Shown: one piece after another, positions 1 through 64,000 of the stretch
Layout of the letters: each line of letters starts with the position of its first letter
How positions within the stretch are numbered: position 1 is the first letter of the stretch
From: Candidatus Woesebacteria bacterium
Lineage (GTDB): Bacteria > Patescibacteriota > Microgenomatia > UBA8517
Assembly: GCA_016700095.1 (NCBI GenBank)
Contig: CP065002.1
Coordinates: 643,667 to 707,666 of the forward strand
Direction of reading: 5' to 3'
Length of the DNA: 64,000 nucleotides
Position numbers and translations under genes: made by a program
The notes under the pieces: generated by a model
The model's database searches: none
The model's input: the letters and a program-made list of their open reading frames with translations, nothing else
What the model was told of the DNA's origin: nothing

Positions 1-2
1 CG

Positions 3-608
3 AAAAAGCTCGACGTTGCATGGGAAAAAATATCAGGTAAAAAAGGTGGATTTCAAAATCGAAATGAGGAGAAAGATTACAAAGACCGGGCTTATAACAT
101 GCTTAAAAGAATAGAAGAGAAACCAGGGCTTATTTTGGAAAAAGCTGTCAAAATTAAAAAAGATCTTCCTCATTATTACTTGGATGAAAGCGAGAATATT
201 ATTCTATGTGGGAAAATAGACTGGTTAAAATGGAACGAGAAAGACGACTCTGTCGATATTGTAGACTTCAAAACCGGGAAAAATGAAGAACATGAGGATT
301 CTTTACAACTACCTATTTATCACCTATTGGTTGCTAATACCCAAGGAAGAAAAGTATCGAGTGCATATTATTGGTATTTGGACAAAGATGGTGAGCCGCT
401 GAAAATGACTCTTCCGCCTCTAATAGAAGCTCGTGAGAAAGTGTTAGACATTGCCAAAAGAATAAAGTTGGGTCGGCAGATTAATCACTTAAAATGTCCA
501 AAGAATGGCTGTTTTGCCTGTCGGGATATGGAGCGAGTATTTTTGGGTGAAGGTGAACTTGTAAATATTAGTGATTATAACCAAGATATCTATATACTCC
601 ATAAATAG
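3..608 (+). CDS. PD-(D/E)XK (RecB-family) nuclease, C-terminal part; the reading frame is open to the window edge, so the 5' end lies outside
   Basis: The frame is open from nt 3. An IVDFKTGK (D/E-x-K) nuclease motif is followed by a C-terminal CPKNGCFAC cysteine cluster, as in Cas4/AddB-type Fe-S nucleases. Confidence 0.5.
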   Translation, partial: KKLDVAWEKISGKKGGFQNRNEEKDYKDRAYNMLKRIEEKPGLILEKAVKIKKDLPHYYLDESENIILCGKIDWLKWNEKDDSVDIVDFKTGKNEEHEDSLQLPIYHLLVANTQGRKVSSAYYWYLDKDGEPLKMTLPPLIEAREKVLDIAKRIKLGRQINHLKCPKNGCFACRDMERVFLGEGELVNISDYNQDIYILHK

Positions 609-767
609 AAGGATTAATTATCGTGAGGAATTTGTAACACATTTCCTAAACTTGAGATGTCGATCTGTATTTTTTCCCAAAAAAGCTAAACGATATACAA
701 CAGTTGTTGGATTAATAACGTTAGTTACCAAGTGGAAAGAAATTATCATCATGCGATGTTACAAGCA

Positions 768-2303
768 TTACTTGCTACACACAATTCTGGGGGAAATCAT
801 TATGAAAAATCGGAATTTTCTAATCTCGAAATGCAGACGGCATGTGGTATTGGAAAGAGGAAAGTAGGCTATTACCATTCCTTGATTACCTGGTGTTGGG
901 GTTGGAGTAGGTGTCGGAGTTAAGCCGATGGTTGGAGTGGGAGTGCTTGGGACGGTTGTTGGAATTGGGGTGGTGGTAAGTGTTGGTGTGGGTGTTGATG
1001 TAATGCCTAAAGTCGGTGTAGGGGTTACATTGTCGGTGCGAGGTTCCAAGGCAGAATTTTTATTTTGTGGATTTGGAATGTTGCGAGTGATAAAGTCATT
1101 GTGATTGTTATTTGTATCATATCTATTCCCCATGTATTCATCTTCCCCGCCTGTCTGCATTGTTTCGACAGTTGAGCCGGCAGAAGCTTTTCTTTCAATA
1201 CTAATGTCCGTGTCGGGTGAATTATATGCTTGAGATTCAAAATCAACAGCCTCTCCCATTCCGACTTTGTCAGATATATTTCCATCAGCGTCAATTAGGA
1301 TTACTGTATTGTTTGAAGCAAGAGATGATGACGTCGAATATTGTTGGTCGGAAGATATCTGGTCATCATAATCATTGTGTGCAATTAAGAAATACCCGTA
1401 TGAATTAATCAGTGAATTTTCCGGTAGTTCAGTAACGAGATTCGATTGTGTACCACTTACGGTCTTTTTAGCGAGTTTCCAGCCGGTTAGATCGATGACA
1501 TTCTGAGTGGGATTGTAGAGTTCCACGAATTCGTCAGTTGCAGTTGTACCGGATATTTGAACTTCAGATATCAACACCACCGACTGGGTAGTTGTTGGTG
1601 TCGGAGATGGTGTGGTCGACACAGATGGTGTTGGTGTAGCGCTAACAGCTTGACTTGCTTCCGTTTGTGAAAGGTTATTTTGCGGTGTCGATATTGTTTT
1701 GACTACGAAATCGGAGACGTTGTTTTCGGAGTCTTCACCATTACCTGAGTGTTCATCTAATCCTCCGGCAGACATCGATTGACTGGTTGAATATGAATTT
1801 GCTTTTCTTTCGATACTACCGAGTGCTTCGGGGTTTGAAACTGCTTGAACCTCGAAGTCAATAGCATTACCCATCCCCACTTTGTCCATCATGGTTACAC
1901 CAGCATCACTATATAAAATGACGGTATTGTTACTTGCAATGGCATTTGATGTTGCCGAATAATTTGAGTCAGCAGTGGTACTTCCCTCATAACTTGCGTG
2001 GGTAATTAGAAAATATCCATTTGCCGGGATTGTTCCTGAAATGTTTGCTATAAGATTGGACTCTGTACCACTTGCTGTTTTGCGAGTTAATCTCCAACCT
2101 TCGAGATTAATTGCACTACCTGTAGGATTATATAGTTCCACAAATTCATCATTGGCGGAATTACCGGAAATTTGTATTTCAGAGATGACAACATGATTTG
2201 ATAATGCGGAATAAACGTTTTGGGGGCTAAACGACTTATATAAATAAAAAGCCGTTGTTAACACAACAAAAAGAATCGCGTAATGTAGTTGTCTCTTTGG
2301 CAT
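768..2303 (-). CDS. Secreted or membrane-anchored protein with two lamin-tail-domain (LTD) repeats and Pro/Thr-rich linkers
   Basis: An N-terminal hydrophobic segment is followed by two copies of VVISEIQISG..DEFVELYNPT...L.GW.L (LTD signature). Long TPTPS runs separate the domains. Confidence 0.6.
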   Translation of the reverse strand: MPKRQLHYAILFVVLTTAFYLYKSFSPQNVYSALSNHVVISEIQISGNSANDEFVELYNPTGSAINLEGWRLTRKTASGTESNLIANISGTIPANGYFLITHASYEGSTTADSNYSATSNAIASNNTVILYSDAGVTMMDKVGMGNAIDFEVQAVSNPEALGSIERKANSYSTSQSMSAGGLDEHSGNGEDSENNVSDFVVKTISTPQNNLSQTEASQAVSATPTPSVSTTPSPTPTTTQSVVLISEVQISGTTATDEFVELYNPTQNVIDLTGWKLAKKTVSGTQSNLVTELPENSLINSYGYFLIAHNDYDDQISSDQQYSTSSSLASNNTVILIDADGNISDKVGMGEAVDFESQAYNSPDTDISIERKASAGSTVETMQTGGEDEYMGNRYDTNNNHNDFITRNIPNPQNKNSALEPRTDNVTPTPTLGITSTPTPTLTTTPIPTTVPSTPTPTIGLTPTPTPTPTPGNQGMVIAYFPLSNTTCRLHFEIRKFRFFIMISPRIVCSK

Positions 2304-2525
2304 AGACGAAATACTATTGAGGACATCTTAAAAATAAAATTACTCGTTTGTCAAGACCATCAAAATAGCAAAAAATATATCATAGATAGTCAATTTTAAG
2401 ACATAAAAAAATAAAGTATATTTTGAAATATACTGTTGTTTTGCAAATAATCCCTATTGACTTTGGATTATCTTCGGTAGTATAAATAAGATAATATTTC
2501 GTATAATATTCGGGTATCATAATCT

Positions 2526-2774
2526 ATGAAAATAAAAGAATCGGTTTCTGTAAGTTTTGCATACGACAGTGAAAAACAACAAGTTTTTCCCAGGTGGGTA
2601 ATTTGGAAAGGCAAACTTCGCCCCGTGACAAAGGTCGGTTTACATCACACCTTTCGTGAGGGTAGAACCCTTTATCATGTATTTTCCGTGGTAAGTAAAG
2701 GTGCTTATTTAAGGCTTATTTTAGATACCGACAGTCTTTCTTGGAAGTTGGAAGAAATAGCTGAAAGAAACTAA
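2526..2774 (+). CDS. Small hypothetical protein (82 aa), translationally coupled to the downstream Y-family polymerase gene
   Basis: Its stop overlaps the polymerase start as TAATG at 2772-2774. No recognisable domain. Confidence 0.4.
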   Translation: MKIKESVSVSFAYDSEKQQVFPRWVIWKGKLRPVTKVGLHHTFREGRTLYHVFSVVSKGAYLRLILDTDSLSWKLEEIAERN

Positions 2775-4033
2775 TGCATTTAAGTAAGAATAGTTTTTCC
2801 TCTCTTGGTTTTAATCCCCGTCCTTCGACTGTTATGCATATAGATCTTAATTCATGTTTTGCGACAATCGAACAACAGGCTAACCCATTTTTAAGAGGAA
2901 AACCGATTGCCGTTGCCGCCTATGCCAGTCCGAACGCTGTAATTTTGGCTCCTTCGGTCGAAGCAAAAAGGGGTGGAGTAAAAACGGGTATGCGTGTCAA
3001 AGATGGAAAAAAGATTTGTCCCACCCTCAAAATATTAACTCCGGATCCGGACAAATATCGTTATGTACACATAAAACTAAGGGAACTACTTTCTCCATAT
3101 TCAAGTTGTGTGGTAGCGAAGTCGATTGACGAATTTGTCCTAGACATTAATGATTATGTCACCGTTTCGGGTAAAACTATTTACCAAATTGGTGGCGATA
3201 TAAAAAAGAGGATAACAGACGAAATTGGTGAATGGATCACCGTTTCTATTGGTATGGGACCAAGTAGGTTTATTGCAAAGATGGCATCCAATTTGAAAAA
3301 GCCCGATGGATTGGAAGAAATAAACAAAGACAATGTGGAAGAAGTTTATTCTAAACTCAGTTTGATAGATCTACACGGTATAAATTACCACAATAAAGTA
3401 AGGTTGAACAAAGTAGGTATATACTCGGTACTCGATTTTTACAGGGCCGAACCGGCTTGGTTGAAAGCAGCGTTTATGTCAATTTCTTGTTACTATTGGT
3501 ATCTTAGGTTGAGAGGTTGGGATATCGATGATGTCGAATATTCAAGAAAAACCTTTGGTAATTCTTATGCACTTCCCGGTTCAAAAGGAACAAAGAGTGA
3601 ATTGTTGCCGATACTTCAAAAGTTGGTAGAGAAAACAGGCAGCCGTTTGAGGAAAAACGGATATAGAACAAAAGGAGTATATTTGGCACTGCTTTTTAAA
3701 GACGGAAGTTATTGGCATCGGAGTAAAAATCTAAAAAAAATTATTTTTGACTCCCGCGATATTTATAAAGAGATGATAAATATTTTGAATTACTGTCCGG
3801 AAATAAAGCCGGTTAGAATCATAGCCGAAAATGTATATGATTTAATTAAAGAAAGTGGTTTGCAGTTGGATTTATTTCGCGACATTGAAAAAGGTCTAAA
3901 CGTGGCTAAGTCGATCGATTCAATCAATCAAAGATGGGGCGAATTTAGCATTACTCCATTGCGTATGGTGATAGCCCGCGACAAAATACCTGACAGGATA
4001 TCTTTTGGTGGAATAAGTGAATTGATGAAGTAA
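2774..4033 (+). CDS. Y-family DNA polymerase (UmuC/DinB-like translesion polymerase)
   Basis: MHIDLNSCFATIEQ matches the DMDAFFASVE palm motif, and SIGMGPSRFIAKMAS is present. The C-terminus resembles a UmuC-type DUF4113 tail. The true start may be the Met at about 2834. Confidence 0.8.
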   Translation: MHLSKNSFSSLGFNPRPSTVMHIDLNSCFATIEQQANPFLRGKPIAVAAYASPNAVILAPSVEAKRGGVKTGMRVKDGKKICPTLKILTPDPDKYRYVHIKLRELLSPYSSCVVAKSIDEFVLDINDYVTVSGKTIYQIGGDIKKRITDEIGEWITVSIGMGPSRFIAKMASNLKKPDGLEEINKDNVEEVYSKLSLIDLHGINYHNKVRLNKVGIYSVLDFYRAEPAWLKAAFMSISCYYWYLRLRGWDIDDVEYSRKTFGNSYALPGSKGTKSELLPILQKLVEKTGSRLRKNGYRTKGVYLALLFKDGSYWHRSKNLKKIIFDSRDIYKEMINILNYCPEIKPVRIIAENVYDLIKESGLQLDLFRDIEKGLNVAKSIDSINQRWGEFSITPLRMVIARDKIPDRISFGGISELMK

Positions 4034-4071
4034 GAAAACAAGCGCTAGAACTTCTATGATTGTTATTAAAA

Positions 4072-4575
4072 TTAATTCTCCAATTTATATTTGACTAAAT
4101 CTCCGACACGAATGTTGTGAATGTCGCTAAAACCAGCGTTAACTTCCAGAATGGTATCGGCTGGATGACCGGGTTTATAAAGAGGTAGATTAGTGGTGTC
4201 TCCCGGATTCGGATTTGAGATATTTTTTGAAATATCAACTATTGTACTGTCATTTATCCAGATAATATCAAGAGGAAATTTCATATCCTTCATCCAAAAT
4301 ATGGGATACCGATTACCTTTGTCAAATATAAATAACATACCATGGTTTGTGGCCAGTACTTCCCTTCCCGACAATCCTCTTTGTATTGCTTCTTCGGTTT
4401 TTGCTACTTCGACAGTAATGGCAACACCGTTAATTTCTATTTCGGTTAGAGTGCGCTTGCTTTCATTGACCGCTGTTTGGTAATTTATAATATTGTGAAG
4501 ATAGTGGTTATCTTTGAAGATATATAAAAATACTAAAGATGCGACTATACATGCCAATATGAAATATTTATTCAT
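4072..4575 (-). CDS. DUF192 domain protein with signal anchor
   Basis: An N-terminal TM segment is followed by GMLFIF and MKDMKFPLDIIWIN, typical of DUF192/COG1430. Confidence 0.6.
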   Translation of the reverse strand: MNKYFILACIVASLVFLYIFKDNHYLHNIINYQTAVNESKRTLTEIEINGVAITVEVAKTEEAIQRGLSGREVLATNHGMLFIFDKGNRYPIFWMKDMKFPLDIIWINDSTIVDISKNISNPNPGDTTNLPLYKPGHPADTILEVNAGFSDIHNIRVGDLVKYKLEN

Positions 4576-4854
4576 TTAAAGAGTGGGTTCACCTAACTCT
4601 TCTTCTATATTTCTAATTTCTTCTTTGTTTATTGTAGGCGTAATAGAAGTAAAGGTTTGTTCGTTTATTTGCTGAGGAGTATTTTCGGTAGAAATAATTT
4701 GCTTGGTTTGTCGGGTGTGAGTATAAAAAACCATGGCGACAACAACAAACAAGACAATCGGAATCAAAATATAGAGTATCTTGAAATCAAATACCTCCTT
4801 GTGTTCGTATTTATGATTTAAATTAGGCATTGAAGAATTAATTAATACTAACAC
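4576..4854 (-). CDS. Small single-pass membrane protein, hypothetical
   Basis: A central hydrophobic helix. It abuts the DUF192 gene. Confidence 0.35.
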   Translation of the reverse strand: MLVLINSSMPNLNHKYEHKEVFDFKILYILIPIVLFVVVAMVFYTHTRQTKQIISTENTPQQINEQTFTSITPTINKEEIRNIEEELGEPTL

Positions 4855-4937
4855 TTATGTATTGGATGCATCAATATAAAAATTGCAAAATAAAAGAAAT
4901 GTTATTGTGAATCGATAGTCTAAAGATAAAACTCAAG

Positions 4938-5021
4938 TGCCGAGGAGAGGACTCGAACCTCCACGAGATAAATCTCACAGGATCCTAAATCCTGCGCGTC
5001 TGCCAATTCCGCCACCCCGGC
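4938..5021 (-). tRNA. tRNA-Leu (anticodon UAG), type II with long variable arm
   Basis: Manual cloverleaf: acceptor GCCGGGG, anticodon loop UU-UAG-GA, T-arm GGAGGTTCGAGTCCTCT. Confidence 0.8.
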
Positions 5022-5161
5022 AAAGTGTCTTAGAACAAAACAATTATACTATTTTTATTCTACCCTACAAAAACTTATATGTATGATTGCAATACCAAGA
5101 GCAAGGATAATTTAAAAATAGCCTAACCCTGTGAGGCATATTTTTAGCGTTAAACAGATAT

Positions 5162-5677
5162 TTAAAGTGAAAAATTTAATGGACTTTCGTCTATTTGTTT
5201 GATGAAGTAGCCCACATTGTACGCCCATGTTTGGGAAGGAGGCGCGTAAATACGGCCGATCTGATGAACGGTAAGTGCGTTTTTATCAATATATTTTACG
5301 CGAAGAGTATTTGCCACTATACTAATTGACTGTTCCCAAGAATCAAACTTGTATTTTCCTCCTGCCCAACCATACGCATTGTGTGAGTTTGGAGGAATAC
5401 GTTTACCAAAACCGGATTCAACACCGGTTATAGCGGGAATAAGACGCCAATCCAAGCCATTGCGGTCTGCTTCAAAAATTAATTCATCAGTGTACAAAGC
5501 CAGAGGTGAGTTTTTACTTTCAAGGTAGTTTTTCAAGACAGTCGTTCGATAGTCATTATGGGTAACAGTTGTCTTTTTGAGATAGGCAGAATTTCCGGCC
5601 ACCAACAATTCCCCCGCATAAACAGATTTAATACTAAAGAAAAATAATATCGCCAATAGTAAAATACTTAATCTCAT
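5162..5677 (-). CDS. Secreted glucosaminidase/lysozyme-like domain protein (paralog of 6976..7608)
   Basis: Signal peptide. NSPL...DWRLIPAITGVESGFGK...AYGW resembles the Glucosaminidase (FlgJ/Mur-like) fold. Confidence 0.45.
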   Translation of the reverse strand: MRLSILLLAILFFFSIKSVYAGELLVAGNSAYLKKTTVTHNDYRTTVLKNYLESKNSPLALYTDELIFEADRNGLDWRLIPAITGVESGFGKRIPPNSHNAYGWAGGKYKFDSWEQSISIVANTLRVKYIDKNALTVHQIGRIYAPPSQTWAYNVGYFIKQIDESPLNFSL

Positions 5678-5987
5678 ATACTTATAAATTCAACCGTTAC
5701 CAGCTTTATTCCTAGCTAATGTGATCTAGAGAAAATTAGTTTAAACTTCAAACAAATTCACACCTACCTAGTCATTCATCTGTTTTAAGGTTTATGAATG
5801 GCCACAAAAAAGAAGACCCCATACCAAGGTATGGGGTCATATAAAATTCCAACGCTCACAACCGAATAAACGGAGTTTGCCTCAGAACGTATTGTTAATA
5901 TAGCACTTTATTATAGGATTGTCAATAAGGCAGTAGAATTACAAAGCAAGCACGCTAAATATACAAAGAAGGATAATAAATAATGTG

Positions 5988-6749
5988 TTACAGAGATCCC
6001 TTTTTACGAGCCAAAATGAAAACCGATGGTCCGAGACTGAATTTGGAAAAAGGTTTTCTCAGTAGTTTTTCAATTTCAATCAAATTATTGACTGACATAT
6101 GTTTTTTCAAAAATGCGCTTCTGATATTTGACACCGACAATACTTCCTTAATTACAAAACCATTTTGCACAAGTTTTCTTTTTATGACGTCAGGGTGGTA
6201 ATTGACGAAAGGTAAGGTGTGTTGTTTTTTAGCACGCTTGCTTCTTAAATCAATCGGAAATATATCAAGTGCAAAAGTGAAGTTACCCTGGATAAATTCA
6301 GAAAATATAGCTTTAAGATGGCGTTTATTGGCAAACTCGAAAATAAAATAACCATTATTTACCAGTAAGTCGTTGGTTATTTTTAGAAGCGTATCGATAT
6401 CGTTAATGTGGTGAGCAACGCGTACACATATAACTAAATCCGCCGATTTTTTTCGTAATTTGTCGGGAAGGGTCTCCGCCTTAGCTTGTAAAAAGATTAC
6501 TTTTTTGTTGGGTAATTTGAGTCGGGCGATTTTAAGGAGTTTACTGGAAGGGTCGGTGAGAATTATTTTTCGAGCTCTGTGGATATATAGGGGTGACAAC
6601 CTGCCATAACCCGCACCGATGTCGATGACGGTGCGTATATGTGCAATCTTATTTAGCAAATATTTAATCGCACTAACTTCCGCTTCGTGTTCATAAGTTC
6701 TTCCTTCCCAATAAGATGGGTAGTCGTAACTGTCGTAATGAGCTGACAT
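5988..6749 (-). CDS. Class I SAM-dependent methyltransferase
   Basis: VIDIGAGYGRLS (motif I) and a Rossmann-fold layout. Confidence 0.75.
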   Translation of the reverse strand: MSAHYDSYDYPSYWEGRTYEHEAEVSAIKYLLNKIAHIRTVIDIGAGYGRLSPLYIHRARKIILTDPSSKLLKIARLKLPNKKVIFLQAKAETLPDKLRKKSADLVICVRVAHHINDIDTLLKITNDLLVNNGYFIFEFANKRHLKAIFSEFIQGNFTFALDIFPIDLRSKRAKKQHTLPFVNYHPDVIKRKLVQNGFVIKEVLSVSNIRSAFLKKHMSVNNLIEIEKLLRKPFSKFSLGPSVFILARKKGSL

Positions 6750-6975
6750 TGTTTATTTTGATGGAATATTAGTTGTCTATATACTTCCAAGCTTAAATTT
6801 TATCATGCTTAAGTTGGTAATTACTAATTTCGTGCCAATTAAGATCATTGGGAATAGAATTTGGTTAACTTTCAGTATCCTTTTGGATTGTGAGAATGTT
6901 GTCGAAAAGCCCATGCTACCTAAGGTTAAACACAAAAAGTTTATGTAAGGCAGGAAACATTAAGGAACTATAAAA

Positions 6976-7608
6976 CTAATAAATTTCTTCGATAAAACGA
7001 GAAACATCCTTTGCCCAAACACCTTCGGGTGAATGTGGGGTGTACCGTGACATGATTTCTTCGGGTGTAACTAAGCCCTTATCGAGATAATTTTCTTTTA
7101 GTCCCTTGGCGACTGTTTCGATTGATTCGTCGTAAGAGTCGAAGCCTAGCGTTCCTTCACTGTGTATCCCCCATCCCCAACAGTTATGACCACCAGGTGG
7201 AATTATCCTACAAAGTCCGGATTCTTTTTTGGCAATGGCAATAAGAAGTCGGTAATCCAAATTATATTTATCTGCAGTTTTGACAAGCAATGACGAGTAC
7301 TCCATCAATGGTGAATTGTTAGCCTGCAAATACTGTTTGAGCATCTCACTTCGTGCGTCAGCTCCTAGTATTTCTCCGGAAACACTTGGAAAATTTGAGG
7401 GTAGAGATGCATAAACTTGGACACCGGAATTGGCTTGATGGTTAGAAAGCGGAGCGTTCTCGGTAGTATTGTTTTTTGGTTCTTCAATTGCCAAAAGAGA
7501 AACTAAGCTTGTACCAAGGGCTATTGGAGTAAACACAAAAAACAGAAATATAAATGTAAATTTTCTCCAAATTGAGAATGTGTGTATAGTGGCAGACGTG
7601 TCTTGCAT
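6976..7608 (-). CDS. Secreted glucosaminidase/lysozyme-like domain protein (paralog of 5162..5677)
   Basis: Shares NSPL..Y......KYNLDYRLLIAIAKKESG..R with the 5162 product. N-terminal TM/signal. Confidence 0.45.
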   Translation of the reverse strand: MQDTSATIHTFSIWRKFTFIFLFFVFTPIALGTSLVSLLAIEEPKNNTTENAPLSNHQANSGVQVYASLPSNFPSVSGEILGADARSEMLKQYLQANNSPLMEYSSLLVKTADKYNLDYRLLIAIAKKESGLCRIIPPGGHNCWGWGIHSEGTLGFDSYDESIETVAKGLKENYLDKGLVTPEEIMSRYTPHSPEGVWAKDVSRFIEEIY

Positions 7609-7880
7609 GTGCCTTTATAGTATTAATGATCAGAATGACATAGACCCAAACTAAAGTCAAGAAAAAAATAAATGAGTGAATTTGATTGCTATAAATTTAA
7701 GGATATAATCGATTCAGAAGATTATATATTCCGTGTAAGTAAACTCAATTCTATAAGTTGGTTATTGTTTTTTTACACCTTCTAATATATGGGTAATTTA
7801 ATATTAAGGATGAAGTTATTCATGTTAAGATCAAAAAACATATCTCAACCATAGGAGTAGATATGATGAATTTAGTCTTC

Positions 7881-8144
7881 TTAAAAATTATATTTTAGTC
7901 TGAATACGTTGTACGGCCAAATAAGAACGTGTTTCCAAAAGTTTAACCTTCCAATATCTGAATAGTCATAATTAATTTTGTTCCAATGTGGTGAACAAGC
8001 GTCACATAAGGCTCCTTTCGGACAATCCCTCAAACAGTTATCAAATTCATATGAAGGATAATTCAAAACTCTAAAGTACCCGACACAAAGGTAGATTGAA
8101 ATTATAAATATAAAAAGAAGTGAAATTTTCAAAGCTTTACTCAT
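7881..8144 (-). CDS. Small secreted Cys-rich hypothetical protein
   Basis: Signal-like N-terminus and 5 Cys in 87 aa. Confidence 0.3.
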   Translation of the reverse strand: MSKALKISLLFIFIISIYLCVGYFRVLNYPSYEFDNCLRDCPKGALCDACSPHWNKINYDYSDIGRLNFWKHVLIWPYNVFRLKYNF

Positions 8145-8272
8145 AGATCAAGTATAGCAATAATTCTATATAGTGTCGGATTATTTTAAATTCTAAATCC
8201 ATTCGCTACACAAAGAATACATTCAATACTTGTGTGTCCATCGAAACTGTAAACGGCGCGAATGGATATGAG

Positions 8273-8357
8273 CGGTGGGTACAGGATTCGAACCTGTGTA
8301 GCCATAAATGACTCTGGTTTTCAAGACCAGTGCGTTTGTCCGCTCCGCCAACCCACC
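8273..8357 (-). tRNA. tRNA-Ser (anticodon UGA), type II
   Basis: Acceptor GGTGGGT/ACCCACC, anticodon loop CU-UGA-AA, long variable arm, T-loop TTCGAAT. Confidence 0.75.
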
Positions 8358-8362
8358 GTGTG

Positions 8363-8434
8363 TGCGCCCAGGGGGATTCGAACCCACGACCTGCCGGTTA
8401 AGAGCCGGATGCTCTACCACTGAGCTATGGGCGC
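8363..8434 (-). tRNA. tRNA-Lys (anticodon CUU)
   Basis: GCGCCCATAGCTCAGTGGTAGAGC... with anticodon loop CU-CUU-AA and GGTTCGAATCC T-arm. One mismatch each in the anticodon and T stems. Confidence 0.75.
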
Positions 8435-8503
8435 AAATACCTTTATGCTTAGGTATTTTAGCACAAATTAAAACTGAGGGTGTTTGCCTGGAGCCTTTAT
8501 ATA

Positions 8504-9607
8504 TTAAGCAGTCCAAAAACTATGCCACAAATTGTAAACTGATCTTACAACCGTTTCTAAAGTAGCGTGTGGCTTAGTGATTTCTTTATCTACAAGTATT
8601 GGTTGACCCTGTACTTTGTTTAGATTTTTAATATCAAAATAAAATTGATGATACTTACCACTTGTGTCTTTCCAGGAGAATTGAGTAAACGGTTTTCCGG
8701 GATAGTTTAGAATAAACGGGGTAATGGCGACAATATTGTCATCGATCCAAATATCACGATAGGCTTTGATTAAATTTTCAGATACGATTTTTTCATCTAA
8801 GCCGATTCCACTTTCGCTATTGTGAGCCCACCCTGTTTCTGTAATGAAAATAGGTAATTTTTTTTGTAATCCCAATTTTTTTAATACATCAATTTCCCAT
8901 GCGTACGTTTTTATCGACCCCCTGCCGGTCTTGTCGACGGAACCGGAAAATCCGGGGTTTGGGTACGAATGTGAAGTCCAACCGTCAATGTAATCAAAAA
9001 GATCGGTTTGGTGAATAAGCATTCTTTCGAGAAATTTTTCTTCATCCATGTGTGTTAAATCATTTGGTGCCGACGCATCGAGTCCTGCAGGTAGAATGTA
9101 AAAGTCACTTGATTTAAGTTTTAGAGCACGGGATTGTTCGACGAGAAAATCCGCATATTCTTCGGGGTTTACTTCTCCACCCCATTCTGTTGCATGATTT
9201 GGTTCGTTGCCGATAATTACATAACGATTTTGCGTTACCCATGGAAGAGCATCCAGAAAATCAGCCCAGACGCTTGTACCGGAAACAGAAGCTTGAATCC
9301 ACCCCATATCGCTTTGTGATGTGGCAATTCGCACAATCGGAATGAGATGGAGTTCGCGCATCTTCTCAAATGCTCTTGACCAGCGGACAACATCCATTTC
9401 ATCTTCTCGAATAACAAACGTCACATATCCCCAATCGCCACCCCGGGAATTAACTAATTGAGATGCATCTTGCAGATCGTTCTCGTCATTGATGTGAATA
9501 CCGTATTTATTGTTTATGGCATTGGTTGGATCACTAATTGCCAAAGCATGACCCGGTAGCACGATAAATAAAAACAAGATAAGAATTAATTTACTAAAAT
9601 TTTTCAT
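8504..9607 (-). CDS. Secreted TIM-barrel glycoside hydrolase (GH5-like)
   Basis: Signal peptide. NEPN and ITETGW motifs resemble the GH5 catalytic acid and nucleophile regions. Confidence 0.5.
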   Translation of the reverse strand: MKNFSKLILILFLFIVLPGHALAISDPTNAINNKYGIHINDENDLQDASQLVNSRGGDWGYVTFVIREDEMDVVRWSRAFEKMRELHLIPIVRIATSQSDMGWIQASVSGTSVWADFLDALPWVTQNRYVIIGNEPNHATEWGGEVNPEEYADFLVEQSRALKLKSSDFYILPAGLDASAPNDLTHMDEEKFLERMLIHQTDLFDYIDGWTSHSYPNPGFSGSVDKTGRGSIKTYAWEIDVLKKLGLQKKLPIFITETGWAHNSESGIGLDEKIVSENLIKAYRDIWIDDNIVAITPFILNYPGKPFTQFSWKDTSGKYHQFYFDIKNLNKVQGQPILVDKEITKPHATLETVVRSVYNLWHSFWTA

Positions 9608-9823
9608 TTAAAAAACCACAGTCATAAGTTAACCACATACCGTGTAGTATTGTTATAGCTAATTATATCAGTGGGGTGTTAACGATGATTTATTTTCTCT
9701 TTTTGGCAAATACATACGATTTATTGCGTGGATGAAGAGTTGATGGTAAGTAGTATTTGCGCCGAAGGTGTAAAACTTGCCATAAACGTTAGTTCACAAG
9801 TTGCAAAGTTACAGCTAAATATG

Positions 9824-9895
9824 TGCTCCCGCGAGGAATCGAACCTCGAATTAACCCTTAGAAGGGGTTTGTTATATCCGTTTAACTACGGGAGC
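9824..9895 (-). tRNA. tRNA-Arg (anticodon UCU)
   Basis: GCTCCCGTAGTTAAACGG..., anticodon loop CU-UCU-AA, T-arm GAGGTTCGATTCCTC. Confidence 0.8.
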
Positions 9896-9947
9896 AAAAT
9901 AATGTCTAATTTTACATCTTTGAGCTGAAAATGTCATTTGGGAGATA

Positions 9948-10250
9948 TTATTTGACACAACCTAATATCCACTTCTCGAAACTGGAATTTACGTTTGTTA
10001 CACCTAACTCGCCTATAAAATTATCATAAGAAATATTTTCTCTAATTATTTTTTCGATTACTGCAAATTTATTATCAAGAGTTTTTATTATCAAAACGAC
10101 TTCAGGCTCTTCGGTAATTCTTCCGTCGTATTTGTAAATACAAGTTATGGGAAAAAAGTTTACACAATTTGTCAGGTTGTTAGAAAGCAGTAATTTGCCG
10201 ATCTTTTTGGCTTCATTGGAATTATTTAGCGTTGTATAAATAATTTTCAT
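9948..10250 (-). CDS. cutA: Divalent-cation tolerance protein CutA
   Basis: A 100-aa protein beginning MKIIYTT..N..EAKKIGK.LL...L..CVNFFP, the CutA1 signature. Confidence 0.7.
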   Translation of the reverse strand: MKIIYTTLNNSNEAKKIGKLLLSNNLTNCVNFFPITCIYKYDGRITEEPEVVLIIKTLDNKFAVIEKIIRENISYDNFIGELGVTNVNSSFEKWILGCVK

Positions 10251-10438
10251 AGTGATTAAGTGAATTATATTTTAATACATTGATTGTTTGAAGTGCGTAA
10301 TTTAACTGAAGATGGAAAATTTATGAGTTGCAAAAAATACGTCTGTCAATTTTTAGTATATAAAAAATAAACCCAAGTGTATGTTAATTTGCCAAAGTAC
10401 ATTAATTTCAAATTAAAGAAAGTGTAGTTTGGAAACTC

Positions 10439-11338
10439 TCAAGATGAAGGTTGTTCACTGGCTTTTTGAACGATTTTATTGATAAATAGTGTTTTTTTCC
10501 GGTAGTACTCGCGCATCGATGTACCGTTTCCCCTTTCTTTCAGTAAACGATATGTATCTAGATCCTTGGGATGAGTTTTTAGGTAATTACTAAATATTTC
10601 TGAATTCTTCCAGTTTTTATGACTTTTGTTGACTAAAAAGATATCAATATTTTTTCGGTCAACGTTTGTTACAAATCTTGCTCGCTCATATGGATAAAAA
10701 CTTCTTGGCGCTCCAAATATTTTTGTTAACTCTTTAGATAGAGGAACAAACTTAACTTTTGGAACCGGAATATAAATATCAATTTCGTCTTGACCGGAAA
10801 TACCAAGGCTTGATGCCCCGTGATGCTCAACCGGTATTTCACTTCCCAATTTGTCTTGTATTAGTTTTTGCACCATTTCAAACTTGATGCTTGCCGTTTT
10901 ATCAAAAGGAAGGATCGTTATCGTATCGGTATCCGACAAATGATTAATCCAGCGTTGTTGAGATTTTGTTAAACTCGAATTATCGATTTCCTCCTTAATC
11001 CGATACGTAACAATTGATTTTAATAAGTTTACGGGAATTTTCTGATCAAGCTTTAAATGAATTGCTCCTTTGGAGGTTGTGTATCCTTGTAATTGTTTTG
11101 AAAAATGACTTATTGCACTTGGTGTGGGATAAAACCCGATATGACTTTTAAACAGCGCAAAATGCACCAGATTTTTGCCATTATATTTAAACGTCGGTAT
11201 ACCGTAATTAATACATTCTGTGATATCGGAATTATTAGAAGTGATTAACTTTCGAATCGCGTTTAGCTTGTTTTGTATATTGCCGGGAGCGTGTGAAATG
11301 TATGTATCAATATCTTGATAGTTTTTGTACATTATCAA
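10439..11338 (-). CDS. Two-domain protein: DUF1801 (YdhG-like) N-terminus fused to a GrpB-type nucleotidyltransferase-fold C-terminus
   Basis: N-terminal YISHAPGNIQNKLNAIRKLI. C-terminal HHGASSLGISGQDEIDIYIPV resembles the GrpB HxGSTxVpG..AKpIIDI motif. Confidence 0.4.
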   Translation of the reverse strand: MIMYKNYQDIDTYISHAPGNIQNKLNAIRKLITSNNSDITECINYGIPTFKYNGKNLVHFALFKSHIGFYPTPSAISHFSKQLQGYTTSKGAIHLKLDQKIPVNLLKSIVTYRIKEEIDNSSLTKSQQRWINHLSDTDTITILPFDKTASIKFEMVQKLIQDKLGSEIPVEHHGASSLGISGQDEIDIYIPVPKVKFVPLSKELTKIFGAPRSFYPYERARFVTNVDRKNIDIFLVNKSHKNWKNSEIFSNYLKTHPKDLDTYRLLKERGNGTSMREYYRKKTLFINKIVQKASEQPSS

Positions 11339-11417
11339 AGTTTAACACGAATTAAAACGTCAATATGTAATTATTGTCAAACCTTCACGAATTTAATTTC
11401 ACTCAAAGTAAAATGCC

Positions 11418-11426
11418 TGCTATAAT
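11418..11426 (+). promoter_or_regulatory. Extended -10 element TGcTATAAT, 10 nt upstream of tRNA-Leu(CAG)
   Basis: The same TGCTATAAT motif recurs before pyrD (37630) and the antiporter gene (31218). Confidence 0.4.
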
Positions 11427-11436
11427 ATGTCAGCTT

Positions 11437-11520
11437 GCCGAAGTGCTGGAATTGGTAGACAGGCACGCTTCAGGAGCGTGTGTTCTTACGAGCGTGAGGG
11501 TTCAAGTCCCTCCTTCGGCA
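11437..11520 (+). tRNA. tRNA-Leu (anticodon CAG), type II
   Basis: GCCGAAGTGCTGGAATTGGTAGAC..., anticodon loop UU-CAG-GA, T-arm GAGGGTTCAAGTCCCTC. Confidence 0.8.
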
Positions 11521-11528
11521 CTTAAAGA

Positions 11529-11798
11529 ATGTTCCATACGTATGTTTTAATAGTATCGAACGGTAATTTTTATATTGGTTATACCAAAGACTTGAGAAAA
11601 AGATTTCATAACCATGTTAACGGTTTGGTATATTCAACCAAAACGAAATTGCCAGTAGTATTGGTATACTATGAAGCATGTATAAATGAATATGATGCTA
11701 TAAAGAGAGAACGTTATCTAAAAAGTGGACCTGGAAGAAAGTTCATTAAATACAGAATTAGGTATTATTTAAATAAAATAACGCCTGGGGCCAGTTAG
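11529..11798 (+). CDS. Small GIY-YIG nuclease-family protein (YhbQ/UPF0213-like)
   Basis: YVLIVSNGNFYIGYTKDLRKRFHNH matches the GIY-YIG core. 89 aa, sitting between two tRNA-Leu genes. Confidence 0.6.
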   Translation: MFHTYVLIVSNGNFYIGYTKDLRKRFHNHVNGLVYSTKTKLPVVLVYYEACINEYDAIKRERYLKSGPGRKFIKYRIRYYLNKITPGAS

Positions 11799-11885
11799 AA
11801 CCCTGGTACCAGACGCATGTATAAATACTAATTGTTTAGCTATCGTTATATACTAAGGATTTTACATCTTGGGTTCTAACTGGCC
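11789..11885. repeat. Perfect 15-bp inverted repeat (GGCCAGTTAGAACCC / GGGTTCTAACTGGCC) with a 67-nt loop, bridging the GIY-YIG stop and the tRNA-Leu(GAG) 5' end
   Basis: Seen directly. The left arm contains the GIY-YIG stop codon. The right arm overlaps the first 3 nt of the tRNA. Confidence 0.6.
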
Positions 11886-11966
11886 GGGGTGCTGGAATTG
11901 GTAGACAGGCTACGTTGAGGACGTAGTGCAGGTAACTGCGTGCAGGTTCAAGTCCTGTCCTCGGCA
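11883..11966 (+). tRNA. tRNA-Leu (anticodon GAG), type II
   Basis: GCCGGGGTGCTGGAATTGGTAGAC..., anticodon loop UU-GAG-GA, T-arm CAGGTTCAAGTCCTG. Confidence 0.8.
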
Positions 11967-12085
11967 CAAATTTTGAATTGATATTTTTGTATAACAAAAT
12001 TGTATTGCAATTTTGAGAAGGAGAAGTAGTGAAGCGGTAAACACTAAGCGATAGCGAATTGTAAAAGCAAAACTAACTTTGACTT

Positions 12086-12159
12086 GGGTGGTTAGCTCAG
12101 CTGGTTAGAGCGTTCGGCTTACATCCGAAAGGTCGGGGGTTCGAGTCCCTCACTACCCA
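12086..12159 (+). tRNA. tRNA-Val (anticodon UAC)
   Basis: GGGTGGTTAGCTCAGCTGGTTAGAGC, anticodon loop CU-UAC-AU, T-arm GGGGGTTCGAGTCCCTC. Confidence 0.8.
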
Positions 12160-12486
12160 CTTAAATTATATGCACGAAAGAAATGAAATAGACAAATTTT
12201 CGGTTATTATTTTTAAAAACAAACCTACAGTGGTATATCCTGTGAATGGGGGGGGCAAATTTAGGTTTTTTTAACACTAGACCAGAACCCGCTCAAGCAA
12301 TGCTTATGTGGGATTACTTTCATCATTCTCATGTGGGTTATGTCGGTGAATATAATTTGCCAAGTCAAAAAAGGACATTTTTGACAAACTATTTGATGAA
12401 TACTGGATGTAGAGTATATTTGGGTGAAGAATATTAATTTACCTTGTTTGAAATATTTAAAACATGTATCATAAAGGGCTAGAAAT

Positions 12487-12559
12487 GCCGAGGTAGCCAA
12501 GGTGGTCACGGCGGGCGTCTGAAGAACGTCAGATATGTGTTCGACTCACATCCTCGGCA
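12487..12559 (+). tRNA. tRNA-Phe (anticodon GAA)
   Basis: GCCGAGGTAGCCAAGGTGGTCACGGC, anticodon loop CU-GAA-GA, T-arm ATGTGTTCGACTCACAT. Confidence 0.75.
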
Positions 12560-12685
12560 CTTGAATAATTTGACCAAACTATTCGAATTCGAATACAACT
12601 TGTAATTAATAATTATTATCAAATATTAATAATCACACAAATACTTCTTCTTGATATTTTGCGGTGTTTGTAATCTGATCGTAAC

Positions 12686-13597
12686 ATGAATGAACATCAT
12701 GAAAATCCCGAAAAAATTCAAAGCGGGAAACAGCTAACAGAACATGATAAAGTGTTGTTAAAAAATGGCGCCTTGAAAATAGCACAAGAAGTTATTCAAA
12801 ATTACCCGGGTAATCTTCCTGATGTAATAGTCCTTCCAGATACGTCAGCTCGACCTCTAAGAAATCTGTTTGACCCAATATTCAGGTCCATCGCACGACA
12901 GCGTGGAGTTCGTCCACCCGACTTTGTTTTTTTTCAGACACCTGGCGGCGCACAAAAAATTGCACTGCGAAAAGTAAATGATTGGGGTTCTATTGCTGAA
13001 GCAAAGACAGCAACTCAAGAGACACTAATAAATCTTAAAAAAGGTGCCACACTTTATAAATGGTTTAGAGATAGAAAAACACATCAAGAGAACGATAGAC
13101 AAATCCAAGAACAACGAAAAGTACTGCAGGAAGTTGATAAAGTACCAGAAATATTAAATCAGCAAAAATTACGAGCAAAAGAAATAGTTTCTTCATGTGC
13201 AACTCCAGATCCTAATATTGTAATAATCGATGACACAATGATTAGATCTGGACGCACGATTAAATTAATAAGAACAGCCTTTGGTGACAATACTGAAAAT
13301 ATTAGAGGATATGTTCTAACTGCGCACGAGCCTCTTGCGAATAATGTATTTAGTGCGCAGGAAATTGATATAAATTCACCAGACGCCGTGCATCCATTGG
13401 ATTATATGAGGGATAATCCTGATCATGAAGGTAGTCTCCGTGATGCTTATGGAGTGGAAAAGTCAGATGTGCTTATTGATCCTTATGTACAAGTAATACG
13501 ACCTCGTTCAAAACAAACGAAAATACTTAGGCGAGAAATGAGTCAAATAGGAAAAGATATTGCAAAAAAGTTGCGGGAAGATGGTTATTCGAATTAG
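12686..13597 (+). CDS. Atypical phosphoribosyltransferase-fold (PRT-like) protein, hypothetical
   Basis: IVIIDDTMIRSGRT resembles the PRPP-binding loop VLLVDDVITTGGT. The rest has no clear match. Confidence 0.35.
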   Translation: MNEHHENPEKIQSGKQLTEHDKVLLKNGALKIAQEVIQNYPGNLPDVIVLPDTSARPLRNLFDPIFRSIARQRGVRPPDFVFFQTPGGAQKIALRKVNDWGSIAEAKTATQETLINLKKGATLYKWFRDRKTHQENDRQIQEQRKVLQEVDKVPEILNQQKLRAKEIVSSCATPDPNIVIIDDTMIRSGRTIKLIRTAFGDNTENIRGYVLTAHEPLANNVFSAQEIDINSPDAVHPLDYMRDNPDHEGSLRDAYGVEKSDVLIDPYVQVIRPRSKQTKILRREMSQIGKDIAKKLREDGYSN

Positions 13598-13770
13598 TAA
13601 ATATATTTGTAATCATAACTAACCATACATCACTTCAAATATCCCTTGTAGGGTTGTATAATTAGAAACCGTTTATGTATTTTTATAAAGAAATCAAGTA
13701 GTTTTGAAAAGAAATATAGAATACAGTGAACAGTAAAGTAATTTTAAAGTAGCGTAGTCAAATTTGACGC

Positions 13771-13845
13771 GCGGGAGTAGCTCAGTGGTAGAGCGTCTCG
13801 TTGCCAACGAGAAGGTCGCGGGTTCAATCCCCGTCTCCCGCTCCA
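13771..13845 (+). tRNA. tRNA-Gly (anticodon GCC) with genomically encoded CCA
   Basis: GCGGGAGTAGCTCAGTGGTAGAGC, anticodon loop UU-GCC-AA, T-arm GCGGGTTCAATCCCCGT. The 3' end is ...CTCCCGC-T-CCA. Confidence 0.8.
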
Positions 13846-13896
13846 TGTGACAATTAACTACGGAAATGTACACAAAGTTACTTGACAAATACAATT

Positions 13897-14307
13897 ATGA
13901 ACAAAACTGTTAGTGCGGGAGGAGTTGTTATCAATAAAAACAGTAACGTATTAGTGGTTAGTCAACAAGGAGCTTCGTGGTCTCTACCAAAAGGTCATGT
14001 TAACGAAGGTGAAGACTTTTTTGTGGCTGCAAAACGAGAAGTTGAAGAAGAATCTGGAATAAACGATTTGCAATTGGTAAAAGAACTTGGAAGTTATGAA
14101 AGACCAAGACTTGACGATCCTACAGAAATTAAGACTATCCATATGTTTTTATTTAAAACAGAACAAATGGATTTAAAACCCGTAGATCCAGAAAATCCAG
14201 AAGCCAGATGGATAAAGGTAGACGAGGTTGAACAATTGCTAACGGCAGAAAAAGACAAAGAGTTTTTTAGGAGTATTAAATTTGCATTAATCAACAAAAA
14301 TGGCTGA
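13897..14307 (+). CDS. NUDIX hydrolase
   Basis: GHVNEGEDFFVAAKREVEEESGI is a canonical Nudix box. The ORF track starts at a TTG at 13882; the ATG at 13897 is the more likely start. Confidence 0.75.
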   Translation: MNKTVSAGGVVINKNSNVLVVSQQGASWSLPKGHVNEGEDFFVAAKREVEEESGINDLQLVKELGSYERPRLDDPTEIKTIHMFLFKTEQMDLKPVDPENPEARWIKVDEVEQLLTAEKDKEFFRSIKFALINKNG

Positions 14308-14731
14308 AATTGAAGAATATATAATAGTAAGTGCTTGTTTGGCTGGAATTCCTTGCAATTACAAAGGCGAGGCTAAACCCAATTCACAGGTTGTTAATTT
14401 AGTTTCATCGGGGAAAGCTATTCCAGTTTGTCCAGAATGTTTGGGTGGATTGGCAACTCCCCGTGTAGCAGCAGAACGAAAAAATGAAAAAGTCATTACT
14501 AAAGACGGATCAGACGTTACTGCAGAATTTAGAGCTGGAGCTCAAGCTGTTTTGCAAATTGCTAGAGAAAATGGATGTAAATTAGCAATTCTTAAAGCCA
14601 GATCCCCTTCTTGTGGTAAATGTAAAATTTATGATGGGACTTTTTCTGGTAACTTAGTGGACAGAAATGGTGTTACAGCAGATTTGTTAGTGGAAAACGG
14701 AATTGAGGTAAAAACGGAAGAAGAACTTTAA
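14300..14731 (+). CDS. DUF523 family protein (2-thiouracil desulfidase-like, Cys-rich)
   Basis: IIVSACLAGIPCNYKG plus a conserved Cys pattern. Overlaps the NUDIX stop. Confidence 0.65.
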   Translation: MAEIEEYIIVSACLAGIPCNYKGEAKPNSQVVNLVSSGKAIPVCPECLGGLATPRVAAERKNEKVITKDGSDVTAEFRAGAQAVLQIARENGCKLAILKARSPSCGKCKIYDGTFSGNLVDRNGVTADLLVENGIEVKTEEEL

Positions 14732-14733
14732 AA

Positions 14734-14816
14734 TCGATCTCTGCGGCTAAGGTGGATCACAATATGTGCCATCAGCTCCCTCAAAAAGTAAGTTCGCAGC
14801 AAAAATCATTCGGTAG
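14734..14816 (+). repeat. Intergenic element A (family A/B): TCGATCTCTG...hairpin...GCTCCCTCAAAAAGTA...CATTCGGTA
   Basis: Homologous to 18090-18180. Related by its ends to the B copies at 16178 and 19428. Confidence 0.55.
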
Positions 14817-14909
14817 CTCGAGTATATCACTTGTATAAGTCTCATAACTTGGAAGATTTGATTAAGTTAGTTAGCCGTGGACGGTGTAAAATAAAGAGGC
14901 AATATTTTC

Positions 14910-15302
14910 ATGTCTGAAGTAATCACCAAACATAATGAGGTTGGTATTACTAAGGTGATTATTGGCTCAGTCATTTATTTTTTTGTACAGATATTTGCTG
15001 CATTTTTTGGCGGAGGTACTGGCATATTAATCTCTTATAACTTAATGTCCTTTTTTGGTCTTACAATTCTCGAAGTTGCCGCAACTAAAATTATTCCGTG
15101 GTTTTTTCTTTCAGTAGTTTCTTTGGTAATTTTTGCAAATAATAATTTCATTGATTACAAAATGGGCGCAGTTCTTTTTCTGGGAATGACAATTGGTGGA
15201 TACATTGGAACCCATGTCGCAATTAATAAAGGTGATATTTGGATAAAAAAATTATTTTATCTATTGGTTGCCATCACAGTTTTGAAACTACTGTTATTTT
15301 AA
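14910..15302 (+). CDS. Half-size TauE/SafE (TSUP) family membrane protein
   Basis: Four predicted TM helices with a GGGTG-type glycine motif (FFGGGTGILIS). Confidence 0.45.
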   Translation: MSEVITKHNEVGITKVIIGSVIYFFVQIFAAFFGGGTGILISYNLMSFFGLTILEVAATKIIPWFFLSVVSLVIFANNNFIDYKMGAVLFLGMTIGGYIGTHVAINKGDIWIKKLFYLLVAITVLKLLLF

Positions 15303-15343
15303 TGATCATAGATTTCAGAACCTGAAGAATTTTTACGATCCTA

Positions 15344-16204
15344 CTAAATTGAAACTTTCATCCAAATTGGATAGTGATCAGAGAGATTTCCATATTTTTC
15401 CTCAGTTAATACTTTGAATTCCTCTAATTTCACTTGGCTGTTTCCAAATGCATAATCAATCCTCAATATCGGTTCGTCGGTTGGAAGAGGAAACAATTTT
15501 GCAGGGACAGTATTTCCCTTACTTAATCCCAAATCAACAAAACCATTATTTACAAGTAATTTAGTTACTTCTCCTCTTTCCATTTCAGTAAGAGATGCTT
15601 CCATGCTTTTCATCGGGCCAGGGTATTTTTGGGCAAGTTCGTTCAGATTATTTACGGTCTCAGTTAAATCTTGCTCATCGAAAGTATTTAAATCGCCCGT
15701 AATTATGGTTGGGATATTTGGATCAACCAATTTTAAAACGGTCTGAGTTTGTTTAATCCTTGTGTCTTCACTTACATCATCAAAATAAACAGAAAATACA
15801 TCTATTCCTACAATGTGGGTTTTTATGGCATTTCTGGTTGCAAGACAAACAGTTTGAATTTCCGTTCCAGCGACTCGAGAGAAAACAGTAATGCCATTGT
15901 CATGCCCCTTTTTTATTAATCTTTGATCATTAAGTTTAACGGATTGTACGCAGGGGTATTCAAATATGTGTTTTAAATCATCTGGTGTAAAAACTTCTGT
16001 CCAACGATAGGTATCAACAAGACTAACAATGTCCGGTTTTAGTTCTTTAATGGCACGAGCCAAATTAACAATTCGCTTGGGATTTTTTTCGGTGCTTCCA
16101 TAATCGCTAAATCCACCGCTTAAAATATTCCAAGATATGATTTCTAACGACATATTATTTTGTCGATTTCTGTGTTTAAACCGAATCATAAATTGTACCA
16201 TCAA
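15344..16204 (-). CDS. Endonuclease/exonuclease/phosphatase (EEP) family protein
   Basis: ISWNILSGG...DIVSLVDTYRW and C-terminal SDHYPIWMKV. The first 17 codons lie inside repeat B1, so the real start is probably the Met at about 16153. Confidence 0.7.
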   Translation of the reverse strand: MMVQFMIRFKHRNRQNNMSLEIISWNILSGGFSDYGSTEKNPKRIVNLARAIKELKPDIVSLVDTYRWTEVFTPDDLKHIFEYPCVQSVKLNDQRLIKKGHDNGITVFSRVAGTEIQTVCLATRNAIKTHIVGIDVFSVYFDDVSEDTRIKQTQTVLKLVDPNIPTIITGDLNTFDEQDLTETVNNLNELAQKYPGPMKSMEASLTEMERGEVTKLLVNNGFVDLGLSKGNTVPAKLFPLPTDEPILRIDYAFGNSQVKLEEFKVLTEEKYGNLSDHYPIWMKVSI

Positions 16205-16272
16205 TTCTTCTTAAGTAAGCAAAGCTTAAGATAAATCAAAAGACACCTTTACCACAGAGATCATTCGGTAAT
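16178..16272 (+). repeat. Intergenic element B1 (about 95 nt, imperfect terminal inverted repeats AACCGAATCAT / ATCATTCGGTAA)
   Basis: About 95% identical to 19428-19511. Confidence 0.6.
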
Positions 16273-16306
16273 AGGATAGTAACATATTTTTAGGTCGTTA
16301 AGAAAT

Positions 16307-17221
16307 TTAAAGAAGTAGGATTACGCCTGCAACGGCGACTAGTGATCCAATGAGTTTGTTGGCGATATTGTTTCTCTCTTTGAGAAATAAAATCGCGAGC
16401 ACTACAGTAATGATAATGCTGGTGGATCTAAGGGGACCAATGACGGCGACATTCTTTCCCGTCTGATAGGCAAGGTATAGAGATAACATGCCCAAGGTAT
16501 CACAAAGGCTTAAGAGGAGAACTTTAAAAGCCCTGTCTTTGCGGAAGTAGTAACGGATTTTTTTGAGTGATTGAGGTTGGAGAAATGTGAGTGCAAATAC
16601 GGGAAGTAAATATGAATAGATTAGATAGTTGGTGGAATCAAATTTTTGCAGAATGAAATAATCATTGATATCATTGAAGCCAAAAAATATAGCTGAGAAA
16701 AGTACCAGGATAACGCCCTTATTTATGGTAAAATTCTTTTTCTCAAAGCGAGTTAACATGGCACCACATAAGATTAAAATTGCTCCTAGAACAATTTTTG
16801 GGGTAATAGCTTCATGAAGAAAAAGATTAGCTCCAATAACATTCCATAGGCGACCAGTGACAGAAAACATAACGACTTCTGAAGCCCCTATAAGTTGAAA
16901 GGCGCGATATTTAAGGAGGAAAGCTGGGGTTAGCAAAACTATAAGCAGGAGAAAATTCCAGATTAGGAGTGGCGAAAAAAACAAGTTCAATTTGTGTTGA
17001 GCAAGTGCGATGACAATAGCAATAATCCCCCCAAGCCCTAAAAAGACAATAGTCTGAGCTTGTGGACTGGAGTTTTCGTCCTTTAATAAACTGCGGTGAA
17101 GCAAGCTATTACAGGAAATAAGAAAAATGCTAATAGTCAAATAGATTTGCCAAGACATATTATTATTGTAGACTTGATTTCTTCTTTTTACCAAAGACTT
17201 CCTGAAACAAATAGAAATCAA
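16307..17221 (-). CDS. EamA/DMT-family transporter (10 TM)
   Basis: Hydropathy profile and similarity to the paralog at 24317..25168. The start is probably the internal MSWQIY, about 17158. Confidence 0.6.
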   Translation of the reverse strand: MISICFRKSLVKRRNQVYNNNMSWQIYLTISIFLISCNSLLHRSLLKDENSSPQAQTIVFLGLGGIIAIVIALAQHKLNLFFSPLLIWNFLLLIVLLTPAFLLKYRAFQLIGASEVVMFSVTGRLWNVIGANLFLHEAITPKIVLGAILILCGAMLTRFEKKNFTINKGVILVLFSAIFFGFNDINDYFILQKFDSTNYLIYSYLLPVFALTFLQPQSLKKIRYYFRKDRAFKVLLLSLCDTLGMLSLYLAYQTGKNVAVIGPLRSTSIIITVVLAILFLKERNNIANKLIGSLVAVAGVILLL

Positions 17222-17426
17222 CAGTCTTGAGATGGTTTTTAAATTCTGTCAGTTGTAAAATCAATTCTGGAGTAATGGAAGACCGTAGTATAATTTTGAC
17301 AGCAGTAGGAAACGTCATGTCAGACTGGCTTAGAAGATATGATTTGACATGGTCATCCAGGCTGGGCAGGTTCGAGCAAAGTACGGTGACCCGCTCAATA
17401 GCGAAATGATTTTGAGTTTTCTCCAA
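17163..17426 (-). CDS. Small hypothetical protein, paralog of 18188..18475 (about 55% identity)
   Basis: Shared motif VTV...L..LDD..KSYLL..SDM.F.TAVKIILR....ILQL. Confidence 0.4.
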   Translation of the reverse strand: MEKTQNHFAIERVTVLCSNLPSLDDHVKSYLLSQSDMTFPTAVKIILRSSITPELILQLTEFKNHLKTVDFYLFQEVFGKKKKSSLQ

Positions 17427-17531
17427 TTTTCCTCAAGAAATCAATCTTTTCCCGAGTTCGAGTTACTATTTTTGACGTTTTGTATTTAGCCTTGGAAAAT
17501 TTATACCGGTAACCGGAGTCGAACCTATGTT

Positions 17532-18071
17532 TTATAACGATGCAATTTGAAGTGCCGCAAGAAATCCCATGTCTTTTATTTCACCTTTGGCAATCATTTC
17601 CTTTATTTTGTCTAGACTGATTAATTCGTACTTGATGTCTTCATCAACATCTAGCGTTTGCACCCCTTTCTGTGAATCGTCGATTTTCGCCAAAGCAATA
17701 TAGGCTAACATTGAGCTAAATCCTGGTTGAGGATAGATTTTGCCGATAATCTCAACTTCTGCCGAATATCCAGTTTCTTCAGATAGCTCTCTTTTAGCCG
17801 ATTGCTCGATAGTCTCATTTTCTTCTATCCAACCCGCCGGTAGTTCGTATACAAAATCATCAACTCCCCTTCGATAATTCTTTTCAACAATGAGGTTGTT
17901 GTTCTTATCGATTGCAATAACTAATACGTAGTTTGGTCTTGAAAGATGGTAATAACCTTTTGCTTCTTTGCCATCTGGAAGTTCGTAATCATTTTCAAGT
18001 ACAGAAAGCCACTTTGATTCAAATACCAGTTTTGATTTAATTAATTTCCATTTCTTATTTGTGTCAGTCAT
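17532..18071 (-). CDS. NUDIX hydrolase (ADP-ribose pyrophosphatase-like)
   Basis: GWIEENETIEQSAKRELSEETGY Nudix box and NudF-like layout. Confidence 0.7.
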   Translation of the reverse strand: MTDTNKKWKLIKSKLVFESKWLSVLENDYELPDGKEAKGYYHLSRPNYVLVIAIDKNNNLIVEKNYRRGVDDFVYELPAGWIEENETIEQSAKRELSEETGYSAEVEIIGKIYPQPGFSSMLAYIALAKIDDSQKGVQTLDVDEDIKYELISLDKIKEMIAKGEIKDMGFLAALQIASL

Positions 18072-18089
18072 AGTTATATCTTATTAGAT

Positions 18090-18180
18090 TCGATCTCTGT
18101 AGCCAAGATGGATCATTGATATATCAATGCCAACATTCGCTCCCTTAAAAGGTACTTTCACTACAGAAACCATTCGGTAA
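18090..18180 (+). repeat. Intergenic element A' (family A/B)
   Basis: Shares TCGATCTCTG, GC.AAG.TGGATCA, GCTCCCT.AAAA.GTA and CAG...A.CATTCGGTA with element A. Its internal hairpin differs in sequence but preserves the pairing. Confidence 0.55.
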
Positions 18181-18187
18181 CCAAATA

Positions 18188-18475
18188 TTAGCATATTTTT
18201 CGATCTTTGTGACGTTTGCCGAATGCTTCAAGAAATAGAAATGGATTTATTTTCTCAAGATAGTCTTCGAATACGTTTAGTTGTAAAATAACGTCAGCTG
18301 TTACGTAATAGCGAAGAATTATTTTTACCGCTGTTGCAAATGACATATCAGAATGTTTGAGTAGATATGATTTGATATCGTCATCAAGATCAAATAGGTC
18401 CGAGCCAATTACGGTGACCAGCTCCATATGACAATTAACTACAGAAATGTACACAAAGTTACTTGACAAATACAT
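18188..18475 (-). CDS. Small hypothetical protein, paralog of 17163..17426
   Basis: See 17163. The first 17 codons lie in the duplicated 58-bp segment, so the real start may be the MELVTV Met at about 18427. Confidence 0.4.
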   Translation of the reverse strand: MYLSSNFVYISVVNCHMELVTVIGSDLFDLDDDIKSYLLKHSDMSFATAVKIILRYYVTADVILQLNVFEDYLEKINPFLFLEAFGKRHKDRKIC

Positions 18476-18478
18476 AAA

Positions 18479-19402
18479 ATGAAGAAATTGACCAAAGTAT
18501 CATTAGAAAAAGCAAAAGAATGGATTCGAAATAACGGTCGTCCTCTCGAAAAATCACTCGTAAAATTTCATTTTGCTGGCGAATCTTCTCAGGGTGTCAT
18601 AAGTGCCTTAAAGACATTTCAAAACGAAGACGGTGGTTTTGGTAATGCTATGGAGCCTGATTTGAGAACTCCCGCTAGTTCAATTTTGGGAACATCTATA
18701 GCCCTTCAGGTTTTACGATCTTTAGAAATCGAGATGGGAGATTTGGATTTCGTTAAGTCAGCGGTTCAATATATTTTGAAAAATTACAATGAGGCTGATC
18801 AGTCTTGGAGAATTATTCCGAGGAAAGCAGAAGATGCGCCACACGCTCCATGGTGGAATCAAACTGACAGAGAAGATAACTTCCATGGTTTTCATCTAAA
18901 TCCGGCAGCTGAAATACTAGGGTATTTGTATGATTACAAGGATCTTGTTCCGGCTGAAACGATATTATCACTTAGCACCAGAGTGCTTACTGAACTGAGG
19001 AATTTAAATGAGATCGAAATGCACGATTTTTTGTGTTGCAAAAGATTGTATGAATCAAAGAACTTAAATGAAACCCTTAAAAAAGAAATTGAGTTAGAGT
19101 TACTAAGACTTCTTGATTCATGCATCCTTAAAGATTTATCTAGGTGGAGTGGATACGGGTTACGACCGCTACAAGTAGTTGATTCGCCAGATTCAATATT
19201 TATTAACAAATTGGCGAAGTCGGTTGGGGAAAATCTCGATTATGAAATAGATACACAAGATAGTAGCGGAGCTTGGTTTCCAACTTGGTCGTGGGGAGAC
19301 AACTTTCAAAGCGATTGGGATCAAGCAAAAAATGAATGGACAGGGATAATCACTTTAGACAAGCTAAAATTATTGAAAATATTTGGAAGAATTGAACCAT
19401 AA
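18479..19402 (+). CDS. Hypothetical protein with prenyltransferase/terpene-cyclase-like alpha/alpha-toroid repeat
   Basis: FQNEDGGFGN resembles the Q..DGGWG repeat. Weak. Confidence 0.3.
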   Translation: MKKLTKVSLEKAKEWIRNNGRPLEKSLVKFHFAGESSQGVISALKTFQNEDGGFGNAMEPDLRTPASSILGTSIALQVLRSLEIEMGDLDFVKSAVQYILKNYNEADQSWRIIPRKAEDAPHAPWWNQTDREDNFHGFHLNPAAEILGYLYDYKDLVPAETILSLSTRVLTELRNLNEIEMHDFLCCKRLYESKNLNETLKKEIELELLRLLDSCILKDLSRWSGYGLRPLQVVDSPDSIFINKLAKSVGENLDYEIDTQDSSGAWFPTWSWGDNFQSDWDQAKNEWTGIITLDKLKLLKIFGRIEP

Positions 19403-19427
19403 AGACACCTTATGTTCAAACCGAATC

Positions 19428-19511
19428 ATAAGTTGTACCATCAATTCTTCTTAAGTAAGCAAAGCTTAAGGTAAATCAAAAGACACCTTCACCACAGAGA
19501 TCATTTGGTAA
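19428..19511 (+). repeat. Intergenic element B2
   Basis: Near-identical to B1. Lies between convergent genes. Confidence 0.6.
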
Positions 19512-19546
19512 ACTGATTATAACTTGAAAACTGTGTATTTGAAGTT

Positions 19547-20275
19547 TTATTGGAGTTTTTGCAATATTTTTTCTCGGTGAAATTGTGTGTTTCTTGTGTT
19601 GGTACCAACACCCAGATAAATTTTGGTACCTTGCACACTTCCCAACATTCCCATTTCCAAAACTATTCCGTAGCCAGGAATGTTTAACTTCCACTGAATA
19701 AAATCTTTACCGAAGCAATCAATCAAATGATTTTCCAGTTCACCTTGTTTCAGTTTGGTGTCTATATCAATTTGAAAATGAGGGCGCCATAAATTTTCAG
19801 AATTGTTAATATCTTCTGTCAAAACAATCTCAAATAATGACGATTCCCAATTAGCAGTATCGCCCACAAATAACCATTTTGTATTTGGATCACCGGACGG
19901 CTCTTCATAAAGATTAAAATAAGTATTTAGCAAGAAGCTTTTAATTAATGAAACTTCAGAATTGATATCCGCCACTGCATAACTTATACCTATATGATTT
20001 AGTCTTAGAAAGGAATCTGACGTTCTACTAAAGAAAATTGCCAATTCTTCCAACTTAATCTTTTTATCCAATTTGTCCGACTTGGCAAATAGTTTGTTGG
20101 TAATATCATGTCCGCACAGGAATACATGATTAGTGGTTATTTCGGCAAGCTGATTGTTTTCGACAAGCAACTTAATTGACCCGTTAGTAACCAATTCGCC
20201 CACTCGTTGAGGATGTATTGTGTTAACCAATTTTAATAGACTTGAAATCTCTTCAATGATGTGCATGAAAACCAT
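19547..20275 (-). CDS. Hypothetical protein
   Basis: Long ORF with no recognised domain. Confidence 0.3.
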   Translation of the reverse strand: MVFMHIIEEISSLLKLVNTIHPQRVGELVTNGSIKLLVENNQLAEITTNHVFLCGHDITNKLFAKSDKLDKKIKLEELAIFFSRTSDSFLRLNHIGISYAVADINSEVSLIKSFLLNTYFNLYEEPSGDPNTKWLFVGDTANWESSLFEIVLTEDINNSENLWRPHFQIDIDTKLKQGELENHLIDCFGKDFIQWKLNIPGYGIVLEMGMLGSVQGTKIYLGVGTNTRNTQFHREKILQKLQ

Positions 20276-20529
20276 TATATCTTATGGAGGCGGTAATTTG
20301 CTCCACTAAGTAACATGCAAAACAAAAAATATATTTACACTTTCGAAATATATTTTATTGAATAAACAACTTGTGCTGGTAACTGTATTTCGAAGGAAGT
20401 ATGACAATTAGTGTGAATTTTTATAGAAGAAGTGCAGTTCCTGCGACTACAATGACCGAACCGATTAACTATGTAATCCGAACGCGGCAATCATACAAAA
20501 TAAACGACATATAAGTTACAATATGTTAT

Positions 20530-20835
20530 ATGTTACAAATTTATGTAGCTCATTCAAGGGATTTTGACTATAAAAGTGATCTTTATGCTCCACTTAGAAA
20601 TTCTCCCCTAAATACACAATATAAGTTTGTATTACCACACGAAACGGACGAGTTTGTAAATTCAAAAGACATTATAAAAAATTCACATTTTGTTATTGCT
20701 GAAGTTTCTTACCCTGCTATCGGTGAAGGTATCGAGTTGGGCTGGGCAGACAGTTTTCTTGTGCCAATATTTTGTATATATAAGGAAGGAAGTAAGATAT
20801 CCGGTTCGTTACAAGCAGTTACTAATTTTATTTAG
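20530..20835 (+). CDS. Nucleoside 2-deoxyribosyltransferase-like protein
   Basis: IYVAHS...VLPHE...VIAEVSYPAIGEGIELGWA resembles the PF05014 layout. Confidence 0.4.
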   Translation: MLQIYVAHSRDFDYKSDLYAPLRNSPLNTQYKFVLPHETDEFVNSKDIIKNSHFVIAEVSYPAIGEGIELGWADSFLVPIFCIYKEGSKISGSLQAVTNFI

Positions 20836-20976
20836 TCGTATTTAGACACGTCAGATATGCTTAATAAAATAGAGCGCTTTTTGTCCCAAAGTAATTTTCA
20901 AGACAGTAAAAACAATTAATCGATCTAAGGGTAAAAAGTAAGTTCTCAAAAAGACAAAGTTAGGGAAATAATAATT

Positions 20977-21366
20977 ATGTCATCACCAACTATATTAAAT
21001 CTAAATTACACTTATAAAAAACCGGATACAGACGTATGGGTTTTAAATACCGAGGATATTCCGATTGATAAAAAGCTTATAAAAGATATGCAAATTATAC
21101 ACTTGGCGCCAAAAAGTATTGGTGGAAATCACAAACACCCTCGTATAGAATGGTTTATCGGTATTGGAGATTTAACTTTTGTCTGGCTTGACGAGAAAGG
21201 AGAAAAATATACTGAGCACATGCATCCCAACGGGCAAATCAGACTTATAACTGTTCCGCCACATATTCCCCATGCAGTAGTCAATGAATCTCAAGATAAG
21301 ACGGCAGTATTGTTTGAAATGGCCGATGGTAAAATGAAAGACGTTGAACAAGTTAAGGTTGTTTAA
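20977..21366 (+). CDS. Cupin-fold protein
   Basis: GGNHKHPRIEWFIGIGD...HIPHAVVNES is a two-His cupin motif pattern. Confidence 0.45.
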   Translation: MSSPTILNLNYTYKKPDTDVWVLNTEDIPIDKKLIKDMQIIHLAPKSIGGNHKHPRIEWFIGIGDLTFVWLDEKGEKYTEHMHPNGQIRLITVPPHIPHAVVNESQDKTAVLFEMADGKMKDVEQVKVV

Positions 21367-21603
21367 TGAAATCTTCTCATATCATCTTGTAGTTTCTTAA
21401 TAAATTACAACTACAAAGCTGGGTTGGGTTTGGCATAGTTATTGGGATAAACTTATTTGGACTCGGTTTTATATTCATCACTCAATAACGAATTTAATAT
21501 AAAAGGATGGTCATCAAACGATAAATCAATTTATCTATTTATTTTCAAATGACAGGTAACCAATTTGTCGAAAGTGCGTCGATTATCAAAAAAGCCGAGG
21601 GTG

Positions 21604-22134
21604 TTACTTTAACTTGGGCAACAGTTCTTTGTAGCGTCTAATTTTTTCAATCTTCGTCATTTGTGCATACCGTGGAGATGGACTAGGTAGTGTGATCAAT
21701 TCAATTTTGGGATATTGGCATATGATATCTTTGAAAACCCGCCGATACGTTTTCTCGACAAATCTGCTGGAAAAAAATATTTTTTCGATCTTATTTTCTT
21801 TTAAAATCTTAGTTATATTGTCAAACGCATAGACAATATTTGTCAGGTTAATATCAAGATTGCTTGTATTTTTTCTTTCACATTGATAAATAATATCCGC
21901 TAAAGCCATATGTATATTCGAAAAAAGCTGTTGCATGGCTTTCCGTGTTGTTAATTTGAGTCCATACACTTCTTCCATGATCGGCCAAAACTGATTTCTT
22001 CCCCCGTTTGAATAAAACCAAACATATGCGGCTTTTTTCGTATCGTCAAAAGCTTCTTTCGTTGTAAAGCTTCCCAACAATAAATACTTTGATTTATTGG
22101 GAATAAAACTACCAAATGGATGTGTCTCGATCAT
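21604..22134 (-). CDS. Uracil-DNA-glycosylase-superfamily protein (putative)
   Basis: YLLLGSFTTKEA near the N-terminus and LPSPSPRYA near the C-terminus resemble UDG motifs A and B. Family not assigned. Confidence 0.4.
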   Translation of the reverse strand: MIETHPFGSFIPNKSKYLLLGSFTTKEAFDDTKKAAYVWFYSNGGRNQFWPIMEEVYGLKLTTRKAMQQLFSNIHMALADIIYQCERKNTSNLDINLTNIVYAFDNITKILKENKIEKIFFSSRFVEKTYRRVFKDIICQYPKIELITLPSPSPRYAQMTKIEKIRRYKELLPKLK

Positions 22135-22311
22135 GTGTTGACTCTTTAAAAAGTGACAAGTACTAACTTTGGTTTCATCAATTACAAGTTTACTATATTT
22201 GCCGCCAATAATTTAAGCTAATAACTCGTGCAATGTGACGCAATAGGCAATGACGTCTTCTACCGACAAAAGTCGTTAGTATCCGTCTTCTTTTAGGGAT
22301 TCGATCTAAAA

Positions 22312-22331
22312 CCACTGATTGAAATCAGTGG
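22312..22331. promoter_or_regulatory. 20-bp palindrome CCACTGATTGAAATCAGTGG, part of a conserved motif about 40 nt upstream of the CPBP gene
   Basis: Perfect inverted repeat. A second copy is at 25327-25344 upstream of another gene. Confidence 0.45.
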
Positions 22332-22370
22332 ATTTAGACTTAACGAGAATAAACCAGATATACTACCTGT

Positions 22371-23030
22371 ATGTCCAGAGTAAAAACGATTGTTTCATTG
22401 ACAATGTTGCCGTTTTTGATTACCGGAATCGAGCGACTAATCATTGCACCTGTCGTGACAATGTTTTCTCTACCGGACACCTCGATAACTTTGATTAAAG
22501 TTGCAACACTAACTATCATTTTATTGGCAATATCTGTGCTTACCGGCAAGTCTTACGGTTTAGAGATTCCAAAGAAATTGCGCAAGGTAATTGCTCTTGC
22601 ATTACTTGTGTTAATTTTAGTTAGCTATTTTTTCTTATATTCTCTTCACATTAAAAATGTTTCTGATTCTCTGGCTGTAATTCACTTGGTCAATTGGATA
22701 ATTGTTGTGTTTAGAGAAGAATTTATTTTAAGAGGTGTTATTCAAACTAAGTCACATGAAGTTATACGAGGTAGCTTGTTAAAAATATCTAAGGCGATAT
22801 GGTTTACAACTTTACTATTTTCACTTTGGCATGTAGTAAATTTGTCTATTTGGCCTTGGCAAACGGTAGCCTTACAAATGCTTTCATGTATTCCATCAGG
22901 TTTGGTTCTTGGATTGATTAAAGAAAAGACAAATACATTACTAACTTATCTTATCCATATCTGTTGTGACCTCTTTTTCTTTTCTATTTACTTACTACTA
23001 TTTGATAAATTATTTTTTGCGTTATTTTAA
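22371..23030 (+). CDS. CPBP-family intramembrane metalloprotease (CAAX protease/Abi)
   Basis: EEFILRG, FSLWHVVN and HICCD motifs on a polytopic membrane protein. Confidence 0.7.
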   Translation: MSRVKTIVSLTMLPFLITGIERLIIAPVVTMFSLPDTSITLIKVATLTIILLAISVLTGKSYGLEIPKKLRKVIALALLVLILVSYFFLYSLHIKNVSDSLAVIHLVNWIIVVFREEFILRGVIQTKSHEVIRGSLLKISKAIWFTTLLFSLWHVVNLSIWPWQTVALQMLSCIPSGLVLGLIKEKTNTLLTYLIHICCDLFFFSIYLLLFDKLFFALF

Positions 23031-23127
23031 ATATATACTTATATTTAATTTTAGTGTGATTTAACCGGATATTAATTTGTAAAACAAACAAATAACAACT
23101 TAGGAAGTACTGATATAATGTGTAGGT

Positions 23128-24147
23128 ATGACCTCGTATTTTTCTACGTTTACAACCGGTTTTAGTGAAGTTGTATCTCAAGCTTTGTTGGAAAACATAA
23201 AAGATATCCACATAGATTTACTGACTGACGGGCTGGTGATTTATAAAACCGCAACAAGACCAAACGAAATAAAGAATCTAAAATATTTCAATAATAGCTT
23301 TTTATTATTAAAACACTATCACAATGTGGACGAGCGTTTTCTATATAAAATCTCAAAAAGTATGCTTTCCGATGACAATATCTTTTCCGATCTTAAAAAC
23401 CATTTCCCTCATCGAACCAGAAGGTTTCGCATACGAGCGGCAATCAAAAATCAGCACGTTTCCCTAGATAAAAATATTGTAAAGAAACTAGAGCATAAGA
23501 TTACTTCGTTGCAAAGTAACTTTGTGGTTGATCGAAGTCTGGTAGATTTGGAAATTCTAATAACCATCCGTAGTGAGGGTTTTGCTTTGGTGGGGGTTCA
23601 GTTTACCGGCAGACCAAATTATGAAAAGACACTAAGTAAAGGCGAACTTTATCCCGAACTTGCCTATATACTCTGTTTAATTTCCGAACCAAAAAAAGAC
23701 GACATCTTTCTGGATCCTTTTGCGGGACATGGGTCTATCACGGCTCAGCGATTATTTTTCCCCCATAAAGAAATACATGCAGGTGAAATTGATAACGATT
23801 TACTGACGAAACTTCGCAAGAAATTTAATGTGAAGGTGATAGTAGATTCGGTTGATGCTCTTAGTTTGAAAGCATTTGACGATAGTTCAATTAACAAAAT
23901 CGTAACCGATCCACCATGGGGATTGTTTGATACGAACAAAGATATTCCTAATTTTTACGCGCTAATGCTAAAGCAGTTTCATCGTGTGCTTAAAGCTGAT
24001 GGAATTATAGTTGTTCTCACCGCCCAAAAAGAGCTTATTGAAAATTTACTTGAAAAATACCCGAGCCGATTGATTCTTGAAAATAAATACACCACGTTGG
24101 TTTCCGGAAAAAAAGCAGGTGTTTATAAAATTAGAAAAATCAGTTAG
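23128..24147 (+). CDS. THUMP-domain RNA methyltransferase (Trm14/RlmL-like, class I SAM MTase)
   Basis: LDPFAGHGSITAQ (motif I) and VTDPPWG (DPPW motif IV), with an N-terminal THUMP-like region. Confidence 0.6.
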   Translation: MTSYFSTFTTGFSEVVSQALLENIKDIHIDLLTDGLVIYKTATRPNEIKNLKYFNNSFLLLKHYHNVDERFLYKISKSMLSDDNIFSDLKNHFPHRTRRFRIRAAIKNQHVSLDKNIVKKLEHKITSLQSNFVVDRSLVDLEILITIRSEGFALVGVQFTGRPNYEKTLSKGELYPELAYILCLISEPKKDDIFLDPFAGHGSITAQRLFFPHKEIHAGEIDNDLLTKLRKKFNVKVIVDSVDALSLKAFDDSSINKIVTDPPWGLFDTNKDIPNFYALMLKQFHRVLKADGIIVVLTAQKELIENLLEKYPSRLILENKYTTLVSGKKAGVYKIRKIS

Positions 24148-24316
24148 TTTTCTCAAAGCTTAATTCAGTATTTATATTTGCATTTCTTGAAAACATGTTT
24201 CTTTAACATAAAAAAACAACCACGGCTTGAATAGCCTTGTTTTCTACTGAAAAGTATGATTACTGCAAGGCTAACGCCACGCTTGTATCACGTTGTTTAC
24301 GAAAAGTTTGAATAGA

Positions 24317-25168
24317 CTACAAAAGCAAAGCCACACCAAGTACTGCAATAACTGAGCCAATTAATTTATTGGTAATATTGTTTCTTTCTTTGAGAATAAT
24401 AAATGCAATAATTGTGGTGATAATTATGCTTGTCGCCCTGAGTGGGCCAATTAGGGACACATTTCCACCTGTTTGATAAGCGAGATAAAGCGTGAGCATT
24501 CCAAAAGCATCGCATAAACTAAGAAGTAAGATTTTAATTGCTTTTTCTTTACGAAAGTAATACTTTAGTTTACGAACAGTCTTTGGTTGCAAAATTAGCA
24601 ATGCTACAACAGGAATAAATTCAGAATAAATAAGATAGTTTGTAGAATCATAAGAATCTAATATGTGAAATCCATTTATTTCACCAATCCCAAACAGGAA
24701 AGATGATATTAGTACAAAAATAATACCCTTATTTATAACTAGTTTTCTTTTTTCAAAGCGTGTAAGCATTACACCAAAAATAATCAAAGATGTCCCCAGA
24801 AGTATTTTAAGAGTAAGTACTTCATTGAGAAACATGTTTGCCCCAATTACGTTCCATAAACGAGCTGTGACAGAAAACATTACCACTTCAGATGCACCAA
24901 TAAGTTGATATGCGCGATATTTAAGTAAATATGCAGGAGTAAAAAGTAAGGCAAGAAGTAAAAAATTTACGGTAAGATTTGGAGAAAATAATAAATTCAG
25001 CTTTCCTTGTATTATTGCAATAATTACTGCAACAGTACCACCTAGACCTAAAAATGCGACAGTTTGTGCTTGTGGACTCGAATTATCATCTTTCAATAAG
25101 CTTCGATGAAATATTCCATTGCATGAGATAAGAATAATACTAATTATAAGATAGATTTGCCAAGGCAT
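24317..25168 (-). CDS. EamA/DMT-family transporter (paralog of 16307..17221)
   Basis: About 70% identical N-terminal region (MPWQIYLIISIILISCNGIFHRSLLKDDNSSPQAQT). Confidence 0.65.
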   Translation of the reverse strand: MPWQIYLIISIILISCNGIFHRSLLKDDNSSPQAQTVAFLGLGGTVAVIIAIIQGKLNLLFSPNLTVNFLLLALLFTPAYLLKYRAYQLIGASEVVMFSVTARLWNVIGANMFLNEVLTLKILLGTSLIIFGVMLTRFEKRKLVINKGIIFVLISSFLFGIGEINGFHILDSYDSTNYLIYSEFIPVVALLILQPKTVRKLKYYFRKEKAIKILLLSLCDAFGMLTLYLAYQTGGNVSLIGPLRATSIIITTIIAFIILKERNNITNKLIGSVIAVLGVALLL

Positions 25169-25326
25169 AAGGTATTATAAACTTGATTTAATTGGTTAAA
25201 CAATCATCCTGAAATCATTAATAATAAATATGAGATGTTTATACATATTCAAATTAACATTATTTGAATAATGCCCCCTACCGACCTGGGGAGACGGTAT
25301 TTGTCTTCATGGATTCAATCCATATC

Positions 25327-25344
25327 CACTGATTAAATTCAATG
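25327..25344. promoter_or_regulatory. Second copy of the palindromic motif (CCACTGATTAAATTCAATGG)
   Basis: Same flanking context (GTCTTC..GGATTCAATC..palindrome..TTAGATTTAATGAGAATAAA) as the copy at 22312. Confidence 0.45.
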
Positions 25345-25418
25345 GTTTTAGATTTAATGAGAATAAATTTTATTAAATTGATAACCAATGACTCAAAGTA
25401 TAAAATAGAGCTATCAAT

Positions 25419-26387
25419 ATGAGCCTTGTGGAAGAAGAACCTAGAGTGGCTTTAATAGATAAAATCATTAAGCCTGACAAAGAAATTACTTTACAAGAAC
25501 ACATAGACAAAGCGATTGGGTCGGGTGAGAAAGTGATCTATCTTGAAGGTGAATTTGAAGTAGACAAACCCTCTTTTAGTCTAGTACGTATCCCCGACGG
25601 AGTGGAGCTTGAAATAGTCGGTATTGGGAATACTGTTTTACGAGGAGATGGCGCATGTCATGTAGTTTTTGTAGGCGATGAGGCAAATGTAACCATGTCT
25701 AATCTTAAAATAGAAGGTGGAAATACAGCGAACACTAAAGGGCGGATGAGTACGGCAAATCATCCGGGAGACAAGTTAAATCTGTTTAGATATTTAGATG
25801 GTGGAGGTATATCAATGGGCAATTCGAAAGTAACTTTAGTGGATTGCGCTATATTAAACAACAATGCCAAGGTGTGTGGAGGTGGTGTTTCTATTATGGG
25901 TGGTCAATTTTTTGCAAAAAGTTGTAGTTTTGTAAATAATACGGCTAACGATACCGGATCGGCGGTAGATGTACTTTGCGCTGGGTCACTTGCACATTTG
26001 ACTAAGTGTAAATTTGAAGACAATAAAGCAAATATAGGTGGAGATGGTAACTACGGTGCTATTACTGCATTTGGGGACACTTATTTGATTGTAGTTGATT
26101 GTGATTTCCAAAATCAGGATGATATGGCGATTGATTATAGATATAATGACCAAGGGAAAAGTTTTATCTATCTAGAAAATAATTTATTGAAAGACGCTAA
26201 GCAAATTACCAATAGACCGAGTGGAAATAACAACACAAGACGTATAACGATCCCCGCCTACGGCGAATTATTGCTTAGAAGAGGTAAATATATAAAACAT
26301 GAGGATGTCCCTCGGGCTAGTGATAGATTCCAAAGAGAAAATCGAGAGTATTATGAAGATTTCCACAAAAATATCGTTAACCACTAA
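25419..26387 (+). CDS. Right-handed parallel beta-helix (pectate-lyase-like) repeat protein
   Basis: Repeated G.GG....N...V.L.DC.I.NN motifs. Confidence 0.55.
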   Translation: MSLVEEEPRVALIDKIIKPDKEITLQEHIDKAIGSGEKVIYLEGEFEVDKPSFSLVRIPDGVELEIVGIGNTVLRGDGACHVVFVGDEANVTMSNLKIEGGNTANTKGRMSTANHPGDKLNLFRYLDGGGISMGNSKVTLVDCAILNNNAKVCGGGVSIMGGQFFAKSCSFVNNTANDTGSAVDVLCAGSLAHLTKCKFEDNKANIGGDGNYGAITAFGDTYLIVVDCDFQNQDDMAIDYRYNDQGKSFIYLENNLLKDAKQITNRPSGNNNTRRITIPAYGELLLRRGKYIKHEDVPRASDRFQRENREYYEDFHKNIVNH

Positions 26388-26698
26388 ATTATATGTGCAA
26401 TAAAGATTGTGATAGAGTATGTAAATATTTAGTATCACGCAGAGTTTATCAAATATAAAAATATGATCGAAGATGAATTTAACGGAGGTCCCAAGGATAG
26501 ACTTCGTAAATATATTAGTGAATTACATGAAAAAGAGGTTTATAATTTACAAGTTCATCTTGAAAGTGGCTTAAGATCACCAATAGATCCGGCATGAGCG
26601 TCAAAAGATAGACTGGCGAGATTAATGGGTGCTACATGGAGTCGACTTGAACAACTTGGCGAAGTGCCTTTGGGAACCGCAAAAGATGAAGATGAAGG

Positions 26699-27769
26699 TT
26701 AAATAAACCTAACCTGCATGCCGTCTTTGGCTTTAGTTGAGAGTGACACCGTTTGTCCGGGAAATTTTGCACCATTCCCCCATATTTTTGCCTGTTTTAT
26801 CTCCTTGGCCATATCCGTACTCACATCATTAATAATTTGATGTAACGTTTGGTCGCGTGCAACAATTATCGGGTTATTAAAACTTGGCTCTTCTTCACGT
26901 CGAACCAGATAAACACGCACAAATGCCAGTTTCTGCCAGATAGCTTCTCTTAATGCTTCCAATCCAATTTCTTTCTCGGCACTGATATTAAGTGCATCCG
27001 GAAGTCTAGCTCGACTATCAACGTCGGATTTGTTTATTATCGTTAACGAAGGTAAGTATGCTCTATTGCTCGCAAATGCATCAATGAGTCTATCCATAGT
27101 CAGTTTTTCTTTGATTGTTACTTCGGCATTTCTGAAGCCGAATTCTTTTGCAACTTCTTTTATCGTTTCCAGGTTTAAGTCTTGTTTGATATTGTTTCTT
27201 AGTTGAATATTGCCTCGAGCTTTTTTCTCGACGGTAACTCTTGGTGGATTAATATCAAGTCGAATGCCATTTCCGTAAAGGGAAGTTTTTATTTTGGCAA
27301 CTTGCTCTAAATTATCAATGTCCGTAATAATTATTATTAGGTCGGCTCCACGGGCAACCGACAAAACTTCTTTGCCTCTACCTTTTCCTTTTTCTGCTCC
27401 GCCAATAATTCCTGGCACGTCAAGTATTTGGATGTTTGCGTTATTGTAATGCATCATTCCGGGAATGACTGTCAGTGTCGTAAACGCGTACGGAGCAATT
27501 TTGCTTTTAGCGTTTGTTAATTTAGTAAGTAAGGTAGATTTTCCGACGGATGGCGGACCGACTAAGACAACGGTTGCATCACCTTGTTTTTTGACGGCAT
27601 ACCCTCCACCACCTCCGCCTTTGGAAATTTGCTCTTTTGCAATTTCTTCCGATTTGAGCTTAGAAATTTTTGCTCTGAGTTTTCCAATATGGTGCTCGGT
27701 ACCTTTGTGGTACGGCGTCTCACGGATTTCCTTTTCGATTGCATCTAGCTGTTCTCTGATAGTAGCCAT
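26699..27769 (-). CDS. DRG-family GTPase (Obg/HflX superclass, DRG/Rbg1 type) with C-terminal TGS domain
   Basis: N-terminal TPYHKGTEHHIGKLRAKISKL matches the DRG signature (TQKNKATEHHLGLLKAKLAKLR). G1 GPPSVGKST, G3 DVPGII, and a TGS-like C-terminus. Confidence 0.7.
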   Translation of the reverse strand: MATIREQLDAIEKEIRETPYHKGTEHHIGKLRAKISKLKSEEIAKEQISKGGGGGGYAVKKQGDATVVLVGPPSVGKSTLLTKLTNAKSKIAPYAFTTLTVIPGMMHYNNANIQILDVPGIIGGAEKGKGRGKEVLSVARGADLIIIITDIDNLEQVAKIKTSLYGNGIRLDINPPRVTVEKKARGNIQLRNNIKQDLNLETIKEVAKEFGFRNAEVTIKEKLTMDRLIDAFASNRAYLPSLTIINKSDVDSRARLPDALNISAEKEIGLEALREAIWQKLAFVRVYLVRREEEPSFNNPIIVARDQTLHQIINDVSTDMAKEIKQAKIWGNGAKFPGQTVSLSTKAKDGMQVRFI

Positions 27770-27845
27770 GGTGAAATTATAGCTAATTTCACAAAAAAAT
27801 GTTTACCCACCCGACTATTGGTTATAGATGGTAGCATGTACGTTA

Positions 27846-28241
27846 TTACTTTTTTGCCTTTTCGGTTTTTGTCCAAACGGTATATTGTACGAAGTTTGCA
27901 ATGGCAGAAAGTATAAATACCCAAACATAGCTGCTTATTCCAAAACCAAATGCAAACGCCATTCTGGCGATGGTCCATAGTGAGACAAAGTTTATGACTA
28001 AATAGACAAGTGCCATATTTGTTTGACCTTTCACTTTTATTTCAAGATCAGTAAATGTTGGCTCGATTTGCCATAAAATGTAATTCCAGACAAATCCGGT
28101 AAATATCGCCGCTTGTATGGGTGTAAACAAATTATTTCCCAATGTAAAATGTGCCGGGAAAAGCAAACTCGCAGAAAAAAGTAACGCGGAATTAGCAACC
28201 CACAACATCATGAATTTTTTGTATCTTTTTATAATAATCAC
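27846..28241 (-). CDS. Hypothetical 4-TM membrane protein
   Basis: Hydropathy only. Confidence 0.35.
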   Translation of the reverse strand: MIIIKRYKKFMMLWVANSALLFSASLLFPAHFTLGNNLFTPIQAAIFTGFVWNYILWQIEPTFTDLEIKVKGQTNMALVYLVINFVSLWTIARMAFAFGFGISSYVWVFILSAIANFVQYTVWTKTEKAKK

Positions 28242-28437
28242 CCCCTGTCATTATTAAGATTATTTTAGATTGAAGTAAGTGTCAATTGAATATTTGTCAG
28301 GTATAATAGATCATAGATTAAATATTAAAAATCAAAGATTAAATATAAAGCATTGATTTCTATGTCTAATTGATCTGGGATAAAGATACGGAAATAGTAT
28401 TACTTGTTGGTTGTTGACTGTTGGGTGTTCACGCAGT

Positions 28438-28457
28438 GCGCCCTTGTAGTTTAATGG
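28438..28457 (+). other. 20-nt duplicate of the 5' end of tRNA-Arg(UCG) (GCGCCCTTGTAGTTTAATGG), about 60 nt upstream of the tRNA
   Basis: Direct repeat of 28497-28516. The segment does not fold as a tRNA. Confidence 0.6.
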
Positions 28458-28497
28458 TTAAGCAAAGCTTGTTGATTAAACTATTTCAAGCCTACAT

Positions 28498-28569
28498 GCC
28501 CTTGTAGTTTAATGGATAGAACACTGGTCTTCGGAACCAGATATGGGGGTTCGACTCCTCCCGGGGGCA
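28498..28569 (+). tRNA. tRNA-Arg (anticodon UCG)
   Basis: GCCCTTGTAGTTTAATGGATAGAAC, anticodon loop CU-UCG-GA, T-arm GGGGGTTCGACTCCTCC, acceptor with two G-U pairs. Confidence 0.7.
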
Positions 28570-28597
28570 CACAATATATATTAAGTATATTACTTTC

Positions 28598-28860
28598 TGA
28601 TACTCGTTTTACTCGTAATAAGCATCTTGATACTCGTTTTACTCGCAATAAGAATCTTGATACTCGTTTTACTCGTAATAAGAACCTTGATACTCGTTTT
28701 ACTCGTAATAAGAACCTTGATACTCGTTTTACTCGCAATAAGCATCTTGATACTCGTTTTACTCGTAATAAGAACCTTGATACTCGTTTTACTCGTAATA
28801 AGCATCTTGATACTCGTTTTACTCGTAATAAGAACCTTGATACTCGTTTTACTCGTATTA
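28598..28860 (+). repeat. Tandem array of a 30-bp unit (TGATACTCGTTTTACTCG[T/C]AATAAG[A/C]A[A/T]C[C/T]T), 8.8 copies, no spacers
   Basis: Read directly. Units differ at 3-4 positions only. The array generates the artefactual repeat ORFs on both strands. Confidence 0.9.
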
Positions 28861-28915
28861 GAACACTGGTCTTTGCGAACCAGATATGGGGGTTTACACT
28901 CCTTCCGGGGGCACA
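28861..28915 (+). other. Degenerate copy of the 3' half of tRNA-Arg(UCG), from anticodon stem to acceptor
   Basis: GAACACTGGTCTTTGCGAACCAGATATGGGGGTTTACACTCCTTCCGGGGGCA versus the tRNA GAACACTGGTCTTCGGAACCAGATATGGGGGTTCGACTCCTCCCGGGGGCA. Confidence 0.7.
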
Positions 28916-29201
28916 ATATTTAATGATTGTTCTACCTTCTGATACGCACTTTGTTCGGGATTGGCAAGAGATAAGATACCGAGAGTAATATTTTGGGTTA
29001 AAGGTTTAAGTGAGAAAACACACTAATTATCGGTAATTAATTCACAATAAACATTTCCCCTGTCAGTTACTTGCTACTTGATTTAAATAGTATGTAAAAG
29101 ATAATATACACAATTGTTGTATACTTAAGAGTCTGGAAAAAGTGATATTCATCCCCCACTTACAGGTAGTTTAATATCGTAAAGAGGATAAGTGCTTAAT
29201 T

Positions 29202-31121
29202 ATGAAAACAAATAAAAATACCAGTGTCTTAATGATGGCATTCGGCGCACTTGGCGTGGTGTATGGTGACATTGGTACATCCCCACTTTATGCAATTAAA
29301 GAAATATTTTTTGGAATTCACCATCACCTGGAGATTGAAACACTAAACGTCTTGGGTGCGATATCATTGGTATTTTGGGCAATAACGGTTATTGTTTCTT
29401 TCAAGTACATCGTTTTTGTGCTGAGAGCAGACAACGAAGGCGAAGGTGGTGTATTTGCTCTTTATAGTTTAATTTCAACGATCAAATCGAGATTTAAAAG
29501 AATATTTTCGGCATTGTTGGTTTTAGGTGCAGGTTTACTGTTTGGAGATGGGATAATTACACCTGCCATAAGCGTAGTATCCGCAGTTGAAGGACTAAAT
29601 GTTCTTACAAGCGATTTTGAACATTATGTCGTGCCTATTACAATTGTCATTCTTACCGGCCTTTTTGCTATTCAAAGTAGGGGTACGGCTAAACTTGGAA
29701 AAATATTTGGACCAATTGTTTTAACTTGGTTTATTTGTATTGGAACCATTGGTCTTTGGCATACTTTACAAACACCTGAGATTTTAAAAGCGATCAATCC
29801 AATTTATATTATTCATTTTGTTAACCACCAGTCCATAAAACACATCATGGTGATATTGGGTTCCGTAATGCTAGTTGTAACTGGAGGTGAAGCAATGTAC
29901 GCAGACATGGGGCATTTTGGTAGAACACCTATTCGCATGAGTTGGTTTTGAGTTGCAATGCCAGCATTACTTTTAAATTATTTTGGCCAAGGGGCGTTTC
30001 TTTTGTCCGGTCAGCAAGTAATTAATAGTAATTTATTTTTTAGCCTGTATCCAAATTGGGCTCTAATTCCAATGGTCGTTTTGGCTACCCTTGCAACCAT
30101 AATTGCATCGCAGGCATTAATTACAGGTGCATTTTCTTTGACCACTCAAGCTATTAATCTTAAATTATTGCCTTTCACGAAAACAATTCATACACATGAA
30201 CACCATGAAGGCCAAATATATGTTCCTTTTGTAAATTGGGCATTATATGTGGGATGCATTAGTTTGGTTATTGTATTTAAATCCAGCAGTAACATGGCAG
30301 CTGCATATGGATTAGCAGTATCTCTTGTAATGTTTATAACTACCTTAGTTATGATCGAGGTAACCATTGATAAATGGAACTGGTCAAAAATAAAAGCCCT
30401 TTCGTTATTTGTACCCCTGGCTTTGATTGACTTAAGCTTTTTGTTGTCTAATTCAGTTAAGTTTTTTGTAGGTGGTTATGTGCCGTTAATGATTGCCCTT
30501 TCACTATATGTAATTATGAAATCGTGGAATTGGGGTGAAAAACATACCGAGCATGCGTTACGTGATTTAGGTACGTTAACAATTAAAAACCTAGTTGACA
30601 TAAAAAAGACAGCAAAACACTTCGTCGATAAATCGGTGGTCTTCATGTCCTCGGAAAATATACTGGACGAAAATAGTACGGTTTCTACACTTGAACAAGT
30701 ATACTGGGAAAGAGTTGGTATGTTACCCAAACACATACTATTACTTCATATATCCAGGTTGAAAGTACCTCACGCTACACAAAAAGAATATCAGGTGAAA
30801 AAATTTTTTGAAGACGATAAGAAAGGAAGTATTACTTTAGTAAAATACAAGTATGGTTTTATGGAAGAACCTCGTATTAATGAAATACTTGTACGTCTTG
30901 CTAAACACAAAGAAATTAACATAGATATCCATCCTTCGCAGTGGTCGGTACACGTTCTTAAGCCCAATATCCAACTTGAAAGAAGACTGAGTCCAAAGGA
31001 ATATATAAAACACAAGCTATATAGATTCATTGCAAATAACGCAACGACGCAGGATCAGTTCTGGGATTTGGACGCCGCTGCAAATCTAACAATTCAGTCT
31101 ATTCCGGTTAGGATACTATAG
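29202..31121 (+). pseudogene. kup: KUP/HAK/KT potassium transporter interrupted by a single in-frame TGA (29949-29951); both parts are in the same frame
   Basis: GVVYGDIGTSPLY signature; ...[30 protein letters not shown] aligns with Kup ...[21 protein letters not shown] without a gap. Confidence 0.7.
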
Positions 31122-31217
31122 CTAACCAAATATAGAAACTAAAATAATTAAAACCATGTGTAGTGTTAGAAATATTTAGTTTAAATGTGGTAAGAAATAA
31201 ATTGCTCGAAGCTAAAT

Positions 31218-31226
31218 TGCTATAAT
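31218..31226 (+). promoter_or_regulatory. Extended -10 TGcTATAAT, 30 nt upstream of the antiporter gene
   Basis: Same 9-mer as at 11418 and 37630. Confidence 0.35.
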
Positions 31227-31256
31227 AACGAACTTCTAATGTAAAATAATCTAAAT

Positions 31257-33218
31257 ATGCACGGAATCATAATAAACATAGGGTTTGTAAGTGTCTTTTT
31301 GTTAATTATTGCAATTCTACGGCATATTAGTTCAAAATCCAGTTTTCCCTATACTGTTGGTCTTTTGTTATTTGGATTTACCGCTCAGTTTTTGGTTGAT
31401 TATTTTACCCTTCCTCTTCATATAAAACTAAACACGGATATTATTTATATGATAATTTTACCCATACTTCTGTTTGAGGCTGCAATCCAAATAAACATTC
31501 ATCAATTCAAAATCCAGTTTAAAACGATAACTTTTCTTGCCACCTTTGGGATTATCGTTTCGACACTAACAGTGGCACTTATATTAAATATATTCACGGG
31601 TATGCCAATTTATGCAGCTTTATTATTTGGATCGTTGATATCTGCTACCGATCCGATTGCGGTACTTGCGATTTTTAAAAATCTAGGGGCACCAAGGAGG
31701 TTGGGTTTAATTGCTGATGGAGAGAGCATGTTTAATGATGCCACGGCTGTCATCTTATTTAAAATTCTACTTGGAATTGCGTTAGGGTCGTCATATTTTA
31801 CGGCTCACACAATGTTGGCGGGTTTTTTTCACTTCGTATATATTTTTCTTGGAAGCATGGTGTTTGGTGTACTAATTGCCTTTGTCGCGATATGGATAAT
31901 TGAAAAAATACACACGGATAGATTGATTGAAGCATCGATAACAATCGTTTTGGCTTATACCTCGTTTGCAGCAGCCGAGCATTTTTTCCACCTTTCGGGC
32001 GTAATTGCCTGTGTCATTTCCGCAGTTGTGTTGGGCAATTTTGGGAAGGCAAAAATATCCGACAAAATCATGCCTTTTGTGGTGGAAACCTGGGAATACT
32101 TGGGTTTTATTGCTTTATCAATCGTATTTTTTCTCGCTTCCTTTACGTTAAAACTTAATATCTTTAGTTTGAATTATATTTTTATTGCCTATGCAATCAT
32201 TGCAATGCTTGCGGCAAGATCACTTTCTGTATACTTGACGCTTTTAATTACAAACACTACTCGCTTTTTTAGAAACGAGCCTAACGTTCCACTTTCGTGG
32301 CAACATGTTCTAAACTGGGGTGGAATAAGAGGAGTGATACCACTCGTTCTCGTTTTTTCCATACCGCCAACTTATCCGTACTATGAAGTAATATTTGATC
32401 TAACCATGGGGTGTCTTTTGTTTACTTTATTTGTAAATGCACTAACGATAAAGCCTTTATTGTTTAAATTGGGTTTGCATTTACCGGATCGCATGGAAGA
32501 ACTGGCCAAAAAACAAAACAAACTTGTCCACGATGAGAAATTGTATGGGATTGTTGGAAAGTATAAACAGGGTGTTTTGACGAGTGATCTGGTTGGCGAA
32601 TGGAAACAAAAAATTACTAACGATAAAAATAGCATCTTAAGTGAAATTATTATTGAAAAAGACATGCAGACAATTGAGAATAGTCTGAAGTACGAAGCCT
32701 TAAAGATTCAAAAAGCAGAATTAGAAAAATTGCTCTCAATCGGACGAGTCGGATATATGTCAGCATATGAATTTGAAGCTCAGCTTGATTTACAGATTGA
32801 CGCACTTGAATACCCGGAAGTATATTCGGGTAAGGCGGTGAGTATGGATCAGGCAGTGAATTCTCTGAGTAGTTTGCGTCTCAGATTGTCGCGTATGAGG
32901 AAAAAATTATTACATTTGCCTTTACTTAAATATTTTGCCAAAGATGTCAATAATTCACTTGTTTTGACAAGATGGGAACTTCTCGAGTCAAGGATGTTAA
33001 CAACCGTACCCGTTATGGAGTATTTAAATGTACTGGCTAAGCTAATTAGCGAACCTACATGGAAGGAAACAATCGATAAACTGCGAGAGGATTACTTGGC
33101 ATTAAATACCAAAAACGAGAGTGAGATGGCGAAACTAAAAGAAAAATACGAGGTTGTAATATTTAACCGTAAACAAAACATCTTTAATAAGATTATTGAT
33201 GATGAGGCGTTGGCTTGA
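31257..33218 (+). CDS. CPA1-family Na+/H+ (cation/proton) antiporter with long cytoplasmic C-terminal domain
   Basis: LFGSLISATDPIAVLAIF and GESMFNDATAV motifs, about 12 TM, plus a 250-aa soluble tail. Confidence 0.8.
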   Translation: MHGIIINIGFVSVFLLIIAILRHISSKSSFPYTVGLLLFGFTAQFLVDYFTLPLHIKLNTDIIYMIILPILLFEAAIQINIHQFKIQFKTITFLATFGIIVSTLTVALILNIFTGMPIYAALLFGSLISATDPIAVLAIFKNLGAPRRLGLIADGESMFNDATAVILFKILLGIALGSSYFTAHTMLAGFFHFVYIFLGSMVFGVLIAFVAIWIIEKIHTDRLIEASITIVLAYTSFAAAEHFFHLSGVIACVISAVVLGNFGKAKISDKIMPFVVETWEYLGFIALSIVFFLASFTLKLNIFSLNYIFIAYAIIAMLAARSLSVYLTLLITNTTRFFRNEPNVPLSWQHVLNWGGIRGVIPLVLVFSIPPTYPYYEVIFDLTMGCLLFTLFVNALTIKPLLFKLGLHLPDRMEELAKKQNKLVHDEKLYGIVGKYKQGVLTSDLVGEWKQKITNDKNSILSEIIIEKDMQTIENSLKYEALKIQKAELEKLLSIGRVGYMSAYEFEAQLDLQIDALEYPEVYSGKAVSMDQAVNSLSSLRLRLSRMRKKLLHLPLLKYFAKDVNNSLVLTRWELLESRMLTTVPVMEYLNVLAKLISEPTWKETIDKLREDYLALNTKNESEMAKLKEKYEVVIFNRKQNIFNKIIDDEALA

Positions 33219-33277
33219 GAATGTTCCCTTGCTAATATTTACTTTGCCCAAAGCTATGTCGAAATGGTAAAATACCT

Positions 33278-33311
33278 CTAATATTAAGTTCGACTTAATA
33301 TGTATTTATTT
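33278..33311 (+). terminator. Putative intrinsic terminator: AT-rich hairpin (TAATATTAAGT-tcg-ACTTAATAT) followed by a T-tract
   Basis: Sits 60 nt after the antiporter stop. The stem is weak (AT only). Confidence 0.3.
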
Positions 33312-33408
33312 TAAGGGTGGTAGTCTTATTGACACACCTAAAAACTTATACTTTAACATTTGCGGGTAAGCTCGCCTGCAATAGGCAGTGCGTTAGTAGT
33401 TGCAGGAA

Positions 33409-33867
33409 GGTAGACACATAAGCTTGTCCGAACAAGGTGTGAGGAGGAGTGAAACGACAAATCTTGTCAAGCTTTGCTTGCAGGTGATTTGATTTTTAGA
33501 TAAATAATATGCCGTGGTGGTGGAATCGGTAGACACATAAGCTTGTCCGAACAAGGTGTGAGGAGGAGTGAAACGACAAATCTTGTCAAGCTTTGCTTGC
33601 AGGTGATTTGATTTTTAAATAAATAATATGCCGTGGTGGTGGAATCGGTAGACACGCATGCTTGTCCGAACAAGGTGTGAGGAGGAGTGAAACGACAAAT
33701 CTTGTCAAGCTTTGCTTGCAGTGATTTGATTTTTAAAATAAATAATATGCCGTGGTGGTGGAATCGGTAGACACGCAAGCTTGTCCGAACAAGGTGTGAG
33801 GAGGAGTGAAACGACAAATCTTGTCAAGCTTTGCTTGCAGGTGATTTGATTTTTAAATAAATAATAT
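33409..33867 (+). repeat. Tandem 119-bp repeat (3 full units at 33511, 33630 and 33749, plus a degenerate leading copy); each unit begins with the first 31 nt of tRNA-Leu(UAA)
   Basis: Unit: GCCGTGGTGGTGGAATCGGTAGACAC(A/G)(T/C)A(A/T)G + CTTGTCCGAACAAGGTGTGAGGAGGAGTGAAACGACAAATCTTGTCAAGCTTTGCTTGCAGGTGATTTGATTTTTAAATAAATAATAT. Units are more than 95% identical. Confidence 0.9.
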
Positions 33868-33953
33868 GCCGTGGTGGTGGAATCGGTAGACACGCAAGAC
33901 TTAAAATCTTGTGACCATTATTGGTCGTGCGGGTTCAAGTCCCGCCCTCGGCA
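33868..33953 (+). tRNA. tRNA-Leu (anticodon UAA), type II; U5:U68 mismatch in the acceptor stem
   Basis: GCCGTGGTGGTGGAATCGGTAGACACGCAAGA-CUUAAAA-TCTTG, variable stem GACCA/TGGTC, T-arm GCGGGTTCAAGTCCCGC. Confidence 0.7.
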
Positions 33954-34064
33954 CAATTTAGATGATGGCTATTAGTTTTTAGTTATCTGAAAAAGATTAG
34001 CTATTTACCTACATACACGTGTATGCGTTGAAAGCGAAGTTTGTTGGAATTTAATAATTAATAT

Positions 34065-34137
34065 TCGGGGTGTAGCTCAGTTGGCAGAGTGCGCGCTTTG
34101 GGAGCGTGAGGTCGCCGGTTCGAGCCCGGCCACCCCG
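34065..34137 (+). tRNA. tRNA-Pro (anticodon UGG)
   Basis: CGGGGTGTAGCTCAGTTGGCAGAGT, anticodon loop UU-UGG-GA, T-arm GCCGGTTCGAGCCCGGC. Confidence 0.75.
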
Positions 34138-34147
34138 ACACTAAATA

Positions 34148-34591
34148 ATGAAGTGGAAGTCAAAAATCTGGATAATATTGTCACTTATAGCGCTGATTGG
34201 ATTAGTTGATGCCGGCTATTTGACGTACGAGCATTACATCAATCCCCTTGGTGGTTGTACATTGGGTGGCTGTCAGGAAGTTACAACCAGTAAGTACTCT
34301 GTAATATTTGGTATAATCCCCCTGTCGTTAACCGGTATGTTGTATTACGGCTTAGTATTAGTGCTTAGTGTCTTGTCGTGGTTGCTTGAAAAGGAGAGAC
34401 TACTTAAAATCGTTAGTTATTTTACATTTGTAGGACTACTTGCTTCAATCTACTTCGTCTATCTTCAGTTAATTGTACTTAAATCAATTTGCCCATACTG
34501 CATGCTGTCGGCTTGTACTTCAACTCTTCTTTGCATTGTTGGAGTTGTATTTATAAAATTAGAATCAGTAATGAAAAGTAACAATGTTTAA
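34148..34591 (+). CDS. VKOR-family (vitamin K epoxide reductase-like) membrane thiol oxidoreductase
   Basis: A loop Cys pair (CTLGGC) plus a CPYC CXXC at a TM-helix start. 4-5 TM. Confidence 0.5.
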   Translation: MKWKSKIWIILSLIALIGLVDAGYLTYEHYINPLGGCTLGGCQEVTTSKYSVIFGIIPLSLTGMLYYGLVLVLSVLSWLLEKERLLKIVSYFTFVGLLASIYFVYLQLIVLKSICPYCMLSACTSTLLCIVGVVFIKLESVMKSNNV

Positions 34592-34988
34592 TTGTCTAAT
34601 ACAAACTAACACACTTAAATATTTAAGCGAAGAATTAGCTACGATATCGCTAATTATAGGCATTTTTATTATCCTTAAGTTTTCCCTTGGGGTAGTAACA
34701 AAAAAGACTGTAAACATAAAAATTCTTTTATCAGAAGGTGAAACTTTCTTCCTTAAGTTATTTTTTGGGTATCTATTGTTTACAATCGGGTATCTAAAAA
34801 CACCAATTATTAAATCTACCGATATTTATATAGCCGGGATATTGGGATTTATTTTGGCATTGACATACCACCTGGTATATTTACTGGAGAGAAGAAAATA
34901 TAAAAATATTTCGTTTATATTTAATGTACTTTTTTACGTATCATTAATACTGGTAATCGCTTTTGAATACACGAGGTGTAGTTTGTAA
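34584..34988 (+). CDS. Hypothetical membrane protein
   Basis: Four hydrophobic helices. Overlaps the VKOR gene by 8 nt. Confidence 0.3.
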   Translation: MFNCLIQTNTLKYLSEELATISLIIGIFIILKFSLGVVTKKTVNIKILLSEGETFFLKLFFGYLLFTIGYLKTPIIKSTDIYIAGILGFILALTYHLVYLLERRKYKNISFIFNVLFYVSLILVIAFEYTRCSL

Positions 34989-35085
34989 ACGCAGTATGCT
35001 TATGTCGTTGAGCGATTCTTTGCCATGTAGTAGAATAGAAAGCTAATTGCGGGGGAAAGAAATATTTTATCCCGCTCAAAGATTC

Positions 35086-35162
35086 GCGGGAATAGCTCAG
35101 TTGGTTAGAGCGTCAGTTTTCCAAACTGAAGGTCGCGGGTTCGAGACCCGTTTCCCGCTCCA
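35086..35162 (+). tRNA. tRNA-Gly (anticodon UCC) with encoded CCA
   Basis: GCGGGAATAGCTCAGTTGGTTAGAGC, anticodon loop UU-UCC-AA, T-arm GCGGGTTCGAGACCCGT, 3' end ...TTCCCGC-T-CCA. Confidence 0.8.
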
Positions 35163-35330
35163 GGATATCAAGGTATTTTTACCTTCTTGTTAATAAATAT
35201 AATTACGACATAGTGTAACTAGTCTGTATTTTTTCTAAAGATGTTAAAAAGTAAAGAAGGGATCGTTGAGCGAAGTTAGACACAACTTCTTTTTATTTTT
35301 CGATTTAACAAATTTGGTTACTTTACGATA

Positions 35331-35987
35331 ATGATTAAAAACATCTTAGATGTATTTAGAGAATATTTTCTAATTCTCAAATTGAAAATATTGTCGATTG
35401 TTCACAAAACACCTCCCGCCATATGGAATATTGGCGAAAAACAAGCCTTAATCATTCCGGGTTTTGGAGGAAATTGGTATTGCTTGAAACAAATTGGTGA
35501 TGTGTTAAACAGAAAAGGTTATAAAATAATTCCTGTAAAAAATCTGGTACACGGCACTCTCTCGATAGAAGAAAGCGTTAATAGAGTTAAAAACTTGATC
35601 GACAAAAACGACCTCAAGAATTTTGTAATTGTTGCACACAGTAAGGGTGGAATTATTGCCAAGGAGTTGTTGCTGTTACCCGATTACGAAAGACGTATAA
35701 ACAAGGCAATATGTATTGCCGTACCGTTTGGTGGAAGTGTATTTGGGAAATTGAAAGTATTTAACTTAGAAGAAATTGAACCTGGGTCCAAACTACTGGT
35801 AAGGCAAAATGCAATTACAAGCGTAAATTCTAAAATTGTAAATATATATCCTTCACTTGATAATCATGTAATACCGAATAAGAATCTAACGATAAAGGGT
35901 GCAATTAATATTAAACTTGATATTGTCGGTCATACACGTATACTATTTTCGAAAAGTATAAAAAAAGAAATTGAAAAAGTTACATAA
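35331..35987 (+). CDS. Alpha/beta-hydrolase (lipase/esterase-like)
   Basis: VAHSKGG nucleophile elbow (GxSxG) and alpha/beta-hydrolase layout. Confidence 0.55.
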   Translation: MIKNILDVFREYFLILKLKILSIVHKTPPAIWNIGEKQALIIPGFGGNWYCLKQIGDVLNRKGYKIIPVKNLVHGTLSIEESVNRVKNLIDKNDLKNFVIVAHSKGGIIAKELLLLPDYERRINKAICIAVPFGGSVFGKLKVFNLEEIEPGSKLLVRQNAITSVNSKIVNIYPSLDNHVIPNKNLTIKGAINIKLDIVGHTRILFSKSIKKEIEKVT

Positions 35988-36134
35988 GTGTAAGTCAAAT
36001 AGATAACTAGAGCAGTTGAAATATCCGTATGTTTATGGCTATATCTTCCAGTAATCGATTGTTTTAAAATATCAAGTGATATTATTAGATGGCGCGATAA
36101 TTTATAATTTCCATAAAATGACTTACATCTTCAC

Positions 36135-36854
36135 ATGACAAGAGACATTACAGCTATCTTTGACATAGACAAGACTATTTATGAAGGTTATAGTCTGATT
36201 GATTTTGTTGAATTTATGCATTCGGAAGGAGACTTCCCTGTCAAACAATATGACAAACTAAAAGAAACCTTTTTGCAATACAAGAAAAATATTATTACTT
36301 ATGATCAAGCCGTAGACATATCAATTAATGTATTCACCAAGGGTTTGGAGGGAAAAGGTTATCAAGATATTAAAATTAAGGCAGAGAAGTTTTGGGCATA
36401 TAATTTTAATAAGGTTTATGAATTCGCAAAATTAAGTATTGACTATCTACATGGAGTGAACGCAAAAACAATAGCAATATCCGGTTCAATCAATGAAATC
36501 GTATATCCTTTGGTACACAAATTGAATTTCGATACATCTTATTTGACAGAAATTGTAAAGAAGAATAATGTCTTTTCGGGTGAAGTGATTAGAAATAACG
36601 GACTTTCCAAAAGTAAAGAGGATATAGTCAAACAAATATTTAGTGACATAAACAAAGATAGTATGACGATTGGTTTTGGAGACAGTATCGCTGATTTTAC
36701 TTTTTTAGATAAAGTGGATATTCCAGTTGTAGTGGGTAAGCATGATTACGAACTTGAAAAATTAGTAAAGATAAAAGGCTGGACTATTATCGAGGATCCG
36801 CGAAACGATACCAAATTTTCAATTGCAAACTTAATTACCGATTTCTTGCAATAA
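36135..36854 (+). CDS. HAD-superfamily phosphatase (subfamily IB-like)
   Basis: IFDIDKTI (DxDxT motif I) and GFGDSIADF (motif IV). Confidence 0.65.
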   Translation: MTRDITAIFDIDKTIYEGYSLIDFVEFMHSEGDFPVKQYDKLKETFLQYKKNIITYDQAVDISINVFTKGLEGKGYQDIKIKAEKFWAYNFNKVYEFAKLSIDYLHGVNAKTIAISGSINEIVYPLVHKLNFDTSYLTEIVKKNNVFSGEVIRNNGLSKSKEDIVKQIFSDINKDSMTIGFGDSIADFTFLDKVDIPVVVGKHDYELEKLVKIKGWTIIEDPRNDTKFSIANLITDFLQ

Positions 36855-36918
36855 CATTAAAACCTTTTGACTAATAAATAGTTAGACATTGACTATGTAA
36901 CTATATTTAGCGCAAGTT

Positions 36919-37341
36919 ATGAAATACTCTTATACGACAGTAGACAAAAGAAAGCTATACGACATACCTCATGCCGATTTAATAAAAATGCTTGATATGG
37001 CCAAAAAAGCCATGAAGCATTGCTATCCAGTCAAAAACGAAGGTTTTAGTGTAAGTGTGCTTACTGACAAGGGAAATATTTATACAGGTGCATCTTACAA
37101 ATCCGACACAGCGACACTGACAATGCATTCTGAAGCCGTCGCTTTGACACATGCCGCACAACATGGTGAGACTAATATTATTGCCATCACGGGACCAAAT
37201 TGTCATATTTGTAAACAGTTGATATGGGAAAGTAGCTTAAAAAGTAATATTGAAATTCAAATAATTATTGAAGAGAATGGACTTATAAATAAAATACCTA
37301 TTTCCTCACTAATGCCTTATCCTTGGCCCGAGAGAGAATAG
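36919..37341 (+). CDS. Cytidine/deoxycytidylate-deaminase-fold zinc protein
   Basis: HSE...(25 aa)...PNCHIC is the H-x-E / P-C-x-x-C zinc-binding pattern. Confidence 0.5.
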   Translation: MKYSYTTVDKRKLYDIPHADLIKMLDMAKKAMKHCYPVKNEGFSVSVLTDKGNIYTGASYKSDTATLTMHSEAVALTHAAQHGETNIIAITGPNCHICKQLIWESSLKSNIEIQIIIEENGLINKIPISSLMPYPWPERE

Positions 37342-37355
37342 TTGTCGATTAATGA

Positions 37356-37541
37356 TTAGCGTCTAGATTTCTTTTTTCTTCCTTTTTTGCCTTGCAGATA
37401 TTCCTGTGCTCTTAAATGTCTTAAATACGAAAGACGTTGGGGGTTTATACCTGGTACGATCTCTTTTTCATCGACCGGATTTATGCCATGCTGGGCAAGA
37501 AACAGTTCATATGCCCTGGCGTTTGGTTTTATATTTTCCAT
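37356..37541 (-). CDS. Small basic hypothetical protein
   Basis: 61 aa ending KKGRKKKSRR. Confidence 0.3.
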   Translation of the reverse strand: MENIKPNARAYELFLAQHGINPVDEKEIVPGINPQRLSYLRHLRAQEYLQGKKGRKKKSRR

Positions 37542-37628
37542 TAACGGTATTTTACACTTTACACTTACACTTTATAAATAAATATATAAAGTCATCACAC
37601 TATTAGTCTAAGTTAAAGGTGCGGATTT

Positions 37629-37638
37629 TTGCTATAAT
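37629..37638 (+). promoter_or_regulatory. Extended -10 TGcTATAAT, 10 nt upstream of the pyrD ATG (near-leaderless)
   Basis: TTTTTGCTATAATGCGTTTAGCATG. Confidence 0.4.
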
Positions 37639-37647
37639 GCGTTTAGC

Positions 37648-38763
37648 ATGAATTACCAAACGATAGCACGCCTTTACGGCACCCTTGCGAAACCGGTGTT
37701 TTTTAAACTCGATCCTGAGATGGTACACGACACGATTACTGTTGTGGGGGGGTTATTGGGTAAGTACGCATTTACCAAAACCTTAACCGGTTATTTTTTC
37801 GACTATGAAAACTTCGTCTTAGAGCAAAAAGTAAACGGTATTCGCTTTAAAAGCCCCGTTGGTTTATCGGCAGGATTTGACAAAAACGCCAACCTGGTGG
37901 ACATACTCCCCTATGTCAGTTTCGGATTTGCAGAAATAGGAAGTATTACTTTTAAACCTTACAAGGGAAATCCAAAACCAAGGTTATATCGATTGCCAAA
38001 ATCACAAGCGCTTGTGGTTTATTATGGCTTGAAAAATATTGGAGTAAAAAAAATAATTCAAAAACTAAAAACATCCAATATTCCACAGGATTTTCCAATC
38101 AGTATTTCGATAGCTAAAACAAATAGTTCAACTACCTCAACAACCATCGGTGGCATTAATGATTATTATTCGTGTTTCAAAAAAGTAGTCGAAGCGGGAG
38201 TTGGTAATTTGTATACTCTTAATATCAGTTGCCCGAATACATTCGGAGGGGAACCGTTTACCACACCGGAAAAATTAGACAAGCTACTTAAGAAAATTAA
38301 CACGATAAAATACGACAAACCGCTATTTGTTAAAATGCCTATCAATTTAGCCTGGAATGACTTTGATAAGTTGCTTAAAATTTGCATCAAATATCGTGTA
38401 TCGGGTGTAGTTATTGGTAACTTAAATAAAAATCACAAGGATAAAAACATCAAAGATACTATCCCCGAAGGATTAAAAGGCGGGATAAGCGGAAAACCCA
38501 CTTGGGATTTGTCTAATGCTTTAATTGAGAAAACATATAAAAAATACAAAGCTAAATTAACTATTATAGGAACAGGTGGCATATTCTCGGCTGAGGATGC
38601 CTATACAAAAATTAAAAAGGGTGCAACTCTGGTTCAGCTTATTACAGGCATGATTTATCAGGGACCTCAGCTTATCGCCCAAATAAACGAAGGCATAGTT
38701 GACCTTATGAAAAAAGACGGTTACAAAAATCTATCGGAGGCTGTGGGAAAGGAAGTCAAATAA
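37648..38763 (+). CDS. pyrD: Dihydroorotate dehydrogenase, class-2-like architecture but with a Cys at the catalytic-base position
   Basis: N-terminal FKLDPEMVHD extension and NPVGLSAGFDKN...GNPKPRLYRL align with E. coli PyrD. The active-site motif is NISCPNT, versus NISSPNT in class 2. Confidence 0.8.
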   Translation: MNYQTIARLYGTLAKPVFFKLDPEMVHDTITVVGGLLGKYAFTKTLTGYFFDYENFVLEQKVNGIRFKSPVGLSAGFDKNANLVDILPYVSFGFAEIGSITFKPYKGNPKPRLYRLPKSQALVVYYGLKNIGVKKIIQKLKTSNIPQDFPISISIAKTNSSTTSTTIGGINDYYSCFKKVVEAGVGNLYTLNISCPNTFGGEPFTTPEKLDKLLKKINTIKYDKPLFVKMPINLAWNDFDKLLKICIKYRVSGVVIGNLNKNHKDKNIKDTIPEGLKGGISGKPTWDLSNALIEKTYKKYKAKLTIIGTGGIFSAEDAYTKIKKGATLVQLITGMIYQGPQLIAQINEGIVDLMKKDGYKNLSEAVGKEVK

Positions 38764-38764
38764 C

Positions 38765-39751
38765 TTATTCTTCTTCGGATTCGCTTTTTTCAAGACTTTC
38801 TTGTGCAGTTAAACTACCGATTGTAACTTCTGCGTCAAACTCTGACTTGTCATCGAGAATATCATCTGATAATTCTACCTGATATGTTTTGCCCAATACC
38901 TCTGAAATTTCTTTATACAATCCGTCAGGTGCATCTTTTTTAACTACAACATAAGTGATGGTGAAGTCTGAACTGTCGGCATTGTCAGGTGTTGCTTCTT
39001 GGAAGCCCGCGTCTGTCAATAATTTAGCCGCCTTACCCGCCTCCCCCGCTTTACCCGATCCATTTAATACACTGACACTAATGTTTTCCAAATCAAGAGG
39101 TTTGGTTGTCACATTGGGTAGCGGAGTTGGGCTTGGAATTACGGTATTCGGGGTAGGTGTAACCTGGGTATTATCAATCGCATCAGGTGTATTTTTTTGA
39201 TAATAAAACAATCCTCCGCCTATGACTCCGAGTACAATTGCGACAATAACGAAGACAATAAATATTTTTAATTTATTTCCTGAAGGTTCATCGTTTGAGT
39301 TTTCACCATCGGCACTATCGAGCCATTGTTTAATTTCTTCTTTCGGATCCTTTTTTATATCAGGTGAAACCGGTGTCTCGGTTTTTGCTTCTCCGGGGTT
39401 TTCATTGTCACCAGTCGTGTCGGGTGAAGGAGTTTTTGGACTATGTATTTTATCCATTTTCGTATCTTCATCTTTTTTGTCGGCATCAAGCAAGCTAAAA
39501 GAGGATACATTTTCCACTTCTTGAGTATCTTTTTGTACACCAGCTTTTTCGGTATCTGATTCTTTTTCGTCATGTGTGGGCAAATCATCCGAAGAGTTAA
39601 CCTTTTCTTCTTTTTCTTGAGGAACCTCTTTTTCGCTTTTCTTTTTAGGGATGCGTACACTAATTACTTTTTCCTCACTATCTTCCGCCAACTGGCTCTC
39701 AATTGAGTCAATCTGATCCAACGATTGTTTACTTTTTGTGTCTTTTGGCAT
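38765..39751 (-). CDS. Membrane protein with acidic disordered N-terminus, Pro/Thr linker and C-terminal LytR_C domain
   Basis: ISVSVLNGSGKAGEAGKAAKLLTDAGFQ matches the LytR/CpsA/Psr C-terminal domain. One TM. Confidence 0.5.
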   Translation of the reverse strand: MPKDTKSKQSLDQIDSIESQLAEDSEEKVISVRIPKKKSEKEVPQEKEEKVNSSDDLPTHDEKESDTEKAGVQKDTQEVENVSSFSLLDADKKDEDTKMDKIHSPKTPSPDTTGDNENPGEAKTETPVSPDIKKDPKEEIKQWLDSADGENSNDEPSGNKLKIFIVFVIVAIVLGVIGGGLFYYQKNTPDAIDNTQVTPTPNTVIPSPTPLPNVTTKPLDLENISVSVLNGSGKAGEAGKAAKLLTDAGFQEATPDNADSSDFTITYVVVKKDAPDGLYKEISEVLGKTYQVELSDDILDDKSEFDAEVTIGSLTAQESLEKSESEEE

Positions 39752-40093
39752 ATTCGATAGCTTATACCATTGTGAAACATCTGGTATCGTGTTGTCAACA
39801 TCCTCTTGTTTTGATTCCGGTGAGATAGTAAAATTCCCCTGTATGTCGAGAACCGATATTAAACAAATAATTAAAAGGCAGGACGACGAAGTTTATGGTG
39901 AAAATACGATTGCAGGATCTTCACCTGATCCCGAGTCCGATGATGACACGGCAGATTCAAATAACGATTACACTACGAGACTAAAACCCGGAGATGATTT
40001 TTACCTAGCCGATGAGGTCTTAAATGACGATAAACCTACTATTGCCACACATGTAACTCTTGGTGATGAAGAAGAAGAGGAAGAAGAGGAACT

Positions 40094-41728
40094 TTAAGAA
40101 TATAAATACTTTACGTATTCCTTAAGCATTCTATCGGCTGTGAAATTTTTGGAAAGCTCGATAGACTTACGCATTCTCTCGACCCACGTTTTAGGGTAAT
40201 CGCCGGTTGTTTCATAATAAATGTCTTGAGCTTCTTCTAGTGATGAATAAATACTTGCACTTAAATTGTTGTCATCAAGTTTCCAACCTACATTTTCCCA
40301 GTTGACCTCTTTTGCCCAACCACCCACCGTTGTCATATTAAGAACTCCGTTTGACAAGGCTTTCATACCTGATGTTCCCGATGCTTCTTCGTTGGGTTTA
40401 GGTGTGTTTAACCATATGTCGCTTCCTGATACGAGAGATTTAGCGAGTGATATGTCGTAATCGGGTACAAAAATAGCGTATCCCGATAACTCGTTTTGCA
40501 TATAGCGAATAATTTCCTGGAGAACTAACTTATTTTGGTCATCGCCTGGGTGAACTTTGCCGGCAAACAAAAGTTGAATAGCTTTGTTCTCACGGGTAAT
40601 TATCTTAACGAGTCGGTTTAAGTCAGAAATTACAGCTTTTGGTTGCTTATAACCGGCTACCCGTCTAGCCCACGTAACGACAAGACGATTGTGGTCGTAT
40701 TTGAAACCGGTTCTGTTTAGCACCATTTTTGACAGGTCAGCTTTTTTTCTTACATGATTGTCCCATAAGTCTCGGTCGTGTATGGAAGTGTTTCTGAAAG
40801 CATGTGTCTGCCAACGTGGTAAATGCACTCCGTTTGTTATTGCATACCAATTATAGTTTGGCCAGAGTTTTTTTGAGATTTTACCATGCGCTTTGCTAAC
40901 TGCGGATACCTTGTGTGAAGCGTTTAGGGCAAATCGCGTCATATCAAATCTCTTGCTTTCTTGTTCAATTCCTTTTTCAATAATAAAGTTGATATCAAGT
41001 TGTTTGTGTACGTCAATCAATTCTAAGTAATGCCTAACTTTTTGTGGATCATAACTTACATTCCCTGCTTTTACCAAAGTGTGGTTAGTATATACAATTG
41101 ACTGCTGCGCTAAATTCCAAGAATTTTCGACATCTTTCTTGTCTACACCAGAAAGATGTTTAATCAATTCCGTAACGACAAAAGCAGGCCTACCTTCATT
41201 TAAATGATAGAAAGAGGGCTTAATTTTTAAGGCTTCAAGTAATTTGACGCCACCTACTCCAAGTAATATGTTTTGCTTGATTTGAGTATCTTCATCTCCC
41301 CAGTAGATGGTATTTAGAAGTCCTCGCCAATCCTCGGAATTTCCGTCAACATTTGGTGAAAGAAAAAACAATAAAGTGTGGTCGGCAAGACGAATGTAAT
41401 ACGAGCGTACTTTTATTGTTTCTCCACATGATATTTCAATAATCAAAGGTTTTCCGTTAATTGTCGTTTCCCTAAGAAAAGAGGTGTTTGGGTCAAATAC
41501 AGAATCCAAATCGTGCTGATAACCGGTTTCGTCGATATGTTGGACAAATTTTCTACCCTTATGAAGCAAGCCAATACCAATCATGGGAAAATTAATATCA
41601 GCGGCGGCACTTATTACTTCTCCGGCAAGTATCCCCAACCCTCCGGCGTAAGTAGGTAACTCATTATCTATACCAAATTCAACACAAAAATATGCAACCG
41701 GATTGATATTTTTTGGCAGATTAATCAC
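40094..41728 (-). CDS. glgP: Alpha-glucan (glycogen/maltodextrin) phosphorylase, GT35
   Basis: EASGTSGMKALSNG is the pyridoxal-phosphate lysine motif. FAGKVHPGD is also present. Confidence 0.8.
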   Translation of the reverse strand: MINLPKNINPVAYFCVEFGIDNELPTYAGGLGILAGEVISAAADINFPMIGIGLLHKGRKFVQHIDETGYQHDLDSVFDPNTSFLRETTINGKPLIIEISCGETIKVRSYYIRLADHTLLFFLSPNVDGNSEDWRGLLNTIYWGDEDTQIKQNILLGVGGVKLLEALKIKPSFYHLNEGRPAFVVTELIKHLSGVDKKDVENSWNLAQQSIVYTNHTLVKAGNVSYDPQKVRHYLELIDVHKQLDINFIIEKGIEQESKRFDMTRFALNASHKVSAVSKAHGKISKKLWPNYNWYAITNGVHLPRWQTHAFRNTSIHDRDLWDNHVRKKADLSKMVLNRTGFKYDHNRLVVTWARRVAGYKQPKAVISDLNRLVKIITRENKAIQLLFAGKVHPGDDQNKLVLQEIIRYMQNELSGYAIFVPDYDISLAKSLVSGSDIWLNTPKPNEEASGTSGMKALSNGVLNMTTVGGWAKEVNWENVGWKLDDNNLSASIYSSLEEAQDIYYETTGDYPKTWVERMRKSIELSKNFTADRMLKEYVKYLYS

Positions 41729-41770
41729 TTATTAAGCATTACAGATTTTGCCCTTAATTACCAGAGTTGT

Positions 41771-42508
41771 TTAATTCGTAATAATCGAAGTGACGACCGG
41801 AGATAAATATTCTTTATTCGTTGCAATAAGCTCGTCGTCGTAAAATATGGCTACCCATATTGCGTTATCCTGATCGATAAAAATATAATAATAAGAATCA
41901 AGATTAGTTGAGGCTCTTACATGAACTTTTATTGCCTCATAACCAAAAAAGTCATATGAGGTTTGCTCAATGACATTATCACGCACAAATAGCGGAGATA
42001 CCAAAAGGTCATTATCTGCCATGTGAGCTATTTGTTCGTCTTGAGCCGTAAGAAATTCATCCAGCGAATTTTCGATAGTTTTGTCGTACACAAGGCTGGT
42101 TTTTCTAAAAGTTATATCGGGTAAATTATCTTCACGTTCGGATATTTCGTAAAAAGAAATCTCCGGCCATTTTGTTTTTTGATACATAGCATGCCACGCG
42201 GAGGGATACACAATCTTTTTATCCCAACTTAGATCCATTTCACACAATTTGTCATCAATTAGTTTTACACTTATTATTTCGTCTTGAGTGTAAGCAACGT
42301 GTTCAAGTAAGTTAAGCGTATCACATTCGGTATCTATCGCAGCAGTTTTACTTAATTCCTGTAGATTTATTGTTTGAGGTAAATCGGTTGAATAAGTATT
42401 ATTAGCCAATTCGTTCTGTGTTTTGCTAAAAAATATAGAAACACCAACGGTAACAATAACGCTAAAGAAAATTGCAAAAATCAAATAAGTGTAATCAGTG
42501 TTTTTCAT
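41771..42508 (-). CDS. Hypothetical membrane-anchored protein
   Basis: N-terminal TM. No domain recognised. Confidence 0.35.
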   Translation of the reverse strand: MKNTDYTYLIFAIFFSVIVTVGVSIFFSKTQNELANNTYSTDLPQTINLQELSKTAAIDTECDTLNLLEHVAYTQDEIISVKLIDDKLCEMDLSWDKKIVYPSAWHAMYQKTKWPEISFYEISEREDNLPDITFRKTSLVYDKTIENSLDEFLTAQDEQIAHMADNDLLVSPLFVRDNVIEQTSYDFFGYEAIKVHVRASTNLDSYYYIFIDQDNAIWVAIFYDDELIATNKEYLSPVVTSIITN

Positions 42509-42696
42509 AAATCATCGATATTTTATAATACACTGTATTAAAGAAATGATTAACGGAGAAATATCGAAGCAGTAAGTTATATTGCGCAAGAAAACTCATC
42601 TACCTTGGTAGTAACTTGGATTGGTCACGTATCCCCTTTTTTGAATGTATGTTGTTATTAAACGTTTGTAATTTTCAAGCTAGAAAAGAGGACTAT

Positions 42697-44148
42697 TTAG
42701 ACGTTGTAGACGCTTAGCGTAGCGTTTCTTAGATTTGCCATCTTGGTAATCCCCACACGCTCGACGAAATACCTGTCATGGGAAACCAACACAACCGTTC
42801 CCTTGAACTCTCTTAAAGAATTTTCTACAACTTCTTTGGTTTCGATATCTAAATGGTTTGTCGGTTCATCTAAGATTAGCAAATCATAATTATTGTGAGT
42901 AAATATTGCCAGAGCAAATCGCGCCCTTTGACCCGGACTTAAATTTTTGACCGGTTTTTTTAGGTCGTCATTCTCGAATAAAAACTTTTTCAATTCCCCG
43001 AAGGCTTTTCCGTATGCACAGCCTGTTTCTTCCAGGTAACATGTAAGCAAGTTTCGATTATCTAATATTTTTGATTGTTTCTGGGCAAAATAACCCATTT
43101 TTACATTATTGCCAATTTCTATTTCACCATGGGTTGGTTGTTCGTCTCCTGCTATCATTTTAACGATTGTTGATTTACCCGCACCATTTGGACCATACAA
43201 CCAAACCTTTTCTCCTCCCAAGACACTAAAGTTTAAATCTTTAAAAACTTCCCTAGTGTCATAAACTTTACTTACATTCTTGAAGGCAAGCATCATTTTT
43301 CGATGTGTAATATCTGTCACAAATTCGATATCCTTTAGCCTCTTTGATTCATATTTGTGTTTTTCGTTCTCTCCCTTAGTTTCTCTTTCGATCCTTTTTT
43401 TGGCTGAACTGACTGCCTTTCCTCGGCTTTTTCCGTCCGATATTTTTCTCGCACTCGCTAACAACTGTTCGAGTTTATCCTTCTTTTTAAGAAATAGTTT
43501 GAAGTCATTATCCCATTTCTCAATTAGTTTTAATTTTTCTTCTTTGTAAAAATCGTAATTTCCAACAAAGCGAATGATACCTGATTTTTCGATTTCCCAT
43601 ATTTCATCAACTACCATGTTTAAAAATTGTCGATCATGAGAAATTAGAAGGACTGTTTCATTTAAATTTTTAATATAATTTTCAAACCATACAATACCTT
43701 CAATATCAAGATGGTTGGTTGGCTCATCAATGATAAGAATGGTTGGGTCGACAAGTAACATCTCAATCATTTTTGCCTTCATCTTCTGACCCTCACTAAG
43801 TGTTGATATTTTTTGTTCCGGATTGTAATTTACATATTTTAATTTACTTATTAGAATATCAATCTTATACTCTTCCCACTCTTCACTTAATTTACTCTTG
43901 AGATATTCTCCGATAGTTACGTCGGGAAATTCAAATTCTTGAGGAACATATCCAATTGTTTCGCCGTGATTGTGGTAACTTCCGGAGTCCGTGCTTATCT
44001 CTCCCGCAATTATTTTGAAAAGAGTTGTTTTGCCACAACCATTTGCTCCGACAACGCCGATTTTTCTACCGTTACCGGCTTTAAAAGAAATATTACTTAA
44101 AATATTTTCCGTGCCGTAATTTTTAGAGATGCCATGTCCTATAATCAT
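42697..44148 (-). CDS. ABC-F family ATPase (two tandem ABC domains, no TM; EttA/Uup-like)
   Basis: Walker A GANGCGKTT and GPNGAGKST. Signature motifs LSEGQKMK and LSPGQRAR. Charged linker. Confidence 0.8.
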   Translation of the reverse strand: MIIGHGISKNYGTENILSNISFKAGNGRKIGVVGANGCGKTTLFKIIAGEISTDSGSYHNHGETIGYVPQEFEFPDVTIGEYLKSKLSEEWEEYKIDILISKLKYVNYNPEQKISTLSEGQKMKAKMIEMLLVDPTILIIDEPTNHLDIEGIVWFENYIKNLNETVLLISHDRQFLNMVVDEIWEIEKSGIIRFVGNYDFYKEEKLKLIEKWDNDFKLFLKKKDKLEQLLASARKISDGKSRGKAVSSAKKRIERETKGENEKHKYESKRLKDIEFVTDITHRKMMLAFKNVSKVYDTREVFKDLNFSVLGGEKVWLYGPNGAGKSTIVKMIAGDEQPTHGEIEIGNNVKMGYFAQKQSKILDNRNLLTCYLEETGCAYGKAFGELKKFLFENDDLKKPVKNLSPGQRARFALAIFTHNNYDLLILDEPTNHLDIETKEVVENSLREFKGTVVLVSHDRYFVERVGITKMANLRNATLSVYNV

Positions 44149-44438
44149 ACGTGTATTTTAGCAGTTTTTTTGAGAATATATAAATTAATAATGAAAGTAC
44201 TTGTAATACTTACTTTAATTAAATGAAGTATATTTATTGCTTCGAGAGATTATTTGCCATGATTAATACAAGGGGAAAGTTGCTTTTTAATCGTCACTTG
44301 CACATCGTGGTATTCGCACAGAATGGTATTGGGTTTGTTATTTAAACTTCACGAAAGCTACGTGTTGAACGTGTACTTTAAGCGAAGCTGTGATCAAACT
44401 TTTCACCAGAAAACCTTAACCTTTTAGGTAGTGGTTAT

Positions 44439-46079
44439 TTAAGGTACGTCAACAACTTCATCACGTTTTTTCCTGATAAAAGCAAACCACTCCTCCAATA
44501 CCTCAACCATCGATTTAAGTGGAGCTTCAATAAGAAAATCTAAAATTACAGAAAAGATATTCAGTTTCGAAAATCCTTGAGAAAGATACATTCCAAGATT
44601 TAAAAACGGTAGCGATAGAACTTCAAATATTAATCCGATTGTTCCTTCATCGGAATATATCTTAATCTCATTGGCGTTTAATTTAATTTTCATAACAAAA
44701 AGGAGAACTAACGATAGAAATGCAAAGAAAATCAATGTTGCAATTACGGAAAAACCCGCATAACTTAAAATAAATGCAAGAAGCATAAAGACCACTAAAA
44801 AGGTAATTAGATAAAAAAGTGAAAAAATAGTTTTTAACCTCGAGCCTTTATTGACGGATGTTAAGGCAAATTCACTAATTTTATTTGTATTTTTTTGATA
44901 CACGATGTTTTGAATTCTTCTAACAATGATATCGGTGTTTTTTTCACCCGGTGTTTTTATGGTTGATCCAACTAATATCATTAAAAAGGGTGGAAATAAT
45001 ACGTTTGAAACAAGAGGAAATATATCAGCTGAACCATCGAGATATATTTCGATCGGGATTTCGACAAGAAGTGCGATAAATATTTTTGTTACAAAAATAT
45101 AAACAACACTTCTTTGGATACTTCTCCTTGTTTTGGTTTTTATAGCTTGATATTTTTTAAGGCAGACCTGCCTAATATTTTCTTCGAACAATTGTGGTTT
45201 ATTAACAAGTTTATTTAGTGTAGTTTTTTCACTTACAGCTACTTCGTGGAGAATATCGAAAGGTGCAACACTTTTTTTCACTTTTCTATATATCAGAAAT
45301 CTTTTGGGATGACTTAGGCTTTTTTCAATTAAACCATAGATCTCGGAAAAATTATCAATAAATTGTGTAATATCTTCTTTTGTATTTTTGTTCCATGTTA
45401 AAAATATTTTAGTGAGCAAATGATAACGCATAATCGCATCATCCGACTTGGTATAAGACCGGTGAACTGCTAAATAGACTTGCAAACTTTTCTCCTCTTC
45501 GGTTAATTCATCGTCATTCCATGTAAAATTTGCCATAAACCAGTGATGCATTAGATCAACAAAAAGATCACGGTTGGAAGGATCAAGTAAGTCTTCTATT
45601 TCACTTGATGCGATGCCAATTAACCAACCTTCCATATCCTTTTTTGATTTAGCCAAATATTTAGCGTTTTTTAGTATGAAGTTAAACTTACTTAGTATTT
45701 GCGCAACTTCACCTATACTCTCAACCGGAATAGTGTCATTTTGGAGGTATTTTGCCTGAACCAACTCTTTTAATAAAGTGCTTGATACTTTCTCAAAATC
45801 AACGTTTTCCAAGTTTGGTTTTTCCCAAAGAAGTCTTTTGAGTATTCTTTCAACAGCATTTCTTCTGATTACGTTCTCGCCTTTATACTCCACGGAATTA
45901 CGGATTTTCTCATACACATAGGAAATACTGCCTAGCGTTTGGCTCACTTTCACATTTTCACCCGATAAATTGTCCTTTTTCTCGTATGACTTAGTGAAAT
46001 TACGGCTAAAATTTTCAAAGTATGATGTTAAAGGACTAATTTTTTTTCTCGCCTGTGAGACATAAATATTTTTATGCAT
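44439..46079 (-). CDS. Hypothetical protein with a large soluble N-terminal region and 5-6 C-terminal TM helices
   Basis: Hydropathy only. Confidence 0.35.
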   Translation of the reverse strand: MHKNIYVSQARKKISPLTSYFENFSRNFTKSYEKKDNLSGENVKVSQTLGSISYVYEKIRNSVEYKGENVIRRNAVERILKRLLWEKPNLENVDFEKVSSTLLKELVQAKYLQNDTIPVESIGEVAQILSKFNFILKNAKYLAKSKKDMEGWLIGIASSEIEDLLDPSNRDLFVDLMHHWFMANFTWNDDELTEEEKSLQVYLAVHRSYTKSDDAIMRYHLLTKIFLTWNKNTKEDITQFIDNFSEIYGLIEKSLSHPKRFLIYRKVKKSVAPFDILHEVAVSEKTTLNKLVNKPQLFEENIRQVCLKKYQAIKTKTRRSIQRSVVYIFVTKIFIALLVEIPIEIYLDGSADIFPLVSNVLFPPFLMILVGSTIKTPGEKNTDIIVRRIQNIVYQKNTNKISEFALTSVNKGSRLKTIFSLFYLITFLVVFMLLAFILSYAGFSVIATLIFFAFLSLVLLFVMKIKLNANEIKIYSDEGTIGLIFEVLSLPFLNLGMYLSQGFSKLNIFSVILDFLIEAPLKSMVEVLEEWFAFIRKKRDEVVDVP

Positions 46080-46302
46080 AACTTATTATACTTATTTTAG
46101 TAACTAAACCATACTATTGGCGACACACTAATCTTTAATAGTTGTAAGTAAGCGCATTATTTAAATAACAAAACTTCCACCTAATAGTATCCACCAGGTT
46201 TTGATCTTGAAAAAAAATATAAAGTTAATTCACAGGTTTGACTCATTTTGCGAACCTTTTCATCCGTTTACGAAAAAAATACTAATGCATAGCAAAGTGT
46301 GG

Positions 46303-47574
46303 TTACAATACTGCAATGCCAAACATTACTAGAGAAATAACCAAACCAATTATAAGCGCAAAAATAAAACGGGTAATGAAATCCCCTTGTGAAAACCACT
46401 GATATAACTCAACTATTTTCCCGACATTATTAATAATATTTTCTCGCTTGTCAAAATCTTTTTTAGTATGAGTGCTTGTCCGTATACTTTGTTTATTGCC
46501 TTTTTCGGTATGTGTTTTTGTGCTTGTTTCTGTGTTTTCATTACTTATCAAATCGCTGTCATGTTCTTTAACTCTCTCTTTTTGTATATTTGATTTCTGA
46601 TTGGCTCTTTTATTAAACGTCGTTTTATTCACATCTTGTAAATTGTTATCAGAGTCGTGAGACTTGTCTAAATTCATGTTAAACTTGAAATGAATACCAG
46701 TCTTTTCTATTTGGCTTACATCTTTCTCGCGTGTCATATCTTGTTGAAAAATTCTATCTGGTTTATCCAATATTATTTGTGCTTCATTGTTAATAATCCT
46801 TTGCTCTACCGTGTGAACGGTATCATTTTGAGTGACTATATTTTGACTATCGCGAAATACTTCCGTTGTTGATGTGTGGCCAGTCTTAGGTAACGAAGCG
46901 TTTGTAGAAACGTTATAGATACTAAAAGATGTTGATGACCCAGTTTTATCAAATGAAGTAGTTTCGTAAACATTTTTATCGACATGTTTAAAGATTGAAG
47001 TGTTAAGTGAATTTTGATATACAGGTATGGAGGTACGTATTTGGTTCGCATTTTCTAATGGATGTATAAAATTACTCACCGCTTCTTTGACTAGATCGCC
47101 AACAAGTGAGTACTTATAAAACATATCATCAAATATATTCTTTACCTTGCTTCGAGGGTTGTTGAAAGATTGCCCTAAGTAGTTCGTAAAATTTTCTACC
47201 ACATGTTCTTTGTGATTACTTTGGCTATGATTGTTTTCTTCGTCAAGGAGCGTAAAACTGGTTACAAATGTATGTGGTGTTTTTGAAAGTAGGATGAATA
47301 GTTCGTACAAATTATTTTCATCGGTAGGTTTTTTTATCTTGTGATTATTTACGACTACAATTGTTGTAATTCCGATACTTATCGTATTGTTGTCTGGGAA
47401 AGCCCCTTGCGCTAAGTATGAAGAAAGTGTGTGAGCAAATTCAATTGTATCTAAGTCTTGTGATGGGTTGTGAGCAACTTTCCCAAGACGAAATGTGCAA
47501 GGGATACCAAGTGATGAAAACTCGTCGTAGATTTTGGGTGACTCAGCAGAAATTAGTATTTGCTTTTTTAGCAT
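46303..47574 (-). CDS. Hypothetical protein with C-terminal membrane anchor
   Basis: Long ORF. Asn/Thr-rich middle region. One C-terminal TM. Confidence 0.35.
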   Translation of the reverse strand: MLKKQILISAESPKIYDEFSSLGIPCTFRLGKVAHNPSQDLDTIEFAHTLSSYLAQGAFPDNNTISIGITTIVVVNNHKIKKPTDENNLYELFILLSKTPHTFVTSFTLLDEENNHSQSNHKEHVVENFTNYLGQSFNNPRSKVKNIFDDMFYKYSLVGDLVKEAVSNFIHPLENANQIRTSIPVYQNSLNTSIFKHVDKNVYETTSFDKTGSSTSFSIYNVSTNASLPKTGHTSTTEVFRDSQNIVTQNDTVHTVEQRIINNEAQIILDKPDRIFQQDMTREKDVSQIEKTGIHFKFNMNLDKSHDSDNNLQDVNKTTFNKRANQKSNIQKERVKEHDSDLISNENTETSTKTHTEKGNKQSIRTSTHTKKDFDKRENIINNVGKIVELYQWFSQGDFITRFIFALIIGLVISLVMFGIAVL

Positions 47575-47635
47575 TGTAATGAGTTTAAATCTTATTCATT
47601 TTAATACAAGTATTTGTTGAAAATGTTAAATATCC

Positions 47636-47890
47636 ATGCAAAGTTATGTTAGAATAATCGAAAGAATGTCAATCAAAGGAGAACAAAACCAAAGCGGTGA
47701 ACCATGGAGAGTGGGTGATTTGCCAAGCGGGGAATTACCAGAATACACTCAAGCGGGTAAATTACATCTGAATCTTAATGGTATCAGCAAAGTAGAATAC
47801 GAGTTGCCGTTTGGAAATAGCACGTTATGTGGAGAAATGGTGTACGATTCCGCGGACAACCTAATTATTTATAAAGCGAAAACAAAGTAA
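47636..47890 (+). CDS. Hypothetical small protein
   Basis: 84-aa ORF. Confidence 0.25.
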   Translation: MQSYVRIIERMSIKGEQNQSGEPWRVGDLPSGELPEYTQAGKLHLNLNGISKVEYELPFGNSTLCGEMVYDSADNLIIYKAKTK

Positions 47891-47948
47891 TTTGCAGATA
47901 ATTTGACAACGAATAGCTAAATTGTCGCTAAGCTTTATAAGCATCAAT

Positions 47949-48566
47949 CTAAACTGTATTTACTTCCTCACACTCCATCCTTTCCTCATCATACGGTTTC
48001 AATAACATCTTGGCTTTTTGTAAACTTTCAAAGTATTTTGCAGTATCGTTTATATCAATAATAACAGGCATTCTGTCGTGCACTTTTTTCATTAACGAGT
48101 TTGCACTTGTTGTAATGATTGCTGTCATATAGTGGATTTTTCCTTCGGCATCTTGGTGTGATGAGTAAATGCCGGCAAATGAAAATATATTAGTATCCTT
48201 AATTTTGAACCTGAAAGGCGTTTTTACTAGTTTTCCCTCTATTTTCTCTTTCTTCCATTCATAAAAAAATGATGCAGGAATTAGACAGCGATTACTTTCA
48301 AAATCGGATCTATAAAAATTACCACCAAGTTTATCACTTCTTGCATTAATCGGTTTAATTTTAGTCTTGGATGGATCAGCCCATGTAGGAATAAATCCCC
48401 AACGCATTTGCCGTGCAACTAGTGGAGAGTTTTTGGTAAGTGTGACTATCAACTGTGATGGCCTAATGTCCGAGTTGGATTTAATCTCAAAATCAGGCTG
48501 GCTTATCAAATCATACGTTTTTGCTAAATCTTGAGCACCAAAGCTTGAGCCAAATCTTCCGCACAT
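47949..48566 (-). CDS. SOS-response-associated peptidase (SRAP/YedK/HMCES family, abasic-site processing)
   Basis: N-terminal MCGRF (catalytic Cys2). WGFIPTWA, NARSDK, CLIPASFFYEW and HDRMPVII are all present. Confidence 0.75.
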   Translation of the reverse strand: MCGRFGSSFGAQDLAKTYDLISQPDFEIKSNSDIRPSQLIVTLTKNSPLVARQMRWGFIPTWADPSKTKIKPINARSDKLGGNFYRSDFESNRCLIPASFFYEWKKEKIEGKLVKTPFRFKIKDTNIFSFAGIYSSHQDAEGKIHYMTAIITTSANSLMKKVHDRMPVIIDINDTAKYFESLQKAKMLLKPYDEERMECEEVNTV

Positions 48567-48705
48567 TTTTGTATTTTACCACGATTTATGTTAGCTGAAT
48601 AATAATTGCATCTATATGTAAATCACGACTTGTTAAGTCGGGAATGAAGTATGGTCATAACTTGGCGACAAAAGACCACAACCTTGAAGTTATGTATCGT
48701 ATATT

Positions 48706-49935
48706 TTACCCAAACATTAACCATTCAGGCTTGAAAAACAAAAGTAAGCCAATTGTAATCATTAATAGTCCGCCAATTAGATGTGATACCCTACTGTACT
48801 TGGTGCTGATACCCGTCATCTCGAGAGTAAGCATTGCTGTAAAAAATACAAATAGGTCATCAAGCATGAAAATAAAAATGTACAACATCATGTATAAATA
48901 ATATTGCCACGTGGGGAGATTACTTAGACTAAGAACTTGCGTAAAAATAACTGGTAATCCTGCCGAGCAGATTAGCTCAACCAGGTTTACAGCAAAAGCA
49001 AGAATTATAATCCCCATTAAAGCTATGGCAAACTTTTTTTGTTGTGTAATCGCTTTAATTTTTTCAAATACTATTCTTCGTTTCTCATCACCTGTCACTT
49101 TACAACCGCTATTTTTGTTAACAAAATACTCTCTTAAGTTGTAACTGCCTCCTAAAAGTGCAATCAGAGCGATCAAGGATCTCACCCATACAATAAATCC
49201 GATAAACAAAATTATATTTAGCCACGCAGCCATAAATAGAAAGTAAACAAACCCCGATGTAATTATGAAGGTCGTTCCCAAAATCCATCGTCTTTTCTTA
49301 TCTTTCATGCCAAGAAGTAAACTTATTAGAAATAAAAGAGTCCACATCGCACACGGATTAAAGCCATCTAATGCCCCCAATATTATAGTAAAAATAGGAA
49401 GTGATAATGACTTTGTTGTTATCTCACCAAAAATAGGAATATCTATTTTATCGGGAAATACTTGGTTGTCTTTTGCCTGTGTTTCGTTTATTTCACTTAC
49501 ATCAACTTGTCCATATTCTAAATTATTCTTTGTAAGTCCAACCAAATTTGCCAAAGAATCATCACAAGAATTATTGATACATGTGTTAATGTGGTTCTCA
49601 ATTTGTTTTGAAATTACCGATTCATTGAAACCGACAAATTCTTTGTTGCCGACAATGGTTAATGGTACCCCGGACACTTCAAAATTTAGTATTTCACTGA
49701 CATCCATCAACAATTCTCTGTTGTCTTTGTTATTCCATATTTCGAAATCAACAACATTAACTTCGGGATATTTTCTCTCTAGAGATTCCAAAAACGGCTT
49801 TTCCTTGGCGCAGTGAGGGCATCCTTCTCCCCAAAAGAAATAGACGTTAACTTGTGCGTCTTTGGACATTGCAGGTTTAACGGATATTACCAATAACACA
49901 ACAATAAAAATCAGTTTCGAAATTATTTTGATCAT
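48706..49935 (-). CDS. Thioredoxin-fold domain (CPHC) fused to a CcdA/DsbD-type transmembrane thiol-transfer domain
   Basis: N-terminal signal then FFWGEGCPHCAKEKP. C-terminal polytopic region with a conserved Cys (DGFNPCAMW). Confidence 0.55.
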   Translation of the reverse strand: MIKIISKLIFIVVLLVISVKPAMSKDAQVNVYFFWGEGCPHCAKEKPFLESLERKYPEVNVVDFEIWNNKDNRELLMDVSEILNFEVSGVPLTIVGNKEFVGFNESVISKQIENHINTCINNSCDDSLANLVGLTKNNLEYGQVDVSEINETQAKDNQVFPDKIDIPIFGEITTKSLSLPIFTIILGALDGFNPCAMWTLLFLISLLLGMKDKKRRWILGTTFIITSGFVYFLFMAAWLNIILFIGFIVWVRSLIALIALLGGSYNLREYFVNKNSGCKVTGDEKRRIVFEKIKAITQQKKFAIALMGIIILAFAVNLVELICSAGLPVIFTQVLSLSNLPTWQYYLYMMLYIFIFMLDDLFVFFTAMLTLEMTGISTKYSRVSHLIGGLLMITIGLLLFFKPEWLMFG

Positions 49936-49984
49936 AGATTGCGATTACTTACACTACACCCAAGTTCCTATTTGCGTTGTCGTT

Positions 49985-50254
49985 TTATTCTCCCTTGTGC
50001 TCGTTAATTACATTCAGTAATTCTTCTTTTGACACCTCACCGTTTAAGCGCAGCACTTCATTTTCATTTCTGTCAAGAAAAACGAAGGTTGGTAGATTAT
50101 TATTGATTTTGTACTTTTCAACCATATGTTTGTCTTCATCGAAATCAAAATATATCGTTTCTAGCCACGGATTTTCTTTTTCAATCTCTGCCCACCTTGG
50201 TTTCATGACAAGACAACCTGCACACCACACAGCTCCAAATTTAAGTACCTTCAT
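49985..50254 (-). CDS. Thioredoxin-like protein (CAGC active site)
   Basis: KFGAVWCAGCLVMKP and thioredoxin-fold length. Confidence 0.55.
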   Translation of the reverse strand: MKVLKFGAVWCAGCLVMKPRWAEIEKENPWLETIYFDFDEDKHMVEKYKINNNLPTFVFLDRNENEVLRLNGEVSKEELLNVINEHKGE

Positions 50255-50375
50255 AATTAATCACCTCCCAACAATTAATATCATACAACCAAAATATAAC
50301 TACTCAAATACCTACTCTTAAAAAGTAGATGATAATAGATTACGCTAATTATTAACTTTGATGTAGTATTAGTTA

Positions 50376-51095
50376 ATGCAGTTACAAAAATATATTTCTC
50401 ATATATTAACGTTTCTTCACAAACACCCTTTTTTAATATTGGTAATTGGAATTTCTACTGGACTTGCCATCGCAAGTATTTCTTTTAACTCGGTTAACCA
50501 TGGATTACGGGGATCAAAATTAGAAGATGTTGAAACAAATGAATCTTACAAATTCTCTCAACCGTTATCGAGAAATGAATTATCTCAAAACAAAAATGGC
50601 TTGACTGAAGAGTTTCATTTTGCAAACGAGGTATATATGCTCTACTATGACTATGTAAATATTGACAGCAGTAATCTTCCGCAATCCGGTAAGTATGTAT
50701 TAGTCAACAACACGACACAGGAAGAAATTGTGCTTTTTGAAGAACCTTTTGATAATTGCCGCATTGATTCGGTCGTTAAATCAAATCTTTTGTTCAATGT
50801 CGATACTCTACATATTTTATCTACGTCACTTTGTGGAGATAGAACAAAGCGTATTCTTATGAATCTAAGTAACGAGGTTTCAATAAATGGTCAGTCGTCA
50901 TATAAAGTCGGTGAAACAAAGATAATTGACCTTGGCGATAACTTCAACAAATTTTACAAAGTACTTGGGTTTTTATCATCCGAGAAAATCCTGGTGCAAG
51001 AAATCACTTTGAATGCAAGCGGACTTTATGACCAAATCAGATATTTAACAGTAAATATTAATAATACCCATGATATGCGTGAAATTGATAACTAA
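50376..51095 (+). CDS. Hypothetical membrane-anchored protein
   Basis: One N-terminal TM. Confidence 0.35.
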   Translation: MQLQKYISHILTFLHKHPFLILVIGISTGLAIASISFNSVNHGLRGSKLEDVETNESYKFSQPLSRNELSQNKNGLTEEFHFANEVYMLYYDYVNIDSSNLPQSGKYVLVNNTTQEEIVLFEEPFDNCRIDSVVKSNLLFNVDTLHILSTSLCGDRTKRILMNLSNEVSINGQSSYKVGETKIIDLGDNFNKFYKVLGFLSSEKILVQEITLNASGLYDQIRYLTVNINNTHDMREIDN

Positions 51096-51262
51096 ATAAG
51101 TGTTAATCTGACCTTACGCCATCTTTCAAACCAGGCATTGAAAAGGTTGGACCCTGCAAAGAAAAACACTGAAATATTGATCAAGTAAAGATTAAACAAA
51201 AATACTTTCCGTGTTACAAGACAAAGCTGTTCAAATACAAATACTTTGGTTGAGAAAATACT

Positions 51263-51496
51263 TCAAAAGGTTTGCCCGCAATTCTTACACGGTCCCCTAG
51301 AGTTTATTTCAATATCTAGTCTTGTGATATCATTTTGAAATTTATTTGCCTCACTGCTAAACCTAATAAATTCATCAATATTTCTGGCTTTCGATGCTCT
51401 TGTTCTTGCGGTTCTTTCGTGAATTCCAAGACCGTTTATTTTTTGCCGCATTTCTACCAACCAACATGTATCATCTTTTGTATATTCGCAGGCCAT
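51263..51496 (-). CDS. Small Cys-rich hypothetical protein
   Basis: CEYTKDDTCW ... GPCKNCGQTF; Cys arrangement reminiscent of a zinc ribbon. Confidence 0.3.
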   Translation of the reverse strand: MACEYTKDDTCWLVEMRQKINGLGIHERTARTRASKARNIDEFIRFSSEANKFQNDITRLDIEINSRGPCKNCGQTF

Positions 51497-51609
51497 ATTT
51501 AATACTTAATATATTTTAAGTTTTTCCTTAACTAATTTAAACTGTTCCGGGTATGTTTATACAACATTTCAAAATTACGTGTGTGCAACTTACCCCGTGT
51601 TTTACTTTC

Positions 51610-51861
51610 TTAAATAATGCATGATTCCGATAGATTATTATAACAATTCATATCTTCTATATGTGTTATGGGTACAAGAGTTTGGTTATTTAAACCCCCA
51701 CCGCACATGGGTGGGACTATACCACCAAAGGGTGTACAAGCTTGTGATATACGTGCAGGGCAAACCTTGCAAATCTCACCCGTGTGCGCCGGAAAGGGTG
51801 ATCCATCTTGCGTGGTTAGGACTCTAACAAAGCTTGTCTCTATAAATAATTCATATTTCAT
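51610..51861 (-). CDS. Small Cys/Gly/Pro-rich hypothetical protein overlapping a GC-rich island (may instead be a structured RNA)
   Basis: 7 Cys in 83 aa. ORFs are open in three frames over 51620-51930. Confidence 0.25.
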   Translation of the reverse strand: MKYELFIETSFVRVLTTQDGSPFPAHTGEICKVCPARISQACTPFGGIVPPMCGGGLNNQTLVPITHIEDMNCYNNLSESCII

Positions 51862-52050
51862 GAAACCTATTATACACTATAGGTCTTCTAATAAAAATAT
51901 ATTACTTATTTGTCAAGATAAGTACACTTGATTATTTATAGACAATGCATGTGTAGTTATATGAATATATTTAATAGATAAAAAATAACAAAAGTTTCCT
52001 TTTATTAATCAAGTAATTACGAATGTTTTAAAAACAACTACTTTTTACAA

Positions 52051-52626
52051 TTGTTTCTTTATTATTATATATTTAAAATACCGTTTATCATGAAAAACGT
52101 TTTATTTTTACAAAGCTGGTATTCAAATATTTCCGACAATTGGTATCCATGGCTACAAAAAGAGTTAGCAAGGATCGGGTATGTAACTAACTTCACAGAT
52201 ATTCCAGAGATGCGAAAAGATGCACCCAATATGGCTAAAATTCTTAAGTTCATTGAATCAAATAGTGTTTTAAATACAGACACAATTATTGTCGGACATA
52301 GCCTTGGTAACTTACTAGCTATGAGACTGGCGGAAAGATACAAGTTTAAAAAGATGATTCTTGTTTCGGTGTGGGATTACGATGATTTATGTGAAGGTCA
52401 TAAATCATTTTGGAAAACAAAGATAAACCATAAGGCTATAAAAAGAAACGTTAAGGATATTTATGTAATTCACTCCGATAATGATCCTTACTATACCGCA
52501 CTGGCAGCCAAAGATACGAGTAATAGGTTAAATGCCAAATATATATTACTTGAGGGTGGTGGACACTTTGGGTCAGAAGATGGGTATAAAAAACTTCCAC
52601 AGGTATTAGAACTGATTAAAAAATAA
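52051..52626 (+). CDS. Alpha/beta-hydrolase, YdeN/RBBP9-like serine hydrolase
   Basis: VGHSLGN nucleophile motif and about 170-aa size. The start is probably the MKNVLFLQSW Met. Confidence 0.5.
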   Translation: MFLYYYIFKIPFIMKNVLFLQSWYSNISDNWYPWLQKELARIGYVTNFTDIPEMRKDAPNMAKILKFIESNSVLNTDTIIVGHSLGNLLAMRLAERYKFKKMILVSVWDYDDLCEGHKSFWKTKINHKAIKRNVKDIYVIHSDNDPYYTALAAKDTSNRLNAKYILLEGGGHFGSEDGYKKLPQVLELIKK

Positions 52627-52702
52627 ATATGAAAATTAGTAAGAATAAGATATCCCAAAAAACATAACTTTTTAAAAACATGAATACGCGATAGAGATAA
52701 GT

Positions 52703-53107
52703 TTACAATAGAGTAAAGGCCTGTTTTTCATCCTCGTGTTTCATTACTTCATAAACTCTTTCAATCAACATCCAATCATAACCAATACTTTCTTCATAAA
52801 GAATAATTTGGATATCTATATCTTTTACTTTTAAGGCAATAAAATGAGCCTCAGTTGGTCCATGCTTTCCGTCAAACTCGATTTTATAATCTAAGTTTTT
52901 AGTTTCATCAAAAGTATTAATGCCATATTCCTCACTTGTCTCTTTTTTTGCGGCAATTTTCAAGCTTTCCCCCTTTTTTATATCTCCAAATATAATAGTC
53001 CACTCGTCATCGTAGCCATTAAAAGGTTTGTTATGGCGAATGAGAAATCTTCTTTTTCCAACAGGGTCGATGGTCCAAACGATTACGGCAACTTTTTTGT
53101 GAATCAT
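52703..53107 (-). CDS. NUDIX-fold hydrolase (degenerate Nudix box)
   Basis: GESLKIAAKKETSEEYGI. Confidence 0.5.
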   Translation of the reverse strand: MIHKKVAVIVWTIDPVGKRRFLIRHNKPFNGYDDEWTIIFGDIKKGESLKIAAKKETSEEYGINTFDETKNLDYKIEFDGKHGPTEAHFIALKVKDIDIQIILYEESIGYDWMLIERVYEVMKHEDEKQAFTLL

Positions 53108-53202
53108 TTATTAAATATGACTTACTTAAACAAGATATTTTGAAAAATATACATAGTACCATTATTACAATAAAGTCCACTTAATAATGATAACATGAAG
53201 CT

Positions 53203-53955
53203 ATGCAACTAGAAGATAAAGGCAGAGATAATTTCCATAATTATGTCAAATTACTAAAAAGGCTTATTGTCAATCAAAATATACACTTTGATCTTATTGT
53301 CGGCGCCGGTGATTCCGGAATGTCAATGTCAAAGATTGCGGAATTAGTCTATATAGAACTTGGTTTAGTCATTCCCAAATTACTGACTATTCCCTATTAC
53401 AGATTTACAAAAAAGAATGTATCAAGCGGAAATGAATATCTAAATCCAAACACCTACCTCAGTAAAGTAATAAATACAATTCAGGGTATTTCCAGTATAA
53501 AACACGTATTATTTGTTGACGATGAAATAGGTCAAGGAAATACCGTCTTTGGTACAATTAAAATCCTTGAAAAAGTACTACCTGATACGAAATATGTTGA
53601 CTTATATATTTTAGCGGAAGATCACGGTTTTGATCCGAAAGTGCTTAAGACAGAAATAAAAATATTTTTCAAACCTTTCTCAAACTCCCAAAAGGATATT
53701 TATAACGCAATTTCTTACATCATTCCATACGAGATCGAAAAATATATTACCGAAAAATATTCTGATGAGACTATCGGATCAAAAGTTCGTATGAATTCTT
53801 TGTTTGGATTACCCAGCAAAGAGATGGTAAAAAGCGTTCCTGTTTGGTCATACAGTATTTACAATAAACTGCAAAAGGAAATTCCTAACTTTAGTCACCT
53901 GAGAATTGATTTTGAGAAGTATATTATTTCTTTAATAAGGAAAGCTGTGCAATAG
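53203..53955 (+). CDS. Atypical phosphoribosyltransferase-fold (PRT-like) protein
   Basis: VLFVDDEIGQGNT resembles the PRPP-binding loop. Confidence 0.35.
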   Translation: MQLEDKGRDNFHNYVKLLKRLIVNQNIHFDLIVGAGDSGMSMSKIAELVYIELGLVIPKLLTIPYYRFTKKNVSSGNEYLNPNTYLSKVINTIQGISSIKHVLFVDDEIGQGNTVFGTIKILEKVLPDTKYVDLYILAEDHGFDPKVLKTEIKIFFKPFSNSQKDIYNAISYIIPYEIEKYITEKYSDETIGSKVRMNSLFGLPSKEMVKSVPVWSYSIYNKLQKEIPNFSHLRIDFEKYIISLIRKAVQ

Positions 53956-54008
53956 AATGATGTTTATGTTGAATAGGTTGTTGAAGTAGACAACTTACGC
54001 TTCTAAAC

Positions 54009-54638
54009 TTATTTATCGTAATCTTTGATATACACTTCACCGTCTCTAAACGCCTTAAAAAGGATTTTGTTATCAATCAAATGCTCAATTTCTTTGTCAA
54101 TGTCAGCAGACTCCGGATGATCTGATTTGTAATGAGGCTCGAAAGCAAAATCAATTATGCCCAAACCTTCCCAGCAAACTTTTTCTTTGGGATAGGCATC
54201 TTGCAGAGCTAGTGGATTGTCCACAAAATCAATTCCCTTGAGTGAAGGAGATAAAACACACGCACCTGCACTGTACCCTGCATAAACAAAATCAGAACCT
54301 TCATATTTATTTATGATATCGTCAAACCCACTTTTTTTCATCGCCACACGGAGTACAAAACAGTTTCCACCGCGAACCCAAACCGCATCAAAATTGCGTA
54401 GGAATAATTCCAACTCATCACGTTTTCCGAAATACTTACGTAGGTCTAATATTTCGGGTTTTAATCCGAGAAGTTTTAACTCGGCAATTTCAAGATCTTC
54501 ACCTTTTTTACGTCTCTCTAAATCCGAATAACAGTCTAATGCATTGGAAATAATAGCAATGCGTTTATTCCCGCCTACCATGTGCGCCAGCCTTTGCCCT
54601 TCGTCGCCAATTTTAAATGATGATAAATATAGTTTCAT
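54009..54638 (-). CDS. Peptidase S51 family (dipeptidase E/cyanophycinase-like)
   Basis: WVRGGNCFVL and YAGYSAGA (catalytic Ser region). Confidence 0.6.
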   Translation of the reverse strand: MKLYLSSFKIGDEGQRLAHMVGGNKRIAIISNALDCYSDLERRKKGEDLEIAELKLLGLKPEILDLRKYFGKRDELELFLRNFDAVWVRGGNCFVLRVAMKKSGFDDIINKYEGSDFVYAGYSAGACVLSPSLKGIDFVDNPLALQDAYPKEKVCWEGLGIIDFAFEPHYKSDHPESADIDKEIEHLIDNKILFKAFRDGEVYIKDYDK

Positions 54639-54882
54639 TGATTAAACCGCTAAAATTACAATATCTAAATACCACTTCGCCGTAGTACATGGTTTGATGG
54701 TACTTGGGATTAATTATACACGAGTTTATTTTAATACAACCTATACATTTAGTATTTAACCGTGACGTAAAACTAGTATATGCACTAACAAAAGTGTAAT
54801 TTTTAATCGTTGCCAATAATAACTCGTAACAATAATCAGGTTGGATCTAGGAGTAATAAAAACTATTTAATATAATGCTTAT

Positions 54883-55425
54883 ATGGACGTACTAAGTTTC
54901 TCCAGGGAAACCAAAAAGACTGCAGAGAGAATTCTTGAGGAAACAGGTATAGTGGAGAAATTGTCTTCACACGGCAAAGTGAGTATTGGAGGCAGTTATG
55001 CATTGGACTTGATGTATGGACCGGATATTGATATTACAGTTGAGTGCAAGAACCCTCGAGAAGCTTCAGTCGAATGTTTAAACTCCTTTGTGAAAAACAG
55101 TAAATTCCAAAAGTATGAATATGGGGATTTTGTAAAGCATCCGAGAGTAAACAGACCAGCAGGTTATATTGTAAATCTTAGAAATGTATTTGAAGATAAG
55201 ATGTGGGAAGTGGAAATATGGTTTCTTGATTCTGTTGAAAAAGTAGATCGAGAATACATTAACGAAATAAAAAAGAAATTAACCCCAGACGCTTGTGAGA
55301 GCATACTTCTAATCAAACATCAGCGTGAGGAAAAGCAAATTTCGAAGCATGAGCTCTCGAGCGTCAAAATTTATGATGCTGTAATAAACAATGGTGCAAA
55401 AAGTATTGAAGATATCCATTTATGA
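54883..55425 (+). CDS. Minimal nucleotidyltransferase-fold protein
   Basis: GGSYALDLMYGPDIDITV is the GS...D.D NTase motif. Confidence 0.5.
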   Translation: MDVLSFSRETKKTAERILEETGIVEKLSSHGKVSIGGSYALDLMYGPDIDITVECKNPREASVECLNSFVKNSKFQKYEYGDFVKHPRVNRPAGYIVNLRNVFEDKMWEVEIWFLDSVEKVDREYINEIKKKLTPDACESILLIKHQREEKQISKHELSSVKIYDAVINNGAKSIEDIHL

Positions 55426-55616
55426 AAGTTTATCACCCTACTTTATCACCCTACAGGTGAAATGAATTAACACAGCTCACTTTTTAGAATTAGTACGGTA
55501 ACTTAGAGTTAGTTGCCATCGGACGTTCATATATAGATATACCTTAAACTTACAGAATGCTTATTAAGAACAGTCCCAAGTATATAGCACATCACTAAAA
55601 TCTAGTTTTTGAAGAT

Positions 55617-56363
55617 TTACTGGTTTAATAAAAAGTTTGCTACTCCCACATCCCCCCACATTATTTCAGCAATATTTTGCTTTGGATAATACTCACTGTC
55701 CATTTGAAACAATAAGGTAGAATAATCTGTGAATTTATCATTGCCTCTGGGATCATCTTGAGTGAAATTGGGATAACCTCCTATTTTATGACCGGTTGGA
55801 TCAGAAAATTTAAGATATGTTTTAACTAACTCACTGTAAAAATCATCAAAAGCTTTGTCGTAATTAATTTCACTTTCATATCGAAAATCAACATAGGGAA
55901 TAGATGCGATACTTCTCTTGAATGTTAAAGAAAACTCATTTTCTAATACAAAGGTTTCTTTTGGGGTAGGCCAATCATAATCTAAAATCGGATTTGTATT
56001 AATGAATTGTTCTTTTGAAATATACAAGACCCTGAAATTATCTTGTTTTGTTCTGTTGGCAAAATCCAAACCCCTTAAATTGTTATCAGATATAAACATT
56101 TGTAGAATCCCTGTTTCCGGAAAATCAGCAAGTTTTGGTACTTCTTCAAAATTTATCTGAGCCAAAAATATCAACTTTTGACCTGCGGCATTTTTGGGGT
56201 ACTCAACTTCATCTATTAGCAATGGCTTACCCCCAAATTTGCTTTGAGTTGGAGATAACTCCTCGGAGACAGCTTGACTTTTAATAGCAATATATTCCTT
56301 AAAAGTTTTATTAATTCTATCTTCGTATTGTTTTAATATATTGGGTAATTCAGGTAAATCCAT
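55617..56363 (-). CDS. DUF1963 (YwqG-like) domain protein
   Basis: KFGGKP....LIFLAQINFEE....ETGILQMF ... GHKIGGYPNFTQDDP. Confidence 0.6.
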   Translation of the reverse strand: MDLPELPNILKQYEDRINKTFKEYIAIKSQAVSEELSPTQSKFGGKPLLIDEVEYPKNAAGQKLIFLAQINFEEVPKLADFPETGILQMFISDNNLRGLDFANRTKQDNFRVLYISKEQFINTNPILDYDWPTPKETFVLENEFSLTFKRSIASIPYVDFRYESEINYDKAFDDFYSELVKTYLKFSDPTGHKIGGYPNFTQDDPRGNDKFTDYSTLLFQMDSEYYPKQNIAEIMWGDVGVANFLLNQ

Positions 56364-56592
56364 GTTTAAATATTAACAATATATTAATATTACTACGAAC
56401 ATTTATTAAAAAGAATACTTGGAGTAACAAGGTATATATCTAATATGGATTATATCACCCTACAGGTGAAATGAATTAATACAGCTCACTTTTAAGAATT
56501 AATACAGTAACTTAGGATCAGCTACCATCGGACATTCGAACATGGATATACCTTAATCCTACAGAAAGCTTTATAAGAACAGTCACAAAATG

Positions 56593-57141
56593 GTTTATCA
56601 CCCTACAGGTGAAATGAATTAACACAGCTCACTTTTTAGAATTAGTACGGTAACTTAGAGTTAGTTGCCATCGGACGTTCATATATAGATATACCTTAAA
56701 CTTACAGAATGCTTATTAAGAACAGTCCCAAGTATATAGCACATCACTAAAATCTAGTTTTTGAAGATTTACTGGTTTAATAAAAAAGTTTGCTACTCCC
56801 ACATCCCCCCACATTATTTCAGCAATATTTTGCTTTGGATAATACTCACTGTCCATTTGAAACAATAAGGTAGAATAATCTGTGAATTTATCATTGCCTC
56901 TGGGATCATCTTGAGTGAAATTGGGATAACCTCCTATTTTATGACCGGTTGGATCAGAAAATTTAAGATATGTTTTAACTAACTCACTGTAAAAATCATC
57001 AAAAGCTTTGTCGTAATTAATTTCACTTTCATATCGAAAATCAACATAGGGAATAGATGCGATACTTCTCTTGAATGTTAAAGAAAACTCATTTTCTAAT
57101 ACGAAGGTTTCTTTTGGGGTAGGCCAATCATAATCTAAAAT
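56593..57141 (+). repeat. About 550-bp segmental duplication of 55428-55988 (repeat core plus tRNA-like module plus the 3' 372 bp of the DUF1963 gene)
   Basis: More than 98% identical. One 13-nt and one 1-nt indel. Confidence 0.85.
56770..57141 (-). pseudogene. Truncated duplicate (C-terminal about 120 codons) of the DUF1963 gene, carrying a 1-nt insertion in a poly-A run
   Basis: Copy of 55617-55988. It lacks its 5' two-thirds and promoter. An A8-to-A9 frameshift lies near the 3' end. Confidence 0.7.
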
Positions 57142-57386
57142 AAATCCTCAACAAAATTAATCAAATTCTTTAATTGAAGAATTAATCTATTTATCCATAT
57201 CCTTTGTGTGAAGATTAGCTTATATTCACCACTTACCACAAAAGACAATCTTTACCTCTCTCGAGTTTATAATATTATCCCCCAATAAAAGCGTTAATAG
57301 TCATATCAATACAAAATGTCTTATTGATATTTTGCTTGGTAAGCTTGGAATTCCTATAAAGTAAAAAACCTGTCATTTTTTTTAGT

Positions 57387-57959
57387 TTGCTATATAATAT
57401 GTTTATGGTAGAAAAAGAGGCAAATTATTATGGCGATCCCGTTAACGACTTTGAATTAAGAATAGTTCAAAAGCCAAAAGAAGAAAAAGGGCAAACTTAT
57501 GATAATGGCATTCAAGGTGAAACTGACGGCTTGTTAGATGTTGTCAGAAAAATTGTTCCAGAAGATGTTTTAGTTAAAATGGGTGGGCAAATCACAACAG
57601 TTTCTCTGGGCGGGACATTTAGTGAGAAAAGTATCGTCTTACCAAACACACCTCTCGTGCGCGATCCCGAGAAAGATGCGAGATCTCATGGAGGCGGAGC
57701 TAGTCCTGGAATGGGTGGTATGCGAACAGAACAAACGTTTTATCACGATGGAACTCAGGTAGATACAGTTGCCCCAGAGGCTCCCAAAAAGAGTAGACTT
57801 TCTGGTTTATTTGGTCGGGGTACTAAAACACCTCCGAAAAGATTGGTAAATGGTGCGCGAAACATAGTATCAGTAACCATTGGAAGCGACGATGAAATAA
57901 AAGATTTTAAAGTTAATAATATCGTCGTATACGAATATATTGATACCCCCGATCAGTAA
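57387..57959 (+). CDS. Hypothetical protein (Gly-rich central region)
   Basis: ORF only. Confidence 0.35.
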   Translation: MLYNMFMVEKEANYYGDPVNDFELRIVQKPKEEKGQTYDNGIQGETDGLLDVVRKIVPEDVLVKMGGQITTVSLGGTFSEKSIVLPNTPLVRDPEKDARSHGGGASPGMGGMRTEQTFYHDGTQVDTVAPEAPKKSRLSGLFGRGTKTPPKRLVNGARNIVSVTIGSDDEIKDFKVNNIVVYEYIDTPDQ

Positions 57960-57976
57960 TTTGCTATAATCTCCAC

Positions 57977-58183
57977 ATGTGTGAAGCAAAACTAAGATAT
58001 TCCCAACGTTTAACAAATGAGGAAAAACTAGCAATACAGACTTGTCCTGGATTTATTTCAGCCCAAAACAGATCATTGGCGGATTATTATGAACCCAAAA
58101 GATGTGCAGATTGTAATTTAACTTCGACATTCACACCTTCCATTAATCAAATTAAAATTGAGGGAAAGTGTCCAAAAAAATAA
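57977..58183 (+). CDS. Small Cys-containing hypothetical protein
   Basis: 68 aa, 5 Cys. Confidence 0.3.
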   Translation: MCEAKLRYSQRLTNEEKLAIQTCPGFISAQNRSLADYYEPKRCADCNLTSTFTPSINQIKIEGKCPKK

Positions 58184-58607
58184 ATAGTTTTCTATATCTT
58201 ATTAAACTTCATCACAATTAATCTGCAATTAATATAAACTGAAACAAAGTTAGCAAAACGCTATTATTTCACTATTCCAGGGGAAATATCTCAAATTTCA
58301 CTAGTTCTCCATTAACGTAGGTGCAATGATACTGATGAGAACTTTTGTTATCAACCATATGAAGTAGGAAATGGAGAATGTTCTCGACCACTGCACTATT
58401 ATTCCTGTCCACCGTCCACTCAAGTGGTTTCCACTTTAAAATGCCCTCTCTTATTTCCCTACTTACAAAAGGTTTATCACCCTACAGGAGATTATCACCC
58501 TACAGGTGAAATGAATTAACACAGCTCACTTTTAAGTGAAATACATTATCACCCTACAGGTGAAATGAATTAACACAGCTCACTTTTAAGAATTAATACG
58601 GTAACTT

Positions 58608-58640
58608 AGAGTGGATGGCTGGACGACGTTCGAACCTATT
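58608..58640 (+). other. Degenerate partial copy of the tRNA-His 3' end (T-arm plus acceptor region), following repeat copy 58547
   Basis: GTGGATGGCTGGACGACGTTCGAACC versus the authentic GGTGGCTGACGAGTCTCGAACCCGCG at 60335. Confidence 0.55.
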
Positions 58641-58761
58641 TCGTGCCTATTTCAGTAGATTATCAGGTGATTAAAAGCATGTTATTACTTCAAGAAAAAG
58701 CTCAGTTTACCAATGTTTGACTGAACAGTAGAGTGCGAATTTCCTTCAGGCTAGAAAACAT

Positions 58762-59340
58762 TTAATCTGCAAAAACAGGGGTAATTTCAAAATTCACAGT
58801 CTTTATTCGCTGGTCAAGTTTTATAACTTTCAATTCATCTACAAATTCAATTACTGGTGCAGATGTTTCTTTTTCTAGAGATTTTTCGAGTTCCTCATTA
58901 TTGTAAAAACGGACAGATAATGATAAATCGTAATCACTACCAAGTTTCAAACTGTTTGGCCAAGGCTCCACAAATCTATACTTATAAACTCTTTTGCTAT
59001 TTGTCTCAGTTTCCAACCACACGCAATTATCTTGTCCTTTCTTGCATAATTCACTGCTTTGAATTCCAATGGCATCTTCACTGTCGTCATGTTTGGAAGT
59101 GGTTATACTTATGTTGTCATGCACTTGGTCACTATTTATCTGTTTATATATTATTGTTACTTCACCTTCAATAACATTGGAATTTTCATCTTCATCAATA
59201 ATGGAGTCTTTACTAATATCCTTCTTAGAAGGATTCTGTTTATTGTTGTTTGAAAAAAATGTTACTCCAACCCCAATCGCAACTATCATAGTTATTAAAA
59301 ACAAAAATAATGGTAATGCAAATCCTTTTTCATCTTTCAT
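58762..59340 (-). CDS. Hypothetical secreted or membrane-anchored protein
   Basis: N-terminal TM/signal. Acidic. Confidence 0.4.
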   Translation of the reverse strand: MKDEKGFALPLFLFLITMIVAIGVGVTFFSNNNKQNPSKKDISKDSIIDEDENSNVIEGEVTIIYKQINSDQVHDNISITTSKHDDSEDAIGIQSSELCKKGQDNCVWLETETNSKRVYKYRFVEPWPNSLKLGSDYDLSLSVRFYNNEELEKSLEKETSAPVIEFVDELKVIKLDQRIKTVNFEITPVFAD

Positions 59341-59465
59341 GTATTAATGTTAATATTTACTTATTCAATATGCAAATACTAAGATGAGCAACTCGAACTA
59401 ATTATAACGGATATGACAAAGCTTTATGAAGTATTTGGCAGGAAAATGGCATATAATTATTCATT

Positions 59466-60071
59466 ATGAATATCAATCAAAAAGTAAAGGCAGGCTACAA
59501 CATTGCCGCTAAAAACTATACTTCAGAATTTCGAGACCAATTCAAAAATGAAAAACATCTAGCTAAGTTGGTAGATGTTTTGTCTCCAAGATCAAGCATT
59601 CTTGATGTTGGCTGTGGAGCCGGTAAACCAATTGATAGCTATCTTGTTTCAAAAGGTATGAAAGTAACAGGTATCGATATTTCTGAAGCCCAAATAGAGT
59701 TGGCAAAATCATATGTACCAGAAGCTAATTACGAAGTCCGTGACATGTCTGAGCTACAAGATGGTGAATATGAAGTAGATGCCGTTGTTTCTTTTTACGC
59801 CATTTTTCACACCCCAAGAGAGAACCATGCTGACTTACTGAAGAAGTTCAAGTCTTTTCTGAAATCAGATGGATACTTGCTTATTACGATGGGAGCTAAT
59901 GATTGGGTAGGCAAAGAAGATAATTTCTGTGGATCAGAAATGTATTGGAGTCATTACGGTGCAGATAAAAATAAGGAGCTGATTGAAAAAGCAGGGTTTG
60001 ACATCATTTTCTCTGAGGTCGATGATGCAGGCGGAGAAAAACATTTGATTATATTAGCCAAAGCTAAGTAG
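59466..60071 (+). CDS. Class I SAM-dependent methyltransferase
   Basis: ILDVGCGAGKPI (motif I) and an acidic-residue motif II. Confidence 0.7.
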   Translation: MNINQKVKAGYNIAAKNYTSEFRDQFKNEKHLAKLVDVLSPRSSILDVGCGAGKPIDSYLVSKGMKVTGIDISEAQIELAKSYVPEANYEVRDMSELQDGEYEVDAVVSFYAIFHTPRENHADLLKKFKSFLKSDGYLLITMGANDWVGKEDNFCGSEMYWSHYGADKNKELIEKAGFDIIFSEVDDAGGEKHLIILAKAK

Positions 60072-60334
60072 GAATAGTTTCTATTTGGGGTCGGTTGCCA
60101 TCGGATGTTAGTATATCACCCTACAGGTGAAATGAATTAACACAGCTCACTTTTTAGAATTAGTACGGTAACTTAGGATCAGCTACCATCGGACATTCGA
60201 ACATGGATATACCTTAATCCTACAGAAAGCTTTATGAGAACAGTCACAAAATGGATTTATTGAAAAAAGATTATCACCCTACAGGTGAAATGAATTAACA
60301 CAGCTCACTTTTAAGAATTAATACAGTAACTTAG

Positions 60335-60409
<75 letters not shown>

Positions 60410-60618
60410 AAGTATTACTTAGACTAGGTTATAAATTAATGTACTTACCCTTGATCTAAGGTATTATAGCAAAATGTATAAAGTTCTACGTTATATAAAT
60501 AAGTACATGTGGAAGGTAGACATTTTTTGTGTTATGATCTAATCGTTTTTTGCGAGGTGTGAGAAAGTGCTTGACTGAACTTACTCTTTTGGTATTCAAT
60601 ATAATCTGAAACATATTT

Positions 60619-61350
60619 ATGCATGAAATATCGATAGCGGCTGAAGAAATCGCTCACATAGCAGGATTTGCTGTAACCAATTCCATGTTAACAACGCTCG
60701 TTGTGTCATTTCTTCTTATTGCTGTTGCAATTTGGGCAAAACCAAAATTCTCACTTATTCCTACAAAGGCAATCTCGATGATAGAAATTCCTGTTGAAGC
60801 AATGTATAAATTAACCAGACAAATAGCTCCGCACAATGTAACGGAATTCTTTCCTCTCATTACGACAATTTTTATCTTCGTTCTTTTTTCTAATTGGATC
60901 GCTTTATTACCTGGATTTGGCGGAATTGGTTTAAAGCACACCGTCGATCACCATGAATCGTTTACTCCCCTACTTCGTGCTACAACTGCAGATATCAATA
61001 CCACAATTTCATTAGCCCTCATTGCAGTTTTTGGAACTCATTACTACGGACTAAAACACTTGGGTGTAAAATTGCACGTCAGTAAATATATAAACGTAAC
61101 AAATCCGATTAAATTTTTTGTCGGATTTTTAGAGTTAATCGGAGAGGTGTCGAAAATTATTTCGTTTTCTTTCAGGCTTTTTGGAAATATATTCGCGGGT
61201 GAAGTATTATTGATTGTTATCGGATCATTGGTTCCAGTTATATTCCCCATACCATTTTGGGGGTTGGAAATATTTGTCGGCTTGATTCAGGCTTTAGTCT
61301 TTTCGATGCTAACACTTGTTTTTTGCAGTATGGCAGTAAGTAAGCACTAA
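60619..61350 (+). CDS. atpB: F0F1 ATP synthase subunit a
   Basis: FSFRLFGNIFAGEVLL is the essential-Arg motif. 5-6 TM. Confidence 0.8.
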   Translation: MHEISIAAEEIAHIAGFAVTNSMLTTLVVSFLLIAVAIWAKPKFSLIPTKAISMIEIPVEAMYKLTRQIAPHNVTEFFPLITTIFIFVLFSNWIALLPGFGGIGLKHTVDHHESFTPLLRATTADINTTISLALIAVFGTHYYGLKHLGVKLHVSKYINVTNPIKFFVGFLELIGEVSKIISFSFRLFGNIFAGEVLLIVIGSLVPVIFPIPFWGLEIFVGLIQALVFSMLTLVFCSMAVSKH

Positions 61351-61390
61351 CTATGAAAATTAAAATATTACAAATTTTGAGAGGGGGTGA

Positions 61391-61627
<237 letters not shown>

Positions 61628-61645
61628 CGTTCACATATAAGGTAT

Positions 61646-62137
61646 ATGGAACAATTAGGAATAGATTTAAAAGTCATTGTATTTCAGCTAATTAATTTTG
61701 GATTACTCTTTATTGTATTAAAGAAGTACTTATATAAACCGGTATCCAATTTTCTCGATCAAAGAATTAAAACTTTGAAAGAAAACGAAGATTTACATCG
61801 TGGTTTAGAAAAAAATAAGCAATCGATGGATGAGAAATTAAATTCGTTGAATTCATCGAATAAACAAAAACTAAACGGTTTGTTAAAGGATGCAAAATTA
61901 GACATTGCGAAAATGAAAAAGAATGCCGAGAAAGAAGCTAAGGCAGAAGCAGATAGAATATTGTCCAAAGCGCAAGCCACATCGATCGTTTTGAAAAATC
62001 GATCAAGCATGGATGCTAAACGAGAAATGGAGAAAGTAGCACTTGAGACTGCCGAAATGATGCTTGGAAATCTTTTGACAAATAAGCAAAAGGAAGAGTT
62101 TACCAAAGCTGCAATCAAACGTTTTCTGCAATCATGA
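61646..62137 (+). CDS. atpF: F0F1 ATP synthase subunit b
   Basis: N-terminal TM, then a long charged coiled coil. Operon position. Confidence 0.7.
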   Translation: MEQLGIDLKVIVFQLINFGLLFIVLKKYLYKPVSNFLDQRIKTLKENEDLHRGLEKNKQSMDEKLNSLNSSNKQKLNGLLKDAKLDIAKMKKNAEKEAKAEADRILSKAQATSIVLKNRSSMDAKREMEKVALETAEMMLGNLLTNKQKEEFTKAAIKRFLQS

Positions 62138-62364
62138 ATAATCTAAATAGTCCGGTTGCAGCTCGTAATGCACGAGTTGTGACAGGCGTAGTACTAACAG
62201 ATAAAGACAAAAAAGATATCAGGAAAAAGATTCTCGCCAGTTTTCCGGATTGTGATGATGTGGAGTTTTTGGTAAGTAAAGATTTGGTCGCAGGTATAAA
62301 AATAACCTATCAAGATAATATATACGTCGATACCCCGATCCATAGCATTTCACAAGAAAAATAA
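62134..62364 (+). CDS. atpH: Truncated F1 delta subunit (C-terminal domain only, 76 aa)
   Basis: VEFLVSKDLVAGIKITYQDNIYVDTPIHSIS matches the delta C-terminal pattern (v.l.s.vD.sLiGG..i..GD.viDgS). ATGA overlap with atpF. Confidence 0.5.
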   Translation: MNNLNSPVAARNARVVTGVVLTDKDKKDIRKKILASFPDCDDVEFLVSKDLVAGIKITYQDNIYVDTPIHSISQEK

Positions 62365-62369
62365 TTTTT

Positions 62370-63782
62370 ATGATTAAAGGTTTTAAAAGTCTCGGTACAG
62401 TAGAAGAATCAAAAGACGGAGTTATGTTACTCTCAGGTTTTGGTAGCGTCTCGTATGGAGAAAAGATTACCTGCACTAAACGCGGTGTGAGCGCAATGGT
62501 TATTAATTTAGGACGCGACAAAGTAGGTGCAGTTTTGTTTGGCGAAGTCCAATCGGTATCCGCCGGAGACACATTTACATCAACAGGTGAAATAATGAGC
62601 GTACCTGCATCATACGATATGGTGGGGCGTGTCCTTGACGGTCTCGCTTACCCTATCGACGGGAAAAATACGAACTTCAAGAAAGTAAAGATGATGCCTG
62701 TCGAGAAAATTGCAGCGGGCGTCATGGAAAGACAAGGTGTAGATACCCCTCTGGAAACCGGAATAATATCTGTCGATTCAATGATTCCGGTCGGACGAGG
62801 ACAACGTGAATTAGTAATCGGCGATCGTGGCACAGGAAAAACAGCGTTTACGTTAGATGCGATTATCAATCAAAAAGACGCGAAGAATCGTCCAATTTGC
62901 ATCTATGTCGCAATCGGCCAGAAACGTTCTCAGGTGGCTAACATTATTGATAAACTAGAGAAATTCCATGCGATGGAATATACAATTATAATTTCGGCAA
63001 CTGCTTCTGATTCTGTCGCACTTCAATATCTTGCCCCTTATTCGGCAACCGCAATTGCAGAATATTTTTTGGCAGACAAAAAAGATGTTTTAATTGTGTA
63101 TGACGATTTAACAAAACATGCATGGGCTTATCGTCAGATGTCACTTATTCTTGAACGCCCCCCGGGACGTGAGGCGTATCCTGGAGATATATTTTATTTA
63201 CACTCAAGGTTACTCGAAAGATCATGCAGATTAAATGATAAATTGGGTGGTGGATCAATTACCTCTTTTCCAATAGTCGAAACACAACTGGGAGACGTTA
63301 GTGCCTATATTCCCACAAATATCATTTCAATTACCGATGGTCAAATTTACTTTGAGACCGATCTTTTTAATTCAGGTTTTCGACCGGCAATCGATCCGGG
63401 TAATTCGGTTTCGCGAGTTGGAAGTGCCGCACAAACAAAGGAAATGAAAAAAATAGCAGGCCGTATGCGCCTTGATCTGGCGCAATTTAAAGAATTAGAG
63501 GCATTTGCGCAGTTCGGAAGTGCCGATCTGGATGAAGCTACCAGAAACAAAATTGAAAGAGGGCGACGTGTTCGTGAAATTCTAAAACAACCGCAATACT
63601 CTCCTCTGCCGACATATTTACAGATTGCCGTTATTTATGCAGCCAATGAAGGATATTTTGATAAAATTGATTTAGAAAATGTCCTGGACGTTAAGTACAA
63701 ACTAGCCGATTATTTGATGAAAGAAAAAAACAAAGATATCACACAAGGCGTCGAGAAGTTTTTTAAATTAAACTCACTATGA
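62370..63782 (+). CDS. atpA: F1 ATP synthase alpha subunit (470 aa, short N- and C-termini)
   Basis: GDRGTGKTA P-loop, SAYIPTNIISITDGQI and PAIDPGNSVSRVG. Confidence 0.9.
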   Translation: MIKGFKSLGTVEESKDGVMLLSGFGSVSYGEKITCTKRGVSAMVINLGRDKVGAVLFGEVQSVSAGDTFTSTGEIMSVPASYDMVGRVLDGLAYPIDGKNTNFKKVKMMPVEKIAAGVMERQGVDTPLETGIISVDSMIPVGRGQRELVIGDRGTGKTAFTLDAIINQKDAKNRPICIYVAIGQKRSQVANIIDKLEKFHAMEYTIIISATASDSVALQYLAPYSATAIAEYFLADKKDVLIVYDDLTKHAWAYRQMSLILERPPGREAYPGDIFYLHSRLLERSCRLNDKLGGGSITSFPIVETQLGDVSAYIPTNIISITDGQIYFETDLFNSGFRPAIDPGNSVSRVGSAAQTKEMKKIAGRMRLDLAQFKELEAFAQFGSADLDEATRNKIERGRRVREILKQPQYSPLPTYLQIAVIYAANEGYFDKIDLENVLDVKYKLADYLMKEKNKDITQGVEKFFKLNSL

Positions 63783-64000
63783 GCACACTAAGAGAAATAA
63801 AACAAAGAATCGGATCAGTGAAAAATATATCACAGGTTACCAATGCCATGCAGTTGGTTGCAGCTTCTAGAATGAAAAAAACGCAGGACAACGCGGCAAG
63901 GGGTAAACTCTATGCCAACAAATTGTATGACGTCATGCTGAATTTATCCAAAGATGCGACAAGCGTTACCAATCCATTTATTGATATTAAATACAGTGAC
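63779..64000 (+). CDS. atpG: F1 ATP synthase gamma subunit, N-terminal part (continues past the window end)
   Basis: MSTLREIKQRIGSVKNISQVTNAMQLVAASRM is the gamma N-terminal helix. ATGA overlap with atpA. Confidence 0.75.
   Translation, partial: MSTLREIKQRIGSVKNISQVTNAMQLVAASRMKKTQDNAARGKLYANKLYDVMLNLSKDATSVTNPFIDIKYSD

Follow-up and report, generated by a model that had tools for sequence, protein, structure and literature searches.

Four repeats of the window belong to one family

What are the four short repeats packed within 5 kb of a Candidatus Woesebacteria genome, and on which strand would they work? In the stretch of DNA that we analysed (64 kb, hereafter the window), the initial annotation had described four related elements of 85-95 nt, A, A', B1 and B2, read on the plus strand, and had proposed either a structured RNA or a non-autonomous mobile element. 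We found all four in place, intergenic and oriented as claimed, with minor corrections to their coordinates. Since nhmmer gave each of them an E-value of 1e-22 to 1e-26, these copies are not due to chance. By using a profile built without the B copies, we recovered both of them on the plus strand (E = 2.7e-7 and 4.4e-5), showing a single orientation for all four. No fifth copy was found in the 64-kb window, the other 59 kb being empty. The features considered here are listed below, with the promoter-like box described in the next section included in each element.

13771..13845, plus strand: tRNA-Gly(GCC), at the edge of the variable region with all four copies
14733..14829, minus strand: copy A; extended -10 box at 14821-14829, TGATATACT on the minus strand
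15344..16153, minus strand: endonuclease/exonuclease/phosphatase-family (EEP) gene, led by copy B1
16164..16284, minus strand: copy B1; extended -10 box at 16276-16284, TGTTACTAT
16307..17158, minus strand: EamA-family transporter gene, occupying the variable slot that X17 and copy B1 delimit, and co-directional with them
17163..17426, minus strand: gene X17, small conserved protein of 87 aa from TTG, co-directional with EamA and copy B1 and upstream of them
17532..18071, minus strand: NUDIX gene, led by copy A'
18089..18193, minus strand: copy A'; extended -10 box at 18185-18193, TGCTAATAT, holding the X18 stop codon
18188..18427, minus strand: gene X18, a 79-aa paralogue of X17 whose stop codon is within the copy A' -10 box ("empty" arrangement)
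19418..19524, minus strand: copy B2; -10 box TATAAT at 19516-19521, without TG

The blocks described as common to A (14734-14816) and A' (18090-18180) are indeed shared, with 72.5% identity between the two copies. The near-identity of B1 and B2 also stands, at 94.7% (90/95, 16178-16272 versus 19418-19511), but the B2 start had been placed at 19428, 10 nt too far to the right. B1 retains a diverged 5' part, and its true start is ~16164 rather than 16178. A, A' and B1 match exactly the tail reported for all four, CATTCGGTA, whereas B2 reads CATTTGGTA. Every copy begins with GATCTCTG and ends with CAGAGATCATTCGGT; GATCTCTG occurs five times in the window for 0.95 expected, four of the five being within elements.

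By scanning genomes and metagenomes, we found 25 further distinct copies beyond the window, every one on CPR/Microgenomates-type contigs, while the same scans returned 0 copies from viral, phage and plasmid collections. The resulting 29 copies comprise the four of the window, 22 retrieved by two DNA-pattern scans and three found independently through protein X, a small protein described below. With a strict pattern, six of 185,579 genomes matched, with one match each. The element is ~90% identical among contigs titled Gottesmanbacteria, Woesebacteria, Amesbacteria and Microgenomates, and the flanks differ. Thus, the four repeats are one real family, common to many ultra-small CPR/Microgenomates bacteria. 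Its unit exceeds 85-95 nt, as an extended -10 box past the CATTCGGTA end belongs to it and so does, in many copies, a short ribosome-binding stretch reaching a start codon.

The distribution of copies bears on whether the family is a MITE, that is, a non-autonomous transposable element with terminal inverted repeats. The elements are small and non-coding (their indels are not multiples of three), the family is present in several genomes, and an 11-bp inverted repeat (GATCTCTGTGG/CCACAGAGATC) lies near the ends, to which the B copies add a 10-bp one (ACCGAATCAT/ATCATTCGGT) at their extreme ends. The latter had been noticed in the initial annotation and does exist (9/10 complementary). We rejected it as a family feature, since it is a lineage-specific change, in which one strand of the P2 stem was replaced (see below). 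With the tail and the -10 box situated beyond it, the 11-bp repeat is an internal feature of the conserved unit. Moreover, copies are clustered in one region rather than dispersed, the strict scan gave a single match per genome, they always occupy the same type of tRNA-linked neighbourhood, and no related or linked transposase was seen. In alignments of the copies with their flanks, no flanking direct repeat (target-site duplication) was visible, the promoter-side boundary being too blurred for a strict test. Correia (CREE/NEMIS) repeats of Neisseria are small, have inverted-repeat ends, are co-transcribed with their neighbours, form RNA hairpins and sometimes carry promoter elements; they number in the hundreds, are dispersed, and have 26-bp terminal repeats and TA target duplications. 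Our element resembles them by its size, inverted repeat, predicted hairpins and promoter-like box, but differs by its few and clustered copies, the lack of any visible duplication and an inverted repeat internal to the unit. Taken together, these observations make a MITE very improbable.

A promoter-like box lies at a fixed offset on the minus strand

Next to the conserved tail, we found an extended -10 box in all 29 copies. The pattern TGnTAnnnT occurs at this fixed offset in 24 of them, while the 1479 other offsets of these flanks gave 0 matches. Counting from the predicted +1, the conserved positions of the box are T-15 (26/29), G-14 (29/29), T-12 (27/29), A-11 (29/29) and T-7 (29/29), the intervening positions being variable. 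The box ends 6 nt before the tail with a constant spacing to ACCGAAUG, so that the tail would begin the transcript (ACCGAAUG...). By sequence it is a sigma-70 extended -10 element, TGnTATAAT-like and ~7 nt upstream of the predicted start, and the B2 site was also reported by an independent consensus scan. We therefore infer that transcription would start at ACCGAAUG on the minus strand, which would be at 14814 in copy A, 16269 in B1, 18178 in A' and 19509 in B2. We know of no experimental characterisation of promoter usage in CPR bacteria.

A three-stem fold is conserved by covariation

When given minus-strand sequences in an unfitted MAFFT alignment, RNAalifold recovered a fold of three stems, an 11-12-bp closing stem (P1) and two hairpins (P2 and P3), at -24.2 kcal/mol. 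The fold pairs 95.5% of cells, with changes on both sides at 9 pairs (22 cells), although these represent few independent compensatory events because many copies are close relatives. None of 500 shuffles matched it, and slid controls reached 29-51% paired. The hairpins CACAATATGTG of A and CATTGATATATCAATG of A', which had been put forward as a covarying pair, do lie at the same position, as the distal part of one conserved stem; the covarying hairpin is thus real, but is just one stem of three. The initial annotation had staked its reading on further copies and on covariation, and both were found: the repeats form a genuine family, its secondary structure is conserved and covaries, and other genomes have members of it.

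The window copies keep this fold to different degrees. A' has all three stems, with a long P2 hairpin. In A, the folded part runs down to ~14734 and the closing stem is weakened. B1 is divergent, with P2 disrupted, a 21-nt insertion and an internal AUGAUUCGGU pairing with the 5' end, and the 3' strand of its closing stem extends to ~16164. B2 is a truncated B-type copy in which that strand is missing.

The strand assumed in the initial annotation is probably wrong, as fold energy, promoter box and downstream genes all favour the opposite one. First, the reverse complement of the same alignment folded at only -4.8 kcal/mol, and 19 of 25 single sequences folded better on the minus strand. Second, G.U pairs fit 28 cells on the minus strand versus 17 on the plus strand; since these cells are not independent, wobble counting only leans towards the minus strand. 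Third, the right-hand conserved box is a -10 element on the minus strand only, and at the left there is no conserved promoter, the left flanks being unrelated. A structured RNA of the plus strand, either a 3'-UTR element or a leader of the right-hand gene, would account for the co-oriented gene whose start lies 30-95 nt right of the element in ~17 of 26 copies and for some G.U pairs that fit the plus strand alone (GGUGG/CCAUC in copy A, for instance). Against the energies and the box, we consider such an RNA very unlikely.

The fold resembles no catalogued RNA in our searches. With Rfam 15, tRNAs alone reached the gathering threshold in the window, nothing overlapped the window elements on either strand at E up to 10, and nothing was found in six related loci at E up to 0.1. 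Hammerhead, twister, pistol, hatchet and riboswitch families were among the Rfam 15 candidates that we rejected, having no covariance-model match. We also rejected a leader-peptide attenuator: an AUG at +6 is invariant and opens an ORF of 8-29 codons in 28 of 29 copies, but the variable sites of this ORF fall 7/8/7 by codon position, which gives no coding signature. The element is similar to three-way-junction leaders and riboswitch aptamers, with a promoter-proximal three-helix junction, covarying stems, conserved junction nucleotides, a length-variable hairpin tip and a closing stem ending next to a start codon. Unlike them, it has no Rfam match, no terminator after the fold and no clear sequestering helix that we could identify.

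The element precedes unrelated genes

In 20 of 29 copies, an ATG-initiated ORF on the same strand starts 1-30 nt after P1, placing a covarying structure immediately upstream of a co-directional gene. All but one of these ORFs are at least 100 aa long, the exception (71 aa) being clipped by the end of its locus. In the window, the start codon of the NUDIX gene (18071) lies 17 nt past the fold of A', and B1 precedes the EEP gene. As noted in the initial annotation, the EEP ORF read from a TTG extends 17 codons into B1; the Pfam domain begins at residue 6 of the ATG-start version (15344-16153), whose start codon is then at 16153. The genes led by the element are mutually unrelated (NUDIX, EEP, DUF5677, an EcoRI restriction-modification pair and several unknown proteins), and no single functional class was found among them, so no shared ligand or regulatory logic emerges; as they share no pathway, no ligand is suggested.

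The remaining copies raise the question of whether the element works by itself. Seven of them have no downstream gene on the minus strand (A, B2, L025, L032a, L022b, L023 and L030b), and at L037 the downstream gene is 176 nt away. Box-bearing and facing convergent 3' ends, these seven are what one would expect if the element encoded a stand-alone minus-strand small RNA of ~85-100 nt, acting in trans or antisense to the 3' end of the convergent gene (that of 14300-14731 for copy A, of 18479-19402 for B2); the compact, self-contained fold would suit such an RNA as well. Yet there is no terminator past the fold, a start codon lies within 30 nt in 20 of 29 copies, the common CCCUUCGGGGUAUU-AUG spacer resembles a ribosome-binding site, and the most degenerate copies, A and B2, are among the orphans. 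B2, having no gene after it, is probably a relic. We thus regard a small RNA as unlikely, while giving it more weight than any other rival reading.

The modules sit in a variable region linked to tRNA-Gly and tRNA-Thr genes, where the element is usually downstream of an uncharacterised small gene, X, and separated from it by zero to two unrelated genes. This recurrent linkage was absent from the initial annotation. X accompanies 19 of the 26 copies retrieved through the element, and the element is present at three of the six loci retrieved through X; the link is frequent, not obligatory. The X17-EamA-B1 layout of the window matches that of locus L043.

Such slots could instead point to a recombination or homing site acting at the DNA level, either a single-stranded DNA fold in the style of attC or of IS200/IS605 ends, or X and the element flanking a gene-exchange slot, possibly driven by a GIY-YIG-like nuclease. 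Co-oriented copies in one region have variable genes between them, and the slots are empty (A'/X18 in the window, L022, L023 and L037) or occupied by unrelated genes of either orientation. GIY-YIG-like nuclease genes are frequent in the slot, whose commonest filler carries HNH_repeat and MUG113/T5orf172 nuclease domains. Element and X are ~90% identical across differently named lineages, and a DNA hairpin would fit too, covariation being equally compatible with RNA folding or single-stranded-DNA folding. On the other hand, no integrase, transposase or HUH enzyme recurs beside the copies, one large serine recombinase occurs among 118 neighbouring proteins, and the fixed spacing of the -10 box and the adjacent start codons would be left unexplained.

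Integron gene-cassette arrays are a comparable system, with co-oriented, hairpin-forming attC sites between the variable, often promoterless accessory genes of a single array. Our copies are likewise co-oriented, hairpin-forming and set between variable accessory genes, but their loops and junctions are conserved in sequence, not in structure alone as in attC, and they bear a promoter-like box. Core sites of the attC type (RYYYAAC/GTTRRRY) are absent from the element ends of all copies, no integron integrase IntI was found near them, and no recurrent tyrosine recombinase appears among the 25 most frequent Pfam families listed per census (118 neighbouring and 52 window proteins). At L044, one XerC-like gene lies 5.5 kb away. 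Together, these data make a recombination site improbable, somewhat more so than a small RNA.

A candidate portable promoter and leader

The reading that we favour, and consider fairly probable, is a portable promoter and folded-leader module on the minus strand, placed ahead of assorted accessory genes. It builds on features that we could demonstrate in the sequences, namely the family, the covarying fold, the gene arrangement and a promoter-like box whose spacing is fixed. From a sigma-70-type extended -10 promoter (TGnTAWAMT), transcription would start at the A of ACCGAAUG, the reverse complement of the "CATTCGGT" end, and the first ~85 nt of the transcript would form a three-way junction of P1 (11-12 bp, GAUCUCUGUGG/CCACAGAGAUC), the short hairpin P3 and the hairpin P2 with its length-variable tip. 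The 3' strand of P1 would stop 1-30 nt ahead of the start codon, whichever gene follows, and the commonest spacer, CCCUUCGGGGUAUU-AUG, would also give a Shine-Dalgarno-like GGGG. Given this start site, the end of P1 beside the start codon and the GGGG spacer, the module would provide a transcription start, a 5' leader and a translation start to diverse, mostly accessory genes. The fold may act on the downstream gene, through stability or access to the start codon, and X may have a role as well. In a bolder version, which we hold to be improbable, the fold would be a CPR-specific riboregulator not described before, and X, encoded immediately upstream, its RNA- or promoter-binding partner. The two would form a portable control unit that travels with horizontally acquired genes of the tRNA-linked variable region and switches them on or off, the slot between them serving as a favoured site for the landing or exchange of new genes.

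Putative mobile promoters have been described as upstream sequences of 50-100 nt with at least 80% identity, found before non-homologous genes within a genome and across genera (Matus-Garcia, Nijveen and van Passel 2012, PMC3488235). Our element falls within the definition given there, being ~90% identical across Microgenomates lineages ahead of unrelated genes. Unlike those promoters, defined in that description by similarity alone, it adds a covarying three-stem fold predicted to be transcribed, a fixed predicted start and the partner X.

CPR bacteria cannot be grown alone, and to our knowledge very little is known about their promoters, leaders and non-coding RNAs. The family offers a concrete predicted promoter, with a textbook extended -10 and a fixed predicted start, and a covarying ~85-nt fold common to contigs named Woese-, Gottesman- and Amesbacteria. 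It also presents regulatory DNA reused before unrelated accessory genes in a tRNA-linked variable region and tied to X, an uncharacterised family of small proteins. Should the predictions for promoter and fold hold, the element would be a new candidate Rfam RNA motif, an example of a horizontally spread expression module and possibly an expression part for CPR organisms.

Four copies of the element in the window

Both an alignment and an nhmmer profile (E = 1e-22 to 1e-26 per copy) placed four elements at the positions proposed in the initial annotation, and the profile found no further copy in the 64-kb window, the stretch to which this count applies. The copies and two paralogues of gene X, a small conserved uncharacterised gene, are listed here, the minus strand being the proposed functional strand of the element.

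14733-14829, minus strand (proposed): element copy A
16164-16284, minus strand (proposed): element copy B1
17163-17426, minus strand: X17, gene X paralogue
18089-18193, minus strand (proposed): element copy A'
18188-18427, minus strand: X18, gene X paralogue
19418-19524, minus strand (proposed): element copy B2

The near-identity described for B1 and B2 was confirmed at 94.7% (16178-16272 and 19418-19511), with the start of B2 having been placed 10 nt off. Likewise, A (14734-14816) and A' (18090-18180) have the listed blocks in common and are 72.5% identical. The window contains GATCTCTG five times, where 0.95 occurrences would be expected; four of the five are inside elements. A first MAFFT alignment reversed the B copies; we rejected this orientation as artefactual, produced by the palindromic closing stem inside the element, since a profile built without the B copies puts both on the plus strand. 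With the same profile, B1 was found to retain a diverged 5' part beginning at about 16164. All copies are intergenic, as had been proposed, given that the EEP gene starts at its ATG (16153) and not at the upstream TTG. The window is cellular DNA, encoding ATP synthase, dihydroorotate dehydrogenase and transporters, and has 14 tRNA genes.

The element belongs to a family found in other genomes and metagenomes

Searching for copies elsewhere, we found homologues in other genomes and in metagenomes. When 185,579 species genomes were scanned with a degenerate pattern, 13 matches resulted, against about nine expected by chance by our own estimate; six of them are clear homologues, around 90% identical across 81 nt and with unrelated flanks. 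Their contig titles name Candidatus Gottesmanbacteria, Woesebacteria, Amesbacteria and the Microgenomates group, and two more low-GC MAGs are labelled "uncultured Gammaproteobacteria". A second pattern scan, on metagenome contigs, gave 21 loci, several of them from 0.1-µm groundwater fractions; groundwater of the Hainich and Rifle type is among the sources of the metagenome contigs. Removal of duplicates left 26 distinct copies, and three extra ones reached independently via protein X bring the family to 29. No true copy was found in viral contigs, phage records or plasmid records. Neither did the elements of the window and related loci match Rfam on either strand at gathering or E-value thresholds, and a literature search found no description of the element.

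The copies share a three-stem fold

From an unfitted MAFFT alignment, made on the opposite strand to that of the initial reading, RNAalifold recovered three stems common to the copies: the closing stem P1 (11-12 bp, GATCTCTGTGG/CCACAGAGATC), the hairpin P2 (GATGG-AT-CAC...GTG-CCATC, with a tip of variable length) and the short hairpin P3 (YCU-N7-AGR, which is CCCU-AAAA-AGGG in A-type copies). The covarying hairpin seen initially matches P2 and is thus only one of the three. In the unfitted alignment, 95.5% of cells were paired, compared to 29-51% in slid controls, and 9 pairs (22 cells) changed on both sides; on four of five measures, none of 500 shuffles came up to the observed alignment. A model-fitted alignment gave 93.3% of cells able to pair and changes on both sides at 8 pairs. 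As the copies are related, independent compensatory events are fewer than these cell counts imply.

The terminal inverted repeat described for the B-type copies is present in them, but it is a feature of that lineage and not of the family. It arises because the P2 strand due to pair with CCAUC was replaced by the complement of the transcript 5' end.

Since indels are not multiples of three, the element is non-coding, and the plus-strand ORF frame AISVAKMDHLRAISS through it was rejected on the same ground. A hammerhead-like CUGAUG motif was also rejected, by the junction layout and the lack of an Rfam match. Finally, a "P0" pairing of the 5' tail with UUCGG of the spacer is possible in about 10 copies, but variants of the tail lack compensation, and we do not claim it.

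Promoter box, downstream genes and fold energy favour the minus strand

The initial annotation had read the element on the plus strand, while three results favour the opposite one. First, directly beyond the conserved "CATTCGGT" end, the opposite strand carries T-15 (26 of 29 copies), G-14 (29 of 29), T-12 (27 of 29), A-11 (29 of 29) and T-7 (29 of 29), with n after G-14 and W, A, M between A-11 and T-7; six variable nucleotides separate this box from ACCGAAUG. Numbered with the A of ACCGAAUG as +1, the box is a predicted sigma-70 extended -10 promoter. TGnTAnnnT stands at the promoter offset in 24 of 29 copies and is absent from all 1479 other offsets of these flanks. Second, an ATG-initiated ORF on the opposite strand starts 1-30 nt past P1 in 20 of 29 copies; in the window, these led genes are EEP after B1 and NUDIX after A'. 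At least four genes unrelated to one another have the most frequent spacer, CCCUUCGGGGUAUU-AUG, in front of them. Third, the consensus fold from one alignment reached -24.2 kcal/mol on the opposite strand against -4.8 on the strand initially read, and 19 of 25 single sequences were more stable on the opposite strand. Wobble counts (28 cells against 17) lean the same way and are not decisive. As no conserved plus-strand promoter was found among the copies either, an RNA made from the plus strand is poorly supported. Both the minus strand as the functional one and the transcript start site are predictions from sequence. That the minus strand instead yields a stand-alone small RNA, and not the leader of the gene that follows, we regard as unlikely.

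The predicted transcripts have an invariant AUG at +6 (e.g. 18173-18171 and 16264-16262, minus strand), which in 28 of 29 copies opens an ORF of 8-29 codons over the 5' strand of P1. We rejected this minus-strand uORF as coding, with variable sites of 7/8/7 by codon position, and its peptide does not look selected in the aligned copies.

A partner gene often lies upstream of the element

A 215-nt block that the window shares with several loci at 88-93% identity is gene X, encoded on the RNA strand of the element. A codon-position test led us to reject two other readings of this block, as a tRNA-like RNA or as another non-coding end: variable sites are distributed 18/14/38, and the synonymous share is 0.61 in the X frame against no more than 0.42 in any of the remaining frames. 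Moreover, its indels are in frame and 20 of 21 copies are open. The 48 homologue clusters are all unnamed, one coming from a Woesebacteria genome, and searches of Pfam, PHROG and PADLOC gave no family match. AlphaFold models five helices (pLDDT 73), for which no fold match was found in the PDB. X17 and X18 are paralogues, 48% identical, and X appears restricted to CPR contigs.

Read along the RNA strand, X comes first, followed by zero to two unrelated genes that may point either way; promoter and element come next, and the led gene is last. X is upstream of the element in 19 of 26 element-retrieved copies, and the element is present in 3 of 6 X-retrieved loci. In four "empty" loci (X18/A' of the window, L022, L023 and L037), the X stop codon is inside the -10 box. 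The minus-strand order is X18, A', NUDIX at the first of these and X17, EamA, B1, EEP around B1, a layout shared with related locus L043. The other two copies differ: A is weakened and faces the end of a 2-thiouracil desulfurase gene, and B2, which follows a 242-aa gene and faces the end of a 307-aa gene, is probably a relic.

The slot that separates X from the element repeatedly contains the gene for a nuclease-like protein of about 240 aa, whose domains are HNH_repeat and MUG113/T5orf172 (GIY-YIG-like):

L022, 1322-2044: domains by Pfam
L024, 1822-2544: by same or similar N-terminal sequence
L030, 8715-9440: by same or similar N-terminal sequence
L032, 1083-1817: domains by Pfam

This gene has its own conserved leader and may be a free-standing homing-endonuclease-like gene. 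Other slot genes encode GNAT acetyltransferases, an RHH protein with an ABC1 kinase, an Rce1-like protease, an HXXEE protein and a Bro-N protein. That the element is a DNA recombination or homing site defining the gene slot seems to us quite improbable. The MITE reading, also raised initially, is poorly supported: terminal inverted repeats are present in B copies, but copies are clustered, other genomes gave single matches, no duplication was seen in the flanks, and the neighbouring proteins include neither a linked transposase nor any recurrent integrase or transposase.

tRNA genes and other repeats

Related loci adjoin tRNA-Gly(CCC) and/or tRNA-Thr(CGT), and the window loci adjoin tRNA-Gly(GCC). 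At L037 (10542-12414), an EcoRI-type restriction-modification pair lies 176 nt downstream of a partial element and X, between tRNA-Thr and tRNA-Gly. In the window, we also observed:

13846-13893: 48 nt after tRNA-Gly(GCC), recurring at 18427-18474 between the X18 start and the 307-aa gene (identity 95% over 57 nt or 88% over 69 nt); GCTCCAT, present at both sites, forms the tRNA end at one and the reverse of the X18 start codon at the other
17400-17530: about 130 nt homologous to what follows tRNA-Gly(CCC) in other contigs from Microgenomates, with a minus-strand piece resembling a tRNA 3' half at its end; no tRNA was called here
22299-22343 and 25314-25358: 45-nt inverted repeat, 78% complementary, bracketing about 3 kb
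28498-28922: ten 30-nt tandem repeats starting at the 3' end of tRNA-Arg(TCG), followed by a second copy of that end (28889-28922); the overlying ORF (28512-28988) is probably spurious
33290-34003: five to six 119-nt tandem repeats extending into tRNA-Leu(TAA) (33868-33954)
55436-60356: second repeat family, whose unit of 48-93 nt (TATCACCCTACAGGTGAAATGAATTAACACAGCTCACTTTT...) is present 6-8 times, with a 300-nt perfect duplicate (55630-55929 and 56783-57082) and the last copy abutting tRNA-His (60334-60408)

A proposed portable promoter-leader module

Together, the element is best supported as a portable promoter-leader module. Putative mobile promoters are a published category (PMC3488235), which the element fits as outlined there; beyond that outline, it has a partner gene and an RNA fold that covaries. 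The fold could bear on stability or on start-codon access, or serve as a binding site for X.

Follow-up and report, generated by a model that had tools for sequence, protein, structure and literature searches.

The window, by which we mean the whole stretch of 64,000 nucleotides of a Candidatus Woesebacteria genome analysed here, has a G+C content of 35% and carries 14 tRNA genes. One of these, tRNA-Arg(UCG), is preceded by a copy of its own 5' end and a hairpin module and followed by an AT-rich flank, a spacer-less 30-bp minisatellite and a degenerate copy of its own 3' part (Table 1). An earlier note on this DNA had described a tRNA, a 5' copy, an array and a 3' copy at this locus, and all four are present as judged by ARAGORN, Rfam, TRF, blastn-short and shuffling. 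Two of its measurements have been revised: the 5' copy, which agrees with the tRNA at 20 of 21 positions, starts at 28440 rather than 28438 and is 21 rather than 20 nt long, and the spacer-less 30-bp array does begin at 28598, after a gap of 27 nt (28571–28597) rather than 28.

Table 1. Features of the tRNA-Arg(UCG) locus, in window coordinates.
Feature	Position	Strand	Description or evidence
Distal 5' piece, copy of tRNA-Arg nt 1–21	28440–28460	+	GCCCTTGTAGTTTAATGGTTA, 20/21, ends GGTTA
Hairpin module	28446–28484	+	Covariance model match, fold, inverted-copy test
Leader between hairpin and tRNA	28484–28497	+	TTTCAAGCCTACAT; degenerate acceptor 5'-strand complement CAAGCC
Intact tRNA-Arg(UCG), functional gene	28498–28570 (Rfam end 28569)	+	ARAGORN and Rfam, 64.6 bits
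AT-rich 3' flank of intact tRNA	28571–28597	+	Collinear with 28916–28939
Spacer-less 30-bp minisatellite	28598–28857 (TRF to 28864)	+	8.7–8.9 units of TGATACTCGTTTTACTCGTAATAAGAACCT
3' piece, tRNA nt 19/20–73	28858–28915	+	Starts TTAGAAC; decaying pseudogene
Flank of putative older allele	28916–28965	+	Collinear with 28571–28627 (flank of intact gene and first array unit)

The GTPase gene adjoining the locus (26699–27769, minus strand) encodes a protein with no exact database match. Its closest relatives in the genome collections, which come from Woesebacteria/Microgenomates (CPR) metagenome-assembled genomes, reach 56–63% amino-acid identity at best, and the metagenome collections scanned with it held no relative above the best of the genome collections (~62% amino-acid identity). 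Relatives usually have tRNA-Arg(tcg) upstream of the GTPase gene, at a distance of a few tens to a few hundred bp and mostly in divergent orientation, within the recurring order His / Leu-taa / Pro / Gly-tcc / Arg-tcg / GTPase / Leu-cag / Leu-gag / Val / Phe / Gly-gcc / Arg-tct / Lys / Leu-tag; the genes between these tRNAs vary among relatives. This order is preserved in the window, but is spread out by the cargo genes EamA, NUDIX, Kup and Na/H exchanger. A hydrophobic 131-aa ORF without a Pfam match (27846–28241, minus strand) separates the GTPase gene from the tRNA-Arg locus in the window, whereas the two are often less than 150 bp apart in relatives. Within the tRNA cluster of two related loci, L010 (9648–9721) and L023 (16893–16967; L-numbers denote loci of related Microgenomates), ARAGORN finds tRNAs with a CUA anticodon, labelled Pyl, which may be amber-suppressor-type tRNAs.

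Three further features of the window lie outside the tRNA-Arg locus. The Kup potassium transporter is encoded by two adjacent plus-strand ORFs, 29202–29951 and 29958–31121 (Pfam K_trans residues 2–238 and 242–441, respectively); the split gene is probably a pseudogene, or reflects a sequencing or assembly frameshift. Cumulative GC skew has its maximum near 36–38 kb and gene orientation changes from plus to minus at 38763/38765; the skew peak and orientation switch near 38.7 kb could mark the replication terminus. Finally, a repeat family with TATCACCCTACAGGTGAAATGAATTAACACAGCTCACTTTTAA, dispersed or in tandem, is found at 55429–55454, 56453–56731 and 58491–58590 (143 bp twice, plus shorter copies).

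The intact tRNA-Arg gene and its partial copies

Both partial copies, whose relationship to the tRNA the earlier note had left to a statistical alignment test, pass it: the alignment score of the 5' piece was reached in 0 of 2000 shuffles, and the aligned part of the 3' piece (28859–28914, 56 nt) is 89% identical to tRNA nt 20–73, with a blastn-short E value of 1e-9. The 3' piece is the longest partial tRNA copy seen among 1045 tRNA genes in 161 sequences. It is a pseudogene, as indicated by its 8-nt anticodon loop and a T-loop altered from TTCGACT to TTTACAC. The similarity between the intact gene and the 3' piece runs in register for 30 or more nt beyond the tRNA end into the 3' flank, where CACAATAT..TAC(T/C)TTCTGATAC at 28568–28603 pairs with 28912–28945. 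Within the flank at 28916–28965, the first 34 nt are ~70% identical and the 24 nt that follow ~50%, the similarity being weak beyond TGATAC.

The two pieces resemble each other in the D-loop, which reads GGTTA at 28456–28460 in the 5' piece and TTAGAAC at 28858–28864 in the 3' piece, as against GGATAGAAC (GGATA) in the intact gene. The derived T shared by both pieces occupies D-loop position 19/20, and GGTT is in none of the 25 commonest D-loop variants listed for 125 tRNA-Arg(tcg) genes of relatives. Moreover, the pieces fit together as nt 1–21 and nt 19–73, separated by 28461–28857. Because of this shared GGTTA D-loop, unlike the GGATA of the intact gene, the 5' and 3' pieces look like halves of one older allele, and the 5' piece can be read as the 5' end of such an allele of the tRNA-Arg gene.

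A polar family of tRNA-end modules in related Microgenomates

The hairpin module upstream of tRNA-Arg consists of a D-arm part, nt 8–16 (TAGTTTAAT), a conserved loop, AAGCAAAGCTTG (28460–28471), and an inverted copy, ATTAAACTA (28475–28483). It folds with −14.7 kcal/mol (z = −2.6), and the inverted-copy test gives z = 2.9. A covariance model, CM R1, was built from 13 hairpins of other genomes with the window excluded; its sole significant match in the 64-kb window is 28446–28484 (29.1 bits, E = 1.3e-6), and its other matches lie 5–25 nt before tRNAs that begin with the same 21 nt as the copy. This match identifies the 5' piece and hairpin of the window as a typical member of a 5'-type module family, with a copy identical at 20 of 21 positions, a loop followed by an inverted D-arm, and a distance of 13 nt to the tRNA. 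The geometry of the leader likewise fits other members, in which this gap is 8–17 nt. A sigma-70-like promoter is predicted at 28279–28307, from which transcription would pass through the hairpin module. Rfam found nothing but tRNAs in the window and in 7 element-bearing loci, and neither the 5' type nor the 3' type of module described below belongs to an Rfam family.

Every tRNA of 160 loci was scanned for copies of itself, using a set of 934 tRNAs for exact 16-mers and a non-redundant set of 812 tRNAs from 133 loci for exact copies of at least 14 nt. Exact 16-mers from the 5' end recur upstream of 21 of the 934 tRNAs and in no case downstream or reversed, while those from the 3' end recur downstream of 17, again with no instance upstream or in reverse; no 16-mer from the tRNA middle recurred in this set. 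The non-redundant set gave 5' copies at 23/812 tRNAs and 3' copies at 18/812, or about 5% of tRNAs, with at least one copy in 27/133 loci and both types at 4 tRNAs (Fisher p = 0.0012). The copies are regular as well as polar. The modal length of the 5' copies is 21 nt and most begin 51–62 nt before the tRNA; 15 of the 18 3' copies measure 19 nt, and most end 72–85 nt after it.

Each type has a characteristic order of parts. In the 5' type, the copy of nt 1–21 is followed by a 12-nt loop, A-AGC-AAA-GCT-TGG (A-AGC-NNN-GCT-TG, with AGC/GCT varying to AGG/CCT), an inverted D-arm that is sometimes extended to the whole 21 nt, a gap of 8–17 nt and the tRNA. In the 3' type, the tRNA is followed by an 11-nt spacer, TCGnnnnnCTC (TCGnnnnnCTCG in the module definition), a 19-nt imperfect inverted copy, the sequence GATAGYGC, a small hairpin, TGCAC(A/GG) and an exact copy of tRNA nt 56–74. 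Such ~60-nt insertions directly follow Leu, Pro, Gly and Val tRNAs in L006, L013, L018, L024, L025, L031, L084, L097, L103, L106, L123 and L152. The stems of both modules covary beyond shuffled and slid controls. For the 3' type, RNAalifold did not return a consensus fold. In 13 of the 13 full-length 3' elements scored, the outer copy is identical to the tRNA at 19/19 positions, while the inverted copy is only ~70% complementary. Subfamilies of the 3' type cross tRNA identity, as Leu-taa of L097 resembles Leu-gag of L006 and Leu-taa of L084 resembles Leu-gag of L103. Where a neighbouring tRNA provides a landmark, the modules are insertions into tRNA-tRNA junctions of otherwise 2–4 nt, the evidence for filled and empty sites coming solely from cross-species comparisons of gene order.

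The tRNA-Arg(tcg) genes of L025 and L096 carry the same kind of module, with copies that differ from the resident tRNA (15/21 and 16/21 positions identical). In L096 (2928–3110), the tRNA-Arg(tcg) gene is preceded by two 5' pieces in succession that belong to an allele (GCCCTTGTAGCTTAACGGA..) with a 5' sequence different from its own; one of these pieces has the hairpin, and the allele they represent resembles that of the window. Because these pieces come from a different allele than the gene beside them, allele replacement does occur at the tRNA-Arg locus.

A survey of tRNA introns in Patescibacteria does not mention these duplications, and we found no description of the modules in the literature on tRNA direct repeats or integrative elements in Patescibacteria, or in that on partial tRNA copies, hairpins and target-site duplication. 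The insertions combining a tRNA-end copy with a hairpin are apparently an undescribed, regular and polar family in CPR bacteria. Several candidate explanations were rejected. A phage origin of the hairpin was discarded, as the motif has no exact match in 2.9 million viral contigs and six degenerate matches there are unrelated coding sequence. The idea that the loops serve as promoters (TTGGCC / TTGATA..TATAAT) was dismissed, given inconsistent spacings of 9–17 nt and sites too near the tRNA +1. An origin from reverse-transcribed mature tRNA was rejected since no CCA follows the 3' copies, and four elements compared by hand gave reason to drop the idea that inverted copies carry a DGR-like adenine signature.

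The 30-bp array and other rearranged tRNA genes

TRF describes the array (28598–28864) as 8.9 copies with a period of 30 bp, 93% matches, no indels and a score of 457. Variants of the unit (CGT/CGC; GAAC/GCAT/GAAT) are interspersed, and an 18-nt core, TGATACTCGTTTTACTCG, occurs 9 times in the array and nowhere else in the 64-kb window, against an expectation of 0.04. With its tandem units of ~30 bp the array is superficially like a CRISPR array, but, as the earlier note had stated, it is not one: the period equals the unit length of 30, indels are 0%, the units abut and spacers are absent; nor are the units palindromic, and no cas genes were found among the ORFs tested. The ORFs that cover it, which start inside or overlap the tRNA, encode repeat peptides, and none is credible, so that the view that they are not proteins stands. 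On the plus strand the array units form no hairpin by themselves. Near-identical units placed head to tail at one locus define a minisatellite (VNTR), and the array shares with bacterial minisatellites its 30-bp units, 93% alike with interspersed variants, its non-coding character and its restriction to a single locus. Unlike ordinary VNTRs, it is situated exactly at the rearrangement junction in what appears to be a split tRNA gene.

The earlier note had suggested that the 30-mer may derive from the D-loop/anticodon-stem region of the tRNA and had regarded the array as inserted, and neither claim is upheld. Since the collinear similarity described above extends past the tRNA into the 3' flank, the 30-mer is mostly tRNA trailer rather than tRNA, its first ~20 nt and probably all 30 aligning with that flank as preserved after the 3' piece; at the level of the first array unit, TCGTTTTACTCGTAATAAGCATCT aligns weakly with GCACTTTGTTCGGGATTGGCAAGA of the older-allele flank (12/24 positions). 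Only TA(A)GAAC within the 30-mer resembles the D-arm. It sits exactly where the last unit meets the 3' piece, which is better accounted for by a microhomology junction than by derivation of the unit from the tRNA. Most likely, the array is a slippage minisatellite that would have arisen at this junction, by expansion in place.

We also compared the 30-mer with elements of related loci. It shares its length, start (TAAG..CTTG) and end (..GTA) with a 29–30-nt element of L004 and L008, TAAGCAAAGCTTGG..TGTA; with shuffle p values of 0.0035–0.025 before correction for multiple testing, homology between the two is no more than suggestive. With the 3'-type spacers of L006 and L097 the 30-mer has only the 12-mer TCGTTTTACTCG in common, and a kinship with 3'-type elements was rejected as the profile match was not significant (nhmmer E ~5 per array unit). 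The window contains no 19-nt copy of the tRNA 3' end and is not a member of the 3' type. On the strength of the repeat-peptide ORFs, the lack of a plus-strand hairpin and the non-significant element homology, the array is treated as a non-coding minisatellite expanded at the junction. Spacer-less arrays are a recurring by-product of tRNA-end modules; at tRNA-Gly of L004, a 29-bp spacer-less array of 4.6 copies, whose unit starts with the loop motif, lies inside the same kind of module, and L123 has two 60-nt modules in tandem.

A second rearranged gene in the window is tRNA-Leu(UAA) (33868–33954), where four tandem 119-bp units, 97% alike, lie within 33409–33898. Each unit consists of the first 26–31 nt of the tRNA followed by 88 nt, and this 88-nt part comprises a remnant of the 3' half of the anticodon loop and CAAGCTTTGCTTG, which is the hairpin loop in reverse. 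The break falls in the anticodon loop, the position occupied by group I introns of tRNA-Leu(UAA). A related module, present once, is found in L115, with a 34-nt copy and a 93-nt insert. These units, together with the polar tRNA-end copies in the 133 related loci, bear out the proposal that tRNA genes are recurrent targets of rearrangement here.

Small GIY-YIG genes are found in these tRNA clusters. Between tRNA-Leu(cag) and tRNA-Leu(gag) of the window, whose counterparts in many relatives are separated by just a few nt to a few tens of nt, lies an inserted GIY-YIG ORF of 89 aa (11529–11798, plus strand; Pfam 6e-13). Its stop codon is spanned by a perfect inverted repeat of 15 nt, GGCCAGTTAGAACCC / GGGTTCTAACTGGCC (11789–11803 / 11871–11885), which abuts tRNA-Leu(gag). 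Among relatives, L040 (7105–7827), L020 (17820–18250) and L006 (10665–11034) have such genes flanked by an exact 5' tRNA copy on one side and the tRNA itself on the other; L040 has two GIY-YIG cassettes in tandem before tRNA-Lys, and the copy in L006 is frameshifted. In L037, L040, L044 and L047, GIY-YIG genes are also found after tRNA-Arg(tcg). No GIY-YIG gene lies next to the amplified segment at tRNA-Arg in the window, where the nearest is the ORF at 11529–11798, 17 kb away.

Proposed history of the locus and its alternatives

These relationships have led us to favour, tentatively, a history in which an older tRNA-Arg(UCG) allele took up one insertion in its D-loop, after which the array expanded. 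The older gene would have been split in the D-loop after nt 21, with a 3-nt TTA at both borders, by DNA that now spans 28461–28857 and may originally have measured ~140 bp, made up of hairpin, leader, a complete tRNA-Arg(UCG) and trailer. The incoming copy would then have become the working gene, leaving the older one as a 21-nt 5' piece and a decaying 3' piece with its flank. The left border of the splitting DNA, the TAAGCAAAGCTTG loop followed by ATTAAACTA, the inverted complement of tRNA nt 8–16, is the hairpin module that is the hallmark of the copy, loop, inverted copy and tRNA insertion family. The right border would have been joined at the TA(A)GAAC microhomology between trailer and D-arm, and the 30-bp stretch of trailer beside it would have grown to 8.7 units through replication slippage or unequal exchange. 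The incoming copy may stem from a homeologous or sister locus, by recombination within the conserved tRNA sequence. We infer this order of events and this source, and slippage from the structure of the array.

The single insertion explains why the T at D-loop position 19/20 is common to both old pieces and missing from the intact gene, although one shared nucleotide in AT-rich DNA has a chance of ~1 in 3. It is further favoured by the exact abutment of the pieces (nt 1–21 and nt 19–73), by the CM R1 match of the hairpin (E = 1.3e-6) and by the family itself, which is polar and whose modules are insertions in filled/empty comparisons. The L096 pieces of another allele indicate that replacement happens at the tRNA-Arg locus, and the L004 tRNA-Gly module also holds a spacer-less array. 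The flanks behind the 3' piece and the intact tRNA are collinear, and an identity of 89% in the tRNA part against ~50–70% in the flank is as expected for homeologous loci, although this contrast involves few sites. Against the single insertion stand the family members without a downstream 3' piece, which are the majority and suggest that 5' module and 3' duplication could be separate; the genome and metagenome collections yielded no donor and no close relative, and the array copy number could suffer from short-read assembly.

At the level of the family, it is plausible, though we hold this even more cautiously, that an undescribed class of miniature tRNA-gene insertions exists in Microgenomates, of which the tRNA-Arg gene and array of the window would be one elaborated product. 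Each insertion would be a direct-inverted-direct triplication of the terminal ~20 nt (nt 1–21 or nt 56–74) with conserved loops. The occurrence of subfamilies at different tRNAs in different genomes suggests a mobile, re-targeting element or a dedicated enzyme; by analogy, the latter might be GIY-YIG-like or Cas1-like, cutting tRNA genes in both elbow loops. Direct-inverted-direct arrangements are known as tandem inversion duplications, or products of fold-back template switching, from Salmonella and from human DUP-TRP/INV-DUP work, and the modules share their geometry of copy, inverted copy and copy of the terminal ~20 nt. De novo snap-back would, however, not give these modules, as their loop sequence is conserved across genomes and different tRNAs.

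Two enzymatic systems offer parallels. The casposon (Cas1) inserts at the tRNA-Pro 3' end, duplicating a 15-bp target site, and a T-loop-guided staggered cut by the casposase can duplicate the tRNA 3' end (PMC5137440). The likeness lies in a duplication of fixed length at or overlapping the tRNA 3' end, placed by the T-psi-C-loop palindrome, and in repeated integration, which would lead to arrays; in contrast, the modules have neither casposase nor terminal inverted repeats, their 19–21-nt duplication is wholly inside the tRNA, and the inserts measure 30–65 nt. SegB, a free-standing GIY-YIG homing endonuclease of T4/T6 phages, cuts tRNA genes and drives segmental amplification (PMC13096335), which is reminiscent of the small GIY-YIG genes in these tRNA clusters and of the tandem amplification of tRNA-containing segments. 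Unlike SegB, the GIY-YIG proteins here are predicted catalytic domains of ~90 aa only, and none adjoins the tRNA-Arg gene of the window. By analogy with these systems, GIY-YIG enzymes or casposase-like cutting can be proposed as the source of the breaks at nt 21 and nt 55/56.

The main rival to the single insertion, possible but in our view rather doubtful, consists of two local events: a member of the 5' hairpin family upstream, and later a ~104-bp tandem duplication via slipped misalignment of TAGAAC (D-arm) and TAAGAAC (trailer), with subsequent 30-bp slippage at the junction. The rarity of the downstream 3' piece in the family speaks for this sequence of events, as do the collinearity of the copies from D-arm to flank, their spacing of 342–344 nt (104 nt + 8 × 30) and the TA(A)GAAC microhomology at both end points. 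However, two independent A-to-T changes at the same D-loop position would be needed, or a change and its reversal in a functional gene, and a flank divergence of 30–50% is high against 11% in the tRNA part.

That the hairpin, the array or both are functional, as a structure for pre-tRNA processing or insulation (an RNase P or RNase III signal, or sequestration of a decoy tRNA end) or as an array of protein-binding sites, is unlikely. In favour of such a role are distal copies that stay perfectly identical to the tRNA (19/19 in all 13 3' elements) while the inverted copies decay, covariation in both stems, and the predicted promoter that would transcribe through the module. The modules are nevertheless patchy, present at ~5% of tRNAs and in 27/133 loci and hitting different tRNAs in each genome; they have no Rfam family and, for the 3' type, no RNAalifold consensus, and the array lacks a plus-strand structure signal and occurs once.

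Tyrosine-integrase islands and prophages duplicate att sites at tRNA genes, and the earlier note had called the self-duplications att-like. The present locus resembles such sites in having displaced tRNA-end copies beside a restored tRNA, with 3' pieces downstream and 5' pieces upstream, and a direct repeat of a tRNA end does flank inserted DNA. In the sense of an integrase island, however, the label is not borne out: an integrase is lacking within ~5 kb, and what the copies bracket is 397 nt of gene-free DNA. We consider it very improbable that a tRNA-targeting integrase island or prophage, since almost wholly deleted, left the copies behind as attL/attR scars, although such integration is classically recognised by direct repeats of tRNA ends, cargo genes between the conserved tRNAs of the region vary, and L127 and L159 have longer copies (anticodon loop to 3' end) 466–722 nt downstream. 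No integrase domain was found by Pfam in the ORFs tested at 24.3–36.0 kb and 10.4–19.4 kb, and in place of an integrase and kb-scale cargo there are only 288 nt from tRNA to 3' piece, with repeat-peptide ORFs. Across the family, too, the bracketed DNA is 30–400 nt without an integrase, the breaks lie at D-loop nt 21 and T-loop nt 55/56, and the modules carry an inverted copy and a conserved loop. A D-loop break with both a 5' and a 3' piece present, the putative halves of the old gene, is not what one att crossover yields, and the hairpin motif is absent from the 2.9 million viral contigs.

Finally, an assembly artefact in the array copy number or in the juxtaposition itself is extremely unlikely, for while short reads do not easily resolve 263 bp of 93%-identical units in what is probably a metagenome assembly of an uncultivated lineage, the units vary in an irregular pattern, both borders have unique sequence, and analogous arrays occur in independent assemblies (L004).

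To our knowledge, tRNA genes are classic landing sites for mobile DNA, and known cases involve integrases and kb-sized elements. Here, in genomes of less than 1 Mb, the insertions into tRNA genes are 30–400 nt long, with fixed D-loop and T-loop breaks, exact 21-nt or 19-nt self-copies and matching inverted copies. The tRNA-Arg locus itself is a pseudogene-plus-minisatellite scar, and its interest is its membership in a polar family of tRNA-end duplications. If repeated microhomology-driven scarring is all that is at work, the locus is an ordinary pseudogene with a minisatellite. If a dedicated mechanism underlies the family, it would represent a new way to rearrange or exchange tRNA loci without tRNA loss, would be relevant to tRNA annotation and to the assembly of CPR genomes, and could explain the build-up of cargo genes between the conserved tRNAs of this region.

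Follow-up and report, generated by a model that had tools for sequence, protein, structure and literature searches.

The intact tRNA-Leu(UAA) gene of this Woesebacteria genome is directly preceded by a tandem array whose 119-bp unit restarts the tRNA with its first 31 nt and then passes into an 88-nt module. We read the array, with a probability of roughly 0.6, as a lineage-specific local tandem duplication, minisatellite-like in character, which was expanded by slippage or unequal crossover and whose upstream copies are inert pseudo-fragments. Directly established are the anatomy of the array, the near-identity of its units, the lack of any RNA-family or structure signal, and its lineage specificity. 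Here, "the window" means the whole 64,000-nt stretch of DNA that was analyzed, and all coordinates are positions within it.

Structure of the array

At 33409-33898, TRF reported one tandem array with a score of 915, in which a period of 119 bp recurs for 4.1 copies at 97% matches; a repeat search of the window gave the same 119-bp register. The array lies between the stop codon of a Na+/H+ antiporter gene (33218) and tRNA-Leu(UAA), directly 5' of its intact parent gene: the last unit ends at 33867 and the tRNA begins at 33868. The array, its parts, and its nearest features are as follows.

33244..33273, + strand: sigma-70-like promoter, a consensus match (TTGCCC-18-TAAAAT, TG-extended) upstream of the entire array
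33409..33422, + strand: left-truncated tRNA fragment of unit 0, GGTAGACAC plus ATAAG, corresponding to tRNA nt 18-31
33423..33510, + strand: 88-nt module copy 0, variant TTTTTAGAT
33511..33541, + strand: tRNA 5' restart 1, nt 1-26 as in the tRNA, nt 27-31 ATAAG
33542..33629, + strand: 88-nt module copy 1
33630..33660, + strand: tRNA 5' restart 2, nt 1-29 as in the tRNA, nt 27-31 GCATG
33661..33748, + strand: 88-nt module copy 2, with GG to G and AAA to AAAA
33749..33779, + strand: tRNA 5' restart 3, 31/31 nt as in the tRNA
33780..33867, + strand: 88-nt module copy 3, the true immediate 5' flank of tRNA-Leu
33780-33793, + strand: small hairpin in module copy 3
33799-33804, + strand: AGGAGG in unit 3
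33806-33844, + strand: 12-codon GTG ORF in module copy 3
33814-33849, + strand: terminator-like hairpin in module copy 3 (-10.6 kcal/mol)
33850-33854, + strand: U5 run in module copy 3, followed by an AT-rich tail
33868..33954, + strand: intact class II tRNA-Leu(UAA) with a U5:U68 mismatch and A73 (ARAGORN, Rfam)
34066..34139, + strand: tRNA-Pro(UGG), the co-oriented downstream neighbor (ARAGORN, Rfam)

The 119-bp unit is the sum of tRNA-Leu(UAA) nt 1-31 and the 88-nt module, and the array is made up of three full units and one left-truncated unit. The full units begin at 33511, 33630, and 33749, the same starts that an earlier, sequence-only reading of this DNA had picked out. Its description of each unit as a restart of the downstream tRNA followed by an 88-nt module also holds (26-31 identical nt): the stretch exactly matching the tRNA covers nt 1-26, 1-29, and 1-31 in the units from 33511, 33630, and 33749, respectively. 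Along the array, nt 27-31 read ATAAG, ATAAG, GCATG, and GCAAG, followed by GCAAG in the tRNA gene. A 65-nt core of the module is present in three exact copies, compared with 0.00 expected by chance, while the fourth copy, in unit 2, differs from this core by two 1-nt indels. As the same reading had proposed, only the last restart is a complete tRNA: ARAGORN and Rfam call just 33868-33954 in the array region. This gene and tRNA-Pro(UGG) probably belong to one transcription unit.

At the left edge, homology is clear from 33409 (GGTAGACAC) and perhaps begins at 33405. The match of this fragment, 12/14 within 300 nt, has a chance of ~1e-3 by our own calculation. The array had been described as four tandem units reaching back to 33385, with a degenerate copy from about 33409. 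There is indeed homology at 33409, but it belongs to a left-truncated unit rather than a full degenerate one, and the extension leftward to 33385 does not hold up across gap costs, strict ones giving p=0.92 and lenient ones p=0.03. A degenerate acceptor/D arm to the left of 33409 was rejected because its signal depends on gap costs.

The intact tRNA-Leu(UAA) gene

The tRNA-Leu(UAA) gene was called at 33868-33954 by ARAGORN and to 33953 by Rfam, where it scores 58.5 bits against a cut-off of 29. In the Infernal alignment, all arms are present, together with a long variable arm and the UAA anticodon. A73 was read from the sequence, and the gene is canonical class II apart from U5:U68. This acceptor mismatch had been noticed before, along with a doubt about whether the tRNA is functional. 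The mismatch is real, as Infernal flags the pair as non-standard and the acceptor stem is not fully paired; the doubt is weakened, however, as the gene keeps a strong score and three unrelated tRNA-Leu genes share U5:U68. Among 122 tRNA-Leu genes with the same 5' pattern, the majority (70) have A5-U68 at this position, and the four with U5:U68 are this genome's and three unrelated tRNA-Leu(GAG). The tRNA-Leu(UAA) of the relative L199 has G5:U68, and U5 is therefore derived here; it is carried by all of the upstream fragments too. Judged from its sequence, the gene matches a functional bacterial class II tRNA-Leu in cloverleaf, anticodon, and A73.

UUA is the commonest leucine codon (29%), UUA and UUG together make up 49% of leucine codons, and there is no tRNA-Leu(CAA) among the 14 tRNA genes of the window. 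For these reasons, the intact tRNA-Leu(UAA) must be kept.

Copy number in a second assembly

A Logan short-read contig from the same strain (L001, SRR11674018), produced by k=31 graph assembly, allows the copy number to be compared. Over 14.4 kb, L001 and the window differ by three mismatches, all within the array, and L001 is shorter by exactly 357 bp, or three units. It thus has one unit against four in the window, yet it is a valid collapsed walk: all of its k-mers up to k=81 are present in the window, and the one-unit contig is therefore the walk that a k=31 assembler outputs after collapsing the loop. L001 also ends inside a 30-bp tandem array after tRNA-Arg and therefore does not resolve tandem repeats. 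The sequence-only reading had held that collapse to a single unit would mark the array as an assembly artefact. L001 does show a single unit, but as a walk through a collapsed graph it neither refutes nor confirms the array.

The corresponding alternative is that the array is an assembly artefact or has an inflated copy number, the 14-nt fragment and the tRNA being separated by a single module in the real genome. The single unit in the same strain, 357 bp shorter, is what this would predict, although it is equally expected from k=31 collapse when every L001 k-mer up to k=81 is in the window, and L001 fails to resolve the 30-bp array too. Unit 2 also differs from the others by homopolymer lengths typical of long-read error; its two changes (GG to G, AAA to AAAA) look like residual long-read homopolymer errors and suggest that a long-read assembly lies behind the window. 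The window, however, contains three fragment-to-module junctions with three different sequences (ATAAG, GCATG, and GCAAG), which require read support, as an assembler cannot invent them without reads. We therefore consider an artefact quite unlikely. A one-unit genome has no junction between tRNA nt 1-31 and the module, and the window has three; thus, two or more units very likely exist in the genome. Their exact number, apparently four, comes from one assembly.

Content of the 88-nt module

One way to account for the repeats is that each unit is a functional mini-gene present in multiple copies, encoding either a small RNA that runs from the tRNA 5' half to a hairpin and U-run or a 12-residue peptide started by AGGAGG and GTG. 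The modules do contain elements of this sort. Each has the strong AGGAGG that had been noted before, and in each, a hairpin of -10.6 kcal/mol precedes UUUUU and an AT-rich tract that leads directly up to the next restart; the units are, moreover, kept ~97% identical. That identity is explained equally well by recent duplication, however, and the other elements are less persuasive when taken one by one. The -10.6 kcal/mol hairpin was not called in a terminator scan. A second hairpin in the module, CTTGT-CCGA-ACAAG, is present as described earlier but is weak (about -4.8 kcal/mol including flanks). The sigma-70 scan placed no promoter-like site inside the units, and its only + strand match near the array is the one at 33244-33273; transcription from this site, if it is used, would place the entire array within the 5' leader of the tRNA-Leu precursor.

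The peptide option encounters a problem of spacing. The 12-codon ORF exists, but the earlier description of it as AGGAGG-N6-GTG is incorrect in that AGGAGG and GTG are separated by 1 nt, not 6. A GTG 1 nt past AGGAGG is too close to serve as a Shine-Dalgarno start. Since the end of the ORF is also frame-shifted in unit 2, we agree with the earlier judgment that it is incidental.

Searches for RNA families and structure were negative as well. Across the whole window, Rfam at the gathering threshold found only the 14 tRNAs. Relaxing the search to E<=10 over 33200-34000 added only noise (the mir-969 microRNA precursor family, plastid UTRs, and similar), and at this threshold, the units showed no sub-threshold tRNA match and no other Rfam family. 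On both strands, the unit folds no better than its shuffled versions (z -0.43 and -0.76). A known or structured RNA was rejected on these grounds. The proposal that the units form a family of tRNA-5'-half-derived transcripts likewise finds no support, given the lack of an Rfam match, the folding scores (z -0.4 and -0.8), and the lack of conservation in L199. Altogether, with no promoter-like site in the units, no structure signal, and no homologue in IMG/VR, 197 loci, or the syntenic relative L199, we regard a functional mini-gene as very unlikely.

The sequence-only reading had also suggested looking for the module elsewhere. No copy was found in the rest of the 64-kb window, in 197 other fetched loci, or in IMG/VR, and in GenBank phage records only the tRNA part matches. 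A dispersed repeat was rejected on the basis of these searches. In L199, there is neither a module nor a restart. Exact-protein look-ups with VKOR, a 134-aa ORF, and a 116-aa minus-strand ORF of the array gave no match. The tRNA 5' 26-mer proved too general as a search pattern and served as a control: among the matches listed, none of 141 loci (120 metagenome and 21 viral) carries it twice. We also considered whether the unit is a decayed full copy of the tRNA, and rejected it: the module shares only the 9-nt AAATCTTGT with tRNA nt 32-87, a match with p=0.03 that weakens to p=0.11 once the 3' flank is added to the comparison.

Genomic context and relatives

The window is ~35% GC and includes 14 tRNA genes. 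The genes flanking the array are ordinary cellular ones, namely Kup, the CPA1 antiporter, VKOR, a HAD hydrolase, a deaminase, and PyrD, and none of the 30 window ORFs scanned against Pfam is an integrase or recombinase. Our searches found no close relatives for comparing copy number (best antiporter 46-49%, PyrD 65%): the next-best antiporter homologue is 46% identical, a search of genome contigs gave at most 49%, and the best other PyrD homologue, from L199, is 65% identical. L199 keeps the local gene order of VKOR, tRNA-Gly, PyrD, LytR_C, and phosphorylase; its tRNA-Leu(UAA) also adjoins VKOR but is inverted and has no array. Two further PyrD relatives (L200-L203) are not syntenic. As L199 has neither module nor restart, the array is, by this comparison, lineage-specific.

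Relative to L199, the region upstream of tRNA-Leu is a rearrangement junction. The window has another tandem array that adjoins a tRNA, 30 bp x 9 after tRNA-Arg. Local slippage is therefore active in this genome.

Probable origin by local duplication

The explanation that we favor would begin with the tandem duplication of a 119-bp segment consisting of the 88-nt immediate 5' flank and tRNA nt 1-31. Whenever a duplicated segment crosses a gene boundary, a single complete copy of the gene remains, accompanied by truncated pieces. The segment would then have grown to about four copies through slipped-strand mispairing or unequal crossing-over between units, and selection for the heavily used tRNA-Leu(UAA) would keep the last, complete copy. 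We assume that the upstream fragments are neutral: they would be inert pseudo-tRNA pieces, unable to fold as tRNAs, and probably just extra 5' leader or spacer. If the tRNA promoter lies within the 88 nt, it would have been multiplied too.

Support for duplication comes from the perfect head-to-tail register and the 97% identity of the units. In addition, the gradient of junction variants between neighboring units would fit either stepwise duplication of neighbors or homogenization. The sequence-only reading had offered three origins: an integrating element, slipped replication of a promoter-plus-5'-tRNA unit, or the family of transcripts discussed above. Slipped duplication is the best supported of the three, but the promoter part of that proposal is not supported, as the sigma-70 scan places none inside the units.

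Two observations fit this origin less well. A clean duplication of flank plus nt 1-31 should begin with the flank, and the array begins with the 14-nt fragment, which counts against it; the fragment needs either an extra unit that was mostly deleted or an older repeat that was already there. Furthermore, the flank is not duplicated at tRNA-Arg(TCG) or at L029, L169, and L176, loci with a similar layout, and this fits insertion or repair better than simple slippage.

Recurring 5' restarts and a possible recombination scar

Based on these restarts, the array may instead have been left behind when the tRNA gene itself underwent recombination or break repair. Duplication of its 5' part around a short insert would have regenerated an intact gene, and amplification of the 119-bp repeat so formed would have followed. 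Candidate events are integration, either site-specific or of Campbell type, by DNA that carried the 5' part, and the repair of a nuclease cut. A parallel in the window is tRNA-Arg(TCG) at 28498, which has the same layout: its nt 1-18 recur without mismatch 58 nt upstream, and a degenerate copy of its nt 20-73 follows the 30-bp array. Three other loci share the layout, and in these the spacer is not duplicated ahead of the first fragment: a tRNA-Pro with a copy of nt 1-15 lying 57 nt upstream (L029), a tRNA-Leu(CAG) with nt 1-29 copied (L176), and a tRNA-Gly with nt 1-28 copied (L169). In L176 and L169, the break is at nt 28-29 and a GC-rich palindrome splits the D loop of the older fragment. 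Overall, the break points fall at nt 28-31 in three cases, which is the edge of the anticodon stem. In a viral contig (L189), the spacer that separates a tRNA-Leu 5' fragment from an intact tRNA-Leu contains a homing-endonuclease-like ORF, which matches zf-His_Me_endon at 26.9 bits against a cut-off of 27. Upstream restarts amount to three clear cases among 338 tRNAs in other loci (~1%) versus 2/14 in the window. Because the restarts recur without duplication of the flank, this minority reading stays alive.

The local evidence for such a scar is mixed. The window also has att-like repeats of tRNA 3' fragments, at tRNA-Gly(GCC) and tRNA-His, and the rearrangement junction relative to L199 lies upstream of tRNA-Leu. 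U5:U68 could mark a chimeric gene, given G5:U68 in L199, but U5 is found in all of the upstream copies, which deprives the mismatch of diagnostic value. At just 88 nt, the insert is short and contains no notable ORF, and the module has no viral or phage match; the genes on either side encode an antiporter and VKOR, and the 30 window ORFs scanned include no integrase or recombinase. To the left of the 14-nt fragment, the sequence is not convincingly an old acceptor/D arm. Altogether, we regard a scar of this kind as rather unlikely. In its more specific form, the earlier proposal of an element integrating in the anticodon region is not supported, with no integrase in the 30 ORFs, no viral match, and a gap of 88 nt. 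The features of the locus that speak for an integrating element are its fragment-spacer-fragment layout and the 14-nt fragment at the left edge of the array.

A broader version would take the layout of fragment, spacer, and intact tRNA as the recurrent signature of a specific process that targets tDNA, which we think is unlikely. The tDNA would be cleaved or recombined at its D loop or at the anticodon-stem edge, and repair or integration would survive only when duplication of the 5' part regenerates a complete gene. If true, a nuclease or recombinase that targets tDNA would be active in Patescibacteria, and its scar, in amplified form, would be this locus. The locus would also be a mirror image, on the 5' side, of the classical 3' att duplications, and would provide a searchable signature for such activity in uncultured lineages.

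Comparison with known systems

The closest known analogue in kind is the plastid trnF pseudogene array. In Brassicaceae, Solanaceae, and Asteraceae, trnF(GAA) has 1-7 head-to-tail partial copies directly 5' of the functional gene, interleaved with spacer or promoter-region sequence and variable in copy number (PMC3786074). Like these, the tRNA-Leu array is arranged head-to-tail directly 5' of its parent, each copy holds part of the parent tRNA, and the copies are not themselves tRNAs (ARAGORN; Rfam E<=10). The copies differ in extent, however: those in plastids are 32-73 bp, centered on the anticodon domain, and usually without the acceptor stem, whereas those described here measure 119 bp and retain the 5' acceptor strand, the D arm, and the 5' strand of the anticodon stem. 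The array also resides in a Patescibacteria chromosome and the sequences are unrelated, so the resemblance is one of analogy, not homology.

Integrase att sites of prophages, islands, and tycheposons are another source of tRNA fragments, and repeated events can stack them (bioRxiv 10.1101/2020.12.28.424599). The array resembles att duplications in having partial tRNA copies in direct orientation beside an intact tRNA. In such duplications, though, it is normally the 3' part of the gene that is repeated, downstream, around kilobases of element DNA and with a nearby integrase, while the array repeats nt 1-31, upstream, with an 88-nt spacer and no integrase in 30 ORFs. With ordinary intergenic VNTRs and minisatellites of bacteria, which originate through slipped-strand mispairing, the array shares perfect register, high identity, a truncated or divergent edge unit, and collapse in short-read assembly. 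Unlike an ordinary VNTR, its 119-bp unit straddles a gene boundary, so that each copy restarts the tRNA.

In cyanobacteria and plastids, a group I intron interrupts the same tRNA, tRNA-Leu(UAA), near the anticodon, and the split tRNA genes of Nanoarchaeum encode the 5' half separately. The break here is after nt 31 rather than between nt 34 and 35 as for the intron, and the 88-nt module has no match to Intron_gpI or any other Rfam family at E<=10. Unlike in either system, a complete, uninterrupted gene follows, which needs no splicing or trans-joining. Among the fetched loci, a Chloroflexia tRNA-Val (L046) is followed by five 73-bp units, each made of the 3' 34 nt plus a hairpin, and this is a mirror-image case of the tRNA-Leu array.

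Implications

The tRNA-Leu array adds a new example, from a bacterium, to the known events that produce partial-tRNA tandem arrays or boundary-straddling repeats, and it has the appearance of a harmless duplication at one site, not of a novel genetic device. For genome analysis, short-read graph assemblies collapse such a repeat, as illustrated by the 357 bp lost from the same-strain k=31 assembly, and the pseudo-tRNA starts could confuse annotation. The array could also serve as a strain-level copy-number marker. For the biology of the organism, it shows that partial-tRNA tandem arrays are not confined to plastids, where they are known, and can form in a reduced bacterial genome too, here beside its most used leucine tRNA.

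A second restarted tRNA in the window

The tRNA-Leu(UAA) array is accompanied in the same window by a 5' restart and a 3' fragment at tRNA-Arg(TCG), and the two loci share a short sequence that also lies in an intergenic repeat. The features concerned are:

28498-28570, tRNA-Arg(TCG)
16173-16283 and 19413-19523, two copies of a 111-nt intergenic repeat

Nucleotides 1-18 of tRNA-Arg(TCG) are copied exactly at 28440-28457, 58 nt upstream of the gene. On the 3' side, a tandem array of about nine 30-bp units (28598-28864) is followed by a degenerate copy of nucleotides 20-73 (28859-28914, 89% identical), whose indels fall in the anticodon and T loops; similarity to the tRNA-Arg(TCG) 3' flank extends for a further ~45 nt after this copy. 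The upstream and downstream fragments would together be one old tRNA, its D loop split around a complete new copy.

The shared sequence is the 11-mer AAGCTTTGCTT, a small AAGC-TTT-GCTT hairpin with a HindIII site, which occurs in every copy of the tRNA-Leu module (33825-33836 in one of them). Its reverse complement lies at 28460-28471, in the spacer that precedes tRNA-Arg(TCG), and the 11-mer also recurs at 16217-16227 and 19457-19467, once in each copy of the 111-nt repeat. By chance, any given 11-mer would be expected ~0.03 times.

Partial tRNA copies in other loci

Loci fetched from other genomes, metagenomes and viral contigs carry 5' restarts as well as copies on the 3' side:

WBZX01004581 (L176), 1868-2035, tRNA-Leu(CAG) with an upstream 5' copy
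Ga0209536_100140242 (L169), 2829-3033, tRNA-Gly(GCC) with an upstream 5' copy
MAG JALWZS010000004 (L029), 901-1034, tRNA-Pro(UGG) with an upstream 5' copy
IMG/VR UViG_3300040801_002079 (L189), 545-1146, tRNA-Leu 5' fragment, ORF and intact tRNA-Leu(UAG)
Chloroflexia MAG CAVUOY010000010 (L046), about 13330-13813, tRNA-Val(CAC) with tandem units
one metagenome contig (L101), 811-1153 and 12270-12601, tRNA-Leu(UAG) and tRNA-Trp

At both L176 and L169, the tRNA's own nucleotides 1-28/29 are copied upstream and followed by an AT-rich spacer of 34-39 nt, and the D loop of the upstream copy is broken by an insert with a GC-rich perfect palindrome (CCTGCCTGCCGGCAGGCAGG; CCCCCGAGTACTCGGGGG). The old fragment in L176 also contains TAGACA 17 nt ahead of TATAAA. 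In L029, which is a Patescibacteria-like relative as judged by its antiporter, the first 15 nt of tRNA-Pro(UGG) are copied 57 nt upstream of the gene, with TATAAT 14 nt before the copy. The viral locus L189 places a 161-aa ORF between a 28-nt tRNA-Leu 5' fragment and the intact tRNA-Leu(UAG); the ORF has a His-Me finger/HNH homing-endonuclease signature that scores just below the cut-off (26.9 bits versus 27).

The Chloroflexia array is a 3' mirror image of the tRNA-Leu array: five 73-bp tandem units lie 3' of tRNA-Val(CAC), each joining the final 34 nt of this tRNA to a 39-nt trailer that includes a GC-rich hairpin. In L101, the last 18-19 nt of each tRNA are copied exactly ~180 nt beyond the gene end; these copies resemble att-type repeats that enclose very short inserts.

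3'-end repeats in the window

Two further tRNAs in the window are associated with repeats of their 3' ends. A segment made up of the tRNA-Gly(GCC) 3' end and the next 48 nt occurs twice, at 13825-13893 and 18406-18474, 4.6 kb apart. The pair is 92% identical in the flank, while the tRNA-like part is identical at only 13 of 21 positions, with a different acceptor strand. The repeats enclose genes for NUDIX, 2-thiouracil desulfurase, TauE, Exo_endo_phos and EamA, and no integrase lies between them (13825-18474).

The second tRNA is tRNA-His:

60334-60408, minus strand, authentic 3' end of tRNA-His with its trailer, constituting one copy of a dispersed repeat
55630-55929 and 56783-57082, two identical 300-nt sequences in direct orientation, 1153 bp apart

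The dispersed repeat is present in six to seven copies at 55436-60356, in which 25-30 nt that resemble the 3' end of a tRNA precede a conserved module of ~70 nt (minus strand, TAAGTTACYGTAYTAATTCT..GTGAGCTGTGTTAATTCATTTCACCTGTAGGGTGATAA). Single accessory genes (DUF1963, methyltransferase, unknowns) sit between copies, and no integrase was found in this region (55436-60356). The layout resembles a stack of att remnants from a tRNA-His island. The 300-nt direct repeat also falls within the region.

Genomic setting of the tRNA-Leu array

A single TGA (29949-29951) splits the Kup potassium transporter gene, leaving two ORFs in frame with each other (29202-29951 and 29958-31121). The split is also present in an independent Logan contig (L001), and represents either a pseudogene or read-through/recoding. 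Cumulative GC skew reaches its maximum near 36-38 kb, and gene orientation switches at about 38700, from all plus at 29.2-38.8 kb to all minus at 38.8-49.9 kb. Together, the skew and the orientation switch would be consistent with a replication terminus located a few kb away from the tRNA-Leu array.
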